The notes below the pieces were generated by a model that had not been told where the DNA came from, did not search any database, and saw nothing but the letters and a program-made list of their open reading frames with translations. A DNA stretch of 64,000 nucleotides, taken from positions 216,450 to 280,449 of the forward strand of contig CAVTHI010000008.1 in assembly GCA_963734525.1 (NCBI GenBank), written 5' to 3'. The stretch's first letter is position 1; each line of letters begins with the position of its first letter. This DNA is from an uncultured archaeon (lineage in GTDB: Archaea; Micrarchaeota; Micrarchaeia; Anstonellales; Bilamarchaeaceae). Position numbers and translations under genes: made by a program. Positions 1-64,000 of this stretch are shown piece by piece.

Positions 1-706
1 TCAGCGTGTATGCGAGGAAGTTCAGCCTGCCTACGACATCATCCGGGTCTGAATCGAAGTGGTTGTCACCCTTGATCCAGAGAGCCTGCATCTCAACGTA
101 TGAGTTGCCTGAGTCGTCGTCCACGACTGCCTTGTCCGCAAACACGGAGAACTGCTCGCCGCCGACCTTGTACATGAACTCCTCAGTCGGCCCGATGTTT
201 CCTGTAAGGCCGTCTGTGAAGGGGTTCGCGCCTTCGGAGGTGTCTGAGCCGCCCATTTCGTATGCCTGGTCGGAGTCGCCCGCATCAGCGTTCGGCTCTC
301 TGTCGAGCAATGCCCTGTTCAGGTAGTCGCCTATCAGGTTGTTGCCCGTCCAGGTGCCCGCTGCAATCGAGCCCGGCACGGTTATCTCCAACCTTGCCTT
401 CTCGTTGCTGATGCTGCAGGTGCCCGTCGCTGCTCCGCCGCTTGGCGTGCAAGCCGCGGTTCCGGATACCTGTGCTGTCAGGGTCTGGCTCTTGTAGGTC
501 TCGCTTACCATTTTCCCGGCAATCAAGGCAGCTGCGACACCGTCGCTCGGCTGGGCCTTGCTGCCCACGACGACCTTCGCCACTGGGGCGCCGTTGTCGT
601 CGACCAGCGTCGTTGAACCGAACATAAGTCCGGCGAACGCCGCTGAACTGGCCAAGATTGTCGCACCAGCGACAATCGCGCCGATTTTTTTCAGGTTCAC
701 TTTCAT
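1..706 (-). CDS. Secreted surface (S-layer-like) protein, N-terminal 235 codons; the 3' part lies outside the window
   Basis: Absent from the ORF track (no stop in window). My translation of the minus strand from ATG 706-704 stays open to position 2: MKVNLKKIGAIVAGATILASSAAFAGLMFGSTTLVDDNGAPVAKVVVGSKAQPSDGVAAALIAGKMVSETYKSQ... The start looks like a signal peptide. GAGGTGA Shine-Dalgarno at 711-717. The VVVGS.A..DGVAAA motif is reminiscent of archaeal S-layer N-terminal domains. Confidence 0.55.
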   Translation of the reverse strand, partial: MKVNLKKIGAIVAGATILASSAAFAGLMFGSTTLVDDNGAPVAKVVVGSKAQPSDGVAAALIAGKMVSETYKSQTLTAQVSGTAACTPSGGAATGTCSISNEKARLEITVPGSIAAGTWTGNNLIGDYLNRALLDREPNADAGDSDQAYEMGGSDTSEGANPFTDGLTGNIGPTEEFMYKVGGEQFSVFADKAVVDDDSGNSYVEMQALWIKGDNHFDSDPDDVVGRLNFLAYTL

Positions 707-1009
707 TCTTTCACCTCAATTTTTTTTACACCGTCTTTCTCTCGAAGGGCCGTCGAAAAATAATTATCGACGGTGTTTGCTGTTTATGCTACGGCCCGAA
801 AACACCGGAGAGAGTTCCCTCCGGCTTAGATAGGGCACACCCTATCTCGATTCTGAGAGCATGACTGACAAAATGTTTATAAACGTTATCCCTGTCCATA
901 AACTGCAGTTTATAAATTCAAGTTTTAATTAAGACAATAATCGTAGGTAGTCTACGCTGATAAACGAAGAATTCACTGTGCCGTCGTTGCATTGATTGGC
1001 CGGACCTTC

Positions 1010-1870
1010 TTATATATCTATCGCAAGCCCGTCTATGGCGATTTCGGTCTTGGGGAATATCGCCTGGGCCTGCTCGAGCAGCAGGGCGGCGTCCGAATAC
1101 CTGGGGCTGATGTGCGTCAGCACCAGGCGGGATGCGCCCGCGCTTTTGGCAATCTTCGCGGCGCCCTCTGCGGTGCTGTGGTTGCGCTCCTTCGCTTCCT
1201 CGCCCTTGGAGGAGTCGAACGTGGCCTCGTGGACGAGGAGGTCCGCCCCCTTCGCCGCCTCGATGGTGTTCTCGTCCGGGGAGCAGTCGCCGGTGTAAAC
1301 GATTTTCCGCCCCTTCTTGGTCCAGGTGATGTCTTCCAGCCGGATTACGCCCTTCTCGGTCTTCACCCGGCCCTTCTGCTGGATTTCGCGGAACTGCGTT
1401 CCCTTGAGGCCGAGCGAATGCGCCTTGTCCTCGTGGAACTTCACCCGCTCCGCCTCCTCGAAAGCGAGCCCGTGCGAGCCGCGGCAATGCTTCACCGGAA
1501 ACGCGCTTACCGAGAATCCGCGCCCGCGATAGATTTCGCCCGCCTTAATCTTCTCGGTTTTCGCGAACGTGTATCCTTCGACGTCCAGCCCCCTGGGGAG
1601 GAAGAGCCGGACGGGCCGGGGCGAAGGCGAGGAGAGCTTGAGCGTCTCGAGGAGGCCGTAGAGGCCGAGGTAATGGTCGAGGTGCGGATGCGTTATGAAC
1701 ACAGAGCCGATGCTCCCGTAGCCGACGTGATAGCGCATGAGCTGGCGCTGCGTGCCTTCGCCGCAGTCCCAGAGCATCAGCTCGCTCTCGTATTTTATCG
1801 CAATTCCAGGCATCCCGCGCTCGATTGTCGGGGTGCTGCCGGACGTGCCGAGGAATGTGACGCGTAACAT
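1010..1870 (-). CDS. rnz: Ribonuclease Z (tRNA 3' endonuclease, metallo-beta-lactamase fold)
   Basis: 286-aa ORF. MLRVTFLGTSGSTPT start, HxHxDH motif (ITHPHLDHYLG), LLVHEATF and LVLTHISPRY motifs typical of short-form RNase Z. Confidence 0.9.
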   Translation of the reverse strand: MLRVTFLGTSGSTPTIERGMPGIAIKYESELMLWDCGEGTQRQLMRYHVGYGSIGSVFITHPHLDHYLGLYGLLETLKLSSPSPRPVRLFLPRGLDVEGYTFAKTEKIKAGEIYRGRGFSVSAFPVKHCRGSHGLAFEEAERVKFHEDKAHSLGLKGTQFREIQQKGRVKTEKGVIRLEDITWTKKGRKIVYTGDCSPDENTIEAAKGADLLVHEATFDSSKGEEAKERNHSTAEGAAKIAKSAGASRLVLTHISPRYSDAALLLEQAQAIFPKTEIAIDGLAIDI

Positions 1871-1991
1871 ACGGACAGGAATGGGGGGAATCGCTTTTTA
1901 TTTATGAGGCACATGCCGTTAAGCCCCGGGCGGATGCTGGTTCCGAAGCGGCTGCGGCATGTTTATATAAATTGCCGGAGTCGGCTTCTTC

Positions 1992-2765
1992 ATGCCACAG
2001 AATTTTTTCATCACAGGACTGCCTAAGGCGGGTAAGACAATGTTGCTGAGGAGGCTCATAAAAGCCCTGAAGGCCCAGGGCCTGAAAGTGGGCGGCCTTA
2101 TAAGCCCGGAGGAGACGCACCACGGGACGAGGACGGGCTTCTTCGTCAAGGACATCGGCACCGGCAGGATAGCCAGGCTCGCGGACCTGGATGCAGACGG
2201 GCCGAAAGTCAGCAAATACCACGTGGACGTCAAATCTTTCGAGAGCGTCGCGGTGCCGGCGATGGAGGGCTTCGAAGGCTACGACGTCGTCGTAATAGAC
2301 GAGGTCGGCCCGATGGAGCTCAAAAGCGCGAAGTTCGCCGACCTTCTCGACCGCATACTCGAATCAGACACGCCGCTGATAGCGTCGCTCCATGAGGACT
2401 TCGCCCCGAAATACGTCGTCAACGGGGACGTCATACTCCTTGCCGAGAACAACCGCGAGGCGGTCTATGACGAGCTCATGGAGAGCATAAGGAGCATCGG
2501 CAAAAAAACGGCGAAGAAGAAGGCCAAGCCGGAGCCCGCTAAAGCCGCGAAGAAAACAGCGGCCAAAGCGGAAAAGAAAGCCGCCGGGAAACCCGCCGCG
2601 GCGAAGAAGGAGAAGAAACCGGAAAGGAAGGCCGCCGCGCCCAAGGTTGCGCAGATGAAGGGGGAAAAGAAAGCGGCAGGGAAGAAACCCGGGCCGAAAA
2701 AAGAGGAGAGGAAGGGCGAGAAGAAGGGATTCTTCCACCACATAAAGGACCTTTTGCACGGCTGA
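1992..2765 (+). CDS. THEP1-like nucleoside-triphosphatase with long Lys/Ala-rich C-terminal tail
   Basis: Walker A FITGLPKAGKT, Walker B VVVIDEVGPMEL, SKYHVD motif. The last ~95 codons are AKK/KKE low complexity. Confidence 0.75.
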   Translation: MPQNFFITGLPKAGKTMLLRRLIKALKAQGLKVGGLISPEETHHGTRTGFFVKDIGTGRIARLADLDADGPKVSKYHVDVKSFESVAVPAMEGFEGYDVVVIDEVGPMELKSAKFADLLDRILESDTPLIASLHEDFAPKYVVNGDVILLAENNREAVYDELMESIRSIGKKTAKKKAKPEPAKAAKKTAAKAEKKAAGKPAAAKKEKKPERKAAAPKVAQMKGEKKAAGKKPGPKKEERKGEKKGFFHHIKDLLHG

Positions 2766-2782
2766 TGTTTCCAGCCGCCGCA

Positions 2783-3421
2783 TCATTTTCTCTTTCTGCT
2801 CTTTGTCTTGTTTTTTGTTTCGCTTTTCCCTACGTTCATCTTCCTGCCTTTCGCTTGCCGCTTCCCCCATTCGACTATGAGCGCGTGGTACTCCTTGAAG
2901 AGCCGGACGTCCTGCGGGAGCGAGGACTCGAAGAACGAGCGGTAGTCGTCGTAATCCTTCCCTTCGAATAGGCGGTGGTGCGCGCAGAAGCGGCGAGTGT
3001 ACGAGTCGATTACGAAATAGGGGAGGCCGTAGGCATAGAGGAGAATCGAGTCCGCGGTCTCCTTCCCCACGCCCTTGATGCTTAGAAGCTCCTCGCGCGA
3101 CGGCATCGACCCGCGCTTTTCTATCTCGACGAATTTCCCGGTGAGCACCCTCAGGCGCACGGCCTTCTGCCGGAAGAAGCCGCAGGGACGGATGAGGGTT
3201 TCGAGTTCCGCGTTCCGGGTTTCGAGGATAGCCTCGGGCGACATCTTGCCTGCGGATTTCAGGTTCGCGATGGCCTTCTCGACGTTCCTCCAGTTCGTGT
3301 TCTGGGTGAGGAGCGCGCCTGCGACGACCTCGAACTGCGTTTCGGCTGGCCACCAATGCTGCGGCCCGTATTCGGCAAGCAAAGTGCGGTAGAGCGCGGC
3401 GGCCTTGTTCGCCTTGTCCAT
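2783..3421 (-). CDS. Endonuclease III-related HhH-GPD family protein with short basic tail
   Basis: WWPAETQFEVVAGALLTQNTNW, helix-hairpin-helix LLSIKGVGKETADSILLYA, VIDSYTRR. Lys/Arg-rich C-terminus. Confidence 0.8.
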   Translation of the reverse strand: MDKANKAAALYRTLLAEYGPQHWWPAETQFEVVAGALLTQNTNWRNVEKAIANLKSAGKMSPEAILETRNAELETLIRPCGFFRQKAVRLRVLTGKFVEIEKRGSMPSREELLSIKGVGKETADSILLYAYGLPYFVIDSYTRRFCAHHRLFEGKDYDDYRSFFESSLPQDVRLFKEYHALIVEWGKRQAKGRKMNVGKSETKNKTKSRKRK

Positions 3422-3455
3422 GGGATGATTCTGCGCCCCAGGGTTAAATAAAGAA

Positions 3456-4814
3456 TCAGAACAGCAGTTCGGGCGTCATGTCCTTCCTCTGGTGGACGTA
3501 CTCTTCGCGCAGGCTCTCGAGGATGCCCTCCAGGTCCGGCGCGGAGATTCCCAGGCCGAGGACCACGTCGCGCAGCTCGTGCAGGTGCTCCCTCGAGTCC
3601 GGCGAGGTCGGAAGCGGAATCAATGGCACGACGCCCTTGGCTTCGAGCCCGGCGGCCTCTTTCTCAAGGCCGATGAGCGCCTTCGCGCTGGAGAGGGCTT
3701 TTGCAAGCTCCTGCCCCGTGGCTATCGGGTCGAGCTCGCGCTTCACCCGGCGGATGAAATAGAGCATGTCCGGCTTCTGCAGCGGAAGCGCGCTGAACCC
3801 GAATCCGCGCCCGAGGAGTATGAGCCTCGACGCGAAATCCACGCTCAGCGGGATTTTTTTCGTGGAGAAAAGGATGTATGACGGCTGGTGGCCGAACAGC
3901 GCGGCGGAATAGAGGAGTATGTGCATCTCCCTGCGCTTTTCCGCCTTCACCGACGAGCGCCCGAGGGCCATCACGCCGTTTTCAAGCATGTGGCCGTCCA
4001 TCGCCCCGACCATCTTTCCCGAGCGGTCCTTCATGCAGACGATGAAATATCCCTGCGCGTCCTCGTGCGCGTCCTTGCCTGATTTCGACAGCGCTATCAT
4101 GGCTTCGTGGTATTCGGGACAGCCGCGGGCGAGCGAGAAGAACGCGAGCCCCTCCTCGAATATCGCGCGCCGGAGGCGCAGGCGGTCCTCCCATTCCGGA
4201 AGCATGTCGAGCGCGGGATTTAGCGGGACCGCGAGCGGCCCGTCGTCATGGCGGCTCGCATCGATGTGCGGAGGCGGGGATGGCGGCACAGGCTGCATAG
4301 GCGGCACGGGCTTCGCAACAGGCTGTACCGGCGGCGCTATGGCGGCGGCTTTCGGAGCAGGTGGGACGTTTGCGAGGGGGATTGCGGGGGCGACGACCAT
4401 CGGCGCTTTCTTTTCTTCGATGACAAGAAGCTGGTTCTGCGGCACTGCCGGCTTTTCCTTTTCCGGCGCCTGCACCTTGGTCTTGGCGGGTTTTTTCGGC
4501 TGTTTGAAAGCGCGCTTTTGCGCGGCAGGCTGTTTTACCGCGGCGCGGGCTTTCATCACTGGTCGGACGGTTTTTTTCCTGACGGCTTTTGCGGCCGGCT
4601 TTTTCCGGGCGGATGCCGGCCGGGCTTTTTTCATCGCGGCGGATTTTTTGGGCGCCTTCTTGGCCGCGGCCTTTTTCATCACCGGGGTTTTCTTCTGCGC
4701 CGCCTTTTTCGGCGCCGACTTCGCCTTGGCTGGCTTCGGGGATTTTTTCGAATAGGACTTCACAGGTTTCGGCCTGGTTTTTTTTGCCGGGGCCTTCCTG
4801 GCGGCTTTTGCCAT
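3456..4814 (-). CDS. Hypothetical protein: ~130-codon Lys/Ala/Pro-rich (histone H1-like) N-terminus, Pro-rich linker, globular C-terminal domain of unknown family
   Basis: 452-aa ORF with an AKKAPKK-type N-terminus. The C-terminal half is non-repetitive (GYFIVCMKDRSGKMVGAMDGHMLENGV...). Competing plus-strand ORFs are Gly/Arg/Phe junk. Confidence 0.6.
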   Translation of the reverse strand: MAKAARKAPAKKTRPKPVKSYSKKSPKPAKAKSAPKKAAQKKTPVMKKAAAKKAPKKSAAMKKARPASARKKPAAKAVRKKTVRPVMKARAAVKQPAAQKRAFKQPKKPAKTKVQAPEKEKPAVPQNQLLVIEEKKAPMVVAPAIPLANVPPAPKAAAIAPPVQPVAKPVPPMQPVPPSPPPHIDASRHDDGPLAVPLNPALDMLPEWEDRLRLRRAIFEEGLAFFSLARGCPEYHEAMIALSKSGKDAHEDAQGYFIVCMKDRSGKMVGAMDGHMLENGVMALGRSSVKAEKRREMHILLYSAALFGHQPSYILFSTKKIPLSVDFASRLILLGRGFGFSALPLQKPDMLYFIRRVKRELDPIATGQELAKALSSAKALIGLEKEAAGLEAKGVVPLIPLPTSPDSREHLHELRDVVLGLGISAPDLEGILESLREEYVHQRKDMTPELLF

Positions 4815-4844
4815 GCATAGGAAAAGAAGTCAAGGGATATAAAT

Positions 4845-5345
4845 CTACTGAGAAGCGAGCCTTGAGAGGACGTCCGCCGCCTTGCGGAGAAGCGCGAAGT
4901 CGTTCGGCGGGTATGGGTCGATGCAGTTCACGGCGCCGGATTCGAGGAGCGGCTCCGCGGCCCGGATTACCGAGCCCACATACGCGCAGAGTATGACCGC
5001 GCATTTGGGATTCGCCTGCCGGAACGATTCCAGCGCGCTGACGAGTTCGGGCGTCCTCTGCTCGAAATATCGCGAACTCCGCAGGATGAGTATGTCGGCC
5101 TCAATCGGCGCCTTGGCGAGGAATTCCTCGGTCGTGACGGGACGGCTCTTCTCGCCGGCGCCGCATTGTTCGAAAACGGAGTATCTCAGGACCGTGGATT
5201 CCATCTGGAAATCCCGGCCGTCCGTGACGAACACTATCGTCTTGCCCCGGACCGCATTGCCCAGCAGCTCGCGGCTCTGCTCAAGGTCGCCGAAAACGCC
5301 CTTGCGCTCGGGCGCACGTGTGCTGAAGTATCTCTGCCCGGCCAT
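4845..5345 (-). CDS. Hypothetical protein, receiver/flavodoxin-like pattern lacking the acceptor Asp (paralog 1)
   Basis: 166 aa. Alignable with the upstream neighbour (GKTIVFVTDGRD..., ADILILRSSRYFEQ, NPKCAVILCAY). Its start abuts the upstream stop. Confidence 0.55.
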   Translation of the reverse strand: MAGQRYFSTRAPERKGVFGDLEQSRELLGNAVRGKTIVFVTDGRDFQMESTVLRYSVFEQCGAGEKSRPVTTEEFLAKAPIEADILILRSSRYFEQRTPELVSALESFRQANPKCAVILCAYVGSVIRAAEPLLESGAVNCIDPYPPNDFALLRKAADVLSRLASQ

Positions 5346-5828
5346 TTATTTTTCACCCTCCATCCGCATCCTGGCCGCTTCCACAATCGTGCGAAGGTCG
5401 TTGCTGACTATGGAATCGTCAAGGACGTCCACGAGCCTGCTTTCGGCCAGCGGCGCTGCGAACCTGAACACGGAGGGGTCGAATGCGACCAGGATGATGA
5501 CCGCCTCAGGGTTGTCCCGCCTCAGGCGCTCGAGCGCGGATTTCAGCTTGTCCAGGTCATAAGCGAACTCCCTGGAGCTCCTAAGCAGGATGAAATCCGC
5601 CTTTGCCGAGCCGCCGGAAAAAAGTTCGGAGTATTTGATGACCTGGCCCTTAGCCCCGAGGACATCGAAAACCGTGTGCTGGAGCAGCATGGATTCGATG
5701 TCGTGGTCGCAACCGTCCACGAAGATGGCTATGCTCTTCCCCCGGAACGCGTTCAGGTGCCCCTCGTCCAATACGCCGCCGAATTTGCCCGCGGGCTTGC
5801 CATCCTGCCGGGTCGTCCTCCGCCTCAT
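5346..5828 (-). CDS. Hypothetical protein, receiver/flavodoxin-like pattern (paralog 2)
   Basis: 160 aa with GKSIAIFVDGCDHD, ADFILLRSSREFAY and NPEAVIILVAF motifs. Tandem with 4845-5345. Confidence 0.55.
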   Translation of the reverse strand: MRRRTTRQDGKPAGKFGGVLDEGHLNAFRGKSIAIFVDGCDHDIESMLLQHTVFDVLGAKGQVIKYSELFSGGSAKADFILLRSSREFAYDLDKLKSALERLRRDNPEAVIILVAFDPSVFRFAAPLAESRLVDVLDDSIVSNDLRTIVEAARMRMEGEK

Positions 5829-5905
5829 CCAATCACATTATAGAAGTTGGAAAGAAATGTTTATAACAGATGCTCTTTTAAGACGTTGCAGGCAAATCAT
5901 GATAT

Positions 5906-6487
5906 ATGTCGCAGGCAAGGGTGGAGCAGGACGACAACGTGACCATAGTCCATACCAAGATTCCCGATGCGGTCGTTACCAGCATAACGGTCAAATCCCT
6001 CGAGCAGGTGCACCAGACGGTCCGCCTTTCGAGCCAGTCCGAAGCGTACCTCCGGAGGATGGGCTACAGCCAGAAATTCTGCGATGCGCTCGTATTGCTG
6101 CTCAACTCCATGACGAACACGGTCATCAACACGGCATCGAATGAGGAGGCGCTCAGGAGGCAGCGGGGACCGCGCGACCCGAACATGGATTATTCCCGCC
6201 CTGAGCAGCCCGAAAGGATGCAGATGCCCACGAACCTCCGCGAGGCGTACATGTTCCTCGGCGAAGGGCGCGACGCGCTCCTGATGCCCAATTACGGGCC
6301 GTATTTCCCGAACACGACGCAGTATCCGGACATCTACAAGGCGTTCGCCTCGCCCGAGGGGCAGAGGTTCATGAACAGGTACGTCGTGACCGGATGGGTG
6401 AGGCAGGACCCTGCGACGCAGGAATGGATAGTCGCGCCCCCGGCCCCGCTCGCGCAGATAACCCCTGCAAGGACCGCAGAACGATGA
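5906..6487 (+). CDS. Hypothetical protein
   Basis: 193-aa ORF of normal composition, no motif recognised. The antisense ORF 5897-6559 is Arg/Pro-rich. Confidence 0.5.
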   Translation: MSQARVEQDDNVTIVHTKIPDAVVTSITVKSLEQVHQTVRLSSQSEAYLRRMGYSQKFCDALVLLLNSMTNTVINTASNEEALRRQRGPRDPNMDYSRPEQPERMQMPTNLREAYMFLGEGRDALLMPNYGPYFPNTTQYPDIYKAFASPEGQRFMNRYVVTGWVRQDPATQEWIVAPPAPLAQITPARTAER

Positions 6488-6570
6488 GAGGAGCGCGCTT
6501 ATTCTTTGCATCCGCGGGATGCCACCGGCATAAGAGGCATTAAAAACACATTTTTCCATTAATAATAAAC

Positions 6571-7113
6571 ATGGAGAGGACAGCCCGCACCAAGGAACGC
6601 TACCTGCGCCTGATGAAAGTCAGCGATGCCGCACGGGGCGCCAACTCATTCGGGCTTTTCCGCACAGGGAACGGCCTCGAGAGGATACAGCGCGAGCTCG
6701 CCCACTTCCCCACGCTTCCGGATAAAATCCGCCCGCAGAGGGCTGAGAGGATAATCGAGCATGTGGAAAAGGCTGAAGCGCGGCTCGAAGACGAGCATTC
6801 GGACGTCGGCCTCGCGCACAATGTCAAGGGAAGGGGGAGGCGCGGGCTGGTGGTGTCATGCGTGCTGTTCGCCGCGCAAGTGGCAACTGCTTTCGTTACC
6901 GTGCTAAAACCATGGTTCACCCCGGATTTTCTGGAGAAATACCATCCGACCTCGATTGCCGGCCTCGCGATTCTCGCGCTCGCCGCATTCCCGATACGGG
7001 ACTTCCTGTTCGTTTACCGGTTCGGGAAGCTGAAGGAGAAGATAGGCACCGTGCTCGAGGAAATCAAGGCGGACATGCGGAAGGAACGCGACAAGAAGGA
7101 CGTTGGTAATTAG
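6571..7113 (+). CDS. Hypothetical membrane protein (two predicted TM helices)
   Basis: 180 aa with hydrophobic stretches LVVSCVLFAAQVATAFVTVL and IAGLAILALAAFPIRDFLFV. Confidence 0.5.
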   Translation: MERTARTKERYLRLMKVSDAARGANSFGLFRTGNGLERIQRELAHFPTLPDKIRPQRAERIIEHVEKAEARLEDEHSDVGLAHNVKGRGRRGLVVSCVLFAAQVATAFVTVLKPWFTPDFLEKYHPTSIAGLAILALAAFPIRDFLFVYRFGKLKEKIGTVLEEIKADMRKERDKKDVGN

Positions 7114-7136
7114 AACCTATCCGGGCAAATTTTCCC

Positions 7137-7763
7137 ATGGCGGAATCCTTCAAGGCATTCATCGCGCGGCTTTTCAAGGCGATTAAAAACGGGGATACGG
7201 CGGTCCTCAAGGCGGTTTATCTCGACTGGTTCGAGTCTTCCGCGGTCATGCCGGACAGGGGATTCGAGGATTTCATAGCCGCCGCGCTCCCGGACCTTAG
7301 GCAGCTGCCGGCGAACAAGCTTGCGAGCGAGGAAAGCTTCGACGATTTCTGCATCGCGCATTTCAAGGGCAGGGACGGCTCGGAGTTGTCTCTCACATTC
7401 AGGAAGAAAGGCGATTCGTTCATATTTTTCAACGAGAGGTCGGGCTTCGCGGCGTTCAGCAAGGTGTACGCGCTGAACTACGTCCTCGACGGCGGGAAGC
7501 TCCGGGTGCTCTTCAACGGGAAGCGGTCGCCGATTATCCATGAAATCGAATCCTCCGGCTTCGTCAGCTTCATCAACTCGGCGCTGAAAGTTGGCGCGAA
7601 CGAGATTACGCTGGAGCCGGTCGAAGCGGGCAAGAGCGTCAAGGCGTCGATAAGGATAAGCAGCGGCGCTGAAGGGGAGATAATGGAGAGCGCGGCGGGC
7701 GACGTCCTGAGCTGGGATGGAAATGTGAGCGCGCCTGTGACGCTGAAGTTCGATGCGAAATGA
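7137..7763 (+). CDS. Hypothetical protein
   Basis: 208-aa ORF with balanced composition and no recognised motif. Confidence 0.55.
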   Translation: MAESFKAFIARLFKAIKNGDTAVLKAVYLDWFESSAVMPDRGFEDFIAAALPDLRQLPANKLASEESFDDFCIAHFKGRDGSELSLTFRKKGDSFIFFNERSGFAAFSKVYALNYVLDGGKLRVLFNGKRSPIIHEIESSGFVSFINSALKVGANEITLEPVEAGKSVKASIRISSGAEGEIMESAAGDVLSWDGNVSAPVTLKFDAK

Positions 7764-8921
7764 TTATGCCAGTTGCCGCGGGGCTTCCTCATGGGGCGGC
7801 GTGTTTTGCCGCCCGCCCGGAGGCGGCGCCTGGACAATCCCGTTAGCCCGGTTTATCGCATCTATCGCCTGCTGCATCGCCATTTGGACGGAAGCATTGG
7901 TTTCTCTTGATAATGCGGCCCGCAGGGGAGCCATGGCGTTCATATCCCCGATTCTTCCAAGCGACTGCGCGGCAAGAGTCCTTACCGAAGGGTCCGTGTT
8001 GGGCAGGCATAGGAGCAATGCCGAGATGGAGGCGGGCCCGCCGATAGTGCTGAGGATTATCGCGGCGGAACCCTTAATCGCGGGGTCGGGATCTACTTGA
8101 AGGGCACGGCCAACCGAGGAAATCAGGCCCCGGTCGTTGGTCTGCAAAGCCGTAGCGCCCAGCAATCCGAGCGCGTCCGAACGGACGAAGCGGTCGGGGT
8201 CTGTATCAACGACCCGGCCCAGCATCTGCCCGACTTGGATTTTTTCAGCCCTTCCGAGGTTCCGGATATCCCCCAGCGCATCAATGACGACCATACGGAC
8301 GTTTGAGTCCGGATCCCAAAGCCCGTTCAGGAGGGGCTGCAATACGGCTGCGTTCTGGTTGCTGTTTCGGATATCCACGAGCCCGCGCGCTGCAGAATAC
8401 CTGACTGCGGAGGACGTGTCATGGCCTAATGCAATAGACAGGGGTTGCAAAACATTGGCTCCGCCGATTGACCCGAGCGCCCTTGCGGCGGATGCCCGCA
8501 CGGTCTCTTCAGTATCAGTTGAAAGCAAGCCGAGCAATGGGGCCACTGCGCTCTGCTCCCTCAGCCCGCCCAGGACATAAGCCGCTGTTTCCCTGGTTGT
8601 TGCATCGGAGCTGGAAAGGGACGCGATTAATGAGGGGACCATGCTCCTGTCCCCGATGCTTATCAAGGCATCCGCGGCGGCCCGCCTCAGCTGCGCATCC
8701 GGGTTCGCAAGAAGGCTTGTAAGCGCCGGGACGGCAGGGACGGCCCCGGCATTCCCCAACTGCCCGGCCGCGCTGATTTGCGATGCGATATGCGCGTTAA
8801 ACGCTGCCGTGTATGAGGAAATGTTTTTTCCCGGGGATGCTGGAGGGATTGCGGGGGGTGGGGTAATCAGGATTTGAATCAGCTGTTCCATCTCGTCCTT
8901 CTTCATCGGTGCGCCTGCCAT
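7764..8921 (-). CDS. HEAT-repeat (PBS-lyase-type) protein
   Basis: Repeated ~31-aa units of the form AVPALTSLLANPDAQLRRAAADALISIGD / AVAPLLGLLSTDTEETVRASAARALGSIG across 385 aa. Confidence 0.8.
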   Translation of the reverse strand: MAGAPMKKDEMEQLIQILITPPPAIPPASPGKNISSYTAAFNAHIASQISAAGQLGNAGAVPAVPALTSLLANPDAQLRRAAADALISIGDRSMVPSLIASLSSSDATTRETAAYVLGGLREQSAVAPLLGLLSTDTEETVRASAARALGSIGGANVLQPLSIALGHDTSSAVRYSAARGLVDIRNSNQNAAVLQPLLNGLWDPDSNVRMVVIDALGDIRNLGRAEKIQVGQMLGRVVDTDPDRFVRSDALGLLGATALQTNDRGLISSVGRALQVDPDPAIKGSAAIILSTIGGPASISALLLCLPNTDPSVRTLAAQSLGRIGDMNAMAPLRAALSRETNASVQMAMQQAIDAINRANGIVQAPPPGGRQNTPPHEEAPRQLA

Positions 8922-9007
8922 GAATTATTAACATTCCGAATATTTTCAAATGGCGGGGATGAAATAGAATAATTTTATCAGGACGGGAATCATCAAAAAA
9001 AGGGATT

Positions 9008-9129
9008 TGGGCCCGCGCGGAATCGAACCGCGAATCTCCCGCGTGTGAGGCGGACGTCATAACCAATGTCGCACTCTTTCTGGTGCAGCTCTTTAGGCAT
9101 CCCGAAAGAGGTGCTTCGACTACGAGCCC
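9008..9129 (-). tRNA. tRNA-Val (anticodon CAC) with a ~47-nt intron in the D-arm (about 9070-9116)
   Basis: Hand-folded cloverleaf. Acceptor GGGCUCG/CGGGCCC, T-arm CGCGG-UUCGAUU-CCGCG, anticodon arm UCCGC-CUCACAC-GCGGG (CAC at 9047-9045), D-arm GUCG-ACAUUGGUUA-UGAC only after removing 47 nt. No encoded CCA. Confidence 0.75.
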
Positions 9130-9198
9130 TTCAAATAAGCGAAACAGTATCGTTGGAAAGGATTTTTATATTATTCCGAGGCACTTCATCAGTCACAC

Positions 9199-9317
9199 AG
9201 CCCCGTAGTCTAGAGCCTTGAGCGGCAAGCCGTTCAAGATATGCCATCAAGGCTGGCAACGGTCAAGGATAGGGGACTTTGGATCCCTTGACACCGGTTC
9301 GAATCCGGTCGGGGCTA
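9199..9317 (+). tRNA. tRNA-Gln (anticodon UUG) with a ~41-46-nt intron in the D-loop (about 9214-9259)
   Basis: Acceptor AGCCCCG/CGGGGCU, T-arm ACCGG-UUCGAAU-CCGGU, anticodon arm GGGGA-CUUUGGA-UCCCU (UUG at 9279-9281), D-stem GUCU/GGAU. The insert contains a perfect 8-bp helix AGCCUUGA/UCAAGGCU (9214-9221 / 9247-9254). TATA-like TTTTTATATT lies ~27 nt upstream. Confidence 0.75.
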
Positions 9318-9329
9318 TTTTCCATTAGT

Positions 9330-9830
9330 TTGCAGACATCAAGCGGGGTTGGGCTCAAGGAAAATGACCCGCCGGGTACGAAGTGCCCGCAAGGGCTAAT
9401 CGTATTTCCCACTGTGCGTGGTTCTTAGGCGGAATTGCCCGGCTCGCTCTGCGAAAAAATCTCAGGGTGGACCCTTAGGAAATCCGCCACGAGCGGGTCC
9501 ATTTCAGGCCGCGGCCAGCAACTGGTCACCTGAACATATCCAGCGTAAACGGCGCACGGAACACCATCGCTAGGGCGCTTTCATTCTCGCCGCGGGCGGT
9601 GAATTCTCAAAATAAACGAAACGAAACCTTCGGCCGCTGCTCCATGTAATCCGTTCGACGGTAGGTTGGTCCTTGCGAGGAATCCGGTCTTTTTCCCGCC
9701 ACGTAAGCGTACTCCGGGCTGGATGCGCTGATGACCGGGGAGCCGGCTGAACGGCCGGGGGCCTGCTCCGATGGGGAACGGGTCCGCCGGCAGGGATCGC
9801 TGCTTTCGTCGCATATTATCACATTTAGTG
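9330..9830. ncRNA. Candidate structured ncRNA(s), family unassigned (SRP RNA and/or RNase P RNA should be tested)
   Basis: 0.5 kb with only short Arg/Pro-rich ORFs, next to two tRNAs. Many GC helices with tetraloops (GCCC-GCAA-GGGC ~9383-9396, CCU-UGCG-AGG ~9669-9680). A CAUGUAAUCC element (~9643-9652) resembles the SRP Alu-domain UGUAAU motif. I could not place the universal RNase P or SRP helix-8 motifs confidently. Confidence 0.3.
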
Positions 9831-9891
9831 TATTAATCTTCTCCCAAAAAGAGGGCAATCGGGCTGCAATTACGGATTCAGGCGCAGGATG

Positions 9892-10221
9892 CTAATGCGT
9901 GGCCTTGCCGCCGTGCTTCGTGCGCAGGGGGCAGCAGCGGAACATCTCCTTCATATCGTAGAACATGGTGCAGAAAAGATTGCAGGCGCCCATGAGCTCC
10001 TTCCTGCCCTTTTTCGTCAGCGAATACGCCTTGTTCTCGTCCGCGCTAATCAGGCCCTTCTCGCGGAGCTCCTTCAGCGCCGGATATAGCGTGCCCGGGG
10101 AGGGCTTCGTGCCGCGCCGCTTCTCCAGCTCCTCCGACAGTTCGGCCCCGGTCATGCTCTTCTTGCCTATCATCCAGAGGATGATGTAGGAGAGGAACCC
10201 CTTCATGTCGCAGCACGCCAT
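9892..10221 (-). CDS. PadR-family transcriptional regulator with CC motifs at both ends
   Basis: 109 aa. Winged-helix signature MTGAELSEELEKRRGTKPSPGTLYPALKELREKGLI. N-terminal MACCD and C-terminal FRCCP. Confidence 0.85.
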   Translation of the reverse strand: MACCDMKGFLSYIILWMIGKKSMTGAELSEELEKRRGTKPSPGTLYPALKELREKGLISADENKAYSLTKKGRKELMGACNLFCTMFYDMKEMFRCCPLRTKHGGKATH

Positions 10222-10262
10222 GGATTGTATGCAGCACCGGGGATATTTAGCCCTTTCGCTTA

Positions 10263-10325
10263 TATCGGATGACCGATAGCATTAAATGGGGTTGCGCCCC
10301 AGATAGTAGTATCGGATAACCGATA
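10263..10325. promoter_or_regulatory. Two copies of a 16-bp palindrome TATCGGAT(G/A)ACCGATA in the padR / micro-ORF divergent intergenic region (putative operators)
   Basis: Copies at 10263-10278 and 10310-10325. Arms TATCGG/CCGATA with a 4-nt spacer. Located between padR ATG (10221, minus) and the small-ORF ATG (10340, plus). Confidence 0.5.
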
Positions 10326-10339
10326 GATGGGGTGAAATC

Positions 10340-10474
10340 ATGAAAGGGAAGGAATGCAAGGTAGTCTGCGACGGGAAGGAAGTGGCGACGCTGACATGCT
10401 CGGAAGACGGCTTCAGCGTGAAATGCAATGAAGAGTGCAAGAAGATGTGCAAGGGCATGAAAGGATGCTGCTGA
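10340..10474 (+). CDS. 44-codon Cys-rich micro-protein (possible metal-binding peptide)
   Basis: Below the ORF-track length cutoff. ATG 10340 is preceded by GGTGA (10331-10335). Translation: MKGKECKVVCDGKEVATLTCSEDGFSVKCNEECKKMCKGMKGCC, with 8 Cys. Confidence 0.5.
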   Translation: MKGKECKVVCDGKEVATLTCSEDGFSVKCNEECKKMCKGMKGCC

Positions 10475-10546
10475 GCGCGCATCCGTTTTTCTTTTTTTCA
10501 ACGAGTTATATAAGGCTATTCCGGGTATCATGCTTACGGTGGTCGC

Positions 10547-11055
10547 ATGGAAGCGCTTGAAGCCATTTACACGAGGAAAAGCGTCAGGAAGTTCGAGGAG
10601 GGCGAAGTGCCGGAAGAGCTAATCAGGAAAATCCTGAAGGCGGGCATGTCCGCCCCGTCCGCGGGAAACGCCCAGCCCTGGCAGTTCGTCGTCATCACGC
10701 GAAAAGAAGGTTCTTGGCGAGATTCCGGAAGATGTCCCCTTATGCCGAATGCACGGCCAAGGCCCCGCTTGCGATACTCGTCTGCGGCGACAAGAAACTG
10801 GAGAAGCACAAGGACTACTGGGTGCAGGACTGCGCCGCGGCGTCCCAGAACATGCTTCTTGCGGCTCATGCGCTCGGCCTCGGGGCCGTCTGGACCGGCG
10901 CATACCCGATGGAGGACACGATGAAGGGGCTCAGGATCCTCATGAAGCTGCCGGAGCACGTCGTCCCGTTCTCGCTGATTGTCATCGGGTATCCCGCCGA
11001 AGGGGGCAGGAAGGAGAGGTTCAGCGAGGAGCGCGTGCACAACGACCGATGGTGA
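10547..11055 (+). pseudogene. Nitroreductase-family gene interrupted by one frameshift (pseudogene or assembly indel)
   Basis: ORF 10547-10924 is nitroreductase-like only to ...SAPSAGNAQPWQFVVITRKE. The rest of the family sequence (LARFRKMSPYAECTAKAPLAILVCGDKK...VIGYPAEG) continues in ORF 10714-11055. The switch lies near the A4 run at 10702-10705. Confidence 0.8.
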
Positions 11056-11064
11056 TTTTCCGCA

Positions 11065-11904
11065 TCAGATAAGGACCATCATCAGGCCAAGGACAATCAT
11101 CAGGATTGCCGCATACTTGTAGGCGCTCAGCTTCTCGCCGAGAAGAAATGCGACGCGGGCACGCTGACGAGCGGGGTTCCCGCGACTATCACCGACGTCA
11201 ATGCGACGCCGATGCCCGCGACGGCGTAGGTGTAGAGCAGGGCCCCGAGGAAGATGATGAAGCTGCGCGCCGCTGATCAGCGGCGCCTGCGAGGAGGGCG
11301 GCGGGGAGAGGTCCTTCCCCTTCGCAAGGTAGTAGGCGAGGACGAAGAACGCGACGCCGGACTCGAGCATGAGCGTCGTCATGTAGGGCCCCATCGAAGG
11401 GATGAAAATCTTGATGAAGCTGTAATAGTATCCCCAGCCGATTACCGTCAGGACAAGGTAGAGCACGCCCTTTTCCAGCCGAAAGCTCCTGATGTCCTCG
11501 AATGCCAGCACGAATGCGGAAAGGACCACGAGCGCGGCCCCGCCGAACTGGAATATGCTCAGGCTCTCCCCGAATACCGTGACGCCGAGGAAAACCACGA
11601 CGAGCACGTAGAGGGAGCCGAGCGGCGCGAGGATGCTCGCCTTTCCGGATTCGAACGCCTTGAAGAACGCGGCCCCTGCGGCGGCCCCGACGATGGACTG
11701 GACGATATACGCCGGAAGGAGCTCGGGCGGGAAGACGAAGGGGACGCCAAGCAATAGCGCGCCGGCGAAAAGCAAGGCGATGAACGCGATGCTATTGTAG
11801 ACGATGGCCTTGTACCTGCCGCTGTGCGATATCGTCTTCTTCGTCAGCGTGTCGGCGATGCCGCCGCATAGCGTCGCCCCGAGGGCGAGGTCGATGCCGG
11901 GCAT
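11065..11904 (-). CDS. EamA/DMT-family transporter with two apparently compensating frameshifts
   Basis: Multi-TM protein. Residues ~205-255 (GAQLHHLPRGPALHLRRRGHRRRIDVGDSRGNPARQRARV) are nonsense. An alternative frame there reads FIIFLGALLYTYAVAGIGVALTSVIVAGTPLVSV, which matches paralog 58045-58896. Shifts lie near 11260-11280 and 11140-11165. Confidence 0.75.
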   Translation of the reverse strand: MPGIDLALGATLCGGIADTLTKKTISHSGRYKAIVYNSIAFIALLFAGALLLGVPFVFPPELLPAYIVQSIVGAAAGAAFFKAFESGKASILAPLGSLYVLVVVFLGVTVFGESLSIFQFGGAALVVLSAFVLAFEDIRSFRLEKGVLYLVLTVIGWGYYYSFIKIFIPSMGPYMTTLMLESGVAFFVLAYYLAKGKDLSPPPSSQAPLISGAQLHHLPRGPALHLRRRGHRRRIDVGDSRGNPARQRARVAFLLGEKLSAYKYAAILMIVLGLMMVLI

Positions 11905-13344
11905 TCAGTATTGCCTCGCGGCATAAAGGTAGATGGTCGCTTCCTTGCCGCACGAGACGCATTTCTTGCCGTTTGGCTTCTCGTCGTTGCCGAAAAGCGA
12001 GCCGCGGATGTTCGCCGAGTGCGCCTCCTTGACCTTGTCTGCGCAGGGCTCGCCATCCATCGCATCGGTGCAGAACGGGACGCGGACGAATCCGTGGCCC
12101 TTTTCGAGCGCCGCGCCAAGCTCGTCCATCGAATCCGCGTGCGAGACCTTGCCCGAGAACCACTTGTCGGCTTTTTCCTTGAGGTTCTTGTCAATCAACT
12201 GCGCAAGCTCGTCGAGCTTCGCGTCGACCTCTTTTGTGGGCACCTTGAGCTTCTCGCCCGTGTCGCGGCGCACGACGATTACAATGTCCGCCTCGACATC
12301 CCGCATGCCGATTTCGATGCGCAATGGGACGCCTTTCATCTCCCATTCGTTGAACTTGAAGCCCGGCGTGCGGTCGGAATCGTCTATCTTCGAGAAAAAG
12401 CAGCATTCGATTGATTTCTTCACTTCTGCACAGCGCGCGAGCACCTTCTCCTTCGTGTCCTCCTTGATGATGGGCACGATTACGACCTGGAGGGGCGCGA
12501 GGCGGACCGGAAGCACGAGGCCCCGGTCGTCGCCGTGCGTGGCTATCACAGCGGCGTAGATGCGCGAGATGCAGGGACCGTAGCACGTCTGCCATACGAA
12601 CTCGTCCTTGCCCTGCTCGTCGGTGTATTTGATGTTGAACGCCTTCGAGAAGTGCTGGCCCAGCATGTGCGTGGACGGCAGCTGCAGCGCGCGCCCGTCC
12701 GGCATGAGCGTGTCCGCGGCGAACGTGTTCTCCGCGCCCGCGAACTTGTCCCACTGCGGCCTCTGGAAGAACATGAACGGCACGCAGAAGCGGCCGTGTA
12801 TGACCTCTTCCGCCATCTCCATGTCCTCGCGCACCTGAGCCATCGCCTGCTCCCTTGTCGCGAAGCAGTCGTGCGTCTCGATCCAGTGGAATTCCCGCGA
12901 GCGGATGAACGGCTTGGTCGCCTTGGTCTCGTGCCTCCACACCTGGCAGCGCTGGTAAATCTTCAGCGGCAAGTCGCGCGTCCCGTGTATCCAGAGCGAG
13001 TACATGGAATACATCGCGGTCTCGCTGGTCGGCCTCATCGCGTAGCGCTCCTCGAGCTTGCTGCCCCCGGCTTCCGTCACCCAGAACACTTCGGGCACGA
13101 AGCCCTTCACATGGTCGCTCTCGCGCGTGAAATAGCTTTCCGGAATCAATGCCGGGAAGAGCGCGGGCAGGTGCCCCCTGGACTCGACCGCCTCCTCGTA
13201 CATGCCGTACATGCGGTTCATCGTCATGACCGCCCAGGGCATGAAGACGACGAACCCCTTTATGCCGTAGCGGAGGTCGCACAGCTGCGCCTCCTTGGTT
13301 ATCGTATTATACCATTCTGAAAAATCCGATTTGCTGAGTTTCAT
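11905..13344 (-). CDS. proS: Prolyl-tRNA synthetase, archaeal/eukaryotic type
   Basis: 479 aa with class II aaRS core motifs. The C-terminal Zn-binding domain ends ...CVSCGKEATIYLYAARQY. Confidence 0.95.
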   Translation of the reverse strand: MKLSKSDFSEWYNTITKEAQLCDLRYGIKGFVVFMPWAVMTMNRMYGMYEEAVESRGHLPALFPALIPESYFTRESDHVKGFVPEVFWVTEAGGSKLEERYAMRPTSETAMYSMYSLWIHGTRDLPLKIYQRCQVWRHETKATKPFIRSREFHWIETHDCFATREQAMAQVREDMEMAEEVIHGRFCVPFMFFQRPQWDKFAGAENTFAADTLMPDGRALQLPSTHMLGQHFSKAFNIKYTDEQGKDEFVWQTCYGPCISRIYAAVIATHGDDRGLVLPVRLAPLQVVIVPIIKEDTKEKVLARCAEVKKSIECCFFSKIDDSDRTPGFKFNEWEMKGVPLRIEIGMRDVEADIVIVVRRDTGEKLKVPTKEVDAKLDELAQLIDKNLKEKADKWFSGKVSHADSMDELGAALEKGHGFVRVPFCTDAMDGEPCADKVKEAHSANIRGSLFGNDEKPNGKKCVSCGKEATIYLYAARQY

Positions 13345-13868
13345 AGGAAAGCCGACTCCAGGTTAAGAAGTACCGTGAATGCTGATTCGATTGAAGGCCT
13401 TGCCGCGAACACGATGAGAAAAATCGCCGCGGAAAGGACGAGGGCCACCGCGATGTTCCCTTTTTTCAGCTCGGACAGCTCGTTCACGCCGGTGGTGATG
13501 CGGTCGACGAGGTTTATCGCGAGGAATATCATGAGCACGCTCAGGATGAGCCCGAGGAGGTAGTTCAGGACGGTGAATGCGAGGATGAGCGATACCGTCT
13601 GGAGCGGGATTATCGTTGTCGGGAATTGTATCGCGAACACAATCTCGCCGATTCTCTGCTCCATCAGGAGGAGCATCCCGGCCATCACGGATACCAGGAG
13701 GATTCCGATGGCGACATTGCCCTTCTTCATCTCCTTCCACTCCTCGAGCTCAGGCGTCATCCTGTCGAAGAACCCGACTCCGGCATAGAGCGCGCCGGCG
13801 GAGAGGACGATGGATGAGAGAATCCGGACCACCGCTATCACGATTCCTATAAATAGTTCCTGAGCCAT
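13341..13868 (-). CDS. DUF350-like membrane protein (two repeats)
   Basis: 175 aa, 4-5 TM. Duplicated E(W/L)K(E/K).KKGN(V/I)A(I/V) motif. ATGA overlap with the proS start. Confidence 0.65.
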   Translation of the reverse strand: MAQELFIGIVIAVVRILSSIVLSAGALYAGVGFFDRMTPELEEWKEMKKGNVAIGILLVSVMAGMLLLMEQRIGEIVFAIQFPTTIIPLQTVSLILAFTVLNYLLGLILSVLMIFLAINLVDRITTGVNELSELKKGNIAVALVLSAAIFLIVFAARPSIESAFTVLLNLESAFL

Positions 13869-13916
13869 AACTTTTGGAATTGGACGAAATCGGTTTTAAA
13901 GGTTGGTGAACAGGGG

Positions 13917-15266
13917 ATGGGAAGGGACGAGTCCGGTTTTCTTGAACGCTGCGCCGAGCTACGCACGCTCGCGTTCTCGTTCAAGGACCCGCTGATCATC
14001 CACCATTACGACGCGGACGGCGTAAGCTCGGGCGCGCTTGTAGCAGGGGCGTTCATGGACGAGGGAAAATCGTTCCGCCGCGAATGCATCAAGAAACTAG
14101 ATGATGCGGCTATCGAAAGATACTCGAGGGAGCCGGAACTGATATTCGTCGATTTGGGCGGCGGCAACAGGCGCGTGGACGAGCTGAAGGACGTGCTAAT
14201 CATCGACCACCACCAGACCGAAGGAATCGGCAAGCCCCAGGCGAACCCCATGCTGCATGGCCTGGACGGCGGCGGGGAACTGAGCGCGGCAGGGACCGCA
14301 TACTGCGTTTTCCGCAAGAGGCCGGACCTCGCAATCGTCGGGGCGGTCGGTGACATGCAGCATCCGCTTGCCGGCATGAACAGGTGGGTCCTGTCCGAAG
14401 GGGAAAAAAGCGGCGATGTGTTGGTCGAGGAGGATTTGTCTTTCTACGGGCGCTACTGCAGGCCGCTCGTCCAGTTCCTCGCGTTCTGCGACGACCCGTT
14501 CATACCGGGCATCTCGTACCGCGAGGACAAGGCGCAGGAACTTCTGGCCGAGCTGGGCATCGGCCTTGAGAAGAGGTTCCCGGATGCCGGGGACCATAAG
14601 CAGGGCTTGCGCGTGTATGCCGACCTCGATGATGACGAGAAGAGGAGGCTGGTCAGCGCGCTCGCAAAAATCCTGATAGGGGGGAACCGCATGAGGGGCC
14701 TGAACGAGCTTATCGGCGAGAGCTACGTCTTCCCGAAGCGCCAGCGCGACGAGACGTTCGAGGCCAACGAGTTCAGCACCCTGCTGAACGCGTGCGGCAG
14801 GCACTCCCGGCCGGAGATAGGCGTTCGCGTCTGCCTCGGCGACTCGGGCGCGCAGGAGGAGGCGAGGAAGCTGCTGGCGCTGCACCGGCGCAGCCTCCGA
14901 GACGGGATGAGCTTCGCGTCCAATCATGTGCAGGATTTCGGGGCGTTCTATTTCCTTGACGGCCGCGGCATAATCGACGAAGGGATAGTGGGCGTCGTGT
15001 GCGGCATGGCACTCTCGCAGGCGTGGGAAAAGCCGATAATCGGCGCGGCCCTCGGCGAAAACGGCACTATCAAGATTTCGGGCCGCTCGCCGCGGGGGCT
15101 GGTCGAACATGGGATGAACCTCAGCGATCTCATGAAGGCGGCCTGCATCGCTTCCGGCGGAATCGGCGGCGGGCACAATGTCGCGGCCGGGGCGTCCATC
15201 CCGGAAGGGAGAATCAACGAGTTCCTGCTTTCCGCCGGGGAATACGTGCGCGGACGCCGGAAATGA
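13917..15266 (+). CDS. DHH/DHHA1 phosphoesterase, RecJ-like
   Basis: Motifs HHYDADGVSSG, FVDLGGG, LIIDHHQ and C-terminal GGGHNVAAG. Confidence 0.8.
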   Translation: MGRDESGFLERCAELRTLAFSFKDPLIIHHYDADGVSSGALVAGAFMDEGKSFRRECIKKLDDAAIERYSREPELIFVDLGGGNRRVDELKDVLIIDHHQTEGIGKPQANPMLHGLDGGGELSAAGTAYCVFRKRPDLAIVGAVGDMQHPLAGMNRWVLSEGEKSGDVLVEEDLSFYGRYCRPLVQFLAFCDDPFIPGISYREDKAQELLAELGIGLEKRFPDAGDHKQGLRVYADLDDDEKRRLVSALAKILIGGNRMRGLNELIGESYVFPKRQRDETFEANEFSTLLNACGRHSRPEIGVRVCLGDSGAQEEARKLLALHRRSLRDGMSFASNHVQDFGAFYFLDGRGIIDEGIVGVVCGMALSQAWEKPIIGAALGENGTIKISGRSPRGLVEHGMNLSDLMKAACIASGGIGGGHNVAAGASIPEGRINEFLLSAGEYVRGRRK

Positions 15267-15321
15267 GGGACTTCGACAATAACCGATGGCGCCTTGGCAA
15301 GATTTATAAGCATGAGCCAGC

Positions 15322-16474
15322 TTGAGAGGATTGATGAGACACCTCACTCACAGGGCTAACGCTCATCCGGCGCAAATCGGGAGGCAGGAAACGCGCCGGG
15401 CCCAGGATGCCGCAAGGCGGACAATCGAGGGGCAGAAGGTACACCTCTCGGGCAGGTCCATGTGGCGCGGCTATTGGTATGGAAAGGGAGCGATAGCCAA
15501 GTGGAACCGCGTCGAGCAGGTTCTCACCGGCATGAAGTGGAGCTACTACACGGGCAAGCAGGTGAAGACGGCCCAGATTTCGCTCCTTGAAAACCATCAC
15601 GCAGGCGTCGGCATGGGACTGGATGGGGCCGCGGCGGAAAAAAAGGACGGCAGCGGAAATTCCTCCGGGATGCCCGCGCACGCCAAGGAGATTTCCAGGG
15701 CAATCACGGATTTCAGCGCTCAGGATGAGCCGATGCATGCGCACGGCACGCAGGAAACCGGACGAATTGATACTCGAATATCCGCGCCCAGTGCAGCCCG
15801 GATTCATGCCCATGAAGGACTGGGCGCGGCAGGGCCGGAGGGAGAGAAGCGCACCGCAAGCCCGCACGACATAGCGCTGGCCTCACCGGGAAATCACCAG
15901 GCCGCATCTTCCGACGCGCCTTGTTCCAGCATCGGCATCGAGGCATTCGCAACCCACACCCCAATCCCGGCGGGCAATCATGTTCCTTTGAGCGCAGAGG
16001 CGGTTGCGGCCGGCGAGCGCCATATGGGCCAGCCACGTTCCGGCACGGCGAGGGGCACGCAGGGGGCGGCGGATGCAGCATCCGGCGCCTTCTCGCCCGG
16101 GGCGATGGACATCCCCGCGGCGGTCATCGCATTTTCAGATGCGTTGTCATCTGCGGTATTTGGAATCATCCGCCATGCCGGCATCGGCCGCGATAAATCC
16201 GGGAAAAACCATGCGGCCGCGAGGCGTGACGGCGCAGGAGGCGTTGCCTTCCTTGAACTTCCACCCGAAGCATGCGAATCCGACGAACATGATTTACGCG
16301 CCGTCTTCGGCGCAAGACGCGCCGGCGTCTGGATACAGGCAGGGATACGGCGCGCCTGAAAACATGAACACGGGTGCGGGGCATGCGCACCGGCCCGCAG
16401 TGCATGTGGGCGCACCGAAAAGAAAAAGCGTCCAGTTGAAAGTGGCGCGCGCGGACGCGCTCCCCCCGCAGTGA
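15322..16474 (+). CDS. Hypothetical low-complexity His/Ala/Gly-rich protein; frame and boundaries uncertain
   Basis: ORF 15322-16359 is followed by ORF 16004-16474, whose tail (NFHPKHANPTNMIYAPSS...GAGHAHRPAVHVG) looks like a continuation after a frameshift near ~16240. Recurrent HAH motifs. All six frames are open here, so support is weak. Confidence 0.3.
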
Positions 16475-16475
16475 A

Positions 16476-17075
16476 TCAGGACTTGTTTTCCGGCTTCATG
16501 AGCTTGAGCGTGCCGTCGTACACCGCGAAGAGGCCCTTGGTTTTCGCATCCTCGGCCCCCGCAAGCGCGACCGCGGCATCGATGTGCCCTTTCACCACGG
16601 ACCAGTCGCGCTGCGGCGGGTCGTTGTGGTAGCAGAGGAGCTGGTCCCGGACGACTATCCTGCGCGTGGAGTCGTAGAGGACGAATTTGACGGTGCTGGC
16701 CGTCTCGTACAGGACTATGCCGTACGGGGTCGCCGGGAGGTTCAGCCGGCCCATCCCGAGGCCCGAAAGCAGCGCGCTGAGGTTGGAATTCTCGGTCGCC
16801 GAGTAGAAGCGCGTGCCGGCCCCTTCGAAAAGGAGCAGCTCGCGCGGCGCGGAGATGGCGGCCTCGATTTCCTTGCCCCAGCCGCTTGCGAGCATGCTGA
16901 GCCCGCCGTGCACCTGCTCCTTCGTGCGCCTCTCAAGGCGGATAGGCTGCGGGGCGGATTGGCCGGCCCCCATCCTTTCCCGGAGCTTCTCGAAGTAGGA
17001 ATGCGGCACCGGGGCGATGAGCTTCGGCGCCAGCCGGGCATCCGTTTGAGCGCGGCTCGAGGCTTTTTTTGCCAT
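16476..17075 (-). CDS. Hypothetical protein, 'Y family' (paralogs at 42276-42884 and 42908-43273)
   Basis: 199 aa. The C-terminal ~140 aa aligns with both right-flank ORFs (RRIVVRDQLLCYHNDPPQRDWSVVKGHIDAAVA...KGLFAVYDGTLKL). Confidence 0.6.
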   Translation of the reverse strand: MAKKASSRAQTDARLAPKLIAPVPHSYFEKLRERMGAGQSAPQPIRLERRTKEQVHGGLSMLASGWGKEIEAAISAPRELLLFEGAGTRFYSATENSNLSALLSGLGMGRLNLPATPYGIVLYETASTVKFVLYDSTRRIVVRDQLLCYHNDPPQRDWSVVKGHIDAAVALAGAEDAKTKGLFAVYDGTLKLMKPENKS

Positions 17076-17157
17076 GGGGTGAGATATGATAAGAAACCGT
17101 TATTAATCGCACCTTTTCGGCGGATGAGAGCCGGATTATTGTCGGGGAGGGGGGGTG

Positions 17158-17661
17158 CTATCCCTTTTGCGCCCCTTCCGGGGACGGCGATACGATTGCG
17201 TCGTAAATCTTCGAGGATATGACATCCTGGCGCGAGATGTCCTCCTTCAGGAAAATCCCGCGGGGCGCATCGATGAATATAAGCGAGCTTTTCTCCCCTT
17301 CCTTTATTATGGAGACGTACCGGACCTTCACCCATGACGGGGCCGGAAGGCCCTTGGCGAAGCAGTCGGCCGGCGAGTCCTCCTCGCGCATCGGGAACGG
17401 CTGGACGCTCAACGTATCATAGAACTCCGTCTCCGCGTTGATTCCGCGCACCATCCTGTCCGGAAGGCGCATGAATTTCCTCAGCTCCGGGCCGAGCTCG
17501 AATCCGAGCGTCCGGAACGCATGGAACACGCCCTCGCGCCCTACATGCTCGGACGCGCTCCGCTTCGGGAATTTCAGGACTTCGCCGCCTGCGGGCTTCT
17601 CCGCCGCGCCGCCGGCTTTCACCGAGTCAGTTTTTCTCCGTACAGGCATGTCATGACCCAT
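17158..17661 (-). CDS. Hypothetical protein
   Basis: 167-aa ORF in the same minus-strand cluster. Overlaps the upstream gene by 11 nt. Confidence 0.5.
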   Translation of the reverse strand: MGHDMPVRRKTDSVKAGGAAEKPAGGEVLKFPKRSASEHVGREGVFHAFRTLGFELGPELRKFMRLPDRMVRGINAETEFYDTLSVQPFPMREEDSPADCFAKGLPAPSWVKVRYVSIIKEGEKSSLIFIDAPRGIFLKEDISRQDVISSKIYDAIVSPSPEGAQKG

Positions 17662-18199
17662 CCAGTTCGTCCGCGAGCCGCTTCTTGTATTCGGCCACCG
17701 CTTCGTCGAGCGACGCGGCCCGGAGGCCGCAGATTTCCGAGCAGGCGGCCAGCATCGGTTCCAGGTCGTCGTATTCGTCGAGCACCTGGTCCGACGGGAG
17801 GCCGTAGTATCTTTCGGAGAGCAGGTTGAGGACGCTTTCCTTCAGCGAGAGGAGGAGCGAGAACGAGCCCGCCCGGTTCTCCTTCAGGATTATTTCGCGA
17901 ATCTTGCCGGTCCGCTCGAGAAGGTAGCCTGCGAGGCAGAGCCTGGCCACGGCGACGTCGAACGCCGCCGAGCCTTCGGGGATTTTTGAAAGGGATTCCG
18001 CCTGCGCTTTCCGCCGGGATTCCGCTTCGGTGAGCCCCTTGGAGGCTTTCTCTTCCTTGAGGAGCTCGGAGGGGACTTTTTCCGCGCCGCTTTTTGCCAG
18101 CGCCTTGTAGAATTCTATCGCATCCGCGCGGTTCGTCTCGTGGATCTTGAGCGCGAACGAGCGTTCGATTTCGTATTTTTTCGGGCCTTCTTCCGGCAT
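17651..18199 (-). CDS. Hypothetical helical protein (tandem paralog of 18300-18878)
   Basis: 182 aa. Shares RLCLAGYLLERTGK and DEYDDLEPMLAACSEICGLRAASLDEAVAEYKKRLADELD blocks with its neighbour. Confidence 0.6.
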   Translation of the reverse strand: MPEEGPKKYEIERSFALKIHETNRADAIEFYKALAKSGAEKVPSELLKEEKASKGLTEAESRRKAQAESLSKIPEGSAAFDVAVARLCLAGYLLERTGKIREIILKENRAGSFSLLLSLKESVLNLLSERYYGLPSDQVLDEYDDLEPMLAACSEICGLRAASLDEAVAEYKKRLADELDGS

Positions 18200-18299
18200 G
18201 ATATTGAAAGGGCAGAGAGATAATAAAAAGCTTTAGGCGATTATGGGGCCGGCCCCGCGCGGCGCATTGGCGGCGCGGGTTTTTCGGAATGGGGCATGG

Positions 18300-18878
18300 T
18301 TAAGCGACATCCGGAAGGGAGTCGATGGTGTCCGCCGCCTTCTTCCGGTATTGCTTGACCGCAAGCCCCAGGCTCATCATCTGGACGCCGGAGCAGGAGG
18401 CGCACGCGATTATGGTCGCCTCGTTGTCCAGGTAGTCGTCGATGATCCGCTCGGGGCTTTTCGAGAAGAAGCCATCGTCCAGAATGCGGCGGATTGACGC
18501 GAATGCGCTGGTGAATAATGACGTGAGGGCCGGGTTTTTGCGTTCGGTCGCGGCATCGAGCATTTCACCGTTCTTGTCGAGAAGGTACATCGCGACCGCC
18601 AGCCGTTCTATCCTCAAGTCGAAATCCGTCGGGAAACCCCCCTTGCAGAGTTCGCGGACCAGGCTTTCCATCTCGGTTTTCATCTGCCCCTTGAATGCGG
18701 TCAGCTCCCACGCGGTCCTGCGGGCTTCCAGCTGCATCTCGGCCGGCGCCCTTGAATGCGCGCCGTCCACGAGGGCGCTGAACCCCCTGACGACGCTCCG
18801 AAGGTTGGCCTGGCGGTTGTCAAGTATCCTCAATTCTTGTTCGCTCAGGACGCGGCCCGCCATATGGCTGTTTTGCAC
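18300..18878 (-). CDS. Hypothetical helical protein (tandem paralog of 17651-18199)
   Basis: 192 aa with RLAVAMYLLDKNGE and DDYLDNEATIIACASCSGVQMMSLGLAVKQYRKKAADTID blocks. TTTATAAA box ~23-30 nt upstream of the start. Confidence 0.6.
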   Translation of the reverse strand: MQNSHMAGRVLSEQELRILDNRQANLRSVVRGFSALVDGAHSRAPAEMQLEARRTAWELTAFKGQMKTEMESLVRELCKGGFPTDFDLRIERLAVAMYLLDKNGEMLDAATERKNPALTSLFTSAFASIRRILDDGFFSKSPERIIDDYLDNEATIIACASCSGVQMMSLGLAVKQYRKKAADTIDSLPDVA

Positions 18879-18979
18879 GGAAATGTTTATAAACAGGGCA
18901 AAAAAAGGGGCATTTTCGGGTGATTGGGGCGGCCCCGGATTCGCAGAAACGTCCAGACGACAGTGGAAGCCGCACTAGA

Positions 18980-19039
18980 TTTAAATATTCGCGCGTTGCG
19001 ATACTAGCTAGTAATATTATAGGCTGTCGTTCAAAGGTG
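18980..19039 (+). promoter_or_regulatory. Putative promoter and RBS of the giant locus
   Basis: AT-rich TATA-like boxes TTTAAATATT (18980-18989) and TAATATTATA (19012-19021). AAAGGTG Shine-Dalgarno at 19033-19039, 7 nt before ATG 19047. Confidence 0.4.
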
Positions 19040-19046
19040 TCATGCT

Positions 19047-19403
19047 ATGGTAAAAAGGAGCGCTCCGAACGTCCCCGGCTCCGGAAGCGGGAGAGGCCAG
19101 GATGAGGAATCCGCCAGCGGCGGCGGGTTATATTCCGTCTCGGCGATAGACGATATGGAAAGGCAGGCCCTGGACAAGGCGAACAAGGCCATTTCCGCAA
19201 TCGAGAACGCCATCGCGGTCTGGGAGGCGTCGCAGGACAAGCCCGAGGACCTGAAACCCCGCATGATACGGCTCAAGTATTTCTATGACGCGCTCTCGAA
19301 CTGGGAGAAAAAGCTGCTTAAAAGCATGGGAAGGAAGGACCAGGTCGGCGAACGGGTCGAGAGGCTCAAGGAATTCACCGACATCTGCCTGACGTACTCG
19401 TGA
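19047..19403 (+). CDS. 118-codon acidic helical protein, first gene of the giant locus
   Basis: Clean ATG with SD. Sequence ...MERQALDKANKAISAIENAIAVWEASQDKPEDLKPRMIRLKYFYDALSNWEKKLL... Its stop overlaps the next start (GTGA at 19400-19403). Confidence 0.6.
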   Translation: MVKRSAPNVPGSGSGRGQDEESASGGGLYSVSAIDDMERQALDKANKAISAIENAIAVWEASQDKPEDLKPRMIRLKYFYDALSNWEKKLLKSMGRKDQVGERVERLKEFTDICLTYS

Positions 19404-20566
19404 TTGCCATGGGAGGACAATTCGCAGAACGGACCGCGGCACCCCCGCAGGCGGGGATACCGGCCATGCAGATTACGGCGGCGGACAACATACTTCGGGA
19501 GCTCAGCAGCCAGAGCCAGCGCGGGCGCGAGCAGGCGCCGCAAGCCCGCCAGGCTATAGAGGCCGGCGAAGCCACCCTGGTTGCCGCCAGGGGACTGGCC
19601 CAAAGCTTCACCCGCCCGAGGGCAGAAGGAGGCCTCGGCTACCAGCCGCGCCACGGGACTACCGTGGAACAGAGGCGCCAGGAAGAGCTCGCCCGCCTGA
19701 CAACGGCGAGGGAAAGGCTCGTCGAACTGCGCGGGCACACTTTCGGAGACGCAGTCGTAGACCAGAATTTCCGGAGGGTCCTCGACGCCCAGATAGGGGT
19801 AGTCGATGCGGCGCTGGTGCGCGTCCACGGGGGGACGAAGCCGGTCACCACAGATGACGTCGACCATGCGCATAACAGCATGAACCAGGTCCAGGGGAAC
19901 ACCGGCCAGATTGTCGAGGTCGCGACGACGGTCACCGCGGCCATGAGGGCAGGCCTGCCGCCCGAGCTCGCGCGCAACGCGTCCGCGGCCCTGCATTTCC
20001 ACCAGTCCGGCCAGGCGCTGAGGGCGAGGCTGATTCTTCGCGGAGTCAGCGAGACCGCGCGGAGAAGTGACACGTTCCTTTCGCAGGACGGCAGCGGACA
20101 GCTCGACGCGATTACGGCCACGACGACACAGCTCGCGGACACAACGAGAACGATGTCGGACCAGGACCTGGCGAGGGCCGGGCAGGACATCACGAACATC
20201 ATGGGCGGGGCCGATGCGTTAGCGGCCGCCAGGATGGAGGCGGCCAGGCAGGCATTCGACGCGCAGAACCGCACGCTGCGCTCCACGCTCGCTTCCGAAA
20301 CCAATGAAAGGATGAAGGTCCAGCTCAGGGACATCATCGCGGACAACGAAGCGATGCTGGCACGGCTCCAGAGGGGGAGCACGAATCCGCCCGAGCGAGC
20401 AGGAGCTCAGGCTGTTGTCTTCGAGGACGCTGGCCGTCCGCTCCATGTGCGAGGATTTGGCCAGGACGCCGGCCGGGCCTGCGGGAGCCGGCCAGCCGCA
20501 TCTACAGCGCCGCGCTCACGGTGCTCGACACGCCCCCGACCGCGCAGGAGAACGCGGACGCGATAA
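19400..20566 (+). CDS. Giant-locus segment 1: Ala/Arg/Gln/Thr-rich helical protein, probable N-terminus of the mega-ORF
   Basis: GTG 19400 (or ATG 19409) is coupled to the upstream stop. The last ~40-60 codons (…GRACGSRPAASTAPRSRCSTRPRPRRRTRTR) look out of frame. Confidence 0.65.
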   Translation: MIAMGGQFAERTAAPPQAGIPAMQITAADNILRELSSQSQRGREQAPQARQAIEAGEATLVAARGLAQSFTRPRAEGGLGYQPRHGTTVEQRRQEELARLTTARERLVELRGHTFGDAVVDQNFRRVLDAQIGVVDAALVRVHGGTKPVTTDDVDHAHNSMNQVQGNTGQIVEVATTVTAAMRAGLPPELARNASAALHFHQSGQALRARLILRGVSETARRSDTFLSQDGSGQLDAITATTTQLADTTRTMSDQDLARAGQDITNIMGGADALAAARMEAARQAFDAQNRTLRSTLASETNERMKVQLRDIIADNEAMLARLQRGSTNPPERAGAQAVVFEDAGRPLHVRGFGQDAGRACGSRPAASTAPRSRCSTRPRPRRRTRTR

Positions 20567-21807
20567 TGGGGAGGTTCAACACGCTGATGGCGGCAAGCTC
20601 CGCGCTGAGGATGTATCCCGCCACGTCGGGCGCGCTCGGACGGGAGCAGACGCAGAGGAGGAACACGATAACGCGCGAGGCGCAGGCAATCGCCGAAGCG
20701 GAAACTCCGCAGGCGCGCGCCGCGGCCGAGCGCCAGCTGACGACGACGCTTGCGACATACGTGTCGCGCGACATCACCGCGGTCGCAGGGGCGGTGCCCG
20801 GCGAGGCGAGGACCGCGCTCGATGCAATCGCCGCGCCGCTGGCGCAGCCAGGGACTGCGACGACCGCACAGGTCCAGGCCGGCATGCAGGCGCTTGCCGC
20901 GGTCGCCCGGCTCGGCGACGCGATATCGCCGTCGCACCGGATGGACCAGGACACGAGGAACGGCGTAATCGCGATTTACGCCCGGGCGCTCACGGCGCTT
21001 CCCCAGGCCGGGGGCATGGAAGCGTTCAACACGCAGATTGCGCTGGCGGGAAGGTATGCCGAAAGCCCAGCGCAACGGGCCGAGATTGCGCGCGTTTCGG
21101 AAAGGGCCGCTCAGGGCGGCGAGGGGCTCCAGCTCGCGCAGAGATACCTCGAGGCGGACAGGCAGGTGAACACGGTCCGCGAGCAGCGCAGGGGATTGCC
21201 CGCCGGAAGCGAGGCGGCAAGGGCGCTCGACATCATCGTCACGAACCTGGAAACGTACCGGACGAAAATCGCGGCCGGGCAGGACATCGCGACCGAACAG
21301 CAGATAACGGACTGGACCGCGAGAATCAGGCGGGACAAGGATACGGACCCGGCCATCGCTAGGCAGGTCGAACGCAGGAGGGCCGCCATATTGGCCGAGA
21401 ACCCCACGATGGATCCCGCGGCCGCCGAGGCCCAGGCGATATCGTCGATGGGACGCGAGATGGCGAATGCGTCCGAGCAGAGCAGGATAACAACGCTCCT
21501 CGAAGCGGGCGAACAGATGATGCGGGCGCTCCAGACGCCGCACCTGGCCGGCAGCCTCAAGAACGACCTGGGCAGGATTTTCAGGCTCGCCATCGACGCC
21601 ATCTCCCAGGGCAATGCGCAGGACGGGGCCACGTACAGGGACGCGGCCACGGCTTACCTGTCGCTGCGCGGAAGCCGCAACGCGAGGGACCGCGCGGACA
21701 TAATGCAGATTGTCCGCGCGAGCCGAACAAGCCACGCCTGCGGCGGGGCAGGGCAGGTTCACGGACGTGCAAATCCGCTCCCTCCAGGTTTACCGCCAGT
21801 TCGGTGA
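20521..21807 (+). CDS. Giant-locus segment 2 (helical)
   Basis: Only a GTG start. The frame is already open and reads sensibly upstream (…LREPASRIYSAALT|VLDTPPTAQENADAIMGRF). The tail …SHACGGAGQVHGRANPLPPGLPPVR looks out of frame. Confidence 0.65.
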   Translation: MLDTPPTAQENADAIMGRFNTLMAASSALRMYPATSGALGREQTQRRNTITREAQAIAEAETPQARAAAERQLTTTLATYVSRDITAVAGAVPGEARTALDAIAAPLAQPGTATTAQVQAGMQALAAVARLGDAISPSHRMDQDTRNGVIAIYARALTALPQAGGMEAFNTQIALAGRYAESPAQRAEIARVSERAAQGGEGLQLAQRYLEADRQVNTVREQRRGLPAGSEAARALDIIVTNLETYRTKIAAGQDIATEQQITDWTARIRRDKDTDPAIARQVERRRAAILAENPTMDPAAAEAQAISSMGREMANASEQSRITTLLEAGEQMMRALQTPHLAGSLKNDLGRIFRLAIDAISQGNAQDGATYRDAATAYLSLRGSRNARDRADIMQIVRASRTSHACGGAGQVHGRANPLPPGLPPVR

Positions 21808-23341
21808 ATATGAATCCAGGATTACGGACAGGGGGACGTTCAACAACGCGCGCGCATATTTCGATTTGGCGCTCATCGCCGCAAGGGGCAACGACCCGCG
21901 CCAGTTCCAGGCCATCCTCGACATGGCGAACCTTTACGCGGGGATGAGCACGATTCCGGAGAGCTCGATGACGCCCGACCTCCTTCGCCAGCGGAACGAG
22001 GCGAGGAGCTTCGTCACCGCCCAACTCGGGGATTACAGCGCCGACCGCAACATCAGGGGCGGGAAAAGGCTGCTCGACCTAAACAGCGAAGGCAGCCGCA
22101 CATGGCGGCTCGGGAGGGGCGTCGAGCTGAGGCCGATAGCCAGGGCGCTCGTTTCCACTAACGCCCCGGCAACTGCGGAACATCCGCACGAGACGATTGC
22201 AGGCGCGCTCGGCAACGGGAATGCCGCAGCGGGCCTGACCGCGTTCCAGCAGATAGCGGCGCAAACCAACACCCACATGCAGAGCATGGATGCGGTGCAG
22301 TTCGAGCAGAGGGCGCGCACCTTAGAGGGCGGGGACGAGGGCTCGAGGACCAGGACGCGCATGGACAGGCGCTACAGCCGCGAGGGCACCAGGCTCCGCA
22401 ACTCCGCAACAGCGGCCGAGAGGGCGGGCGATGCGGCGCTGGCAAGATACTACCGCGACCAGGCCGAGCTCGTGGACCCGCAGACATTGCGCGGCAATGT
22501 CGCGTCCGCAAGGGACATATACAGGCGCAGCACCGAGGAGAGGGCGCTTGCGACGAGGCTGTCCGCAGACGCGGTCAATGTGGCGACGCCGGATGCCGCC
22601 CGCGAGAGGCAGAGCGCGGAAGCGCTGATAGCCCTGCTACCCGAGGGGCAGAGGGCTGATTTCACAAGAAGGCTCACCGAAGCCGGCGACAATGCCGGAA
22701 GGGTGCGCGCAGTTTATACCGACGTGCTCGTAGCCCAGCTTCCCGAACGCGAAAGGACGCAGTTCACGCAGATGCGCCAGCAAGCCGGCCAGCTCGACCT
22801 CCCCAGGTCGAGGGCGGTGGCCACGCGGATGATAAGCATGCTGCCCGAGGGGATGCGGGCGGGATACACAGAGCGCCTCCGGGCGGCGGGTGAAAACCTC
22901 GAAACGACGCGAGGCATCGTGCAGGAAATCATGCACGTGCAGCTCGTGGGCGGCGAGGCCCAGCTCCACGCGGGGCGGAGCATGGACCTCCGCACGCAGG
23001 CGAATACCGTCCTCGAAGGCACATCGACGCTCGACCGCAGCGTCGGCCTCGATACGAGAAGGGCCGAGAGCGGAAGGCAGGAGCTGGTGGTCGGCATCAG
23101 GACGACGATAGCCATGGCAAGCGGCTATGCGACGGACCTGCTCGGCAACGTGCTCATGGAACCGCAGGGCGAGGGAGCCGCGCAGAGGCAGGTTCCGGTG
23201 AGGGCGCCCCCCGACGCGGTGCAGCTCCAGCGCGAGCAGGCGCGTCTCGCGCTCTCGAGCGGGACGACGGCTCGTCCAGGTCCAGGAGCAGACAAGAGCG
23301 ACGAGGGACCGCGGCCTTGCATCCGCAAGGACACTTGCTGA
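21710..23341 (+). CDS. Giant-locus segment 3 (helical; start of the LP-motif repeats)
   Basis: TTG is the only possible start, 6 nt after in-frame TAA 21701. Contains ALIALLPEGQRADFTRRL, LVAQLPERERTQFTQMR and MISMLPEGMRAGYTERL. Confidence 0.65.
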   Translation: MSARAEQATPAAGQGRFTDVQIRSLQVYRQFGEYESRITDRGTFNNARAYFDLALIAARGNDPRQFQAILDMANLYAGMSTIPESSMTPDLLRQRNEARSFVTAQLGDYSADRNIRGGKRLLDLNSEGSRTWRLGRGVELRPIARALVSTNAPATAEHPHETIAGALGNGNAAAGLTAFQQIAAQTNTHMQSMDAVQFEQRARTLEGGDEGSRTRTRMDRRYSREGTRLRNSATAAERAGDAALARYYRDQAELVDPQTLRGNVASARDIYRRSTEERALATRLSADAVNVATPDAARERQSAEALIALLPEGQRADFTRRLTEAGDNAGRVRAVYTDVLVAQLPERERTQFTQMRQQAGQLDLPRSRAVATRMISMLPEGMRAGYTERLRAAGENLETTRGIVQEIMHVQLVGGEAQLHAGRSMDLRTQANTVLEGTSTLDRSVGLDTRRAESGRQELVVGIRTTIAMASGYATDLLGNVLMEPQGEGAAQRQVPVRAPPDAVQLQREQARLALSSGTTARPGPGADKSDEGPRPCIRKDTC

Positions 23342-24700
23342 GGGACAACAACATCACGCAGGCGACAGCCCTTATAAACCGCATGATAGACCTGCTTCCC
23401 GAGGGCAGGAAGGCGGAGTTCAGGTCGAGGATTGCCGCCGCCAATCAAAGGAATGAAGGCGAATCGGAAAGCGCGTTCCGGCTCAGGCAAAATGGCATCC
23501 TCCAATCAACGTATGCGGAACTGGGCAATCTCACAGGCACGCGGACGACGAACGAGCAGGGCAACTTGATTTATGATACGGTCGGAAATTATGCGGATTA
23601 TCGTGTCGTTTCGGGGATGTTCTGGTCCGAGCGGTTCGATGCCGCAGGCTCTGCGATGAACGGCGCTGCCGCAACCATCGGCATCCAGTCGAATCGCGCC
23701 GGCATGTGGGTCACGAACCGCGTATTCGCGATTCAAAGGGAGGCGGCCGCTGAACGGACAGGCTTCCCTCCGGGGATGAATGCTATTGCTTCTGCGCTGT
23801 TATCGCCAGAAGGATTGGGGCTGGCCGGCGGAAGGACAGTGACCCCCCCGACTGACGCGACGCTCAATGAGATAATAAGCCACCTTCCGGCGGATAAGCG
23901 CGCCGATTACCAGGCGCGGCTTGCCAGGATAAGGGAGGCGGAGGGCCGCGCGGGAGCCGCAAGGCCCGGCACCCCAGATGCCATCACAAGGGACATTTTC
24001 ATGGAGGGCGGAGGCAGGCAGGGCCTCCTCGAATCCCTTGCGAGCGAACGGATTAGGACGCCGGCTGGAAGGGACGTGAACCTGCTCACAACCATCGCCA
24101 GCCGCAGCCCCCTATACTTCGATGCGGAAGGATATGACAGGAGGTTCGTCTCGGCGCAGGCGGCCGTGGACAGGGGCAATGTCGCCGAAGGGAACAGGAT
24201 TCTTCTCGGGCTGACCGGCGGGCGCCAGCGCGACGGGACCGAGGTCGTCGGTGACATCGAAATCGGCCAGGGAATGGAATCGAGCGATATCAGGCGCTTC
24301 ACGCTTAGGGCCTCGGCATGGACCCAGGAGAGGGCCAGGTCCGGCGTCCGCGGGGAATTCATGGAGGGCGCGCCGCCAGGCACGGAAGAGACGCGCGCAA
24401 GGCAGATGAGGGAGGACCGGAATCTGGCAATCGTCCCGGTTCTCGAAGCCCTGGAAGGCAGCATGGGAAGAAGCGTTTCCGAGCTGAATGCGGCGGCGAC
24501 TGCGAACGAGAGGGCGAGGGACGAAATCGGAACGACAAGGACTGTGCTGAGGGTCAACGATTCACTCGTAGCAAACCTCTGGGCCATGCTTCCGAGGGAT
24601 GCCGCCTCCAGGTACGACGCCCGCATTGACGAGATGAACGCGGGGGGGACGTCTCCGACAAGGCGCAATGAAATCGCGCGCGAGCTTTACGCCGAGATGC
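22618..24700 (+). repeat. Six dispersed copies of a helical 'LP' motif (hh..hLPxxxRAx[YF]xxRh) spanning the segment 3/4 junction
   Basis: Copies near 22621, 22727, 22828, 23381, 23868 and 24569. Examples: MIDLLPEGRKAEFRSRI, IISHLPADKRADYQARL, LWAMLPRDAASRYDARI. Confidence 0.6.
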
Positions 24701-27700
24701 GCACGCATCCGGAGGAGTTCCGGCAGGCGAGGGAAGACCTGCTAACTCACAGCGGCACATATTTCACCCCATACCGGGCCCAGCTCGAGGCGGATGGAGA
24801 GACTACGTATGCCGAAGGCAGGCACCAGCAGCGCAGCGTCGGCTGGACGTATGCGAGGCTGCAGTTAACGTCGATGCAGGACGATTTGAGGATGGGTGAC
24901 CAGGCCCAGACCTACAGGGAGGGGAGAAGCGCCCAGACACAGCACGCAAGGGACGCTCTCGACCGGGCGAAAGGAAGGCCGGGCAGGATGTACCTCATCT
25001 CGGACGCGCACAGGGAACACGCGGCGAGGAGGGCCGAGGCCGCGCTTGCCATGCTCCATGAGGACAACGACTACCGCGCGCAGGACATACTCCGCAGCAA
25101 CGAGACATTGACCGCGCCAGTATACGAGTTCCACGGCCCGAGCCGCGACTGGAATTATGCGCGGGTGGGGACGGATGTCAACATCTACAGCGATAGGAGC
25201 GGCAGCGGAAGGCGCATCGGAGGCCGCCAGATAAACCCGATTGACGAGATGGACACGCTCAACCGCGCCGAGAACATGGAGCTCACGAGCTATACCGACA
25301 GCGACCTGTTCTATGATTCCAGGGCGCGCGTCCGGCCGCAATTTGAAACGATAGGCCGGAACCAGACGGACCTGCAGCTTGGGCTCCTCGGGTTCCGCAG
25401 GGTCCCTCTTCTCAACGATCCTGACGGATACACCCACCGCATCGTATCATGGACGCCTGCATCCGAAGCGGAGTACGCGAGGGTTAATGACGCCTACACG
25501 CAGTTCATGCGCCTTCGCGGGCAGATGCAGTCATCGGTTTTCCAGCACGATTCGCCATGGGGCGACGACCCGCAACTCCGGTTCCTTGAGCGGACCGCAG
25601 AGCGCACTTCGAACGCGGCTTTGTCGGTATACGAACTCCAGCCATACCGAATGGATGAAAGGCCCACCGGCACGAACGCTGAAAGGCTGGCGGCATCCCA
25701 AAGCAGGCTGAGGGACAGCGGATTGTTCGTCCAGGAGGGGAACCAATATGTCGACAGGGATTTTGCGACAAGGGATGCGCTATCTAGCATGACGAACTAC
25801 CGCAGCGGCTACAACGTCGTCTGCGGAGTCGGCGAGTTCGCGGTCGCAACCGCAGGCGTCGTCTTCGCGCCGGTCACCGGAGGGGCGTCCCTCGCACTCA
25901 CGGTCGGCGTCGGCGCAATGGGCGTGCACCGCGGATTAGTCATGAGGGAGCAGGCCGGCGAGTGGACCGGCATGGCGACGTTCACTACGGTCATGGGCGG
26001 AATCGGGATGGTCCTGCCTGTTGCCGGCGAACTCGCAGGAGGGGGCAGGCTGCTTGCAGGCGGCGCTGAGCTGGCAAGCGAACTCTCTGCAGGAAGCAGG
26101 ATTGGAACCGCGGCGACGGAAACCGCAGTCGCATTGACAAGGAGCCAGAGGGCCCTCCAGTGGGCTGTGGGCGTCGGCAACGAGGCGAACTGGGCGCAGA
26201 GATATGTCGGGCGCACTGTGCTCGGCGCGTATGAATTGAACCTGGCACAGCGCGGCGTGCACGTGATGGGAACCGGCATGATGGCCGGCGGCTTCGCTCA
26301 GTTCGGCTACCAGCTCCCGCAGATGATAGAGGGCGTGCGCCGTGGCGACATGGCCTGGTTCGAGGCGGCCTTCGGCGGCTTCCAGGCGATCGTCCAGCCC
26401 ATGGCGCAGGCGGGCTTCGTGCAGTTCCGCGTGGGGCAGGCGGCAAGGGGAGGCGGCATTCCAGCTTACAGGCCCGCGTGGCAGCAGGGAGTCGAGGCGG
26501 TTTTCCTCGGCCACCCGCTGACGCTGGGGCAGGAGCACGCGCAGTCTCTTGCTTATCACAACGCGCGGATAGAATTCAATGCCCTCCCGCAGACGGTGAG
26601 GGAATCTTACGTTTCATTCAGGGACAGCACGGGAATACGGCTGCCGCCGGACGTCGAGGTTCGCGTCCTGCGGGAGTACCGCGCGGCGAACGAGCAGGGG
26701 ACCGCGAGGAACTTCCAGGAATTCGCGTCAGGTTCCAGGGATGTGCAGGTCGCGCGGCTCGAAGCGGTCCGCGACGCGATTGTCGAGGGGAGGGTGAGGC
26801 TGTCCGAACTGCCCCGCGACCAGCAGGAATATATCCGGACGAGGCAGGCCGGCGGCAGCGAAGCCGCCGCGCTGACCGCCCGCGACCTGGCCATCGCAGA
26901 ATCCAGGGCGCCTGCGCCAAGGACGCCTGAGACGGTCGCGGAGCAGAGCAGGGCGACCCTTGAGCGGCTCGACCGCGCCGCGGAGATGCGCGACCGGAGG
27001 GACGCCGCGGCCGCCGCAGTCCAGCTGAGGCAGGAGAGGACGGATTTGAGCGGCTCGTTCGATGCGGCTTTCACCGGGAGGAGCTCGGACGGGACGACGA
27101 CCACTTACACGCTCGGCAGGGGCGAATCCGCAATCACGTTCGGGGAGCAGCACGTCTCGCTCGCGACCGACCTCGCATTCAACGCGCAGAGGATTGTGCG
27201 GAGGCCGGAAGGCCAGACGATGGAGCGCGCGGCCGCTGAAGCGCGGACGAGAATCCGCGCCCAGCTTGAGCCGGAGGTCCGCGCGAACAGGATGAGCGTG
27301 GCTGACGCCGAGCGGATTACCGGCGAAAGGATGAGCCGCGTCGAGCAGATGGCCCGCGACCCGGAGTTCGTCCGCGCCACGCCGCGCGACGGGGCGGCGA
27401 ACAGGGGCGAACAGCTGCGCCTCGGGCTCGAGAGCGCGGGATTCCTGCCAGAAATCGCTCCAGGCCGGATGTCATCAGGGCGAGGAACTCGGTCGAAGTC
27501 CTCAGGATTCTTAACAGCAGGGAGCTCACGCCGAACGACCTTGAGGTTTTCGCTTTCAGGAGGCAGCAGCAGTCCGAGGAAGCGGAGACGAGCGCGCTGG
27601 GCATGGAGACTCGCGCCGCAAGGTTGCGCGAGAGCAACCCCCAATCGCGCGAGGCTACAGCGCTCGACGCGAGCGCGCAGAGGCTCCGCGCGGAAGCGGC

Positions 27701-28182
27701 GGGGCTGGAAAACAGCGCGAACACGTTACTATCTGAGGCTGCGGGAAGAAGGACCGTTGCCAGGGCCGGGGAGCTCAGGACGAGGGCTGAGCGCCTCGAA
27801 TACCGCGCCCTGCTCGACCAAGGCCAGGCAGAGGCGCTCCGCGGAAGGGCCGCGGGATTGCGCGCGGAAGCCGAGAGGATGTCGCCGCAGCCCGCGAGGC
27901 GGGAAGGCAGGATGTCGGCGCGCGCTCCGGACGTTCCGGAGGTGCTTGCGAATGTCAGCCCCGAAAGGTATGCGGCATCGGCGCTCAGGAACAGGGCGCT
28001 TGACCTGGAGCAGGCGGCAGCGGCGAACGAGGCGCGCGCTTCGAGGATGGGCCCCGAGGACAGGCAGGCTACGGCAGGGATTGCCGCCGGTTTCCGCGAG
28101 GCCGCAAGGGCCATGCGCACGCAGGCGGAGCAGTTCGAATCCGGAAGCGTCACGGTCACACCCGAAGGAGTCCAGGCGCTGA
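23317..28182 (+). CDS. Giant-locus segment 4: LP-motif repeats, globular region, Gly-zipper hydrophobic core. Genuine coding in this frame probably ends ~27460
   Basis: TTG start only. Sensible sequence runs to …LGLESAGFLPEIAPG, followed by ~240 codons of Arg/Ser/Gly junk. Hydrophobic GVGEFAVATAGVVFAPVTGGASLALTVGVGAMGV / TTVMGGIGMVLPVAGELAGGG at 25806-26070. Confidence 0.7.
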   Translation: MHPQGHLLRDNNITQATALINRMIDLLPEGRKAEFRSRIAAANQRNEGESESAFRLRQNGILQSTYAELGNLTGTRTTNEQGNLIYDTVGNYADYRVVSGMFWSERFDAAGSAMNGAAATIGIQSNRAGMWVTNRVFAIQREAAAERTGFPPGMNAIASALLSPEGLGLAGGRTVTPPTDATLNEIISHLPADKRADYQARLARIREAEGRAGAARPGTPDAITRDIFMEGGGRQGLLESLASERIRTPAGRDVNLLTTIASRSPLYFDAEGYDRRFVSAQAAVDRGNVAEGNRILLGLTGGRQRDGTEVVGDIEIGQGMESSDIRRFTLRASAWTQERARSGVRGEFMEGAPPGTEETRARQMREDRNLAIVPVLEALEGSMGRSVSELNAAATANERARDEIGTTRTVLRVNDSLVANLWAMLPRDAASRYDARIDEMNAGGTSPTRRNEIARELYAEMRTHPEEFRQAREDLLTHSGTYFTPYRAQLEADGETTYAEGRHQQRSVGWTYARLQLTSMQDDLRMGDQAQTYREGRSAQTQHARDALDRAKGRPGRMYLISDAHREHAARRAEAALAMLHEDNDYRAQDILRSNETLTAPVYEFHGPSRDWNYARVGTDVNIYSDRSGSGRRIGGRQINPIDEMDTLNRAENMELTSYTDSDLFYDSRARVRPQFETIGRNQTDLQLGLLGFRRVPLLNDPDGYTHRIVSWTPASEAEYARVNDAYTQFMRLRGQMQSSVFQHDSPWGDDPQLRFLERTAERTSNAALSVYELQPYRMDERPTGTNAERLAASQSRLRDSGLFVQEGNQYVDRDFATRDALSSMTNYRSGYNVVCGVGEFAVATAGVVFAPVTGGASLALTVGVGAMGVHRGLVMREQAGEWTGMATFTTVMGGIGMVLPVAGELAGGGRLLAGGAELASELSAGSRIGTAATETAVALTRSQRALQWAVGVGNEANWAQRYVGRTVLGAYELNLAQRGVHVMGTGMMAGGFAQFGYQLPQMIEGVRRGDMAWFEAAFGGFQAIVQPMAQAGFVQFRVGQAARGGGIPAYRPAWQQGVEAVFLGHPLTLGQEHAQSLAYHNARIEFNALPQTVRESYVSFRDSTGIRLPPDVEVRVLREYRAANEQGTARNFQEFASGSRDVQVARLEAVRDAIVEGRVRLSELPRDQQEYIRTRQAGGSEAAALTARDLAIAESRAPAPRTPETVAEQSRATLERLDRAAEMRDRRDAAAAAVQLRQERTDLSGSFDAAFTGRSSDGTTTTYTLGRGESAITFGEQHVSLATDLAFNAQRIVRRPEGQTMERAAAEARTRIRAQLEPEVRANRMSVADAERITGERMSRVEQMARDPEFVRATPRDGAANRGEQLRLGLESAGFLPEIAPGRMSSGRGTRSKSSGFLTAGSSRRTTLRFSLSGGSSSPRKRRRARWAWRLAPQGCARATPNRARLQRSTRARRGSARKRRGWKTARTRYYLRLREEGPLPGPGSSGRGLSASNTAPCSTKARQRRSAEGPRDCARKPRGCRRSPRGGKAGCRRALRTFRRCLRMSAPKGMRHRRSGTGRLTWSRRQRRTRRALRGWAPRTGRLRQGLPPVSARPQGPCARRRSSSNPEASRSHPKESRR

Positions 28183-31100
28183 GAAGCAGGGCCGGCGAAT
28201 TGCGCGCCGAGGCGCAGCAGCTGCGCACGCGGAGGGATGCGGACATCCAGCGCGCCGCCGCCCTTGAGCGCAGCGGAAGGGGCGAGGAGGCCCAGGCAAT
28301 CAGGAGGGGCGCGGCGAGAACCGGGGCTGAAATCTCATCCCGCGAAAACGAAGCCGTGTTCCTCACGCGCGAAGCGTCGAACCTGGAAACGATACTCAGG
28401 GCGAGAAGCGGCGAGGCCACAAGGCCCGCCGCGGCGCCATCGCGCAGGACGCGCGCGGCCGAGGGCGTGGACGAATCTTCGCCGGCGAGATTCATCTCCG
28501 ACGATGCGATAGGGACGAGGATAATAGAGCGCGCCCTCGCCCCGAGGGACAACCCGTCCCAGCAGCAGGAGTGGTTCGTAGGCGGCGAGCGCATGACGGT
28601 AGGAAACAACACCGAGGTCGTGACTACCCGCAGGGTGCTTCAGACCGTCGACACGTGGGTGCGCGGCATGGCGCGCGCTGGACAGGAAAGCGACATCATC
28701 GTGCTGAGCGGCGACAAGCGCCTGCTGAACAACATCAACAACGCGCTCGGGCGCCCAATCGGGGACCGGGCCCTATCCGCCTACCGCGAGGTCCTGCGCC
28801 GCGCGGTGAACGGGGCCGCGGGCGAAGGAACGCCGTTCCTGCTCCGCCCGTCGCAGAGCGGGGATGAAGTGCTTGCGGTCATAGTGGTTCCGAGAGGCCG
28901 CGGACAGGCGGTGCGCGAGGCGCTCGCCGCGGGAGTCAGGAGGGCCGAGGCGGACGTGCTCCAGGAAAGGCTGAATCCGGAGCATCCTGAAAGCCTCGCC
29001 GCCGCATCGAGGATGGTTAGGGACCCGAGAGGCCTCGTTTCCGCCGCTGTTGAGATTGGCGATGTCGTCCAGGTGCGGAGGGGCCAAGGCGGGGAGGTCA
29101 CTGCCACCGGCGTGCGCCAGGATGGAAGCACTTACAACGCGGAGGTCGCGAGGACCGACGCGCAGGGAAGGGAGACGCGCGAAATCGCCGGCCCGGCGCT
29201 CAGCCGCGCCGACGACCCGAGATGGGGGCCGGACCTCAGAAGGAGGCTCGGCGTTCGGGAGCAGATGGACATCACGCTCGGCCTCGAGCCGCTGGAAACC
29301 GCGCGCGTAAGGGACGCGCTGTCAAGGCAGCGGAGCGGCCAGGTGCTAAGGCCCGAGGAGCAACGCGTCGTCGCGGAAGTCCAAAGGCGCGTCGGGGAGG
29401 GCGCATCCGAGGATGCCGCCGTGTTCGCTACGGCCCAGGCGCGGGCGACCGTGTCCCCGACGGAAAGGGTGAGCGGACTCACATTCGAAGTAAGGCTCGA
29501 GGTCACGGACCCGGCCACGCTCGCGCGGATGCGTGCGCTCCTGCCCGAAAGCAACAAGGGGCTGGCCGAACTCGCATCGAACAGGTTCGGCATCAGGGGC
29601 CTCAACACATTCCTCGGCCACCAGGGCTCGAACGGGATAGTGACGTCAGTCGAGCACGCCGTCGGCGATTTCGCATCGTCGCCCTATGCGAGGCAGCGGG
29701 GAATCCGCGTGCGGCGCCTGGGCACCATGAAGTATATAATAGAAGGGGGCAACGCGGCCGACATGCGCATGATGCGCAGGATGATAGACCGCCAGCTCAG
29801 CTCGGACCACGCGCAGATGCGCATGAGCAGGACGACGCACCACGCCCAGCTTACGGACGTGACCGGCGAAACTGCCCTCGCCCACGCGCAGAACGGGCAT
29901 CTTTCGGTAGACCGGAGGCAGGACCCGTCGCGCAGGACGGACTGGGACGGGGAAACCAGGCTCTATGAGATGGCCAACTCGATTCTCTCGAACATATCAG
30001 TCCGCGACGAGGCGTCGCTTGCGAGGATGCTCGGGCCCGAGGGCTACAGGCTTCTCCGCGACAGCGGAGTCCTCGACATGGTACGGGGCAATGCGGAGGC
30101 GGGATTCGGAAGATACGCGAACGGCCCGATAAGGAATTTCGAGGATTTCGTCCGCGCCCTGCGCCAGGAAGTCGGCGGGGAGCGCGGAAGGACTATGGAG
30201 AGCGCGTTCAGGAGGTTCATCATCGAGAACGAGCCGGTGCTGAGCCGTAGGTTCGCGACCGAGAGGACGGAATTGTCCGCACCCGAAGTCTCTGGCCGCA
30301 TTGCGACCAGGAGGCAGGAAATCGGCCGGGTTTATGAAAGGCGCACGGGAACGCTCACCCCGTCCGAACAGCAGACCGTGACGAGGGTCGACGAGCTCGT
30401 CCGCACGCGCGGGATGACCGCCGAGCGGGCGATGGATTATGTCGCAGACGAGCAGGTGAGGCCGCACGCAGTCAACGCCGATGCGACGCATATCGAAGGG
30501 GAGCAGCGCACCTTCACCGCGATGGCGCCCGAATTCCAGGACACGCGCGTCGTGCAGGGGGACGGGAGCACGGTCAGGCTCGGGGACGCGCCGAGGGGAA
30601 GGCTGATAGGCCGCCTCGACGACACGTTCGAGACGTCAGGCTCTTCCGCAGGCGTTTTCCGCGGCGAGGTGCTGGTGAACGGACAGCCGGCCGAAGTGGC
30701 GATTAAATTATACAGGGATCCGCCCGGTGCGACGCACGACCAGCCGGCCACGCCCGCGAGATGGAGGCGGATGATAAGGTATGCGCAGGAAGAGGTGAAT
30801 TCCCTGCGCACGCTTTCTGAAATCAGGGTGAACCTGCCCGACGAGCACGGCGTCATGCGCGAGGTCCCGCTCGGACCGGCGGTGATAGGGTTCGTGCAGG
30901 TCGACGGCAACCCCGCGATAGCGATGGAGCGCGTGCAAGGCCGCGCGATCGACGAATTGACGCCGAGCGAGATAAGGAGGTTCGTCACGCCGAGGACCTA
31001 CGAGCAGCTGCGCACCATGTGGGATGCATTGCACCGCGCGGGATACGACATCGGCGATTTCCAGTTCGCGGTCCTCACGTCCGACCAGCGCGTCAACGGC

Positions 31101-34100
31101 GTGCAGAGAAGGGCCGGCGAGATAGTGTTCTGGGATGCCGGCGGCCTGGCGCCGCTCGCGAGGAACATGAGTCCGAAATCCGCGGATTACCAGGTGAACT
31201 TCCATGAGAGGGTCGCCGAGGCAATCCTGATATCCGATTATATGTGGCGCGAGGGACCTGACGGCGAGCAAATTCCGCGGAGGCCGCAGGCGGAGTTCAC
31301 TGCGCTTGACACGGCGCTCCGCGGCGCTCTTGGCGTGCCGGCAGACCGCCAGGTGACGACTGCCGACCTCCTCACCCAGTTCCGCGATATGGGCCAGAGC
31401 GGACCGCAGGGAACGGATGTGGGATTCTCGGCCGCGCAGCGCAGGCAGGCGGTGGCGGATTATCTTTCGCGCATGCCGGACCGCGCAGAAGCGGCGAGGC
31501 TCGAAACTACGCTCAGGGATATCGAGGCGGGTTCGGGAATGGCATTCCTTCCGCCGAGGGCGGAAGCCGCGGCCGCGCAGAGGCGCGCCGCGACAGCGGG
31601 AGCGCCGGCGGAGAGGGGGGATACGACCACGCCGATGCCGCCCCGCGAGCCGACGCAGCCCCCGCGCGAGCCATCACAAAGGCCGCGCGAACCGTCGCAG
31701 AGGCCGCGCGAGCCTTCGCAACAGCAGCGCGAGCCCACTCCGGAAGAAAGGGCCGACACCGAGCCGTCGCCGCCGCAGGCGAGGCCGCCTTCGAGGCCCA
31801 ATGAGTCCGCCCAGCTGCGCCCTGTTGAAGATGTGACGGGAGTGCCGAGGCAGGCGTTCGACGACATCCGCGCAGGCATGGCCATTCCGGACATCATCGA
31901 CAGGCTTTCGCAGGGCAACGCTACCGCGGCGAGAAGGCTTGAGAATGCCGTCGGGCCAATGCTTAGGGACCCGGTATTCAGCGAAAGATTCAGGCTCGCC
32001 TCGGATACTGAGAAAGCGATGATTGTCGAATCGCTGGCAAGGGGAAGGGCGCCAGCGGATGCATTCATGGATTTGGGCGCACTGACCGCACCCAGGACCG
32101 CGCAGGAATTCGAATCGCTCACGGCGAGGCTCGCGGCGCTTCCGGCCCAGGAGAGAAACCTGCGGCTCACCGAAATCAGGGCGGCGAACTCCCTGCTTGC
32201 GGACGCGGTCGGAATCGCCGCCGCAGAACCGTCGCCGCAAAGGAGGGCCCGCCTCGCGACCGAGTTCGAGACAGCGATGGGAGAGCGCGGGCGCATCGCC
32301 GAAGTCGAACGGGCAAGGGGCGCGCGCACGCCCGCCGAGCTCCGGGACCAGGAGGAAGCGCTGATACGCCGCACGGCAACGGACAGGGGATTGGATGCCG
32401 AGGCGGCCGTCAGGAATTACGGGGCCGGAGGGACGGAAGGCAGGCTCAATGCCATAGCGGGCCTGGGCGCCGATGTGACGCGCGTCCGCGCGCAGTTCCA
32501 GCGCGAGCAGGACAGGATAGGGCGCATGGCCGACGGACCTGCGAAGGACCATGCCCAGCAGCGCCTGGACCGGGCCGGGGAGGATTTGTTCGCGCTTTAC
32601 ACGAGAGGGAACCTCCAGGGCAGCATAAGCGGCCTTCCGGGTTTCGAGGGGGCGACGGTCGCCAGCATATCATTCCTTCCGGGGATGAGGGGCGTCTATG
32701 AGGTCCGCATGTCGAACAACCGGCGCGTCTTCATAAAGATGGAGGACGTTTCGGCCGCGGGCTTGGGCCGCGATTTGGCGGCTACGCGCGGATTGTACAC
32801 TTCCGAAATCCATGGCGGGTTCTCTTACGAGACAGGGCTCAGTTACCGCAACGGGACGCCGGTCCGGCAGGAGTACGGAATCATCGAGGACATCCATGAT
32901 GCGGCCGGCCGCAACATCCGCATCCGGCTCCCGTCAGGGCCTGCCGAGGATGTCCGCGTGGTGGGCGTCTCGATGCTGAGGCACGAGGTGCTCGAGGTCC
33001 CGCGGCCGCCGGCCGCAGGTGCATCGCCTGCGGAAGTGCAGGCGTACCAGCAGCGCCTCGCGAGGTTCACGTCCGACCCGGTCATCCGGGAATTCTACAG
33101 GCTTTCCGGGACGCCGCAGGGGCGCGAGACGCTCATGCAGGCGTGGAACGCATACCATGAATTGTCGAGGCGCTCGCTTCTCGGGGACAGGTACGCGCGC
33201 AACACCGCGGCAGTCCTCGTCGAGAGGGCGAACGGCGAGCGCGTCCTCACGTTCCAGCCGATAGACATGGATGCCGTGGGGTGGAGGGTATTGTCCAATC
33301 CGGATGGCACGCCCAATTTCATGTTCTTCAACAGGGACTTCGCGGACGCCAGCACGGATTTCGTCCAGAGGGCGTCGAGCGCGAGCCTGGCCGCTGAAAG
33401 CATCGGCCTCCTTCCCGCAGGGGTTCCGGCATATGCATTTGGCGACGCGATGTTCAGCCAGCGCGCGCAGAGGCCGCTTCCCCCGGAGATACCTCCGCAA
33501 AGGCAGGCAGGGCGCGACATCATCGCCCGCCATGACGGCCAGCCTTTCGGCGCAGGCTATGACACGACAAGCGGCGAGTACAGCCCGGTCGGAGGCACTG
33601 CCGTCCACGGTGGAAGGACGAGGTTCATCGAGCGGGCCGACGGGCGCATGAGGATGTACGCGGACGAGATGAACCCGCTGATGGAAGCCAACCTTTCGCC
33701 GCAGGCGAGGGCGGACTACGCGCGCGAGCAGCAGGAACGCATGCGCAGCGTGCGGAGAAGGCCTGGCGGAGGAGGTGGAGGCCCGCCGCCGCTTCCGGCG
33801 GCAAGACAGTCGTCAGGCCCGGTCGTCGAGATTACGGACGGGCAGATAATACGCGAGCCTTCGGCCCCGGCACCGAGGCCGAGCGGAAGAGCGCCGTCGC
33901 AGCGTCCTGAGCGGACGATGGAGGTTTCCGATTCCGATATAGTCCATGACGCTCCGGCGGTTCCGCCGGAGCAGCCCCCAGCTCCTTCGCAAAGGCGCGG
34001 CCCGCCTCCGCTTCCGACGCAGCGCGATGCGACGATGAATGTTTCCGATTCAGAATTGATTATCGAACCGCCGGCGGCACCGGCAAGGCGCGGGCCGCCT

Positions 34101-35528
34101 CCGCTCCCTCCCGCCGAGCCGGCCCAGGCGCCGTCGCGCAGGGGACCCCCGCCTCTCCCGCCAGAGCAGGCGCAGCAGCCGCGGCGCGGGCCGCCGCCGC
34201 TTCCAGCCAGAGGGGAGCGCACACAGCCGCTTACAGAGGCGGACATGATTCCGGTCCAGCCCCCAGGGCGCACGCCTCCGCCCCCGCCACCATCGGCGCA
34301 GGCAAGGAGGGCGCCCGCAGGGCCGCAGCCCCAGGTGAATCCCGTCGACCTCGTCCAGCCGGCTAACCTTGCAACGTTCGCCAACAGGCTCGCGGCCAAC
34401 GATGCCGCGGCGGTGCGCGACCTGGCAGCCATGCCGCCGCAGGTGCGCGACACGGTAAACGCCCTCATGCTGAGGATGGGCGGAGCGCCGAGAAGCCCCC
34501 AGGAGCAGGCGACGCTCGCCCGCGAATTCTCCGGAAGGGTGCTTGCGACGCGGCTGATTGCGGACCCGGAAACGCTGTGGAGGTTCGCCTCCACCTTCAG
34601 GTTCGGCGAGACCGCATCGGGCGTCACGCCCGAACAGACCGCCATGCTCAATTCGCTCCCCCCCTCCGTCCGCGGGACCGTGCTTGAATTCGCCGGGAGG
34701 CTGAGGAACGAATGGAGCGCGAGGGATGCGCTCGAACCCGGATACACCGAAAGGATAACCAGGCAGATAGATGTCGAAACCGTGCGGGACTTGTACGTCT
34801 CGCACAGGGCAGGAACCAGAATCACCGACCCGGCCGACCGCATGGCTGTCGAGTATGTCACCGCAGGCGGGAGGACTCCCGACCCCGCGACGCGCGAAGG
34901 CGCAAGGCTGATTGAGGCCGCCGCGGTCATGCGCAACGCCGCGAGGAGGCTTGTGGAAGCATCGGGCGGGTCTGCGGACGCGCTCGCAGCGGCGCGGGTA
35001 AATGCCGAAACCGTCAGGACAGGCCAGAGGCCGAATGATTTCAACAGGGCTTTGGCATACGACTTCATCAATGATTTGGCGCAGGCCAGCGCGGCTGCCG
35101 CCGGACGCGGAGTGCCCACAGCAGAGGATTACCTGTATGCAACAGTGACGCATGCATATTTCACGAGGGCCGGGAGCGCCGACACGGCGAGAATCTCCGG
35201 CACCCATTATTTCCCCGGAAGCGACGCAATCGAACAGCATGTCACCGCGACGCTGGAATGGGGCGGGCAGAGTTTCAATATCCGGATTTTCCGGGACAGG
35301 GTGAATTTCGGGGATGTGGAACCGGCGAGGGCAGTCGGCGAGCCGAGCTGGCCGTCATGGCAGATGAGGGACGCGTTCCTGAGATACGCACAGCGCACGC
35401 TGCGCGGGCCCGCTCGAAGAGGCGGTGCGCCCGGTCATGCGCGCGATACCGAGGGAAGCGGGGCAGGATGCCAGGGCGTGGGCCGCCGCGACGCGCGCGA
35501 ATCCGACCGGCGACATCCAGATACCTAG
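27603..35528 (+). CDS. Giant-locus segment 5 (2641 codons): coiled coil, two GGDEF-like modules, ePK-like fold, PI3K/PI4K-like module, Pro-rich arrays
   Basis: The frame is open and sensible upstream of ATG 27603 from ~27460 (RPDVIRARNSVEVLRILNSRELTPNDLEVFAFRRQQQ…). The tail after …AFLRYAQRTLRG looks out of frame. Motifs are listed under findings. Confidence 0.75.
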   Translation: METRAARLRESNPQSREATALDASAQRLRAEAAGLENSANTLLSEAAGRRTVARAGELRTRAERLEYRALLDQGQAEALRGRAAGLRAEAERMSPQPARREGRMSARAPDVPEVLANVSPERYAASALRNRALDLEQAAAANEARASRMGPEDRQATAGIAAGFREAARAMRTQAEQFESGSVTVTPEGVQALRSRAGELRAEAQQLRTRRDADIQRAAALERSGRGEEAQAIRRGAARTGAEISSRENEAVFLTREASNLETILRARSGEATRPAAAPSRRTRAAEGVDESSPARFISDDAIGTRIIERALAPRDNPSQQQEWFVGGERMTVGNNTEVVTTRRVLQTVDTWVRGMARAGQESDIIVLSGDKRLLNNINNALGRPIGDRALSAYREVLRRAVNGAAGEGTPFLLRPSQSGDEVLAVIVVPRGRGQAVREALAAGVRRAEADVLQERLNPEHPESLAAASRMVRDPRGLVSAAVEIGDVVQVRRGQGGEVTATGVRQDGSTYNAEVARTDAQGRETREIAGPALSRADDPRWGPDLRRRLGVREQMDITLGLEPLETARVRDALSRQRSGQVLRPEEQRVVAEVQRRVGEGASEDAAVFATAQARATVSPTERVSGLTFEVRLEVTDPATLARMRALLPESNKGLAELASNRFGIRGLNTFLGHQGSNGIVTSVEHAVGDFASSPYARQRGIRVRRLGTMKYIIEGGNAADMRMMRRMIDRQLSSDHAQMRMSRTTHHAQLTDVTGETALAHAQNGHLSVDRRQDPSRRTDWDGETRLYEMANSILSNISVRDEASLARMLGPEGYRLLRDSGVLDMVRGNAEAGFGRYANGPIRNFEDFVRALRQEVGGERGRTMESAFRRFIIENEPVLSRRFATERTELSAPEVSGRIATRRQEIGRVYERRTGTLTPSEQQTVTRVDELVRTRGMTAERAMDYVADEQVRPHAVNADATHIEGEQRTFTAMAPEFQDTRVVQGDGSTVRLGDAPRGRLIGRLDDTFETSGSSAGVFRGEVLVNGQPAEVAIKLYRDPPGATHDQPATPARWRRMIRYAQEEVNSLRTLSEIRVNLPDEHGVMREVPLGPAVIGFVQVDGNPAIAMERVQGRAIDELTPSEIRRFVTPRTYEQLRTMWDALHRAGYDIGDFQFAVLTSDQRVNGVQRRAGEIVFWDAGGLAPLARNMSPKSADYQVNFHERVAEAILISDYMWREGPDGEQIPRRPQAEFTALDTALRGALGVPADRQVTTADLLTQFRDMGQSGPQGTDVGFSAAQRRQAVADYLSRMPDRAEAARLETTLRDIEAGSGMAFLPPRAEAAAAQRRAATAGAPAERGDTTTPMPPREPTQPPREPSQRPREPSQRPREPSQQQREPTPEERADTEPSPPQARPPSRPNESAQLRPVEDVTGVPRQAFDDIRAGMAIPDIIDRLSQGNATAARRLENAVGPMLRDPVFSERFRLASDTEKAMIVESLARGRAPADAFMDLGALTAPRTAQEFESLTARLAALPAQERNLRLTEIRAANSLLADAVGIAAAEPSPQRRARLATEFETAMGERGRIAEVERARGARTPAELRDQEEALIRRTATDRGLDAEAAVRNYGAGGTEGRLNAIAGLGADVTRVRAQFQREQDRIGRMADGPAKDHAQQRLDRAGEDLFALYTRGNLQGSISGLPGFEGATVASISFLPGMRGVYEVRMSNNRRVFIKMEDVSAAGLGRDLAATRGLYTSEIHGGFSYETGLSYRNGTPVRQEYGIIEDIHDAAGRNIRIRLPSGPAEDVRVVGVSMLRHEVLEVPRPPAAGASPAEVQAYQQRLARFTSDPVIREFYRLSGTPQGRETLMQAWNAYHELSRRSLLGDRYARNTAAVLVERANGERVLTFQPIDMDAVGWRVLSNPDGTPNFMFFNRDFADASTDFVQRASSASLAAESIGLLPAGVPAYAFGDAMFSQRAQRPLPPEIPPQRQAGRDIIARHDGQPFGAGYDTTSGEYSPVGGTAVHGGRTRFIERADGRMRMYADEMNPLMEANLSPQARADYAREQQERMRSVRRRPGGGGGGPPPLPAARQSSGPVVEITDGQIIREPSAPAPRPSGRAPSQRPERTMEVSDSDIVHDAPAVPPEQPPAPSQRRGPPPLPTQRDATMNVSDSELIIEPPAAPARRGPPPLPPAEPAQAPSRRGPPPLPPEQAQQPRRGPPPLPARGERTQPLTEADMIPVQPPGRTPPPPPPSAQARRAPAGPQPQVNPVDLVQPANLATFANRLAANDAAAVRDLAAMPPQVRDTVNALMLRMGGAPRSPQEQATLAREFSGRVLATRLIADPETLWRFASTFRFGETASGVTPEQTAMLNSLPPSVRGTVLEFAGRLRNEWSARDALEPGYTERITRQIDVETVRDLYVSHRAGTRITDPADRMAVEYVTAGGRTPDPATREGARLIEAAAVMRNAARRLVEASGGSADALAAARVNAETVRTGQRPNDFNRALAYDFINDLAQASAAAAGRGVPTAEDYLYATVTHAYFTRAGSADTARISGTHYFPGSDAIEQHVTATLEWGGQSFNIRIFRDRVNFGDVEPARAVGEPSWPSWQMRDAFLRYAQRTLRGPARRGGAPGHARDTEGSGAGCQGVGRRDARESDRRHPDT
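31641..31742 (+). repeat. Tandem 7-aa/21-nt repeat PREPSQR (about 4.5 copies)
   Basis: PREPTQP PREPSQR PREPSQR PREPSQQQ REPTP, read directly from the sequence. Confidence 0.85.
33766..34335 (+). repeat. Proline-rich array: 5x GPPPLP cores (4 as RRGPPPLP) interleaved with acidic [VI](S/T)D(S/G)[DE/Q][IL][IV] motifs, ending in PPPPPP
   Basis: GGGGGPPPLP…VVEITDGQIIREP…MEVSDSDIVHDAP…QRRGPPPLP…MNVSDSELIIEPP…ARRGPPPLP…SRRGPPPLP…PRRGPPPLP…LTEADMIPVQPPGRTPPPPPPS. Confidence 0.85.
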
Positions 35529-38500
35529 GACGAGGCCAGGCCGCGCTCCCCCGGCGCAGACATCGATGACGCCTGAGGAGGTCGTCAGGGTTCATCTTAC
35601 CGCAGATACGGGCGGAAGGGCGGATGCTGCAGCCGCCCTGATGCGCATGCCCCCGCGCGACCGTGCACGGACCGTCGAATTGCTCCGTGAAAGGGCGCGC
35701 CCGCTTGAGGAACGCGCAGGAGCGATGGAGGCCGAGGCGAGGAGGCTTGAGGCACAGACCGCGCCGCAGGAAACGAACATCGTCCAGAGGCAGCAGGGCG
35801 CCGAGGCCGAAGCTACAAGGCTCTTCGAAGAGGGTCGCCAGCTCAGCACCCAGGCGCAGGCGGCCGAGGCGCGCGGGGATGCTCCCGAAGCCGCCCGGTT
35901 ACGGACCGAGCAGAACCGCATTGAAACGCAGGCTTACGAGAGGGATGCCGAAGGCAGGCGCCTCGCCATCGAGCTTAGCCGCGTCCGGGAGCCTGCCAAC
36001 AACCTGCGAAACGACGCAGCCGGACTGAGGACCCAGGCGCAATACTGGAACGAGCATGCGATGTTCTACCGCGAGCTGGGAAGCCTCAGCGGCGATGCGG
36101 GCACGAACATTTCCACGATGTTCATGATTCCGAGGGAAGAGCTTGCATCGATATACGCCCGTGCGCCCACATTATCCGAAGCGAGGCAGGCGATTTATGA
36201 CCGCCTCGGAATACGGCTCGGGGACCTTCCCCCGCTCGAAGTCAGGAGCGACGCGTATAAGAGCTTCAACTCGCTTGCGGACGACCCGTACATAGCGGGC
36301 ATGATGCTCACCGGGGACCTTTTCCGCAACATCGAGCAGATGGTGAGGCCGGACATGCTCGGCCTCCAGCCGGGCGACCGCGTGGTCGTGAGGGGCATAA
36401 GCTTCCAGAACGGCCTGGTCGGCGCATACCGCATCAGGCTCGAAGTCGTGGACAGCACGGGAAACCCGAGGACATTCACGGACCGGGGCGGGAATTCCAG
36501 GGACAGCATGACCGTCTTCGCGAAGAGGCAGGACCTGCGTCCCGATGCGGTCGGCTCGGAAGGAGGCTCGCTCACCGGGGCGCCATCGCCGCAGATTCGC
36601 GTGACCGGGCCGAACGGAAACCTTTCATACGTATCGCCCGAAGGGCATACAATCAACTACGGCATCATGCGCGACATACATGATTTCAGCGGGGAAGTGG
36701 CCGCGGGCGGGCACCGCCTGCAGGTCACGGTCGACGCCGCGGAAGACCTGTACAGCCTCGTGTTCAGGCAGGAGGGTGCGCGCGATGCTGGAAGGCAGCA
36801 ATTGTTCGCCGAACTGCGGGACAACCCGGACCAGTTCATCGAGGCGCTCGGCTATGCGCAGACCGGATTCGCCGCGGCCGGGTTCTATGACAGGCACGAG
36901 GCGAACGTCTGGGCGATGTGGCTCCGGATAGGTAACCAGCCGCCCGCGGAAGCCGCGCGCATGGCGCAAAGCCTCCGCGGCCAGGGCTACCGCGTCCGGG
37001 ACAACGGTGACGGCTCGTTCAGCTTCCTGCGCTTCGGCGCGATTGATTCGGATACGTTCGGTTCCTACCGCGCGACGGTCCGCGAGGACGACAGCATCTC
37101 GCTGCGCCCGATGGCCAACCAGTTGACGACGGACATGCACCGCGTTTTCGTTCATTTGACATATGAGATGAATACCGCGGAAATGACATTGGCGGCCTCG
37201 CAAGGAAGAAGGCCGCGCCTCCTCACAGTCGAGCAGGTCATTGAAAGGTCGTTCGGCGCGAACATGGACGGGCCGTGGATACGGGGCATGCGCAGATGGG
37301 CCACCGAGTTCAGCCCGACCACGGAGCAGGGCAGGAGATTCAATGATTCGATGAGGGGCCTGCTGAGCAACTACCACGGCCAGCGCAGCGGCATGGGATT
37401 CGCGATGGAAGGGGCCCAGCTCGGGAGGTTCGAGAGCGACGGCTACGTGCCGGTCCCCTCGGCCCTCAACGGCTCGCCGGTCACAATCGTGGACGGCATG
37501 GACGGAAGGGCGAGCTTCCTCGCTACCGGCAGGATTGCCACGAACCCGACAATCGGGGAATCCGCAAACAGGCGCATCATCGCGGCTATACCCGAAGGGC
37601 AGGACAGGTTCCTTATCAGGACTGATGATTTGCACAGGACGCAGCGGACTGCGCTGCGCGGCGCCCTCGGCTCTGCGGCAACAGAGTTCAGGACCGCAGG
37701 CGTCGGGGGGAGAACCTATCTCGTCATAAGCGACCCGGCGGCGATACCGCAGCAATACCTTGACAGGACGATATCGGTCAACAGGACCGGCGATGTCCTC
37801 TACTCGTACAACTATGGCTCCTTCATGACAATGTTCCCGGAGGGCAGGAGAATGTTTATGCTCCGCGTCGACAACCTGCCCCGGTCGGATGCCCGGGCGG
37901 CCGGCAGGATTCGCGGGGCACAGCCGCTTGAGCTCGGGATAACAGGCGAAAGAAGATATGTGATCGTAGAGAATCCGGACAGCATCCCGCAGGCCCTCAG
38001 GGACCGTGCCGTCGAAGTCGTGAGGCACGAAAACCGCCTGATGGGAGCCGAAGGGATGGCAACCAACATCGGGATACTGCATACGAGGACCATCGGCGCG
38101 GTCAGGATGTTCGACCACGTGATGGGCATGGGCGACGCCGGCTGGAGGAGCCTCTGGCAGGGCGTCCGCGACGGCTTGATGACTGCAGAGGGGAACGAGC
38201 GCGCCGCCGGCGGGCAGGACTTCCTCATGAGGAGGGTTCCCCAGCCGAATGTGCGGCAGGCGCTCCCGCCGGAGTATGGCGGCCCGGCAAGGACCGCGCC
38301 GCTTCCGCCTGATGCGAACCCGCCGGGCGGCGCGCCGCCCGTGGCGCCTCCGCCAGTTCCACCGCAGGCGGCACCTTCGCGGGGACCGGACGGAACGATA
38401 AGGGGAGTCACTCCGCCAGCGGATGCGCAGGCGCAAAGGCCGCCGTCCCAGCCGCCACCGCCGCCGGTTCCGCGGCAGTCTGCACCGCCTGAAGCGGTGC

Positions 38501-39903
38501 CGAGCGATGCGAGGCCTACCGCGGTGCGCCCGCCGGAACCGCTGCCATCGGATGCAAGGCAGACGCAGAGACGCGGGCCTGCAGAGCCGATTCCATCGCA
38601 AAGGAGGCCGGCAGAACAGGTGCCACCGATTCCTTCTGAAGCAAGGCCGACAACACGCCAGGCTCCGCCGCCCCCGGCACCAGACGTGACGCTAAGGCGG
38701 GAAGGGCCGGTTCCGCCGCAGGCCATTCCCACTGACGCGAGGCCCACGCAAAGAATGGAATTGGGCGGGGCAGCGGCATATCCAGGAATGGCAGCGCAGG
38801 GCCGGGGATTCGGGCATAACGGTCTGCCGGGACGCATTTATGCTCCTGAAGAAGTGATGAAGGCGGGAGGCATCGCGAATGCCGCAGCCGGACGGACGGT
38901 GGAGGGCATCAGCGCCGCGGACGGCCGCGTCGCAGCGGAGCTCGCATTGCAGACGCCGTTCGTGCAGGCAGGGGCGGATGCACGGATGCGGATGGCGCTC
39001 ATAGCGATGGACAACGCCTCGATTGTCCGCGGCGAAAGCTCGATTCCCGTAAGGCAAAGGAATCCGGTGCAGGGCTCGATGAACGCCGAGCTTTCCGCAG
39101 CAGTCACCCAGACGGACGCCGCCGGCATGAGATACCGGGATGTCAGCGCATTTTACGACCGCGAAACAGGGGCGATAACCGCAATCGGGGCAAGGGGGCA
39201 GGGAGAGCGGGTCACAATCAGGGTCAACATGGACGACGGGCGCATCTTCAGCGTCAGCGGCACGGGCGAGGTGCATCCGTCGGTCGCAGCGCTTAGGGGA
39301 CATCAGATAATCGAGCCCCCGGCGCCCATAAGCGGAGGGCCGAGGGGAGGCCCGAGCGGGGGCGGCCCGGGCAGCGTCCGTGAAACGGCCGCTTTGGCGC
39401 AACGGGTGATGGGGGCGGAGCCCGCCGCGATTGCCAGCCTTGCATCGGCTTCGCAGGAAACGCGCCTCGCCGTCGGATTCGAGATTGCGGGGAGGTTGGA
39501 ACTCACGGATGCGAGGCATCTTGCCGGATTCGCCCGCGACCTGGTGATGTATGACCTTCATCGGTCCGGGCGGCGCCCGATAACGAACCCTGCGGATTTG
39601 GCAAGGGTCACGGAAAGCGCGAGGCGCATCGAGCTTCTGCCGGAACCAATCAGGAGGGCGGTCAGGGCCGTAAGCTCGGATGCCGGTTTCGGGCTGAATT
39701 CATTGCAGGATGATACAAGATTCAACAGGTTCGTCGGTAACCGGAGGACCGGCGGCGCATTGATAGAGACCGCGCGCGGGGCCATCATGCGCGCCATGCC
39801 GGCCGGGGACGATGTCCAATTGAGGATGGCTGTTGGCGCCGAAGAGATGGGAATGCCCCGTGCGCCGGGACAGGAGGGAAGGCCGGGCGGGGCAGGGGCA
39901 TGA
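35425..39903 (+). CDS. Giant-locus segment 6 (1492 codons): coiled coil, second PI3K/PI4K-like module, tandem ~80-aa duplication, Pro-rich array, C-terminal domain
   Basis: GTG start. The frame opens at 35383 and reads …GPLEEAV|RPVMRAIPREAG. It ends in a clean ATGA overlap with the next gene (39900-39903). Confidence 0.75.
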   Translation: MRPVMRAIPREAGQDARAWAAATRANPTGDIQIPRTRPGRAPPAQTSMTPEEVVRVHLTADTGGRADAAAALMRMPPRDRARTVELLRERARPLEERAGAMEAEARRLEAQTAPQETNIVQRQQGAEAEATRLFEEGRQLSTQAQAAEARGDAPEAARLRTEQNRIETQAYERDAEGRRLAIELSRVREPANNLRNDAAGLRTQAQYWNEHAMFYRELGSLSGDAGTNISTMFMIPREELASIYARAPTLSEARQAIYDRLGIRLGDLPPLEVRSDAYKSFNSLADDPYIAGMMLTGDLFRNIEQMVRPDMLGLQPGDRVVVRGISFQNGLVGAYRIRLEVVDSTGNPRTFTDRGGNSRDSMTVFAKRQDLRPDAVGSEGGSLTGAPSPQIRVTGPNGNLSYVSPEGHTINYGIMRDIHDFSGEVAAGGHRLQVTVDAAEDLYSLVFRQEGARDAGRQQLFAELRDNPDQFIEALGYAQTGFAAAGFYDRHEANVWAMWLRIGNQPPAEAARMAQSLRGQGYRVRDNGDGSFSFLRFGAIDSDTFGSYRATVREDDSISLRPMANQLTTDMHRVFVHLTYEMNTAEMTLAASQGRRPRLLTVEQVIERSFGANMDGPWIRGMRRWATEFSPTTEQGRRFNDSMRGLLSNYHGQRSGMGFAMEGAQLGRFESDGYVPVPSALNGSPVTIVDGMDGRASFLATGRIATNPTIGESANRRIIAAIPEGQDRFLIRTDDLHRTQRTALRGALGSAATEFRTAGVGGRTYLVISDPAAIPQQYLDRTISVNRTGDVLYSYNYGSFMTMFPEGRRMFMLRVDNLPRSDARAAGRIRGAQPLELGITGERRYVIVENPDSIPQALRDRAVEVVRHENRLMGAEGMATNIGILHTRTIGAVRMFDHVMGMGDAGWRSLWQGVRDGLMTAEGNERAAGGQDFLMRRVPQPNVRQALPPEYGGPARTAPLPPDANPPGGAPPVAPPPVPPQAAPSRGPDGTIRGVTPPADAQAQRPPSQPPPPPVPRQSAPPEAVPSDARPTAVRPPEPLPSDARQTQRRGPAEPIPSQRRPAEQVPPIPSEARPTTRQAPPPPAPDVTLRREGPVPPQAIPTDARPTQRMELGGAAAYPGMAAQGRGFGHNGLPGRIYAPEEVMKAGGIANAAAGRTVEGISAADGRVAAELALQTPFVQAGADARMRMALIAMDNASIVRGESSIPVRQRNPVQGSMNAELSAAVTQTDAAGMRYRDVSAFYDRETGAITAIGARGQGERVTIRVNMDDGRIFSVSGTGEVHPSVAALRGHQIIEPPAPISGGPRGGPSGGGPGSVRETAALAQRVMGAEPAAIASLASASQETRLAVGFEIAGRLELTDARHLAGFARDLVMYDLHRSGRRPITNPADLARVTESARRIELLPEPIRRAVRAVSSDAGFGLNSLQDDTRFNRFVGNRRTGGALIETARGAIMRAMPAGDDVQLRMAVGAEEMGMPRAPGQEGRPGGAGA
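37591..38040 (+). repeat. Tandem duplication of a ~75-80-aa module inside segment 6
   Basis: PEGQDRFLIRTDDLHRTQRTALRGALGSAATEFRTAGVGGRTYLVISDPAAIPQQYLDRTISV versus PEGRRMFMLRVDNLPRSDARAAGRIRGAQPLELGITGERRYVIVENPDSIPQALRDRAVEV. Confidence 0.7.
38491..38750 (+). repeat. Five copies of [AEP]x[VLI]P(S/T)(D/E/Q)(A/R)R(P/Q)(T/A) within a wider Pro-rich tract (38230-38760)
   Basis: EAVPSDARPT, EPLPSDARQT, EPIPSQRRPA, PPIPSEARPT, QAIPTDARPT. Confidence 0.8.
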
Positions 39904-41360
39904 GGGGCGCGGATGCGCCAAGGGCCATGGATGAGACTGCAGCCTCGCCTGATTCGGCCCGCGTCCAGCCGCCGCTGAGGCCGCCGTCACTCGGCGAAAT
40001 GCCGAATTCGCGCAGGTCCCCCTCGCCCGCCAGGCAAGCGCAGAGGCCCGCCGAGCAGGCCGAATCGGGTTTCACGCTCAGCCGCGCAATCGCAGGGTCA
40101 AGGCCCGAGGTTGCATTCGCGCAGCTGCATCCTGCGGAAGTTCCGGGCCGGCCGGGATATGTCATGCGCAACGGTGAAGAGGTTGCGGCATACCATGTCA
40201 TCCAGCATACGGAGAACGTAGCCCGCGCCGCATATGACCTGACGCTGGCGAGGGCAAGGGCCGGCGACTTCACCGCACAGGACAGGACGCTTTTCGGTTC
40301 CCCGGAAGGGAAGGCGCAGTTCATGTCGCAGGTCGGCATACTCCATGACGCAGACCCGAGGCGTGACGCGGGAGCGCCCGCCCGCGTCCCGGCGACTCTC
40401 GAGTGGATGAGGTCCCAGGAGGGCAGGACGTTCATGAGGGAGAGGTTCGGCTGGGACGAATCCACGCCCCAAGGCAGGTTGAGGATTGCCATGGCCGGGG
40501 CGATAATCCAGCGCACCGAATTCCCATTCGATTCCAAGACAAGGCCGGTCAGGACATGGCCGAATGACCCCGAGGCCGCCAGGACTGCGATAGGCGGCCA
40601 CTACGGGACGGAATCGCCTACCGCGAGGTACACGAACATGGTGAGGGAAATCTCGGGGCTGTCCCCGGACGCCCGCGATTTCGTGCTGCGCGAAGCGGCG
40701 TTCTTCTCGGAATATGCCGACAAGTCGAGCTGGTACTTCGAGAGGCCGGACGTCGCTTTGCTGACAGTCACGGGCCTTACCAACGAAGTCCGGGCGGTCC
40801 TTCCGCCGGGAGTCAATGCCCCGGACTTCCTTCCGACCACGCGCGGCCAGTTCCTTGATTCGATAGGAAGGCCCGCGAGCTTCGGCGAGGATGCGCGCAT
40901 TGCGAGGGAGCTGGGGGCGCCTGAGCCGAGGATACCCGGCAGGGACGAAATGATCGGGATGCTGGGCGCGGGCCAGAGGCGGAACTGGGCATCCACCAAC
41001 GAGATGTTCGGGCTGGTTGAGATTTACCACAGGAGATGGGACGTGGCCGCGCCCACGAATCCCGAAGAGCTCGCGCGTTTCAATTCATTGCTGAGCGCCG
41101 ACCCGGCGACAAGAGAGGCGCAGGTTGCCATGCTCCGGGGATTGCGCTCGGAGAACCTGGACACGGCGCAGGCCGCGAGGGGGATAGCGCAGGGCTTTGA
41201 CAGAGAGGGATGCCGGTGCGGTCGAACGGTCGTCGCCTGCGCCCCGCCAGCTCTCGCCAGCGGAACAGGCGAACGCGGAATTGATGCGGGCATCATTGAT
41301 TCCGGATACGTTCCAGAACGAGATAATCGCGAGGATGCCGGAAATCCTGAGGTTGAATGA
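39900..41360 (+). CDS. HD-domain-like protein with disordered Pro/Arg-rich N-terminus; probably continues into 41197-41964 after a frameshift near ~41200
   Basis: ATG 39900 overlaps the upstream stop (ATGA). AYHVIQHTENVARAAYDL … VGILHDADPRRD fits the H…HD…D metal-site pattern. The tail …EGCRCGRTVVACAPPALASGTGERG looks out of frame. Confidence 0.6.
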   Translation: MRGADAPRAMDETAASPDSARVQPPLRPPSLGEMPNSRRSPSPARQAQRPAEQAESGFTLSRAIAGSRPEVAFAQLHPAEVPGRPGYVMRNGEEVAAYHVIQHTENVARAAYDLTLARARAGDFTAQDRTLFGSPEGKAQFMSQVGILHDADPRRDAGAPARVPATLEWMRSQEGRTFMRERFGWDESTPQGRLRIAMAGAIIQRTEFPFDSKTRPVRTWPNDPEAARTAIGGHYGTESPTARYTNMVREISGLSPDARDFVLREAAFFSEYADKSSWYFERPDVALLTVTGLTNEVRAVLPPGVNAPDFLPTTRGQFLDSIGRPASFGEDARIARELGAPEPRIPGRDEMIGMLGAGQRRNWASTNEMFGLVEIYHRRWDVAAPTNPEELARFNSLLSADPATREAQVAMLRGLRSENLDTAQAARGIAQGFDREGCRCGRTVVACAPPALASGTGERGIDAGIIDSGYVPERDNREDAGNPEVE

Positions 41361-41964
41361 TGCGCAGTACACCACGGCATTGGAGAGGCTTGAAATCCTG
41401 ACAGGCCTCGGCCAGACCCCCGCACTGGCAGTCCTGAAGCTGGTGACGGACAGGCCGGACGTGCTCACCATGCCGGATGCGGGGTTCAACCTGCTTTTGG
41501 CCAGGATAGAGCAGCGTGCCGATATCATCAACAGGCTGACCGGCGGCGACCAGAGAATCATGTCGGCGAGGGGGCTCAACTATTTCGACGACAGCGGCGT
41601 CCTGTTCCTGGACATAGCCGAGATAACGAGGAGGGGCAACCTGCCGCTTCCGAACCCGCCCCCCGCCCCGGTTCCAACCGCAAGGGAGCCGCCTCAGGGT
41701 ACGCTCAACCGGAGGTTCAGCACCTTGGATGTGAAGAGGATTTTCGAGCACATGGGATACGTGTTCGTCGGAAGGACCGGGGAGAACATCATGAGGCACC
41801 CCGACGGGCGGACTGCGTCCATTCCTGAAGCGCGCGAAGTGGCGGGCGGCACGCTAAACAGCGTCCTGCAGAACAACGGGATCACCAGGAGGCAGTTCTT
41901 CGAGGCGGCAAGGGACGCCGGGGTCATCACGAGGCAGGTCGCGCGGCAGGTCTTGGGAGAGTGA
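41197..41964 (+). CDS. Helical region ending in a HicA/YcfA-like domain (about 41715-41964)
   Basis: TTG start only. C-terminus LDVKRIFEHMGYVFVGRTGENIMRHPDGRTASIPEAREVAGGTLNSVLQNNGITRRQFFEAARD follows the HicA pattern, but GEN replaces the usual GSH. Confidence 0.6.
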   Translation: MTERDAGAVERSSPAPRQLSPAEQANAELMRASLIPDTFQNEIIARMPEILRLNDAQYTTALERLEILTGLGQTPALAVLKLVTDRPDVLTMPDAGFNLLLARIEQRADIINRLTGGDQRIMSARGLNYFDDSGVLFLDIAEITRRGNLPLPNPPPAPVPTAREPPQGTLNRRFSTLDVKRIFEHMGYVFVGRTGENIMRHPDGRTASIPEAREVAGGTLNSVLQNNGITRRQFFEAARDAGVITRQVARQVLGE

Positions 41965-41980
41965 AACGGGAGTGACGCTT

Positions 41981-42232
41981 ATGGAAGACGACAAGGAGAT
42001 AGTGAAGGTCGAGGGATTCAACGTGAAGGTCTGGAAGGAGGATGGGACGTTCATCGCCGAGGTCCAGGAACTCCCCGGATGCGTGAACGAAGGCAAGTCC
42101 AAGGAGGAGGTCCTCGGCAAGATACAAAAAACGATTGTCGCTTATGTATCATCGATGGCTGGCGACCTCCCGAAAAAACCCCCGGCCAAGCCGGGCGGCA
42201 AAGGCGGGCCGAAGAAGAGGGTATTGAACTGA
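41981..42232 (+). CDS. hicB: HicB-like (UPF0150 fold) small protein with basic tail; candidate antitoxin/immunity
   Basis: ATG 41981 lies 16 nt after the upstream stop, with GGGAG SD at 41968-41972. KVEGFNVKVWKEDGTFIAEVQELPGCVNEGKSKEEVLGKIQKTIVAYV fits the HicB N-terminal domain. No RHH/HTH domain, only a KKPPAKPGGKGGPKKR tail. Confidence 0.7.
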   Translation: MEDDKEIVKVEGFNVKVWKEDGTFIAEVQELPGCVNEGKSKEEVLGKIQKTIVAYVSSMAGDLPKKPPAKPGGKGGPKKRVLN

Positions 42233-42275
42233 ACGCGAGGGCCGGGAAAAATAGCATTCGGATAGAAAGGAAATT

Positions 42276-42884
42276 TCATTTTTTCTCTGCGGGCGGGACA
42301 TTGGCGCGCCCGATTGTAGGCGCTTCCGGAACGGCCGGTCCGGCGAACCGCAGGGAGCCGTCGTATATCGCAACGAGCCCGCCCTTCCTGGCATCCTCGC
42401 TCGACGCGCCGGCCTCTGCCGACCTTATCGCGCTCTTGACCGCGCCCCAGTCCAGCTCCGGGGGGGTGTTGTGGTAGCAGACAATCCGCTGGCGAACTAT
42501 TATCCTGCGCTCCGGGTCGGCAAGGACGAAATAGACCGTCCCCGCACGCTCGTGAAGGCCGAGCCCGTATGACATGCCGGAAACGTCCGGCGACGCCCCC
42601 ATCGCAAGGGACATGAGGATGTTGCTGATGGAGAAATTCGCGTCGGATGAATAGTATTGCGACGAGCCGCCCGTGCTTTCGTAGAGCATGGCAGGCATGG
42701 AGAGCTTGCTTTCCAGCTCCGAGTCCCAGCCACGTGCGAGCCCTTTCAGCCTTTTGATGACGTCGGCCGATGATACGCGCCTGTAATTATCCATGATAGC
42801 CACCGGGGATACGGCCTTTGCGAACGGCCTTTTTGCAGATTCCGCGCCGGTTTTCGCTGGACCAGATGATGAGGCTCTTGCCAT
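42276..42884 (-). CDS. Hypothetical protein, 'Y family' paralog
   Basis: The track ORF starts at 43031. I prefer ATG 42884 (MARASSSGPAKTG…), which leaves a 23-nt gap after the upstream gene. The C-terminal domain aligns with 16476-17075. Confidence 0.6.
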   Translation of the reverse strand: MARASSSGPAKTGAESAKRPFAKAVSPVAIMDNYRRVSSADVIKRLKGLARGWDSELESKLSMPAMLYESTGGSSQYYSSDANFSISNILMSLAMGASPDVSGMSYGLGLHERAGTVYFVLADPERRIIVRQRIVCYHNTPPELDWGAVKSAIRSAEAGASSEDARKGGLVAIYDGSLRFAGPAVPEAPTIGRANVPPAEKK

Positions 42885-42907
42885 GATGTGATTTGCCAGG
42901 AAATGTT

Positions 42908-43273
42908 TTAAAGCCGGATTGTCCGGATGCTGTTTTCCTTGTTCACGACGAAATCGAACGCTTCGCCGCCGGATTCGCGCTCCCGGACCGCCCCGAGCGC
43001 GTCGCGGACGGACCTGATGAACGAGTCCCATGAGGCATTTTCGGAAAACGCCCCGGAGATGGAATCACAGACGATTATTTTCCTCCTGCGGTCGAGGAGG
43101 GTGCAGAATACGCTGCTCCCGTGCTCGCTTACATGGATGCCGTACTCGGGCAGGGCGCTAGGCATCGGCTCTCCGGCCATGAGCGAGCCGAAGACCCTGC
43201 CGATGCCTTTTGCGGCATCGGACGAGACGGACGTGGCATCGCCGACCAGGTAGAGGGCATCAGGCATGGCCAA
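42908..43273 (-). CDS. Hypothetical protein, short 'Y family' paralog
   Basis: 121 aa. EYGIHVSEHGSSVFCTLLDRRRKIIVCDSISGAFSENASWDSFIRSVRDAL aligns with the other two members. Confidence 0.55.
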   Translation of the reverse strand: MAMPDALYLVGDATSVSSDAAKGIGRVFGSLMAGEPMPSALPEYGIHVSEHGSSVFCTLLDRRRKIIVCDSISGAFSENASWDSFIRSVRDALGAVRERESGGEAFDFVVNKENSIRTIRL

Positions 43274-43445
43274 TACGTCTGATAGCTCCTTCGGGGCGGA
43301 CGCCAGTCCCGCCCAGCATGTCCAGCACCTCGGCTTTCGCCACCTTGAAAGAATCTTCGGCCATAATGCCGCCGCCGCGGAATTTGCCCGCCTTGGCCTT
43401 GCGTGCGCGGGTTATCGGGATGACGACGCCTGCTTTTTCGCTCAT
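43260..43445 (-). CDS. Small hypothetical protein (61 aa), possibly leaderless
   Basis: MSEKAGVVIPITRARKAKAGKFRGGGIMAEDSFKVAKAEVLDML… A TTAATTTTAAA box lies ~30 nt upstream of the ATG. First gene of the minus-strand trio. Confidence 0.35.
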   Translation of the reverse strand: MSEKAGVVIPITRARKAKAGKFRGGGIMAEDSFKVAKAEVLDMLGGTGVRPEGAIRRIGHA

Positions 43446-43673
43446 GGATACATCGAAGGTTCAAACTTCTTTAAAATTAATGTGCCTCCGGGCGCTGCCC
43501 GGCTGGCGGCCCATTTAAACCAGATATAGTAATAAATTACAACAAAAATTCGTTTTTTTGCCAAAAAAAGCGCACTAAATGTTCTGAAAAAACACCACTT
43601 GACTCCAACTTTACGCACAGTCTGGGCAACATTTATATACATTATGGAACTAACCTATTATGGTTCATGCTCG

Positions 43674-43750
43674 TTTTGAAGTGCATGGGAGGATAACTGG
43701 TCGCCTTGCCAGCGGAGCGATCCGCTGGCCTAATTTTATTCACTTCAAAA
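43674..43750 (+). ncRNA. Candidate small structured RNA (nested hairpins)
   Basis: 10-bp outer stem UUUUGAAGUG/CACUUCAAAA (43674-43683 / 43741-43750) encloses an 8-bp helix CCAGCGGA-GCGA-UCCGCUGG (~43709-43728). TTTATATA box at 43632-43639 and a T-rich run after 43750. No family recognised. Confidence 0.25.
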
Positions 43751-43815
43751 ATTATTTTTCACTCCAGTGTTACCCATAGATAGGATTTAAACCCGCACGC
43801 CCCGAGGCGTTACAT

Positions 43816-43911
43816 ATGATAGAAATCGATGGCTCTTACGGCGAGGGCGGTTGGTTTGAACGGCGGCCCGTTCAAAGCCCACCCTCGCCATCAGGTGCTT
43901 CCAATGATTGA
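43816..43911 (+). promoter_or_regulatory. 31-codon upstream ORF / leader of rtcA that copies the first 12 codons of rtcA
   Basis: ATGATAGAAATCGATGGCTCTTACGGCGAGGGCGG (43816-43850) versus the rtcA start ATGATTGAGATAGACGGCTCTTACGGCGAGGGTGG (43904-43938). The uORF stop TGA 43909-43911 overlaps the rtcA ATG region. ATTTAAA box ~27 nt upstream of 43816. Imperfect ~18-bp hairpin at 43840-43889. Confidence 0.55.
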
Positions 43912-44869
43912 GATAGACGGCTCTTACGGCGAGGGTGGCGGGCAAATCATCCGCACCTCGCTCACTCTCTCGGCGATAACGCAGAAGCCGATACGAATCA
44001 CCGGCATCCGCGCGAACCGCCCGAATCCGGGCCTGCAGCCCCAGCACCTCACGGCGTGCAAGGCCGTGAGGAACGTATGCCGGGGAACGCTCGGCGGGGC
44101 GGAGATAGGCGGCAGGGAGCTGACATTCGAGCCCGGGCCGATTGTCGGGGGGAAATACGAATTCGACATCGGGACGGCCGGCTCCGTGACGCTCGTGGCA
44201 CAGGCCCTTCTCCCGATACTCCTTGGGGCGGCAAAGGAGAGCGAACTGAGGATAATCGGGGGCACGCACGTCATGAAATCGCCCGGTTACGACTATTTCG
44301 AGAACGTCTTCGTTCCTGCGGTGGGGCGCTTCGGCGCCGATGTCGATTGCCGGATGCTGAAGGCGGGGTATTATCCGAGGGGCGGGGGGGAAATCGAGGT
44401 GAAAATCAGGCCGTCCCGCCTTCATGGCAACGTCCTCTGGCCCAGCGGGGATGAGGAAGCGCAGGTCCTGATAAGGCTTTCCGGCCTCCCGCCGGCAATA
44501 GCGGTCCGCGAGAAGAAGATTTTCGTCCAGAATGGCATCGAGCGCATCCGCGTGCGCCAGGACGAATCACTGTCGCTTGGCAACGCGGTGACCGCATGGC
44601 GGGGATGCAGGGGCGCATACGCCCTCGGCGAGAAGGGGAAGCGCGCGGAGGCCGTGGCGCAGGAGACGTACGACGCGCTGAAGGCCGAGGACGGGGATGT
44701 CGACATGCACCTTGCCGACCAGCTCCTGCTTTATTCGGTCCTTGCGGATGGGCCGACAAGCTACTGCACGAGCGCCATCAGCGAGCATCTCCGGACAAAC
44801 GCCTATGTGATATCCAAGTTCCTGGACAGGAAGCCCGTTCTCACGGGCTCCCGCGTGGATGTCGGATGA
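43904..44869 (+). CDS. rtcA: RNA 3'-terminal phosphate cyclase
   Basis: MIEIDGSYGEGGGQIIRTSLTLSAIT…RANRPNPGLQPQHL…GTAGSVTLVAQALLP… AGGTG SD at 43893-43897. The track start 43829 adds a non-conserved extension and is rejected. Confidence 0.9.
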   Translation: MIEIDGSYGEGGGQIIRTSLTLSAITQKPIRITGIRANRPNPGLQPQHLTACKAVRNVCRGTLGGAEIGGRELTFEPGPIVGGKYEFDIGTAGSVTLVAQALLPILLGAAKESELRIIGGTHVMKSPGYDYFENVFVPAVGRFGADVDCRMLKAGYYPRGGGEIEVKIRPSRLHGNVLWPSGDEEAQVLIRLSGLPPAIAVREKKIFVQNGIERIRVRQDESLSLGNAVTAWRGCRGAYALGEKGKRAEAVAQETYDALKAEDGDVDMHLADQLLLYSVLADGPTSYCTSAISEHLRTNAYVISKFLDRKPVLTGSRVDVG

Positions 44870-44911
44870 ATTGCCTATATTTATAATCATTTTGTTATAT
44901 ATTTTGTAACA

Positions 44912-45631
44912 ATGAAAACCGCCAGAACCAGGTATATCTGCTGGGATTTGGACGAAACCCTGGGTTTCTTCCGCCCGGGAAAAAAATCCGAATTCATGAA
45001 AGGCCTGCCCTCGCTGCTGGAGGAGCTCCAGAAGAGGGGGGTCAGGAACCTGATTACGACGGCGTCGCCCTCATTATACGCAACGCTGGCGCTGAAGAGG
45101 ACGGGGACGGGCCATCTTTTCGACGCGGTATTCGGATGCGAGACGGTCTGCCCGGACAACAGGTACAAGAGATACGGGCCGGTGGCCGACTCGCTCGGCA
45201 TTCGCAGGCATGATGCCATCGACAGGATGCTTGTGGTGGGCAATGCGGACAGGGATTCTTCGGCCGACCTCGACCTCGTGACGGTCATCTACCCTGATGC
45301 TATAAAGAACGATGCATCGGTCGTGGCGGCCGTGCTCGGAAGGCTCATGGAACACGATTCATGGTGGTATGGCTTCGAAATGATGCTAAACGGAGTGAGC
45401 GCGCCCCGCAACAACGGCATTTTCGAAGGCGGGGAACTCCATATCGAGGATGTCCTGGTTTCCGTCGGCCGTGTCGGGGAAAACGACTTCATGCACAAGA
45501 ACGAGATGCTTGTTCTCGTGACCAGGGCGGGCGTCCACAGGCGCGCCGATATCGCATGCAAAGAAGAGCCCTTCGAAGTGCGGGAGCGGGAAGTCGAGGC
45601 TGCCCTTGCGGGCGCGGTCGCAGCAGTCTAG
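44912..45631 (+). CDS. HAD-superfamily hydrolase
   Basis: Motif I ICWDLDETLG, motif II ITTAS, motif IV VVGNADRD. Confidence 0.7.
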   Translation: MKTARTRYICWDLDETLGFFRPGKKSEFMKGLPSLLEELQKRGVRNLITTASPSLYATLALKRTGTGHLFDAVFGCETVCPDNRYKRYGPVADSLGIRRHDAIDRMLVVGNADRDSSADLDLVTVIYPDAIKNDASVVAAVLGRLMEHDSWWYGFEMMLNGVSAPRNNGIFEGGELHIEDVLVSVGRVGENDFMHKNEMLVLVTRAGVHRRADIACKEEPFEVREREVEAALAGAVAAV

Positions 45632-45636
45632 GAAAA

Positions 45637-46224
45637 TCAGGACTTCTGGGCTTCGGTCACCGAGATAACGGTCCCGTTCCGGTGGACGTCCACGAGATAG
45701 TATGAGAGCGCGCCCGGGGCGTCCCATCTCACGAGCCAGGATTCCTTGTCGACCTTCTCAGCGACGCTCGGCACTGCCGCGTCGTTCGAGTTGATGTAGG
45801 TATTGACCGCGCCCGTCCCGGGGAACGTGTGCGAGGCGATTATCGCCTCCTCAGCGAACGCGATTGTGCAGATGCCCTCGGTGCAGACGCTGCAGCCGCT
45901 TGTAATGACCTCGGCCGGCTGCGGGATGAAGTTCTGGGCCGGATAGTTGTAGAATATGTGCGAGCGCTCGGGGCATGGCGAATCCGGGTTTTCGGTGACC
46001 TTTGCCTTGACCTCGAAATAATGCGCCCCGTAGGGGTTCGTCTTCTGGATTATCGTCATTATGGATAAGTCCGCCCCGGGATACTTGTTCCCGAGGTCTT
46101 CCATGACGAACTTGCTGGCATCGGCCTCGACCACGTTGACCTGGAAGAACTCGATGAGCTTGATGAGCACTGCTATTATCAGTATGAGCCCGATTATGAG
46201 CAGAAGCTCCCGCTTTATCGCCAT
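45637..46224 (-). CDS. Hypothetical membrane-anchored extracellular protein
   Basis: N-terminal TM LLLIIGLILIIAVLIKLI, then a globular domain with several Cys. Confidence 0.65.
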   Translation of the reverse strand: MAIKRELLLIIGLILIIAVLIKLIEFFQVNVVEADASKFVMEDLGNKYPGADLSIMTIIQKTNPYGAHYFEVKAKVTENPDSPCPERSHIFYNYPAQNFIPQPAEVITSGCSVCTEGICTIAFAEEAIIASHTFPGTGAVNTYINSNDAAVPSVAEKVDKESWLVRWDAPGALSYYLVDVHRNGTVISVTEAQKS

Positions 46225-46251
46225 GAACCCTACACCCGCTCAAGCTTTTTA

Positions 46252-46587
46252 TTACTTGCCTTCTCCGAGCGAAACGATGGCCTGGGCGATGTCCCCGCCG
46301 CTTTTTTCGAGCGCGGCCTTGGCATCGGCTTCCGAACAGCCCGTCTGCTCCATGACCATCTTGATGTCGTCGGATGAGGATTTCTCCTCGACGCGGATGT
46401 TGCCGGCTATCTGGAACGACGCCTGGCCCTGCATGGTGATTTTCGTCACCTGGGGCTGCTCGACGACTATGGTGGAACCGGACGACGTCTCGATTGTGAC
46501 CTTCGTCGCTTCGATTTCCTCGCTCCGGATGCCCATCTGCTTCATTAGCGCCTGCATCTTCTTCGGGTCCATGCCGCCGGGAATCAT
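46252..46587 (-). CDS. nac: Nascent polypeptide-associated complex protein (NAC alpha homolog)
   Basis: MIPGGMDPKKMQALMKQMGI… NAC domain plus C-terminal UBA-like SEADAKAALEKSGGDIAQAI. Confidence 0.9.
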   Translation of the reverse strand: MIPGGMDPKKMQALMKQMGIRSEEIEATKVTIETSSGSTIVVEQPQVTKITMQGQASFQIAGNIRVEEKSSSDDIKMVMEQTGCSEADAKAALEKSGGDIAQAIVSLGEGK

Positions 46588-46724
46588 AAGTATTACCTCG
46601 ATTGGACAGTATAAGAAGGATAAGGAAAAGAGAGGGGCATCGCCCCGATACGGATATTTTCATCCGGAGAATAACAGGATGAAGTTTGATGAAACTTTAA
46701 CCAGGGTCAAACCGAGGTAAAGTT

Positions 46725-47329
46725 TCATTTGAAGACTTCGCCGCGCTCGGACTTGCGGATCTCGACGCGCCTCATCTTCGTTATCGTCTTCAGCCTGCTG
46801 AAAATCTTCGACGAGAAGCGTCCGTAGATGACGTCCTGTATCACTTCGTCGAAGTTCTTCTCGGTTATTCCCTTGCGCGTCTCGTCCACGAGGAGGTTGC
46901 GGAGGTTCCTCCGCGTGTTCTCGCTGACGCGCGCGCCCGTGACCGCGATTATCTTGAGGCGGAGGGTCTCGTTGTCCTTGGTCTTCTCGTCCACGACCTG
47001 GTGGATGAGCGACTTGCCGCGCCTGGCGAACGTCCTGATGAACGAGGGCGCGATGTCGTGGCCGAGGAGCATGGTGTTGGCGTCGTTGCCGTTGACGTCC
47101 TTAATCCTGAAGCGCAGGGTGGTGAACATCGCCATCTGGGATGCGCCGCCCATGCCGAGCTCCATGAGGCTGGCCTTCACGATGCGGTTCGGGAGCCTCT
47201 TGTCGTCCGATGCGACGACTTCGCAGAGCTCCTTGAACTCGAACATCGACGGTGCCTTCACCGAGTACCATTTCTTCGCTTTCCATTTGTCTACAGTCTT
47301 GACTTTCTTGCCTGCTATAGAATCACCAT
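46725..47329 (-). CDS. rps3ae: Ribosomal protein eS1 (S3Ae); 5' end disturbed by a probable indel
   Basis: Track ORF 46725-47261 (KAPSMFEF…). The conserved N-terminus AGKKVKTVDKWKAKKWYS is in frame upstream (to 47315) but has no start codon. ATG 47329-47327 overlaps the rps15 stop (TGATG) and hits TAG after 4 codons in a different frame. Confidence 0.85.
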
Positions 47330-47784
47330 CACTTTACGAGCAATGACGCCTTCTCGCGGTTGTATCTCCAACCCGGCGGAAGCATCCCTTTGGATGAGTA
47401 GTATTTCACGAGCCTCTGTATCTTGGACTCCACATGGCCCAGCTTGACCAGGTTGTGGGTGTCGTTCTTCGAGGCCTTCAGGTGCCCGGTCACGCGGACC
47501 GCCTTCTTGATGAGGTTGAGGAGGTCTTCCGGGTATTCGCCGAGAGCCTTCTCCTTGGCGAGGTATGCCCTGAGAGACATGCCGAGCTGGGAGCGGAGGT
47601 TCGCGACGCCGTGCTGGTCGCGGAGGACCAGGCCGATTTTCGCCGGCGGCACGCCTTCGCGGGCCATCTTGAGGATGATGTCCTCTATCTCTGCCTTCTT
47701 GGCAGCCGTCCATTCCGGAACGTCGGTCGTCTTCGGCCTCTTGGTCCCGGCCTTTCCTTTCTTCTTTGAATGCAATCTTGCCAT
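47329..47784 (-). CDS. rps15: Ribosomal protein uS15 (S15P/S13e)
   Basis: MARLHSKKKGKAGTKRP…LVLRDQHGV…HLKASKNDTHNLVKLGHVESKIQRLVKYY. Confidence 0.95.
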   Translation of the reverse strand: MARLHSKKKGKAGTKRPKTTDVPEWTAAKKAEIEDIILKMAREGVPPAKIGLVLRDQHGVANLRSQLGMSLRAYLAKEKALGEYPEDLLNLIKKAVRVTGHLKASKNDTHNLVKLGHVESKIQRLVKYYSSKGMLPPGWRYNREKASLLVK

Positions 47785-47815
47785 AGTTATTCCTCGCGTT
47801 TATACGTCGAGAACT

Positions 47816-48382
47816 CTAAGGTTCTAGACTTTTGGAGAATTCTAGAAGAGATTTATATCTATGTGAGATGTTGTTTTTTAAAAGTATGTTTTCCGCGAAC
47901 GTCTGAGGATAACCCCGCGGCACGAAGATGGGGTCGTACCCGAATCCGCCCGCCCCGCGCGCCCCCTCCGCTATCGCCCCGTCGCAGCGCCCCTTGAACA
48001 CGCGGACCGACTTGCCGTCGTGGTATGCGATGCATGCCTCGAAGTACGCCGAGCGGCCGCCGGCATCCGCCATCAGCTTCAGGATGCCGCCATTCCCCAG
48101 CTTCTTCTGCACCCAGGCCGAGTATGTCCCGGGAAAGCCCATCAGCGCGCTGATGAAAAGGCCCGTGTCCTCGGTGTATACGGGCTTCCCGCATTTTTCG
48201 AAGGCGGCTTTCACCGCGTCGACGGCTATCTCCTCCAGGCTGTCCGAGCGGAGCTCGCGGTGCTGGAATGGCAGGTGCTTCAGCTTAGTGCTTCCCGCCC
48301 TCGTGGAAAAGAACGACGACGCTTCTTCGAACTTATGAGCATTCGATGTCGCGAAAAGGATTTCCAACCATAACACCCTCAT
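47816..48382 (-). CDS. rdgB: dITP/XTP pyrophosphatase (Ham1/RdgB family)
   Basis: ILFATSNAHKFEE, EDTGLFI and GFGYDPIFVP motifs. Confidence 0.9.
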   Translation of the reverse strand: MRVLWLEILFATSNAHKFEEASSFFSTRAGSTKLKHLPFQHRELRSDSLEEIAVDAVKAAFEKCGKPVYTEDTGLFISALMGFPGTYSAWVQKKLGNGGILKLMADAGGRSAYFEACIAYHDGKSVRVFKGRCDGAIAEGARGAGGFGYDPIFVPRGYPQTFAENILLKNNISHRYKSLLEFSKSLEP

Positions 48383-48498
48383 TTTTTTCCGCAGTCAAGG
48401 ATAAAAACGGGCGTTTTGCCCCGGTTGGTTTCCTGTTTGAAGCAAATGAACATATATTTAAAAATATATGGAATAAATAAACCGATAGTGAAAAGATA

Positions 48499-48945
48499 AT
48501 GGAAGAAAAACTCGATGGGAAGGACTTTGCGCTGATTGAGGAGCTCCGGAAGGATTCGAAGCTCTCCGAGCAGAAATTGGCAAGGAAGACCAGTATACCC
48601 ATGACAACGGTGCACAACCGTCTGAGGAAGCTGCGCGGGCTTGGCGTGATTACCGGATACACGATCCGGCTGGACCATGCCAAGCTCGGCAGGCCTCTGA
48701 TTGCGTATGTCCTTCTCAAGGCGGCTCCCGGAACGGACCAGAAACGCCTGCTGATGCAGATAGCATCCATGCCGCTCGTCTGCGAGGCGGCGATTGTGGC
48801 GGGGAGCGAATTCGACATCGTGCTGAAGGCAAGAGCCCCGGCCCTGAAAGACCTCAACGGCATGGTCGTCGACGGGTTGAGGGGGCACAAGGGGATTGCC
48901 GATTCGAGGATGATGATAAGCTACGAGCGCATCGACAATGAATGA
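48499..48945 (+). CDS. Lrp/AsnC-family transcriptional regulator
   Basis: N-terminal HTH (DFALIEELRKDSKLSEQKLARKTSIPMTTVHNRLRKL) plus a RAM-like C-terminal domain. Confidence 0.9.
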   Translation: MEEKLDGKDFALIEELRKDSKLSEQKLARKTSIPMTTVHNRLRKLRGLGVITGYTIRLDHAKLGRPLIAYVLLKAAPGTDQKRLLMQIASMPLVCEAAIVAGSEFDIVLKARAPALKDLNGMVVDGLRGHKGIADSRMMISYERIDNE

Positions 48946-48961
48946 TACTGGAGAGGCGGTC

Positions 48962-49802
48962 ATGATGAAGAAGGAAAAGGACGCAAAACCACAAGAAGAC
49001 AGGCAACAGGTCAAGATAGAGACGGTGAGGCATAAGCCGGAAGGAACAGCCCCAAAAACTGGCATCGAATGCACCCGCGCCGGGCGCGGCGGAACCGGGA
49101 GCGGGCGCGGAGCCGCCGAAGCCGCCGGACCCGGCCCAGCAGGAGATGGCAGCGCTCCTCAAAGAGATAGACGCGGCCATGTTCTCGGTCCGGTTCTACC
49201 CCGTTGCGGTGAACGAGCAGGCGAAGGAAGAGGCGCTCGCGAAGCTCGAGGGGATTTACTCCAAGGGGAGCGAGACCGTCCGGCAGATGCTGATGTACAT
49301 GATACACGAGTATCTCGCGACTAGCGTCGACCTGAAGACCATCCACACGCTCGAATATTTCAAGATGAAGAATCCTGGGACCGATTCGGCCCAGCAGAGG
49401 ATGAACGTCTACCGCGCGATATTCAACTACAACACTTCGCTGGAGGGCCTCATCGAGTTCGTCAAGCTCCTCGGGAGGCTCCGGGGGAGCGACGATGCCG
49501 TGAAGCTGCTGACATACCACTACTCGCACCTCTGCTTCATCGAGAACGAGGCGAGCCACGTTATCCGCGCGGCCATCCTGGATTCGCTCGGGAAGGCGGA
49601 ATCGAGGTATGCCCTGCGCGCGCTGCTCGACTATGCGGAATACACCGACAACGAGCGCTCGTTCGGCAGGATAGTCAGCGCCCTCATCGAATGGGAGGAG
49701 AAGCTCGACTCGCTCAAGATGCCGGAGAAGGAGAAGCACGAGGTAAAGGAGAAGCTCAAGAAAATCGTCACGAGCGAGTTCGGGGGCTCGCACTATGGCT
49801 AA
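48962..49802 (+). CDS. Hypothetical helical protein; N-terminal ~60 codons reached only through a frameshift at a C4A5 run
   Basis: Track ORF 49146-49802 is well behaved. Its frame is open from 49029 (…KLASNAPAPGAAEPGAGAEPPKPPDPAQQE|MAALLKEI). ATG 48962 (MMKKEKDAKPQEDRQQVKIETVRHKPEGTAPK) joins it if one base is changed in CCCCAAAAA at 49050-49058. Confidence 0.55.
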
Positions 49803-50364
49803 GGGCATCCGGCATCCGGCGCCCGGCATCCCCAGGATAATCAAGCTGAAGGACGGCAGGATTGCGGCAATCGGCTTCCTCTCCGCCAGGGATAGCGCAC
49901 GCGAGCTCCAGTCGTTCATCAATGCATTCGTCCGGGAAGGCTCGTTCCTGCTTTACGACAGGAAAACCAGCCTCAAGGACGAGATGAAATGGAAGAAGGC
50001 CAAGCTCGCGGATTATAGGAAAGGAAACGGGCAGGTGCTGGTCGCCCGCGTCGATGGGAAGATAGCCGGCACGAGCGATGCGAGGCGGGAACCGTTCAAG
50101 GGAAGGGAGAATGTCTGCCTCGGTATTGCGATTGGTTCGGGATATCGCGGCATAGGGCTCGGCGAGACGCTTCTGCGGCTCAACATCGAAACCGTCAGGA
50201 AGCGCCAGAAGCCGAAAAACATCTACTTATCCGTCCAATCCCCGAACCTCCCGGCCCGCGCGCTATACCGCAAGCTCGGCTTCAGGGAGTTCGCGGTATT
50301 CCCGAAATGGCTGAAGCAGGACGGGAAATACGTCGACCACATCTTCATGAAGCTGGAGCGATAA
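49795..50364 (+). CDS. GNAT-family N-acetyltransferase
   Basis: GIAIGSGYRGIGLGETLL (motif A) and ARALYRKLGF. Confidence 0.8.
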   Translation: MAKGIRHPAPGIPRIIKLKDGRIAAIGFLSARDSARELQSFINAFVREGSFLLYDRKTSLKDEMKWKKAKLADYRKGNGQVLVARVDGKIAGTSDARREPFKGRENVCLGIAIGSGYRGIGLGETLLRLNIETVRKRQKPKNIYLSVQSPNLPARALYRKLGFREFAVFPKWLKQDGKYVDHIFMKLER

Positions 50365-50405
50365 AAAAACACGCGCGCGGTTCGTTATTCAATCTACAAT
50401 CGGCG

Positions 50406-51413
50406 CTAATTGACATGCGTGAACTCGAGCTGCGTCCTGCACTGCGAGTCTTCCTGGAAGTAGCCCTGGATGAACAGCTTGAAGTATCCGAGAATCGGTA
50501 TGCGGCCGATGACCTTCCCGCGCAGGTTCTCCTGGGGGACCGGGCGGTTGTACATGCCCGTCCCGTAATCATACGCCTGCAAATCGAGGAGCGGGTTGTT
50601 GTCGCCGCGCGTCAGGTAGTAGTATTTCCCGTCCACGCCAATCCGGAACAGCGCACGGTGCACGATGTCGCCCACGCGCGAGTAGAAGTCGCCCGCCGGG
50701 GGCTGGTACACGACGATGTCGTTCGAGAAGTTCGCCAGGTAATCCGTGCCCTTGAACGTGACGGTTTTCAGGCACGGCATGTAAGCCGAGCTTCCGTTCG
50801 AGAAGGAGAACGGGCAGCGTTCGTATTTGTAGGTGAACGCGCCCTTCTTTTCGACGAATGATGCGGGCGTGCGGATGAATTCCTGGCACATCGGCGTCTT
50901 CGAGTTCGCCGAGCAGTACGGGAAGAGCGAGCCGTCCATCGAGACGTTGCCGCCGGGATATGAGACATATGCCCGCTCATTCAGCGAGTCGAGCTCGGCC
51001 TGCGTCATTTCGATGCCGTACGCCTGGACCGGCGCGCCCTGCACGATGACGAAATCCCCGCGCTGGAGGTTGGGGAGCATGCTGCAGGAGACCACCGCGG
51101 AAATCGGCGAGCTGGTGTTGAGCAGGAACGATGCGCCGAACCATATGCAGAGCGCGACTATGAGCGCGATTGCCGTATCGAGCGCCTCGTGCTTCCACCC
51201 GTGCTTCTGTGCGCCTTCCTTGACTTCGAGCGTGACGAAATAGCCGATTTCAAGCGCCACGAGTATCGCGAAAAGGAGGGGGAGGAAATTAAGGGAGCTC
51301 TTCGGGTCCCCGAACAGCGCGTTCGTAATAAGTGCGAGGGCGAGCGTGCCTGCGAGGACGAGCGCCTGAACGGGCGTCTTCCGGAGGCTCTCGCGGATTT
51401 CCACAATCATCAT
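50406..51413 (-). CDS. Signal peptidase I, archaeal/eukaryotic S26B type, with a long insert
   Basis: N-terminal TM segments, then the Ser box VVSCSMLPNLQRGDFVIV and the YYYLTRGDNNPLLD box. Confidence 0.8.
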   Translation of the reverse strand: MMIVEIRESLRKTPVQALVLAGTLALALITNALFGDPKSSLNFLPLLFAILVALEIGYFVTLEVKEGAQKHGWKHEALDTAIALIVALCIWFGASFLLNTSSPISAVVSCSMLPNLQRGDFVIVQGAPVQAYGIEMTQAELDSLNERAYVSYPGGNVSMDGSLFPYCSANSKTPMCQEFIRTPASFVEKKGAFTYKYERCPFSFSNGSSAYMPCLKTVTFKGTDYLANFSNDIVVYQPPAGDFYSRVGDIVHRALFRIGVDGKYYYLTRGDNNPLLDLQAYDYGTGMYNRPVPQENLRGKVIGRIPILGYFKLFIQGYFQEDSQCRTQLEFTHVN

Positions 51414-51685
51414 TTCACGATGTCCCGGAACTGCGCCTTGAACTCGGTGACCTCTTTCTTGATTTCGTCCAGCTTCTCGAGGACGAGCTTCCCCGGCTCG
51501 CCCTTCTTGGTCCGGATGTAGATTTTCGGCTCCCCGACAATCGGGTGCTCGACCTTGAACGAAGCGAATTCGACGTCCTTGTCCTCTCCGAGCTTCTCAG
51601 CGAGCAGCTGGGCGAGCGACTGGTCCGCTCCCCGGAGTTCCATTTCAAGCACGTTCTTTTCGTTTGTGAGTATCTTCACGTCCAT
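51410..51685 (-). CDS. rpo11: DNA-directed RNA polymerase subunit L (Rpo11)
   Basis: MDVKILTNEKNVLEMELRGADQSLAQLLAEKL…FKVEHPIVGEPKIYIRT. ATGA overlap with the downstream gene. Confidence 0.9.
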   Translation of the reverse strand: MDVKILTNEKNVLEMELRGADQSLAQLLAEKLGEDKDVEFASFKVEHPIVGEPKIYIRTKKGEPGKLVLEKLDEIKKEVTEFKAQFRDIVK

Positions 51686-51727
51686 TCAAATCCCTCCGAA
51701 ACGATAATTTGCCAATTGGCAGGATTG

Positions 51728-52429
51728 CTAGTATGCCCCTTCCCTTCCGCCCGGTCCCGGCCTCCTGCCGAAGCTCCTGCGCGGCCCGGCGCCCCTTTCG
51801 CGCCCCCTGAAACGGTCGCCTCCGCCCCCGCGGAACTCCCTTCTCGGGAAGCGCTCGCGGGGCTCTTCCGGCGGCGGGGTTTCTCCCTCTTTCAGCGGCA
51901 GTTTCCGCCTTTCCTTCCAGAAGCACTTCGGGCAGATGAAGATGCGCTCCTTCTCGCCCATCCTGCTCCTGCATTTGGGGCAGAATGCGCTAAGGACGCC
52001 GCAGTCGCCCGGGAACATGCTTATCTCGTATCCGGTCCTCTCGACCTTCTGGATTTTCGCCTTGATGATGTCGCCTATCTTGACCTCGTCGCGCAAATCC
52101 CGCACATAGCCGCTCCTTATCGCGGTCACTGGAAGGACGGCCTCGAACTCGACGCCCCTTGCGCCGCCTTCGGCCTCCTCGGCGCTGATGCAGCCGGCGA
52201 TGGCCTTGTTCGGGCTCGCCTTGATTATCACGCAGTACGCGCTCATGCCTATGACGGGCTGCTTGAGGGTGCGCCCCTTGCGCCTGACCTCGGCCTTTCC
52301 GGGAACGCTCGCGTCCTCGCCGACTCCTGCGGAGTAGACCTCATCCTTTTCCGAATACGTGTTCTCGCCCGGCTCGGCCTCTTCGGCGCTCGAGAGGTGG
52401 TCTCCAGGCAGGACTAGCTTCTTTTCCAT
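51728..52429 (-). CDS. csl4: Exosome RNA-binding subunit Csl4 with Arg/Gly-rich tail
   Basis: N-terminal domain plus S1-like fold. Zn ribbon CPKCRSRMGEKERIFICPKC. C-terminal RERFPRREFRGGGGDRFRGRERG. Confidence 0.85.
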   Translation of the reverse strand: MEKKLVLPGDHLSSAEEAEPGENTYSEKDEVYSAGVGEDASVPGKAEVRRKGRTLKQPVIGMSAYCVIIKASPNKAIAGCISAEEAEGGARGVEFEAVLPVTAIRSGYVRDLRDEVKIGDIIKAKIQKVERTGYEISMFPGDCGVLSAFCPKCRSRMGEKERIFICPKCFWKERRKLPLKEGETPPPEEPRERFPRREFRGGGGDRFRGRERGAGPRRSFGRRPGPGGREGAY

Positions 52430-52524
52430 GAAAATGCCTCTGGCATGTCAAATAGGATTTACTATTGAAAAGGAAGAGTTTTTAAAGATGAATAATGCGT
52501 TTCTCTTCTTATAGAGGGCATTTG

Positions 52525-53766
52525 ATGAAACGGCCGATTCTGGTCCTTTGCATAGACCGCGACAACGACCTGTTCGAGAAGGGGAAGGTCAGCGGGCCCC
52601 TTGTCGGGCGGGAAAGGAACCTCCAGGGGGCGATAGCCCTTTCGCTGGCAGACCCCGAGGACCCGGACTCGAACGCGGTGTTCTACGCCATCAAGATTTA
52701 CGACCAGATGCGGGCCGAGAACTACAATGTCGAGGTGGTGACGCTGACCGGCGACAAGAAGCTGGGCTACCGCGCCGACAAGGAAATCAGCTCGCAGCTC
52801 GACAAGATAATAACCGAGCTGAACCCGGCCTCGTGCGTGCTCATCTCGGACGGCGCGTCCGACGAGGAGATTCTTCCGATAATCAAGTCGCGCCTGAAGG
52901 TGGACTCGACGAAAATCGTGTTCATCAAGCAGGCCAAGGAGCTTGAAAAGACGTATTTCGTAATACTCGAGAAGCTGCGCGACCCGCATTTCGCCAAGAC
53001 GATAATCGGGATTCCGGCCCTCCTTCTCCTCCTCACCGCCATCTCCATATACCTGGGGATGGGATGGATGCCGATAGTCGCTGTCGTCGCCGTCTACGCG
53101 CTGCTGCGCGTCTACGGGGTGGAGGACTGGGCAATGGACGTCTTCCGGGACTTCCGCTTCTCGTTCGAGCGCACGAGCTGGATAGGGTACATCGGCGGCG
53201 CGACCGTGTTCATGATAGGCGTCTTCGTCGGCTACCAGACCCTGCAGAAGGGGATTGCGCTCGGCCTGCCTAACGACAAGCTGATGGCCCTCGTCGTGGG
53301 AAGCGTGAGCTGGATAGCGTTCACCGCCATATTGCTGATTCTCGTGGGCAAGATCATCGACTCGCTCATGGAGAAGAAGAAATACAGGATAACGAAGTAC
53401 ATGATGTATTCGGCCGCGCTCGCGCTCTCGACGCTCGTCATCCTCGTCGGAACCAGCTGGATAGCCAACCTGAACGAGCCGTACGTCGATTTCGGGACGT
53501 TCCTCTTCACCATCGCCTTCTCCCTCGTGCTGGGCTACATCGCGACGTATGTCGTCAACTGGTACCGCAAGGAAGTGCTCACGGAGATGAAAATCGAGGG
53601 CAAGGAGGCCATCTCAGAGCGGGGCACTTACCTCGGCAAGATAGTCGGCATCGACGCCAGGCACGGCAAGATAATCATCCAGACGATTTTCGAGAAAAGG
53701 TACTCGCTCCCGATGTCCGCGGTGAGTTCCGTCGAAGAGAACGTGGTATTGAAATCCGGGGAATGA
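52525..53766 (+). CDS. DUF373-family archaeal membrane protein
   Basis: MKRPILVLCIDRDNDLFEK… soluble N-domain followed by ~7 TM helices. ATG 52525 is preferred over 52495 (AGAGGG 7 nt upstream). Confidence 0.75.
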   Translation: MKRPILVLCIDRDNDLFEKGKVSGPLVGRERNLQGAIALSLADPEDPDSNAVFYAIKIYDQMRAENYNVEVVTLTGDKKLGYRADKEISSQLDKIITELNPASCVLISDGASDEEILPIIKSRLKVDSTKIVFIKQAKELEKTYFVILEKLRDPHFAKTIIGIPALLLLLTAISIYLGMGWMPIVAVVAVYALLRVYGVEDWAMDVFRDFRFSFERTSWIGYIGGATVFMIGVFVGYQTLQKGIALGLPNDKLMALVVGSVSWIAFTAILLILVGKIIDSLMEKKKYRITKYMMYSAALALSTLVILVGTSWIANLNEPYVDFGTFLFTIAFSLVLGYIATYVVNWYRKEVLTEMKIEGKEAISERGTYLGKIVGIDARHGKIIIQTIFEKRYSLPMSAVSSVEENVVLKSGE

Positions 53767-54176
53767 GGAAAATGGATGCTGGGAAACGGACGATGGCATG
53801 GAAAGTCGCGAGGGTGGCATCAGCGCTTTTCGCGCTGGCCGCAATCGGCGCCCTCATCATGCCCGAGGCATGGATATTCTTCACCAAAACGGCCGTCCAG
53901 GGCGATGTCTGGCCTTTCTCCGGCGCGTTCGGCTGCTACCCCGAGAAGGAGCCGTGCTGCCTCGAAGGCTACAATATGACCGCGACAACGGACAAGTGGG
54001 CCCATGCCAGCCCGCCCGTCATCTGCAGGTATTACCGCTACCCGGTGAAAGAGTATCTCATCATGCTGACGATTGTGTCGCTCGTCGTGGCCGTGGTCGC
54101 ATACGCATCCCACAAGCACGCCCCGCAGGATGAAGGGAAGCCGAAGGTCAGTCCGCCTGCGTCTTCATCTTCCTGA
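53763..54176 (+). CDS. Hypothetical membrane protein (2 TM, Cys-containing loop)
   Basis: ATGA overlap with the upstream stop. [21 protein letters not shown] and [17 protein letters not shown]. Its 3' end overlaps the convergent lonB by 29 nt. Confidence 0.5.
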
Positions 54177-56181
54177 GCAGCTCGTTTTTGGCCTTGGAGT
54201 CCTTGAGCGCGTGGGAGAGGACTTCGGATATGCTCGTGACCTTGATGATTTCTATCAGCTTCGCCCTTTCCTTGGGCAGGTAGACGTCCTGGCCGTTGGC
54301 CTGCGGGATGAGGACCTTCTTTATGCCCGAATCTATCGCGGCCTCGATTTTCCCGTTAATGCCGCCGACGGGAAGCACCCTGCCCCGCACATCGAGCGAG
54401 CCGGTCATGGCTATATCCTGCCTGACCGGAATGTCGGAGATTGCGGAAATCACGGCGACCGCGGTGGAAATCGACGCGCTGTCGCCCTCGACGCCCTCGT
54501 ATGTCTGGAGGAACTGGATGTGCAAATCGGTGCGGGCGATGGCCGTGCCGATGTATTTCTTGAATATTGCCGACACGTTGTCCACGGCCTCCTTGGCGAT
54601 GACGCCGAGCTTCCCCGTCGCAATCACCCGGCCTTCGGAACGCGACGCCGCAGGCGTGGCCTCGGCCACAATCGGGAGGACCAGCCCGGCCCGCGAGTCG
54701 CCGAGGACCGCAAGGCCGTTCACGCGGCCGACTTCGGCGCCGCTAGTCACTATGGTCTGGTATTCCCTCTTGTGCTCTATCATCTTGGCCCCGAGCTGGC
54801 TCTCGATGGACTTGAATATCTTGCCTGCTTCCAGCACTTCCTGCTTGGTCACGAGCGGGATGCCCTTCTCGCGGGCGATGTCGCCCGCCGCGCGCACCAG
54901 GCCGCCGAGCTCGCGCAGGTTCAATGTGAACCGCTTGCGCCTGCCGGACATCCTGCGCGCCTCCTCTATGATTTCGGAGACTGCATCCGCGCTGAAATGC
55001 GGGATTTTGCCGTCGCGAACGACCTCCTGGGCTATGAAGCGGACGAGGTTCTCCTCGTTTTCCGGCGTGTCCTCCATCGTGTCTTCCACGTAGACCTCGT
55101 AGCCGCCGCCCCTGATTCTGGAACGGAGCGCGGGGTGGATGTGCGCCATGTCGGGCAGGTTCCCAGCCGCGACGAGGACGAAATCGGTCGGCACGGGCTG
55201 CGTCTTCACGAGCGCGCCGGAGCTCATCTCGCTTTGCCCTGTTATCGGGTATTTCTTTTCCTGCATCGCCGTGAGTATCTCCTGCTGCCAGTTGAGCTTC
55301 ATCGACGCGACCTCGTCGATGAACAGCACGCCCTTGTTGGCCTGGTGGATGGCGCCCGCTTCGACGCGCAGGTGCGCCGGGGTTCCCAGCCCGCCCGATT
55401 GAAGCGGGTCGTGCTTGATGTCGCCGAGCAACGAGCCTGCGCGCGAGCCCGTCGCGTCTATGAACGGGGCGGCCGTGCGCTCGGTGTTGTCCACGATGAG
55501 CTTCGGGGTCGACTGCTCGGTTATCATCAGGCGCTTCCCGAGGCCGGCGGTCGCGTTGGATATGATGAACAGGAGGCCGAGGCCGAGCACGGTCACGACC
55601 GCGAGCATCTTGACATTCTCCGGGATTTCCGTGGCGAGGACCACCGCGAGTATCACGATGCCCGCAAGGGCGATGATGATTGTGGACGAGGGGCCCTTTG
55701 AGGCCGCCTCTTCGCGGGGCTTCTGGTATTGCGATATGCGCCTTCCGAGGCCCGCGGCAAGCTGCTTGCGCAACGCCGCCGCTGCAGTGGCATGCAGGAT
55801 TGGCTTGTCGGCCTTTTCGGGTTCCTTTGCGGCAGCCGGGCCTTTCCTGATGCGCTCGAGTTCCTTGGGGGAAAAGAAACGCTCCAGCTTGTTCTTCCGG
55901 ATGTATTCGAAGTCCGGGCGGGTCTTCAGTATCCGGACCATCGGCTGGTTCTCGTTGTTCGGGTTGGGATAGACGAGGACGTCCTCGAGCTCCGCGCCCT
56001 CCATGAGCTCGGCCATCGCCTGGGCCATCATGCTTTTCCCGGTTCCGGGGGGGCCGATGAGCAGGACGTTGCGCTTCTGCCTCGCCGCCTTCTTGATGAT
56101 GTCGACGGCCTTCTCCTGCCCGATTATCTGGTCAATCATCCGCTCCGGGACCTTGACCTCTGACGTGGATTTGATTTTCAT
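54148..56181 (-). CDS. lonB: Archaeal membrane-bound Lon protease (LonB)
   Basis: GPPGTGKS Walker A. TM hairpin inserted in the AAA module ([18 protein letters not shown] / [19 protein letters not shown]). Protease serine in EGDSASIS. Confidence 0.95.
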
Positions 56182-56262
56182 CGCAGAATCACTCTAGGGA
56201 TATTGGGCGCGCTGGGGATATAAATTCCTTTCTGAGCCCCGCATCCCGCAGGACGAAAAGGT

Positions 56263-57489
56263 TCATGATACTACGCGGACGCCGGAAAACGCCATCCGGG
56301 GGGCAATCAGCGAGCCGAACGTCTGCTGGGCCCTCTCCGCCCCTTCCACGGACGAGAGCATGTCGAACACGTTGCCGCTGAGCATGAAGCCCTTTATCGG
56401 CTTCTTCTCGCCCTTGTCAACGAGATAGCCCGCGCTCACCTCGAGCCCGATGTCCCCGGTGGTCGGGTTGGCGGTGTGCGAGCCGTGGGCCGAGCGGATT
56501 TCCAGGTGCCTGCCTATTTGCGCCGATGTCGTCCCAGTCCCCGGGGGCGACCACGATGTTCGACGCGCCGATTCCGGGCGGCGAGTCGTACGAGCCCCGC
56601 GCGCAGGAGCCTGATTCCCGCACGTTACGCGAGGGCGGCGGTCTCGCGGTCGTAGAGGAATGATTTCACCTCGCCGTTTTCGATGAGCGCGCGCCGCACG
56701 GACGGCGTCCCTTCGTCGTCGAACGGCCTTGCGTTGACCCCCGGTGCGAGGGCGTCGTCGAAGATGCTGAGCTTTTCCGAGAAGCGGCGGCCTTTTCCCC
56801 GCGAGCAGCGTGATTCCGCGCCTCTTCCAGTCCCCGGAAAGGGACGGAAGCAGCGTGTCGATCAGGTTCTCCAGCGCCTCGGGTCCCATGACAATCGTGT
56901 ATGTCCCGCTTTCAGGCTTGCCGGCCTTGCGCATGGAGGATGCCATCTCGGCCGCGTAGCGCCCGAATTGCGCCACGTCCTTCGGGACATGGTGCATCGA
57001 TGCGTAGTGGAAGCCGAAGCCGTCGTCGTGCATGCATTCGACGTACATGGAGAAGACCGTCTTGGCATACGAGCCCGAGAAGCCCTCGCTGTTTTCCAGA
57101 TGCATGTCCGCGCGTTCGAACGAGCTGATTATCCGGGGCTTGCCCCCTTGCGATGATGCCGCGTCCCTCGCGGATTCGACCAGCCCGCGCAGGGGTCCTG
57201 CATCATCCGTGCTTGCCGAGGAATCGAGGATTTCCATCACCCGATAATCCGCCTTCGGGGCGAAACTGAAGCCGCTCCGGACCGAAAAGCGCGAGAGGGA
57301 TTTGGCCCGCTCCAGGGCGCTTGGGATTTCGGATTCGTGCTGGCAGTGCCCGAAGCCGATGCGCCCGTCTTCGAGCACGCGCACGGCGAATCCGGTTGAG
57401 GAATCCGACTCCTTCGTCTTCAGCTCGCCGCCGCTGTATGACAGCCGGATGGCGCTGGAGTCGAAGCGGAATATCTCGTTAGCGGACAT
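56263..57489 (-). pseudogene. TldD/PmbA-family metalloprotease gene with three internal frameshifts (pseudogene or assembly indels)
   Basis: The long ORF is family-like at both ends, but residues ~230-345 are Arg-rich nonsense. Genuine sequence sits in the other two frames (GEKLFSEKLSIFDDALAPGVNARPFDDEGTPSVRRALIENGEVKSFLYDRETAALA, then NVRESGSCARGSYDSPPGIGASNIVVAPGDWDDIGA). Shifts lie near 56793-56800 (T4C4), ~56628 and ~56518. Confidence 0.8.
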
Positions 57490-57524
57490 AAGGGGTTTTA
57501 ATCTTCGCTGGGCATTTTAAACAC

Positions 57525-58061
57525 ATGAGGACATTCGTCGCCGTCCCGGTCCCGGAGGACATCCGGTTCAGGGTGGCGGAGCTCGGGAAGGAGATTGCCG
57601 GGGAGGGAATCATCCCCGTGAAGCCGCAGAACATGCACCTCACCCTCAGGTTCATCGGGGAAACGCCGGACGGGGAACTTGAATCGATTAAAAAGATCCT
57701 CGGTGCCGTGCGGTTCAGCCCTTTTTCCTGCGCCATGCGGGGCGTGGGCGTCTTCCCCAGCGAAAGTTTCGTCCGCGTCGTATGGGCAGGTTGCGATAGC
57801 GGCGGGGCCCTTGAAAAACTCGCAGATGGTGTCATCGGCTCGCTGCGGGGCTACGGCGGGGATGAAAAGTTCTCCGCGCACCTGACAATCGCCCGGGTGA
57901 AAAGGAAGTTGGACGTGCGCCCGTTCCTGCAAAGGCACGCTGGCGAGGAATTCGGCACGTTCGAAGCGAAGGAATTCCGCCTGGTGAGGAGCGACCTCGG
58001 TCCCGGCGGGCCGGAATACTCCACGCTCGCGGAATTCGGGGCGGATGCTTCGGATGCTTGA
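57525..58061 (+). CDS. thpR: RNA 2',3'-cyclic phosphodiesterase / 2'-5' RNA ligase (2H family, LigT/ThpR)
   Basis: Two HxT/S motifs: NMHLTLRFIG and SAHLTIARVK. Confidence 0.9.
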   Translation: MRTFVAVPVPEDIRFRVAELGKEIAGEGIIPVKPQNMHLTLRFIGETPDGELESIKKILGAVRFSPFSCAMRGVGVFPSESFVRVVWAGCDSGGALEKLADGVIGSLRGYGGDEKFSAHLTIARVKRKLDVRPFLQRHAGEEFGTFEAKEFRLVRSDLGPGGPEYSTLAEFGADASDA

Positions 58062-58896
58062 ATTCCTTCCGGCTATCGGCTCGCTTCTCGCGTACGGCTC
58101 GGTGGGCACGGCCTCCAAGTCCGCGATAAGCAATATCGGCAGGCACAGGGCGGTCGCGTATTCATACGTCGTGCTGGTATGCCTGCTCGCAATCGGCGCA
58201 ATCATCATCGGCTCGGCCTTCTCATTCCCGCAGGAGCTCCTTCCCGCGTTCGCTCTCCAGATTTCGATAGGAGCGCTCGGCTCGATTTCCGAGTACAAGG
58301 CCCTCCACCACGGCAAGGCGAGCGTGATAGTCCCGGTAGGCAGGATAAGCAGCGTCCTCGTCCTCGCGGCGAGCATCGCGTTCCTTTCCGAAACGCCGGG
58401 CGTCTTCCAAATCACCGGCGCGCTTATTATCGTCTGCGCCGCGCTCATCGTGGCCAGGGACGAGGGCGGGAAGGCCCGCATGGAGCCGTGGATGCCATAC
58501 CTCGCGCTTTCCATCCTCTGCCGGGCATATTATTACACGTCAATCAAGAATTTCGTCTCCGCCCTCGGGCCGTTCCAGGCCAGCCTTTTCCTCGAATGCG
58601 GGATTGCGGCATTCATCATCTCCTTCCACCTTCTCCGGGGCAAGGACCTCTCGTTGCCGAAGCCCGCGGGCCTCGCCGCGCCCGCGATTGCGGCCGGTTA
58701 CCTGCTGTTTTTCGGTTCGCTGCTTTACAGCCTTTCCGTCGGGAGCATAGGCGCGGGGATGACGTCGGCGATATACGCCGGCACGCCGATAGTGAACACG
58801 GCGCTCGCCTATTTCGTGCTTGGCGAGAAGCTGGATAAGATGAAATACGCGGCTATAGCCCTGATGGTGCTAGGGCTGATGATGATATTCGTTTGA
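58045..58896 (+). CDS. EamA/DMT-family transporter (intact paralog of 11065-11904)
   Basis: 10-TM pattern. C-terminus GEKLDKMKYAAIALMVLGLMMIFV is nearly identical to that of the paralog. Confidence 0.8.
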   Translation: MLRMLEFLPAIGSLLAYGSVGTASKSAISNIGRHRAVAYSYVVLVCLLAIGAIIIGSAFSFPQELLPAFALQISIGALGSISEYKALHHGKASVIVPVGRISSVLVLAASIAFLSETPGVFQITGALIIVCAALIVARDEGGKARMEPWMPYLALSILCRAYYYTSIKNFVSALGPFQASLFLECGIAAFIISFHLLRGKDLSLPKPAGLAAPAIAAGYLLFFGSLLYSLSVGSIGAGMTSAIYAGTPIVNTALAYFVLGEKLDKMKYAAIALMVLGLMMIFV

Positions 58897-58995
58897 TGCG
58901 CGGAAAAAGCAGGGGGGAAAGAAAAATAAAACGGAAAATCAGGGAAAATAGATTGCGGAGGCATGGAAAAAAGATGCCCCGCTTTTTCGGACGCC

Positions 58996-60037
58996 TCATT
59001 TCTTAGCCGCGCGCCCCCTCCAGATGAATATCGCCACTGCCAGCAGCAGGAGGAGCAGGATGCCGAACATGATGGGCATCATATCCGTGCTTGCGGCCGT
59101 CGGCGACCCGGTTTCGTCGCTGGCTCTCGGCATGGAATTGATTTCGATTATCCTTACTGCGCGGCCGTCCTTGAGAAGGGCGACCAGGTATTTGCCCTGC
59201 TGGCTGAGCGGAAGGCTGAAACTGCCGTTCGCATCGGTGAGGCCGGAGGAGTTCTTGCCCGCCGGGTCGGTGATGACAAAATCGCAGTTCGCGCAGGGCA
59301 GGCCGTTCTCGGTGGCGCCGCACACCTCGGTCGTCCCGACCACCCCTGAAGGCGGGCATGCGACCTCGCTGAGGATGCACTTGTTCCCGATGCATTCGTA
59401 GCCTTCCTGGCAGAGGGGGCAGCCCTCGGTGCCGCACTCATAAGCAATGAACGTATGGTTCGCAACGATGCCGCAGCCCCCGCCCACGTCTTGGCAGGAA
59501 TGGCCCGCGCATGCCTGAGTCAGCGGGCACGCCGAATCGTCGCAGCAGGCGTATTCCACGCATGTGTGGTTCTCGACGGCGCCGCACTGGCAACCCACCG
59601 CCGAGCATTCCCCTTGCACGCACGCCTGCTCGGCAGGGCATTGCGTATTGTCGAGGCAGCCGGGCTGGGGAACGCATTGCCCGCACCCGATGAGTTCGAG
59701 GGTGACCGTCTCTGCAGTGAAGTCCGGGCTGGTAACCTTGACGTCCACCTTCTTGCCGCATCCTTCGAAAACGAACAGGCCGGCGGCATCCGTATCGCCC
59801 GTGGCGACGCTGTTGGCCGAGGGCACTTCCTTGACCGACACGTGCGCATCGGTAAGGTTCTCACCCTTTCCGGTGACATGCACCATGTTGCCGGCGCAAG
59901 TGGAGTTTACCGAGACCGTCATGCTGTCTGTCGGGTCGTTGTCGTCCGGCGGGTAGTAGTTGAACGAAAAACATCAATCCCGCCAAAATCAGGACAAGAA
60001 AAAGCGGCATCAGTTTCATTGGTTTTCTGGGTTTCAT
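58996..60037 (-). CDS. Secreted Cys-rich surface protein with C-terminal TM anchor; signal peptide reached through a frameshift at an A5/T5 run
   Basis: Track ORF 58996-59922 is very Cys-rich in its centre (CGQCVPQPGCLDNTQCPAEQACVQGECSAVGCQCG…). Two beta-sandwich-like stretches (VDVKVTSPDFTAETVTLEL; NGSFSLPLSQQGKYLVALL). Anchor IMFGILLLLLLAVAIFIW. Upstream MKPRKPMKLMPLFLVLILAGLMFF joins FNYYPPDDNDPTDSMTVSV if one base is corrected at 59967-59971. Confidence 0.7.
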
Positions 60038-60196
60038 GGCTGTAAAAACATCAAAAGAGTATTTAACACATTCTGAAACCTGAAGCCACGGGCGCTGGCG
60101 ATGGGCGGGATTTGGGGGGTGGGGGGAAGACAATGAGGAACCGGAAAATAATCTGCGAACGGGAAAAAGATGAAAGATAGAAAAAAAAAGGGAGAT

Positions 60197-61117
60197 TCAG
60201 CCCGCAAGCGCGTCAAGGGCGAGCTTGAGTTTCGCGTACTCCGGGCTCGCGACGATGAGGTAGGTCTTGCTGTCCGAAGACAGGCCCCAGGCATAGCTCG
60301 AACCGCTCGCGGCCGCAGAGACCTTCGCTTTGCTCACCTTGGAGGCATCCACGAGGATGTAGAAGGTCGGGGTTCCGGCCCTGCCGGTGTTCGCGCCCGA
60401 GACGGCCTGCCAGTCGGCGGTCATATCGTCGACGGTGCTGACATACGTGTCGCCATCGACGCACGTGCCGAATGCCGCCTGGTCGAGGCCAGAGATGTTC
60501 TGGGCCAGGAGCTTCAAGTTGGCCTTCGAGTACTTCCCGTCGTTCTCCTCAGCCGTCTGCGCCATGAAGATGGCATTGTGCATCTCCCAGTATTTGCCCT
60601 GGGCGTTCGCGCACATCGCCGCGTTCGAGGCGTCCACAGACTCCTGTCCCAGGAATGCGACCGGGTAGTGCCTGAACGAGGCTTTCCCTGCCTGGACGTA
60701 TTCGGTTTCAACCTTCTTCACCGTCCCGATAATCGGGCCGTACTGTGAAGCGTATGCGTCCGCCCACGGGGAGCCGTATGCCATCCCGCAGAACGGGCAC
60801 TGGAAGTCCGAGAACTCGACGACCGTCACGGCGCCGGTGCCGGACCCCATCAGGGGCGCGGTGGAAAGCAGCGACGGAACCTGCATGACCGTCACGGCGT
60901 TGCCGCCGCTTGCGTTGCCGGTCGTGTTGCCGGTCTGCCCGCCGGTCGTTCCCCCGGTGCAGTTGTTGCACGGGGCGCAGACGGTCTGCTGGCATTTTAC
61001 AACGCCGAAACCCTGCGTCATCACGGAAATGACGAGCAATACCGCCATTCCCGTTATCAGTATGCCGTAAATCAGGTCCTTGCTTAATGTGACCGAGTTA
61101 CCTTCATTCTCTGCCAA
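60197..61117 (-). CDS. Membrane-anchored DsbA-like thiol:disulfide oxidoreductase
   Basis: N-terminal TM, Gly/Thr-rich linker, thioredoxin-fold motif VVEFSDFQCPFCG. Confidence 0.8.
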   Translation of the reverse strand: MAENEGNSVTLSKDLIYGILITGMAVLLVISVMTQGFGVVKCQQTVCAPCNNCTGGTTGGQTGNTTGNASGGNAVTVMQVPSLLSTAPLMGSGTGAVTVVEFSDFQCPFCGMAYGSPWADAYASQYGPIIGTVKKVETEYVQAGKASFRHYPVAFLGQESVDASNAAMCANAQGKYWEMHNAIFMAQTAEENDGKYSKANLKLLAQNISGLDQAAFGTCVDGDTYVSTVDDMTADWQAVSGANTGRAGTPTFYILVDASKVSKAKVSAAASGSSYAWGLSSDSKTYLIVASPEYAKLKLALDALAG

Positions 61118-61220
61118 TCAATCACCTCTCTGGCTAGTAAGGAAATTCTTTCAGTTGTCTCCGTCCGTATATTTAATTGTTTTGAAATGTTCCGGGTCCC
61201 CCCAGCGAAAGATAAAAAAT

Positions 61221-61946
61221 ATGCGCAGTATAAAGGTTCCTGCTGGTTTTATGACAACTCTCGATCGCGCCATAATCGCCTCATATGAGAAGGACGGCAA
61301 GAGGTTCGAGCTTTACGTCGACCCCGACGCGGCATACGCATACGTGGAGAAGCGGAAGCCGGACGTCAAGAACATCCTCGTCGCAGAGGAGATATACGAG
61401 GACGCGAAAAAAGGGGAGAAGGCCAAGGCCGCCGACGTCCAGAAGGTCTTCCACACCACCGACATCATGGCCATACTCGAGTTCATCCTCAGGAACGGGG
61501 AGGTCCAGCTGACGACCGAGCAGAGGAGGAAGAAGGTCGAGGAGAAGCGGAAGCAGATTCTCGCGATACTGCTGCGGGAGGCCATCGACCCCCGGACCAA
61601 GGCGCCGCACACCCAGATAAGGCTCGAGCAGGCGATGGAGCAGGCGAAGTACCATGTCGACCCGTTCAAGGACCCGCGCGAGCAGCTGGAAGAGGTCGTG
61701 AAAGCGCTCCGCCCCATAATCCCGATGAAGTTCGAGAAGGTGAGGATTGCGGTCAAGGTGCCAGCCGCCTATGCGCACAAATGCTACGGCACGCTCAAGA
61801 ATTACGGGATAGAGAAGGAGCAGTGGCTCGGCAGCGGGGACCTGGTCGTCGTGGTCGAGATTTTCGGCGGGCTCCAGGGCGAATTCTACGACAAGCTGAA
61901 CAAGCTGACGGCAGGCCAGATAGAAACCAAGGTCCTCTCGTCATAG
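61221..61946 (+). CDS. sdo1: SBDS/SDO1-family ribosome maturation protein
   Basis: …LDRAIIASYEKDGKRFELYVDPDAAYAY…EIYEDAKKGEKA… The start is ATG 61221 or 61251. The track start 61080 is an unlikely extension. Confidence 0.9.
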   Translation: MRSIKVPAGFMTTLDRAIIASYEKDGKRFELYVDPDAAYAYVEKRKPDVKNILVAEEIYEDAKKGEKAKAADVQKVFHTTDIMAILEFILRNGEVQLTTEQRRKKVEEKRKQILAILLREAIDPRTKAPHTQIRLEQAMEQAKYHVDPFKDPREQLEEVVKALRPIIPMKFEKVRIAVKVPAAYAHKCYGTLKNYGIEKEQWLGSGDLVVVVEIFGGLQGEFYDKLNKLTAGQIETKVLSS

Positions 61947-61976
61947 CCCAAACCAGCCCAAACCTGCGCCGGTGCG

Positions 61977-62237
61977 TCAGTCGAAGATTGCATCCACGCC
62001 GGTAGCTTTCAGGACGCCCAGCCGTGACAGCATCCGGTCGTCGGCCTCCAGAAGGGCGTAAAGGCCGGGTGACTTTTTCCGCATCGAGGAGAAGAACCGG
62101 TTCTTCTCCAGCAATGCCTTCTTGGCATCCGGCTTGGCACCGCTTTCGATGCGGGATATCCAATAATCGATGCGCCGCCTCGCGTCGCGGTATCCTTCCG
62201 ACTTGATGATGAGCCTGATGCCTGCAACGGTGTCCAT
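61977..62237 (-). CDS. Small hypothetical protein (86 aa) immediately downstream of the HExxH protein
   Basis: MDTVAGIRLIIKSEGYRDARRRIDYWISRIESGAKPDAKKALLEKNRFF… ATG 62237 lies 1 nt after the upstream stop. The track start at 62408 adds an Arg-rich extension. Confidence 0.5.
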   Translation of the reverse strand: MDTVAGIRLIIKSEGYRDARRRIDYWISRIESGAKPDAKKALLEKNRFFSSMRKKSPGLYALLEADDRMLSRLGVLKATGVDAIFD

Positions 62238-62238
62238 G

Positions 62239-63396
62239 TCAGTTTCCCTCCGCGATTTTCGCCCTCGCCGCGGCGACGACCGGGTTCGCTTCCCAGCCGG
62301 TGCGGTCCATGCCCCGCTCGTCCAGCCGCCCGCCCAGGAACTCAAGCGCCTGCGCGGCATCGCGTTTGGACAGCAGCGTATCGAACGTCCCCGCGCCGAG
62401 CGCTTCATCCACGAGCCTCCGGACTTCGGTGAAATCCCCGCTCAGGTACGCGGTGCGGAGAATGCCGCCCCCTCCCTCGCCCAGAAGTTGCTCCATATAA
62501 TAGCAGGCAATCGTTTCGGCCGGATATCCAATGCGCGTGGGCTCGAACCCCCGCCCGCGGACCTCCTCCTGGGATATGAGCTCTGTCAGGCCTTCGTGCA
62601 TCGACCATGAGGGAATATTCCACTGGAAGCACGCGCGGCCATCGTCGTCCCTCCATCTGACGTCCCTTCCGCCTCCGAGCCAGGATGCATAATGCAGCAG
62701 TTCGTGGAGCAGGACATGGCGCGCATCGGCTTCGCCGAACGCGAGGACGTCGTCCGGAATCACAATCGCGTTCGTGCCGACGAGATAGCCCCCGAGCGAG
62801 CCTATCATCTGGAGCTCGAGGAAAATCTGGGCGGGCGTCATGTCCTCGGTTTCGCTGAACGCGCAGAGGGTCGGCGGGGTCGCGGACATGCGCGAGGCTA
62901 TCTCCGGGCCGACCAACTGCGGCAGCCAATTGGCGGATATGTCCGATGAATATGAGGCGTAATCCGCGCTGTCGAGGGACTGCAGGGAGGGCACGGCGGA
63001 GAAATCGCCTTCGCGGACGGCCTTCTCAGGGGCCTCGCTGCCGAGGGCGGCCTCGCTGAATTCCGCGTCCGTCCCCACACGCACCGCCTGCCGCGGGTTC
63101 CTTCGGAGCGCGTCGCCCATGCGCTCGGCTATTATCCGCCCCATCTCGGAATTTCTTTCCCTGGGGGGCCGGGCAGGCTGGGCAGGCTGGCCTTCTTCGC
63201 CGGATTTCGATGACAGCGAAAATTCGATTTCGCGCGAAAAGGCGCCAAGGCCCCGCATGGAGTCCGACGCCTGCTTCATGTAACGGTCGATGCGAGCCGC
63301 CTGCGAGGGCGCAGGCGGAACCGGAATCCCGCCCGGCGCTGATGCATCAGTCCGCACCTCGCCCTCCAGGCGTGCGTTCGCGCGCTTTTCAGCCAT
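62239..63396 (-). CDS. Putative zinc metallopeptidase (HExxH) with disordered N-terminal half
   Basis: ARHVLLHELLHYASW (HExxH on the minus strand around 62693-62707) followed by SMHEGLTEL, a possible third-ligand Glu. Confidence 0.6.
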   Translation of the reverse strand: MAEKRANARLEGEVRTDASAPGGIPVPPAPSQAARIDRYMKQASDSMRGLGAFSREIEFSLSSKSGEEGQPAQPARPPRERNSEMGRIIAERMGDALRRNPRQAVRVGTDAEFSEAALGSEAPEKAVREGDFSAVPSLQSLDSADYASYSSDISANWLPQLVGPEIASRMSATPPTLCAFSETEDMTPAQIFLELQMIGSLGGYLVGTNAIVIPDDVLAFGEADARHVLLHELLHYASWLGGGRDVRWRDDDGRACFQWNIPSWSMHEGLTELISQEEVRGRGFEPTRIGYPAETIACYYMEQLLGEGGGGILRTAYLSGDFTEVRRLVDEALGAGTFDTLLSKRDAAQALEFLGGRLDERGMDRTGWEANPVVAAARAKIAEGN

Positions 63397-63477
63397 TTAA
63401 AAAAACCAGGATCGATATGCCGCTTATGGAATAAAAAGGTGCGGGTAGGGGGATGGAATCCGGCCCCGGCAATGATT

Positions 63478-64000
63478 TTACGCGAACAGGGCGCGCAGCA
63501 GGAACATGGGGCCGACCAGCTTCTTGTGGTTGTCGGGATTGAGGATTGCGTCGCTGATGACGCCGCGGACCTCCTTGCTCCGCTTCGCCTTCCCTATTAC
63601 GAGGTTCATGAGGAACTTGCTATTTGCCATCTTCTGCATCCTGTGGTTCGTGCCGATTTCATTGCCGATGTTCTCCCAGAGCGCCTTAGGGTATTCGGAG
63701 AGCGCGGACTCGGAGAAGTCGTTCTTTTCGAACGCTTTCACTATCGCCATGGACGCGTACTTCCCGCTTGTGAGCGCGTTCCCGATGCCTTCCCCGGTGA
63801 ACGGGTCGATGAGCGATGCCGCGTCGCCGACGAGAACGTAGCCATTGCCGGCCAGCTTCATCCTGCGTGATGCAAGCGGAAGCAGCCAGCTCTTTATTTC
63901 AGTCGCGCGTTTTGCGTTCTGGAACCTTGGCTTGAAGACAGGGTGGTTCTCGATGATGTCCTTCATGATTGTCTGGAGGTTCGCCTTCCTCTTTTTCATG
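63478..64000 (-). CDS. Geranylgeranyl reductase-family FAD oxidoreductase, C-terminal part (5' end outside the window)
   Basis: …GYVLVGDAASLIDPFTGEGIGNALTSG… The first Met in the track is internal. Confidence 0.85.
   Translation of the reverse strand, partial: MKKRKANLQTIMKDIIENHPVFKPRFQNAKRATEIKSWLLPLASRRMKLAGNGYVLVGDAASLIDPFTGEGIGNALTSGKYASMAIVKAFEKNDFSESALSEYPKALWENIGNEIGTNHRMQKMANSKFLMNLVIGKAKRSKEVRGVISDAILNPDNHKKLVGPMFLLRALFA

Follow-up and report, generated by a model that had tools for sequence, protein, structure and literature searches.

A divergent, compact hicAB-type module at the end of a giant archaeal protein, possibly a guarded effector in cis

HicA usually occurs as a free toxin of some 60 amino acids. 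In the archaeal DNA analysed here (64,000 nucleotides, in the following called the window), a HicA-like domain and a small HicB-like gene instead close a 23-kb operon of giant open reading frames, as a sequence-only reading of this DNA had stated. The locus thereby raises the question of what a pair of this type does at the end of a giant protein, and whether it is, as that reading proposed, the C-terminal toxin and the immunity gene of a polymorphic toxin.

The ORF at 41197-41964 (plus strand, 255 codons, TTG start) ends exactly in the residues that had been quoted as following the HicA pattern, and the proposed homology was borne out by Pfam, a phmmer search of the PDB, Foldseek and profile comparison with hhalign. 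The HicA-type domain comprises residues 172-255, corresponding to positions 41710-41964 on the plus strand, including a C-terminal helix extension directly followed by the stop codon. Pfam HicA_toxin (PF07927) was aligned to residues 178-229 over profile positions 3-58 of 58 with a score of 26.5 bits (E 6.8e-6), 0.5 bit short of the gathering score of 27. The HicA protein of T. thermophilus (1whz) was matched by phmmer in the PDB (E 0.0023), and the subfamily profile compared with canonical HicA gave 99.0% in hhalign (E 4.8e-18). Significance against the HicA family was reached via the window protein, its homologues and the subfamily profile. In the AlphaFold2 model, residues 170-255 exhibited a pLDDT of 70-87; DSSP assigned helices at 176-185 and 217-226 and strands at 198-200 and 206-208, the first strand not being called. 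The best PDB match detected by Foldseek was again 1whz (probability 1.00, target-normalised TM 0.77, rmsd 2.0 Å, 67 columns), and model and match together show the alpha-beta-beta-beta-alpha, dsRBD-like fold of HicA. Ribosome-independent mRNA cleavage, growth arrest and neutralisation by HicB are traits of the HicA family which the homologue predicted here may share.

The N-terminal part of the same ORF (41197-41709, plus strand) consists of junction residues and a subsequent helical region, termed pre-HicA, containing the motif PE[IV]L..[LM].D…L.R[IL]E twice and, furthermore, a GLNYF.D..VL.LD motif. Profile search revealed no significant PDB relative of the pre-HicA region; a weak HhH-like match to 2h56 (E 0.45) was observed. 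The database gene call for this ORF begins at the ATG 41335. An internal GGAGG-TTG/GTG start is located at 41711-41734, the TTG of which is not conserved in the related contig L001 (Ala in the protein).

The stop codon of the HicA ORF (41962-41964) is followed by a GGGAG at 41968-41972 and, 16 nt past the stop, by the ATG at 41981 of an 83-aa protein, just as described before. The small gene is located on the plus strand and extends either from this ATG (41981-42232) or from a GTG (41972-42232, 86 aa). Its supposed homology to the HicB N-terminal domain was confirmed by hhalign, in which a profile of the window protein and its homologues was compared with 14 published Class-1 HicB proteins (98.1%, E 6.8e-14, residues 17-66). 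Matches of the single sequence were weak and under the curated cut-offs (UPF0150, E 7.9e-4, 19.7 bits vs 27.3; HicB_lk, E 0.03; PHROG 497 'HicB-like', E 5.8e-4; PDB 2yzt, E 0.075). The AlphaFold2 single-sequence model (mean pLDDT 67.5) comprises strands at 9-13, 16-23 and 26-33 and a helix at 44-62, with no fourth strand. The predicted architecture is a beta-beta-beta-alpha core with a basic low-complexity tail, and the protein has no DNA-binding domain, as had been noticed too. Foldseek comparison of this low-confidence model with the PDB gave neither a significant match in general nor one to a HicB fold, and its best match in BFVD was an uncharacterised phage protein (E 0.013). The gene adjoins hicA and is conserved together with it in the window, in the close relatives L001 and L006 and in the distant L007, and is fused in cis in the protein P0008; this partner gene is kept in every large-protein locus with the same tail and readable DNA.

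Upstream of this pair, the operon starts with a gene encoding 118 aa without family match (19047-19403, plus strand), at which coding begins in the GC3 frame plot and which is preceded by an AT-rich promoter-like region (18880-19046). Five successive large ORFs follow on the plus strand between 19400 and 35528 in frames 2, 1, 2, 1 and 0 (19400-20566, 20521-21807, 21710-23341, 23317-28182 and 27603-35528), coding being contiguous over this range with frame switches near 20.46, 21.73, 23.32 and 27.49 kb. None of these five ORFs was matched by Pfam, PADLOC or PHROG. Kinase-like and PI3/4-kinase-like motifs noticed by eye in ORF 27603-35528 found no support from Pfam, NCBIfam or PDB sequences and were discarded. 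One Gly/Ala-rich hydrophobic stretch is located at residues ~833-1000 of ORF 23317-28182.

The next ORF (35425-39903, plus strand, frame 1, 1,492 codons, dN/dS 0.147 vs L006) is parted from ORF 27603-35528 by an extra G at 35412 on the plus strand (GGGCCCG vs GGGCCC- in L006), and continues directly into the HicA-like tail in relatives. In the window, one base is missing after 39895 compared to both L001 and L006 (39895-39903, plus strand), so that the TGA at 39901-39903 comes in frame and a conserved internal ATG at 39900 heads a frame-0 ORF (39900-41360, 486 aa). The body of this ORF derives from an insertion specific to the window, which comprises 1,210 nt (3n+1) at 39990-41199 on the plus strand, is open in frame 0 and is absent from L001 and L006. 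Neither a homologue nor a family match of the insertion was found in family, PDB sequence and viral searches, and an HD-like motif noticed by eye had no support from Pfam, NCBIfam or PDB sequences. Regarding an intein or a mobile element, no intein boundary residues were seen by eye, and there was no paralogue in the locus and no viral relative. As the HicA ORF is read in frame 1 but ORF 39900-41360 in frame 0, they can be joined only by a frame correction; a programmed +1 frameshift at 41195-41201 was rejected, the prfB-like CTT TGA C at this site being in frame 2 and the incoming frame being 0. Due to the extra G, the missing base and the insertion, the HicA-like part is found in an ORF of 209-255 codons in the window. 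Archaeal terminators are oligo-T tracts, and a T-run (CATTTTTTCTCT, 42277-42288, plus strand) in the convergent intergenic spacer likely represents the end of the operon transcript.

The claim that the HicA-like domain terminates a large protein holds for two relatives, L001 and L006, but not for the window as written, owing to the frame break. In the metagenome contig L006 (88-93% nucleotide identity), a single frame stays open for at least 3,415 codons, spanning the equivalents of ORFs 27603-35528 and 35425-39903 and ending in the HicA-like tail; residues 938-2603 of ORF 27603-35528 are 87% identical to this single ORF. In the MAG contig L001 (the same contig as L005, 'MAG: archaeon isolate DeMMO3_33'), the frame runs uninterrupted from the beginning of the contig through at least 563 codons into the HicA-like tail. 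The size of about 690 residues guessed before has to be abandoned, since the body of the 486-codon ORF is the window-specific insertion and the ancestral protein was at least 3,415 aa long and may have reached about 7,000 aa, should the entire operon once have formed a single frame. In the ancestral arrangement, a giant and largely helical protein ends with the HicA-like domain. A free-standing hicAB pair merely lying beside the locus was rejected, as the frame of the relatives is continuous and the pre-HicA region is conserved as coding sequence; this region is also conserved in the distant proteins P0005 and P0008. The dN/dS values were 0.2-0.3 for the pre-HicA region, 0.046-0.10 for the HicA-like domain, 0.10-0.14 for the HicB-like gene, 0.14-0.15 for the giant body and 0.22 for RtcA. 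Values of 0.05-0.15 along the giant gene indicate that the breaks in the window are either very recent or assembly errors. The giant gene is split into eight ORFs in this assembly and is one frame in relatives, so that annotation of this genome alone would miss the fusion. A word-indexed search with the 1,492-aa ORF retrieved only this ORF itself, and a GTDB scan with the tail only the L001 contig.

More distant homologues were detected, too. The archaeal contig L007 encodes a 738-aa protein with the same tail (Pfam HicA_toxin 39.1 bits, above the cut-off of 27), the gene of which overlaps by ATGA with that of an 87-aa HicB-like homologue exhibiting 38% identity, the same IKVEGFNV start and a basic tail. 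P0005 matched the window protein with a phmmer E-value of 6.3e-31 and HicA_toxin with 39.1 bits, P0010 reached 29.4 bits, and P0012 (1,050 aa) and P0008 (497 aa) carry the same tail, P0008 having its HicB-like segment fused in cis behind the HicA-like domain. Common descent of the N-terminal parts was rejected, as P0005 and P0012 showed no similarity to the giant ORFs of the window, including the hydrophobic segments; by inspection of the sequences, P0005 and P0012 possess a hydrophobic Gly/Ala-rich segment as well. A conserved module is thus found on unrelated large N-terminal regions in distant archaea; it consists of the helical pre-HicA region, the dsRBD-type HicA-like domain with its additional C-terminal helix and a separately encoded small HicB-like protein whose tail is basic. 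Two HicA-like fusions, P0010 and P0018, lack a HicB-like gene downstream, so that the domain can exist unguarded; they are adjoined by an RNA ligase gene. A PIN domain guessed for the N-terminal region of both proteins had no support in Pfam.

Concerning catalysis, the remark that the canonical GSH reads GEN proved correct: the alignment places GEN on GSH, with Gly kept and His replaced by Asn, and the window protein thus does not possess the G-S-H motif with the His required for toxicity. In HicA of B. pseudomallei, H24A and G22C abolish toxicity, the H24A protein being non-toxic (PMC3969222). The canonical His position is occupied by Asn in the proteins of the window, L001 and L006; P0012 has Leu (KEL). 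The His is kept in P0005 and P0008 (KEH), and P0006 and P0007 show EWH, so that these four members of the subfamily have a His at or adjoining the canonical position. All five sequences of the subfamily alignment A5 share the Glu of GEN and the His of MRHPDG. With Asn at the canonical position, catalysis, if any, must rely on other residues.

The explanation we prefer, although we would put it at somewhat less than an even chance, is a divergent compact hicAB-type module on a giant protein which serves as a guarded effector in cis and not as an exported polymorphic toxin. The HicA-like domain would bind RNA, and may cleave it, within the producing cell, and the HicB-like protein would bind this domain and silence it in the manner of type II HicAB. 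Localisation or a trigger could be provided by the giant N-terminal part with its one hydrophobic Gly/Ala-rich segment. An RNA-acting domain inside the cell, restrained by a HicB-like protein and triggered through the giant part, would constitute a guarded effector in cis. The absence of secretion and trafficking features as well as the stable housekeeping synteny seem to favour an action inside the cell, and the cis-fused HicB-like segment of P0008 appears to fit self-regulation better than immunity to an exported toxin. The replacement of the His required for toxicity speaks against a guarded effector, because the domain may have no toxicity, in which case it is hard to see what a guard would be for. 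The lack of a HicB-like gene behind the fusions in P0010 and P0018 and of a significant HicB fold match for the model of the HicB-like protein also count against it.

This replacement leads to a second explanation, which we regard as rather unlikely: a domesticated, non-toxic module, whose RNase activity was lost with the change from His to Asn and which would serve as the dsRBD-type end of a giant structural or enzymatic protein for RNA binding or protein docking, with the HicB-like protein as a stable subunit or adaptor and not an antitoxin. Despite the loss of this His, the HicA-like domain is under the strongest purifying selection of the locus (dN/dS 0.05-0.10), which speaks for domestication, and the stable place among housekeeping genes is in agreement with it. 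The same applies to the domain in P0010 and P0018 without HicB-like neighbour and beside an RNA ligase gene; furthermore, the conserved basic tail of the HicB-like protein could itself contact nucleic acid. However, a His is present at or beside the canonical position in P0005 and P0008 (KEH) and in P0006 and P0007 (EWH), and the HicB-like gene is strictly retained, in L007 with translational coupling, as is characteristic of a toxin that must be neutralised.

The proposal of the sequence-only reading, a polymorphic toxin in contact-dependent antagonism, was supported by the downstream partner gene but not by any secretion signal, by varied tails or by the canonical His; we consider it unlikely. 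In this case the giant protein would be exported or presented at the surface, the HicA-like domain would be delivered into competitors as an RNase and the HicB-like protein would confer immunity on the producer. The very large scaffold, the C-terminal toxin-type domain and the small gene directly downstream (41972/41981-42232) are consistent with this arrangement, and a partner following a C-terminal toxin-type domain is exactly what is expected of polymorphic toxins, which at the same time counts against a guarded effector. The hydrophobic Gly/Ala-rich segment in the giant locus, P0005 and P0012, the tail module common to unrelated scaffolds and the variable insertion which directly precedes the tail in one of the three relatives would also be in line with an exported toxin, and there is a bacterial precedent, HicA being found as C-terminal toxin of S8-type and RHS polymorphic toxins (PMC9424270). 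However, searches of the operon and the 64-kb window found no signal peptide, no secretion-system gene or processing peptidase, no known trafficking or pre-toxin domain and no orphan cassette, and a hydropathy scan, a crude test, revealed no hydrophobic N-terminus among the operon ORFs. In these searches the N-terminal parts showed neither a secretion or trafficking domain nor a link to a secretion system. A survey of the window, L001 and L006 for the varied C-terminal domains typical of polymorphic toxins showed the same HicA-like tail (92-98% amino acid identity) and the same partner at all three loci found, instead of differing domains with immunity genes of their own. There are no orphan toxin or immunity cassettes downstream; the next genes are convergent on the minus strand and have no toxin-like match, followed by RtcA. 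Furthermore, no second partner gene came with the insertion at 39990-41199, the domain lacks the catalytic His and an immunity role is hard to reconcile with the cis-fused HicB-like segment of P0008. The conserved tail with its HicB-like gene on differing scaffolds weighs, in our view, against a polymorphic toxin, although tail modules common to several scaffolds would be compatible with it.

The flanking housekeeping genes are intact, and in three genomes the locus keeps its place beside RtcA and ribosomal-protein genes. Apart from the HicB-like match, PADLOC and PHROG yielded nothing for any operon ORF, and a viral or defence-island origin was rejected on account of these near-empty results, negative IMG/VR scans and the housekeeping flanks. 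Searches for tRNAs and Rfam families in the window gave no matches.

A decaying pseudogene or a mis-assembly in this genome, in which the HicA-like ORF is not expressed as part of anything and the arrangement in the window would be functionless in itself, is very unlikely: it would account for seven frame switches across 22.5 kb of contiguous coding, compared with none in the intact genes on either side, for two breaks that are single-base differences from one-frame relatives and for the out-of-frame Arg-rich tails on several ORFs, but dN/dS of 0.14-0.15 vs L006 over more than 3,000 codons indicates selection until very recently, the coding frames have no in-frame stop codons, the HicA-like and HicB-like ORFs themselves are intact, the ATGA stop-start overlap at 39895-39903 could still permit coupled translation, and the state of the window does not affect the identity of the module.

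Going beyond the guarded effector preferred above, it is improbable, though worth considering, that the locus represents a new archaeal conflict system of membrane-associated giants (at least 3,400 residues, perhaps ~7,000) with an effector derived from HicA that lacks the canonical His, and a HicB-like guard. If so, it would be either a contact-dependent toxin without known secretion apparatus or a giant sensor-effector causing growth arrest at the RNA level upon infection.

HicA as C-terminal domain of large bacterial proteins has already been published for polymorphic toxins (PMC9424270) and for SMC-like proteins (PMC10865869). The locus adds an archaeal case at extreme scale; such a use of a toxin-type domain is unusual, but precedents exist. 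It also adds a recognisable sub-family, with pre-HicA region, HicA-like domain plus extra helix and basic-tailed HicB-like partner on unrelated large scaffolds, and a natural variation of the catalytic His (H, N, L or a shift by one position) under strong purifying selection. The locus is therefore well suited to studying whether HicA-type domains can be active in the absence of the canonical His, and it permits a test of a toxin-antitoxin pair as guarded output of a giant protein.

Among known systems, Class 1 hicAB (Gerdes 2024, mBio, PMC10865869) is similar in that hicA precedes hicB with close or overlapping genes, and HicB has 67-97 aa vs 83-87 aa here, neither with a recognisable DNA-binding domain; compact hicAB with a small HicB lacking such a domain are described there as common in archaea. 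Class 1 HicA proteins are free single-domain proteins of 60-85 aa with GSH, whereas the domain here forms the end of a protein thousands of residues long, follows a conserved helical region, has an extra C-terminal helix and reads GEN. The same article proposes fused HicA/HicB and SMC-HicA proteins as defence effectors, Class 14 SMC-HicA being a proposed guarded or triggered effector; like the giant protein it is large, mostly alpha-helical or coiled-coil, with a C-terminal dsRBD-type HicA domain. Unlike in Class 14, no SMC or NERD domain was detectable here or in P0005, the window ORFs, P0005 and P0012 giving no SMC match at E up to 0.1. The HicB-like gene is separate here, while the section on Class 14 mentions no HicB partner, and compared with Class 14 proteins, the proteins here are archaeal and 3 to 10 times longer. 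The bacterial S8-PTS and RHS toxins (PMC9424270) likewise have the HicA-type domain at the extreme C-terminus of a large multidomain protein; they possess signal peptides, S8 peptidase and BetaH or RHS delivery domains, none of which is found here, and their HicA is about 50% identical to ordinary toxin-antitoxin HicA with the catalytic His present, which does not apply to the window protein. The structural prototype of HicA, TTHA1913 of T. thermophilus (1whz), is the best PDB match in both sequence and structure (27% identity) and shares the HPDGR turn and the GT[LF] motif with the window domain, but is a free protein of 70 aa and has GGH where the window reads GEN.

The open reading frame 41197-41964 (+, 255 codons from TTG; called in the public annotation as protein P0001 from ATG 41335, with a length of 209 aa) ends exactly with the sequence in which the sequence-only reading had recognized a HicA-like domain. 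Residues 178-229 match the Pfam family HicA_toxin over profile positions 3-58 of 58 (E 6.8e-6) with 26.5 bits, just below the cut-off of 27. Among PDB sequences, the HicA prototype 1whz matches best (E 0.0023). An AlphaFold2 single-sequence model is poor over the whole ORF (mean pLDDT 52.6), residues 170-255 reaching 70-87; 1whz was also its sole convincing Foldseek match (probability 1.00, TM 0.77, rmsd 2.0 Å). A profile of the sub-family was aligned by hhalign to canonical HicA proteins with 99.0% and E 4.8e-18. Thereby the HicA-type domain at the C-terminus of the ORF is borne out and its homology to HicA established. In this alignment the residues GEN fall on the canonical GSH motif, as had been said, and judged from the aligned sequences the domain has lost the canonical His.

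The second gene of the pair (+) extends to 42232 from either ATG 41981 (83 aa), 16 nt past the stop of the HicA ORF, or GTG 41972 (86 aa). GGGAG at 41968-41972 precedes the ATG. Taken alone, the protein shows weak HicB-type matches (UPF0150, E 7.9e-4; HicB_lk, E 0.03; PHROG 497 'HicB-like', E 5.8e-4). A profile built from it and two homologues matched 14 published Class-1 HicB sequences over residues 17-66 (98.1%, E 6.8e-14), and homology to HicB is shown for this half as well. The structure model has a beta-beta-beta-alpha order (mean pLDDT 67.5); a fold search with it gave no significant match. The observation made at 41197-42232, a HicA-like domain followed by a HicB-like gene, is confirmed.

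Searched exhaustively with HMMER, 1.84 billion representatives yielded 13 proteins at E ≤ 0.001. Among these are large proteins carrying the same module at their end, such as P0005 (738 aa, E 6.3e-31, aligned to residues 83-254 of the window protein), P0012 (1,050 aa), P0008 (497 aa) and P0010 (303 aa); P0006 and P0007 are short free forms. P0005 is encoded among genes for TruD, Trm1 and MetRS on an archaeal contig of 524 kb (L007) and exceeds the HicA_toxin cut-off with 39.1 bits. The next gene overlaps that of P0005 at an ATGA and encodes an 87-aa protein that is 38% identical to the window HicB-like protein and shares its start motif and a basic tail. In P0008 a HicB-like segment appears to be fused behind the HicA-like domain. 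No HicB-like neighbour was found for P0010 and protein P0018, which adjoin an RNA ligase gene. Tail and partner are co-conserved across distant archaea. The canonical His position is occupied by H in P0005 and P0008, by N in the window lineage and by L in P0012, and in P0006 and P0007 the His is displaced by one residue. Across the five-sequence alignment of the sub-family, neither the Glu of GEN nor the His of MRHPDG varies.

Proteins of about 305 aa on three further contigs (L002, 1318-2229; L003, 1860-2780; L004, 1823-2743) combine an unannotated N-terminal domain with a HicA-like domain of the same sub-family. They lie divergent from an RNA ligase (PF09414) gene, an aminotransferase-like gene then follows, and a HicB-like partner is absent beside them.

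That the HicA-like domain ends a large protein does not hold for the window as written, where the operon consists of successive ORFs that alternate in frame and the HicA ORF (frame 1) does not share the frame of the preceding 486-codon ORF 39900-41360 (frame 0). It does hold in close relatives. On contig L001 (JAGVPF010000021.1, 'MAG: archaeon isolate DeMMO3_33', about 80% nucleotide identity), a frame of 563 codons, open from the contig start, takes in the C-terminus of the 1,492-codon ORF and continues without a shift into the HicA-like tail. The metagenome contig L006 (from Ga0265297_10003436; 88-93% nucleotide identity) is open in one frame over at least 3,415 codons, which take in residues 938-2603 of ORF 27603-35528, the whole of ORF 35425-39903, the tail and, ahead of it, approximately the first 30 residues of ORF 39900-41360. 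These open frames settle the ancestral state: the HicA-like domain was fused to the giant protein. Compared with L006, the window has an extra G at 35412 (+); compared with the relatives, a base is missing after 39895 (39895-39903, +), putting TGA 39901 in frame. A 1,210-nt insertion (39990-41199, +), open in frame 0, is absent from both L001 and L006.

This 403-codon segment, seen in the window genome only, lies between the giant body and the conserved helical region preceding the HicA-like domain, in a frame differing from both neighbours. By eye it shows an H…HD…D pattern (HVIQHTENV … GILHDADPRR) recalling HD phosphohydrolases, for which profile and PDB searches gave no supporting match.

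Neither the large ORFs nor the insertion had any Pfam, NCBIfam, PADLOC, PHROG or PDB sequence match, and no viral relatives were found. When P0005 and P0012 were compared with the window giant ORFs, no similarity was detectable in their N-terminal regions. Judged from sequence, long helical stretches and a Gly/Ala-rich hydrophobic segment are common to all of them. None of the operon ORFs showed a hydrophobic N-terminus, the sole TM-like stretch being residues ~833-1000 of ORF 23317-28182. An AT-rich region precedes the first gene of the operon (118 aa), and a T-run in a convergent spacer marks the operon's end. Over 20001-42000 the operon has a higher G+C content (63-68%) than the flanks (56-62%) and a strongly positive AT skew (+0.14 to +0.28); amino-acid composition or a foreign origin may be the cause.

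At least five copies of a short motif ..[LM]LPEG.RA.[FY]..RL.. lie between 21710 and 24500 (+), across the boundary of ORFs 21710-23341 and 23317-28182, suggesting that the two ORFs are parts of one repeat-containing protein. By eye, protein-kinase-like (VAIKLY) and PI3/4-kinase-like (RVFIKMED … GDRYARN … PIDMD) motifs occur at residues ~1020-1190 and ~1700-1900 of ORF 27603-35528 (+), with nothing found in Pfam and PDB sequence searches; ORF 35425-39903 has a related IHD motif, too.

Two minus-strand paralogues (16476-17075 and 42276-43031; 43% identity, E 2e-38) lie on either side of the operon. They share the motif RRI[IV]VR..CYHN.PP..DW..VK and are without a family match. By eye, 42908-43273 (-) resembles a remoter copy; the downstream pair has homologues in L001 and L006. 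Also by eye, the adjacent genes 17651-18199 (-) and 18300-18878 (-), which lie immediately ahead of the operon, seem to be mutual paralogues; they have no Pfam match.

The HicA-like domain would bind and perhaps cleave RNA, and the HicB-like protein would neutralise it in the manner of type II HicAB. Tentatively, we consider it quite possible that the giant protein is a guarded effector working inside the producing cell. It is doubtful, though conceivable, that the domain is a domesticated non-toxic RNA-binding module; this reading rests on the H24A exchange in B. pseudomallei HicA, which abolished toxicity (PMC3969222). The sequence-only reading, supported in part, namely for HicA/HicB homology and, in relatives, for the HicA-like domain ending a large protein, had proposed a polymorphic toxin. 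We regard this as unlikely and a cell-autonomous guarded effector as somewhat more likely than an exported toxin, because no secretion feature was found and the HicB-like segment of P0008 is fused in cis. That the locus is a pseudogene or mis-assembled is, as a reading of the locus, quite improbable and concerns this genome only.

The GC3 frame plot shows unbroken coding from 19.05 to 42.23 kb with further frame switches near 20.46, 21.73, 23.32 and 27.49 kb, and several operon ORFs have out-of-frame Arg-rich ends. Since the flanking housekeeping genes (ProRS, a DHH protein, RtcA, LonB, SBDS, TldD, DUF373) are intact, the breaks are specific to the giant locus. In comparison with L006, dN/dS amounts to 0.046 in the HicA-like domain, 0.13 in the HicB-like gene and 0.14-0.15 in the giant body; RtcA has 0.22. 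These ratios indicate strong purifying selection on the giant gene until very recently, so that the breaks are either recent mutations or assembly errors. Were all frame switches of the locus assembly errors, the window would encode a single protein of about 7,500 aa. Altogether, seven switches fall within 22.5 kb of contiguous coding (19400-41964, +) between intact flanking genes, at least two being single-base differences from relatives keeping one frame. The annotation of the window genome consequently lists eight proteins, whereas relatives encode one or more proteins with a length of at least 3,415 aa.

Gerdes (2024) defined 14 genetic contexts of HicA (PMC10865869). Class 1, which is common in archaea, comprises hicAB pairs whose small HicB has no DNA-binding domain; the window gene pair is alike, whereas Class 1 HicA is a free protein of 60-85 aa, unlike the window domain. 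Class 14, as described there, is an SMC-like coiled-coil protein with a terminal HicA and the nearest architectural precedent, but an SMC domain is undetectable at the window locus. A 2022 paper (PMC9424270) describes HicA as the toxin domain at the C-terminus of S8-type and RHS polymorphic toxins of bacteria; these differ in that they have signal peptides and delivery domains and keep the catalytic His. In view of these precedents, a HicA ending a large protein is not a new idea. New are the archaeal setting, the extreme size of the HicA-ended protein, a dedicated sub-family with its own pre-HicA region and basic-tailed HicB-like partner, and the variability of the catalytic position within this sub-family.

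Follow-up and report, generated by a model that had tools for sequence, protein, structure and literature searches.

We analysed a window of 64,000 nt (the whole stretch of DNA) in which the start of rtcA is present twice, with a hairpin and an antisense segment between the two copies. The duplication was looked for in relatives, and the same arrangement was found at the rtcA 5' end in about 19 Micrarchaeota lineages. The anatomy of this leader, its conservation, its covariation and its copy-number dynamics between lineages are seen directly in the genomes, and a layout with an iterated start-copy module before rtcA has not been described before. The explanation that we favour, with about even confidence, is a family-specific modular leader from which RtcA is made by termination-reinitiation and/or by a restart led by a Shine-Dalgarno (SD) motif, and whose arrays change by repeat recombination.

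Anatomy of the duplicated rtcA start

The two start codons, ATG1 at 43816 and ATG2 (rtcA) at 43904, give a period of 88 nt. The copies that begin with them cover 35 nt each (43816-43850 and 43904-43938) and are identical at 30 of the 35 positions; an identity of at least 30/35 within 300 nt is expected by chance with a probability of about 6e-11. As the sequence-only reading had stated, the five differences (ATA/ATT, GAA/GAG, ATC/ATA, GAT/GAC and GGC/GGT) are all at third codon positions and all synonymous, and the peptide encoded by both copies is MIEIDGSYGEGG. Upstream of the ATGs the copies are weakly alike over a further 18 nt or so (10/18), and in one relative (L045) the repeat amounts to 51 nt, that is, 16 nt of leader and the 35 nt. 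The features of the locus are as follows.

43785 to 43791, plus strand: AT-rich box ATTTAAA, putative archaeal TATA box of the native rtcA promoter, assigned by sequence.
43816 to 43850, plus strand: upstream copy (copy 1), start codon and first 35 nt of rtcA, the native gene start.
43816 to 43911, plus strand: upstream open reading frame (ORF) of 31 codons (MIEIDGSYGEGGWFERRPVQSPPSPSGASND), out of frame with rtcA, with its TGA 5 nt inside rtcA; equivalents are open in relatives.
43840 to 43850, plus strand: S_up, codons 9-12 of the upstream copy (GGCGAGGGCGG), 10/11 complementary to the antisense segment, a pairing not conserved in relatives.
43855 to 43876, plus strand: conserved hairpin TTTGAACGG-CGGC-CCGTTCAAA, predicted fold -11.6 kcal/mol, with compensatory pairs.
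43879 to 43889, plus strand: antisense segment (AS) CCACCCTCGCC, complementary to codons 9-12 of the true rtcA.
43890 to 43903, plus strand: spacer with the SD-like motif AGGTG (43893-43897).
43904 to 44869, plus strand: rtcA, RNA 3'-terminal phosphate cyclase, 321 aa, read from the unit-borne ATG2 (Pfam RTC, E 3.1e-78).
43928 to 43938, plus strand: S_down, rtcA codons 9-12 (GGCGAGGGTGG), 3' strand of the AS:S_down helix by complementarity and covariation.

The ATTTAAA box had been noticed upstream of ATG1, and it ends 24 nt before that codon. Several relatives have a similar AT-rich box at 24-35 nt before their native starts, and a leaderless ATG1 is plausible from the sequence. The upstream copy does open an ORF in a frame other than that of rtcA, and its stop (43909-43911) does overlap the rtcA start, inside ATGATTGA, both as previously described. 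A longer ORF (43829-44869, 346 aa) was considered as a gene and rejected: it is merely the rtcA frame being open through the insert and is not conserved in relatives. Exact-product look-ups of the 321-aa and 346-aa proteins returned no record.

The repeating unit measures 81-143 nt, its 88-nt form being that of the window, and follows codon 12 of the native gene start without a gap. It consists, in order, of the hairpin, the 11-nt antisense segment, a 13-15-nt SD-like spacer, and a start with 12 codons. The pre-stem, loop and spacer are partitioned in four different ways that each total 48 nt, and the unit length classes of 83, 89, 92 and 143 nt differ by multiples of 3. An SD-like 4-mer at -13 to -9 precedes 15/16 unit-borne starts versus 8/23 native starts (Fisher P 2e-4); SD-like motifs are enriched at -12 to -9 genome-wide. 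No duplicated start with codons was found at other genes of the window's genome. A separate, leader-only tandem duplication of 87 nt is present elsewhere in that genome (C6:75214).

Distribution, covariation and copy number in relatives

The carriers of the arrangement are "Bilamarchaeum" and two sister genera, members of a family of very small symbiotic archaea, and rtcA orthologues are present throughout the genus. Units stand at rtcA in the window and in G023, G022, G011, G018, G003, G002, G014, G001 (decayed), G045 and G048, and also in L045/G120, L049, L052, L053, G153 and L076-L080. A search of 40 genus genomes, 176 order genomes and about 185,000 GTDB species genomes found no unit away from rtcA or outside the family, and one metagenome match (L051) was a chance match. 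A MITE or IS-derived mobile element was rejected on the finding of no copies at other loci in the genome, genus, order or global scan. The window's unit is also carried by L049, a 7%-diverged relative from another metagenome, and one species has the identical arrangement in three independent assemblies (L045, L050 and L054). An assembly or chimera artefact, which had been named as a possible refutation, is vanishingly improbable. MAG assemblies can mis-join repeats, and the G045 contigs break at the locus, but about 19 lineages from many studies and assemblers share the architecture with lineage-specific sequence, and this recurrence and the three identical assemblies refute it.

The inner hairpin has arms at 43855-43863 and 43868-43876 with the loop CGGC. 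Across 15 units its cells are paired in 99%, with compensatory pairs, and further compensatory stem variants are B, B' and D; the loop length ranges from 2 to 62 nt. The antisense segment is complementary at 11/11 positions to 43928-43938 and at 10/11 to 43840-43850, which agrees with the perfect match and the single mismatch originally reported. The AS covaries with the downstream copy at three wobble positions. The AS:S_down helix is paired in 93%, and its wobble columns hold 2-4 types of pair (29/30 cells), while at the variable columns AS:S_up pairs in 18/30 cells compared to the 29/30 of AS:S_down (Fisher P 0.001). RNAalifold independently recovered the hairpin and the AS:S_down helix. 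As judged from these alignments, covariation supports a predicted hairpin and a predicted helix of the AS with the downstream copy, and does not support the helix of the AS with the upstream copy. For the hairpin that had been drawn with the upstream copy, the complementarity is there in the window, but the pairing is not maintained in relatives. The AS always ends 13-15 nt before the next start, and the AS:S_down helix closes a loop of 38 nt (37-39 nt across units) that holds the SD, ATG2 and codons 1-8. Neither AS helix covers the SD or the AUG.

In every intact unit the upstream ORF stays open, and nearly all units have its stop between -14 and +11 nt relative to the next start, usually as ATGA; these counts are non-independent as the units share ancestry. 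The overlap is ATGA, GTGA, TTGA or TAATG (+1/-2) in the 83-, 89-, 92- and 143-nt units, and ATGATTGA (+5) in the 88-nt units, the window included. The stop within ATGATTGA is created by ATT GAR in 4/4 examined downstream copies of the 88-nt type, and likewise in L080. The second unit of L078 (ATA GAG) is without this stop; its upstream ORF ends in the spacer instead, 13-14 nt upstream of the next start. It should be considered that rtcA begins with ATG-AT, and therefore any upstream ORF in the right frame automatically ends at ATGA. Since the upstream frame is the rtcA frame in G153 (period 87) and L077, the upstream ORF tends to be out of frame but need not be. In G001 (L021) rtcA is intact despite a decayed upstream start, so the upstream ORF is dispensable there.

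Both the number of units (0-3) and their order are variable, the order being A,B in G023 versus B,A in its close relative L052 and in G045, whose assembly breaks inside the array. Two identical tandem units are present in L080. L009 has a unit while L005 and L060 are without one, and the upstream copy of L009 is orthologous to the native start of L005/L060. Codons 3-5 of copy 1 (GAAATCGAT) are those of the native start in L002, a relative without units that resembles a copy1/copy2 chimera. The element is scattered on the RtcA tree and needs 7-10 changes. Repeat number thus differs between close relatives, as at a contingency locus, while the three identical assemblies of one species argue against extreme repeat instability. 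Between the window and L049 there are zero differences in the insert, copy 2 and the next 27 nt against a background of 7.3%, and 3 changes, all synonymous, in the upstream copies. Upstream copies are decayed in L008, L009, L055, L021, L076 and L077. Different tandem repeats precede rtcA in other relatives.

Alternative explanations and known systems

A tolerated duplication-insertion without regulatory role is doubtful, though it has appreciable weight. It would have a single origin in the family ancestor, palindromic filler and repeat-driven expansion and contraction, and the SD, start, 12 codons and out-of-frame ORF would be kept solely for rtcA expression. Integrative elements at the att sites of tRNA genes or gene ends restore the gene end that they interrupt. 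The unit is like them in carrying in a replacement gene end that keeps the gene intact and leaves a partial duplicate; unlike them, the insert is only about 50 nt, has no integrase or cargo, concerns one gene only and stacks in tandem. The patchy distribution with many losses, a loss that restores an intact gene (the L002 chimera), the six decayed upstream copies, the in-frame variants, the identical tandem units of L080, the 87-nt duplication at C6:75214 in the same genome and the other tandem repeats before rtcA in other relatives are all in its favour. However, compensatory changes maintain both helices though the RtcA proteins are only about 65% identical, a divergence at which a neutral 48-nt filler should be randomised. 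Compensating indels also hold the insert total at 48 nt, and the zero differences from L049 across the insert, copy 2 and the next 27 nt compare with a 7.3% background. The suggested remnant of a tandem duplication describes the origin and the dynamics of the locus but is not a decaying relic, as hairpin and antisense segment are conserved with compensatory changes.

We consider improbable an attenuator-type switch, in which S_up and S_down would compete for the one antisense segment, and in which translation of the upstream ORF, or stalling on it, would set the translation of RtcA. Stalling could occur, for example, at the Pro-Pro codons that the antisense segment encodes, and RtcA translation would thereby follow the state of the translation apparatus. 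Formally, the three segments are arranged 1-2-3 as in leader-peptide attenuators; in 9/15 units the two conformations differ by no more than 4 kcal/mol (-34.2 versus -34.5 kcal/mol in the window), and the antisense segment reads ..VQSPPSP.. in many units. Bacterial rtc operons react when the translation apparatus is damaged, which also counts for this explanation. Against it, pairing of the upstream copy with the AS is not conserved (84.8% in total, and 7/15 in the column that varies most), 6 units strongly favour conformation D, and the SD and AUG are sequestered by neither helix. Relative to the hairpin, the frame of the upstream ORF tail differs between units, with all three frames represented, so that no stall peptide is conserved; across the units we found no conserved stall-inducing leader peptide or known inducer, only the first 12 residues (the RtcA copy) being conserved. 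The ermC and cat attenuators share with the unit a short leader ORF and alternatively pairing segments upstream of an SD-led start. They differ in that the conserved helix of the unit spares the SD and AUG and its alternative helix is not conserved; mutually exclusive helices with a sequestered SD or start were not found, as SD and AUG lie in the 37-39-nt loop.

A precise skipping of the unit, in some molecules or some cells, is unlikely as well; the upstream copy would then be the working RtcA N-terminus. The routes would be RNA excision and religation (by a broad-specificity EndA and RtcB), a ribosome hop between the two codons 12, or high-frequency DNA deletion between the repeats, as a rapid and reversible contraction and expansion in polyploid cells. 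In its favour is an apparent amino-acid constraint on the upstream copies, in which about 7/47 changed codons are nonsynonymous compared to about 67% expected if neutral, and the 3 changes between the upstream copies of window and L049 are all synonymous. Recombination with unit-less alleles can also yield such a synonymous-only pattern. A hairpin stacked on AS:S_down would juxtapose the two unit boundaries, and the assembly break inside the G045 array may be counted in favour too. Conversely, the identical unit in three independent assemblies of one species indicates that the locus is not hypervariable there, and in an obligatory intron or bypass gap there would be no need to conserve the SD, the start, the 12 codons, an open frame or the overlap of stop and start, nor to fix the length.

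For the hopping route, the mitochondrial byps are programmed translational bypassing elements. A mobile hairpin-containing bypass element is known from phage T4 gene 60 (bioRxiv 10.1101/2022.08.31.505936). Like the bypass elements (T4 gene 60 and mobile relatives), the unit is a hairpin insert in coding sequence with matching Gly codons and an SD-like sequence before the landing site. Matched take-off and landing codons and a hairpin, which begins 2-5 nt after S_up, are indeed present, although the Gly-codon match is trivial because the repeat itself produces identical codons. Unlike those elements, the unit holds its own SD, start and N-terminal codon copy, and conserves the insert frame and total length, which is needless for bypassing. 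No stop or slow or rare codon was found after the would-be take-off codon, the next codon being TGG, TTG, CTG, CAG or CAA.

For the excision route, archaeal bulge-helix-bulge (BHB) introns occur in mRNA, e.g. cbf5, and resemble the unit as short coding-region inserts complementary to the adjoining exon in a host with EndA and RtcB. The genome does encode RtcB (C1:56860-58174, split over two frames near its 3' end) and two EndA homologues, both on C9. The epsilon2 EndA of Micrarchaeota has broad specificity, and the ARMAN-2 EndA is broad in substrate specificity (PMC3239211). Unlike BHB introns, the unit shows no BHB, hBH or BHL geometry for one period and conserves translation signals inside the insert. 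Scans of all units for a 4-bp central helix spaced by one period, run both on the units alone and with 45 nt of downstream sequence added, found nothing recurrent: the sole match was an unflanked TTTG:CAAA in A-type units that adjoins the gene body, and no flanked central helix was found at a common offset, nor any in the window. The earlier suggestion of an excisable insert thus appears to fail, as no canonical or relaxed BHB that would remove one period was found, and the SD, start and frame are conserved inside.

Other candidates were also rejected. A double-stranded DNA operator for a dimeric regulator would have half-site spacings of 2 to 62 nt while its stems covary. The hairpin 3' arm GTTCAAAG could be taken for the TATA box of a unit-borne promoter at the right distance from ATG2; this was rejected because the B/D variants (CGTCCAAG, CCGTTCCTG) have no AT-rich character and their changes are base-pair compensations. 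GTTCAAA was considered as a tRNA-like T-arm, and no T-stem could be drawn. An Rfam scan of 43000-45000 at E<=10 gave just asX6 and MIR1437, at chance level.

A proposed restart leader for RtcA

The modular restart leader may work as follows. Insertion of the unit after codon 12 would have left the native ATG1, beside the native promoter, to open a short upstream ORF, which traverses the hairpin and antisense segment and would terminate on or beside the unit-borne start. RtcA would then be made from that start by ATGA-type termination-reinitiation, by SD-directed initiation, or by both. We infer translation of the upstream ORF, coupled restart and any regulatory benefit from the layout. On untranslated RNA the antisense segment may pair with codons 9-12 of the true ORF and loop out the SD and start, and a ribosome on the upstream ORF would have to open this AS:S_down helix. 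What the helix contributes to restart is conjectural, since the conserved helix leaves the SD and AUG uncovered. Units may be gained, lost and reordered via recombination or slippage between direct repeats of 32-51 nt, so that species carry 0-3 units; the loss of a unit would restore an intact gene, and each additional unit would add one further restart step.

A close known parallel to this leader is in Haloferax volcanii (Huber et al. 2019, PMC6728339). There, termination-reinitiation couples genes that overlap at ATGA, an SD motif within the upstream ORF often strengthens it, and it was proposed that RNA structure keeps ribosomes from initiating de novo at the downstream start. Such coupled gene pairs and the unit are alike in co-directional ORFs with a 4-nt/1-nt stop/start overlap or very short gap, an SD within the upstream ORF and local structure around the downstream start. 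The units accordingly have a stop/start overlap or few-nt gap (G153 and L077 excepted) and an SD in the upstream ORF (15/16). Unlike in coupled gene pairs, the upstream ORF is a leader of 25-48 codons whose first 12 codons copy the downstream gene, the rtcA module is iterated up to three times, and there is a covarying antisense clamp on codons 9-12. Of the translational-coupling or attenuation device proposed by the sequence-only reading, coupling is thus the best-supported part, given an open ORF that ends at the next start and the SD in 15/16 units, while the attenuator half is weak. Coupling leaves unexplained the near-exclusively synonymous differences between upstream and downstream copies, which are split 5/2/40 by codon position.

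DPANN archaea are un- or barely cultivated, and their control of gene expression is almost unexplored. The locus offers a conserved, covariation-supported cis-element that combines upstream ORF, stop/start overlap, SD, antisense clamp and variable copy number, and hence a reporter-testable system for termination-reinitiation and leader-ORF control in archaea. It also bears on how a gene can withstand an insertion in its first codons by receiving a replacement start, and on whether tandem leader cassettes act as an expression rheostat. If skipping at the RNA or ribosome level were true, it would be a new case of recoding or splicing and would explain the nearly synonymous-only change in the upstream copies; with RNA skipping, the mRNA of an RNA-repair enzyme would itself be a substrate of RNA cutting and joining. 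The DNA version, if true, would be the first archaeal tandem-cassette translational rheostat or contingency locus described. Two further observations belong here: the rtcA unit adjoins a conserved unknown small RNA, and rtcB of the window's genome also looks interrupted. Together with the exclusive link of the units to rtcA, they point to a lineage-specific control of the RNA-repair pathway.

The duplicated rtcA start and its recurrence

The 5' region of rtcA (the gene for RNA 3'-terminal phosphate cyclase) has these features in the window:

43816: ATG1, opening the upstream copy
43855-43863 / 43868-43876: inner hairpin with loop CGGC, between AS and its partner site in the upstream copy (43840-43850)
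43879-43889: antisense segment AS, CCACCCTCGCC, 11/11 complementary to rtcA codons 9-12 (43928-43938)
43904: ATG2, the rtcA start, 88 nt from ATG1
43904-44869: rtcA, 321 aa, beginning with the second copy (Pfam RTC, E 3e-78)
43909-43911: TGA stop, inside ATGATTGA, of the 31-codon upstream ORF, whose frame differs from that of rtcA

The sequence-only reading had described the duplicated start, the ORF stopping at the rtcA start region and the antisense match, and all of them were borne out. The 35 nt after each ATG match with five differences, all third-position and synonymous, and both copies encode MIEIDGSYGEGG. Against the upstream copy (43840-43850), AS is complementary at 10 of 11 positions. 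The probability of such a repeat by chance within 300 nt is ~6e-11, and a genome-wide search found the duplicated stretch only once in this genome (~1.15 Mb, 60% G+C).

Each of the 40 genomes in the genus was searched for rtcA, and the 5' regions were then read. The arrangement is present in G023, G022, G011, G018, G003, G002, G014, G045 and G048, and decayed in G001. Pattern scans gave one further species genome (G120, record L045) and metagenome contigs L049, L050, L052, L053 and L054, a scan of the order gave G153 from another genus of the same family, and L076-L080 came from looking up the contigs of protein-search hits. A uniform detector (an upstream copy, and an antisense match of at least 8/11 whose end lies 13-15 nt 5' of the start) split positives cleanly from negatives, with the decayed L021 scoring a 7/11 match. 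Among 176 genomes of the order and ~185,000 species genomes, the core is limited to rtcA and to the family; the sole metagenome match outside them, L051, was rejected as a chance match. The comparison of leaders in relatives, which the sequence-only reading had suggested, thus finds the duplication recurring. An assembly artefact, which that reading had also considered, is excluded for practical purposes, because three independent assemblies (L045, L050, L054) are identical and L049, a relative 7% diverged from the window, carries the same unit.

Directly 5' of rtcA, at 43617-43745, lies a conserved small-RNA-like element with a promoter box (TTTATATA, 43632-43639), a long terminal stem, an apical hairpin (CCAGCGG-loop-CCGCTGG) and a T-run. 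Relatives show covariation in the apical hairpin, the element accompanies rtcA throughout the order (L024, L027), its sequence is identical in L049, and no Rfam family matched it at E<=10. Unit-less L061 (G051), L059 (G054) and L063 (G043) carry unrelated tandem repeats between this element and rtcA (a ~70-nt unit twice in L061, CATACYCAGGGCAAAGTTTCATCAAACC twice in L059), and tandem duplications seem to arise readily in this spacer throughout the genus. Outside the window in the same genome, a second tandem duplication at a gene start, of 87 nt, lies at C6:75214; its repeated 41-nt leader ends in GGATG, a GC-rich palindromic insert separates the copies, the ORF from the first ATG is just 5 codons long, and no coding codons are duplicated. 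Also outside the window, at C6:9769, a 21-nt partial tRNA 3'-end duplicate (TGCGACCGCCGGGAATTGAAC), 62 nt from the first copy, resembles an integration (att) scar or split tRNA.

Anatomy and RNA structure of the unit

In two-unit species, the hairpin and AS always stay with the copy 3' of them, which defines the unit as T + hairpin + AS + spacer + start + 12 codons. Its insertion point lies just 3' of the second base of codon 12, and it is 81-143 nt long. Hairpin types (stem sequence variants) run A then B in G023, and B then A in its close relative L052 and in G045. Sequence comparison identifies the upstream-most copy as the native start: in L009 this copy, flank included, is orthologous to the native start of unit-less L005 and L060, and codons 3-5 of the window's upstream copy match unit-less L002. 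In G153, native TTA stands where the unit-borne copy has ATG, and the second start is therefore not a plain copy of native sequence. The L045 repeat is 51 nt (16 nt leader and 35 nt), with a non-repeated core of just 32 nt. The hairpin loop of L017 (G003) has gained a 60-nt insertion of two more perfect hairpins, ATAAATCGA/TCGATTTAT and ACAAAACGA/TCGTTTTGT, and the upstream ORF is still open in the same frame.

In a structural alignment of 15 distinct units, the hairpin has 99% of cells paired with two compensatory pairs, and the helix of AS with downstream codons 9-12 has 93%. Of the cells in the two most variable wobble columns of this helix, 29/30 are paired, by two to four pair types (GGC GAG GGT / ACC CTC GCC; GGT GAG GGC / GCC CTC ACC; GGA GAA GGC / GCC TTC TCC), compared to just 18/30 against the upstream copy (P 0.001). 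Of the hairpin first proposed, the inner stem is conserved and the antisense pairing with the upstream copy is not maintained across units. RNAalifold recovers both helices with no structure supplied. Later loci add compensatory stem variants B (CTTGGACG/CGTCCAAG), B' (CTTGAACGG), D (CAGGAACGG/CCGTTCCTG) and a hybrid (TTTGGACG), and the antisense helix is 11/11 in L079, L080 and L053. It closes a 37-39-nt loop holding the Shine-Dalgarno (SD) motif, start and codons 1-8, which are not covered. The hairpin loop ranges from 2 to 62 nt, which is incompatible with a double-stranded operator and consistent with a single-stranded hairpin.

Translation signals and the upstream ORF

The window's genome uses SD motifs: GGTG, GAGG, AGGT and GGAG are 2.7-fold over-represented in positions -12..-9 of its ATG starts. 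Such a motif stands at -13..-9 in 15/16 unit-borne starts compared to 8/23 native starts of unit-less relatives (P 2e-4), the units counted being of shared ancestry. All intact upstream ORFs are open across the insert and stop near the next start. The overlap is ATGA, GTGA, TTGA or TAATG in 83-, 89-, 92- and 143-nt units, ATGA being automatic in one frame because rtcA begins ATG-AT. In most 88-nt units (window, L049, G045 unit 2, L080) the stop lies within ATGATTGA, made by ATT GAR in the downstream copy of the four 88-nt units examined and L080. Other stops lie at +11 (G045 unit 1), 13 nt 5' of the start (88-nt L078 unit 2, which has ATA GAG instead) and 14 nt 5' of it (89-nt L078 unit 1). 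The upstream frame is the rtcA frame in G153 (period 87) and L077, and the upstream start is lost in G001. The insert totals 48 nt in each of four lineages that divide it differently between pre-stem, loop and spacer (4/4/13, 4/3/14, 4/2/15, 3/3/15), and length classes are 6, 9 and 60 nt apart. The ORF tail crosses the hairpin in all three frames, differing by unit; what is conserved is therefore nucleotide structure and total length rather than the tail peptide.

These signals are consistent with ribosomes translating the upstream ORF and then restarting. In Haloferax volcanii, ATGA overlaps work by termination-reinitiation, often enhanced by SD motifs, and local structure is proposed to block de novo initiation (PMC6728339); the rtcA units likewise have ATGA-type overlaps and SD motifs.

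Explanations for the leader and turnover of units

We class the leader among upstream-ORF, coupled-restart leaders; we found no described family with this architecture in the literature and know of none. The model we propose, to which we give about an even chance, is a modular leader in which the native start would open a short ORF, ribosomes would restart at the SD-led start carried by the unit to make RtcA, this step would be shaped by the hairpin and the antisense clamp, and recombination between repeats would alter unit number. A duplication-insertion that is tolerated and has no regulatory role is a less likely explanation, to be taken seriously nonetheless. An attenuator-type switch would draw on the two conformations of the window, predicted to be isoenergetic (-34.2 vs -34.5 kcal/mol), but in the variable cells AS pairs more often with the downstream copy than with the upstream one, and predicted energies make that conformation equal or favoured across all units; we consider such a switch improbable.

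Coupling alone does not account for the constraint on the upstream copy. In lineages with intact upstream copies, copy-to-copy differences are 5/2/40 at codon positions 1/2/3, and ~7/47 changed codons are nonsynonymous compared to about two thirds expected for a neutral copy. Between the window and L049 the upstream copy has three changes, all synonymous; other lineages (L008, L009, L055, L021, L076 and L077) have clearly allowed theirs to decay. Recombination with unit-less alleles in the population and fast array turnover remain candidates, as does precise unit skipping at the RNA, ribosome or DNA level, which would address the near-synonymous differences and which we nevertheless regard as doubtful, on a par with the switch. 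For an intron, the genome has genes for RtcB and for two homologues of EndA, an enzyme whose specificity is known to be broad in Micrarchaeota (PMC3239211), but a sequence scan found no canonical or relaxed bulge-helix-bulge removing one period that recurs among units, and none in the window. For ribosomal bypass, no stop or slow codon follows take-off, and the conserved SD, start and frame would not be required.

The element needs 7-10 gains or losses on the RtcA tree and is not clustered. A unit deleted by recombination between repeats leaves an intact gene; unit-less L002, copy-1-like in its 5' part and copy-2-like in codons 9-12, looks like a chimera from such a loss. Gain by duplication is shown by L080, with two identical 88-nt units on a contig starting inside the array. 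Units of one genome can be homogenised in their 3' part (G045, L078). Overall, 7.3% of sites differ between the window and L049. The tract from 43846 to 43965 (insert, copy 2 and next 27 nt) is difference-free, where 0.02 gaps of that size are expected; it starts at the unit's left edge and reflects either nucleotide-level constraint or recent unit exchange.

The two splicing-endonuclease (tRNA_int_endo) homologues of this genome lie at C9:136738-137001 and C9:43283-43522, one of them in a 434-aa open frame compatible, by sequence, with the three-unit epsilon-type splicing endonuclease described for Micrarchaeota. The RtcB ligase gene, outside the window at C1:56860-58174 (+), does not stay in a single frame: towards the 3' end, frame 0 carries GIYVKTSSYARPCRRG, and from ~C1:58040 the canonical C-terminus, RMRGLAEEAGAAYKDIDEV...VKG*, continues in the +1 frame. 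Sequencing error, pseudogene formation or programmed frameshifting might each account for the split, and a split RtcB gene is worth noting beside an interrupted rtcA.
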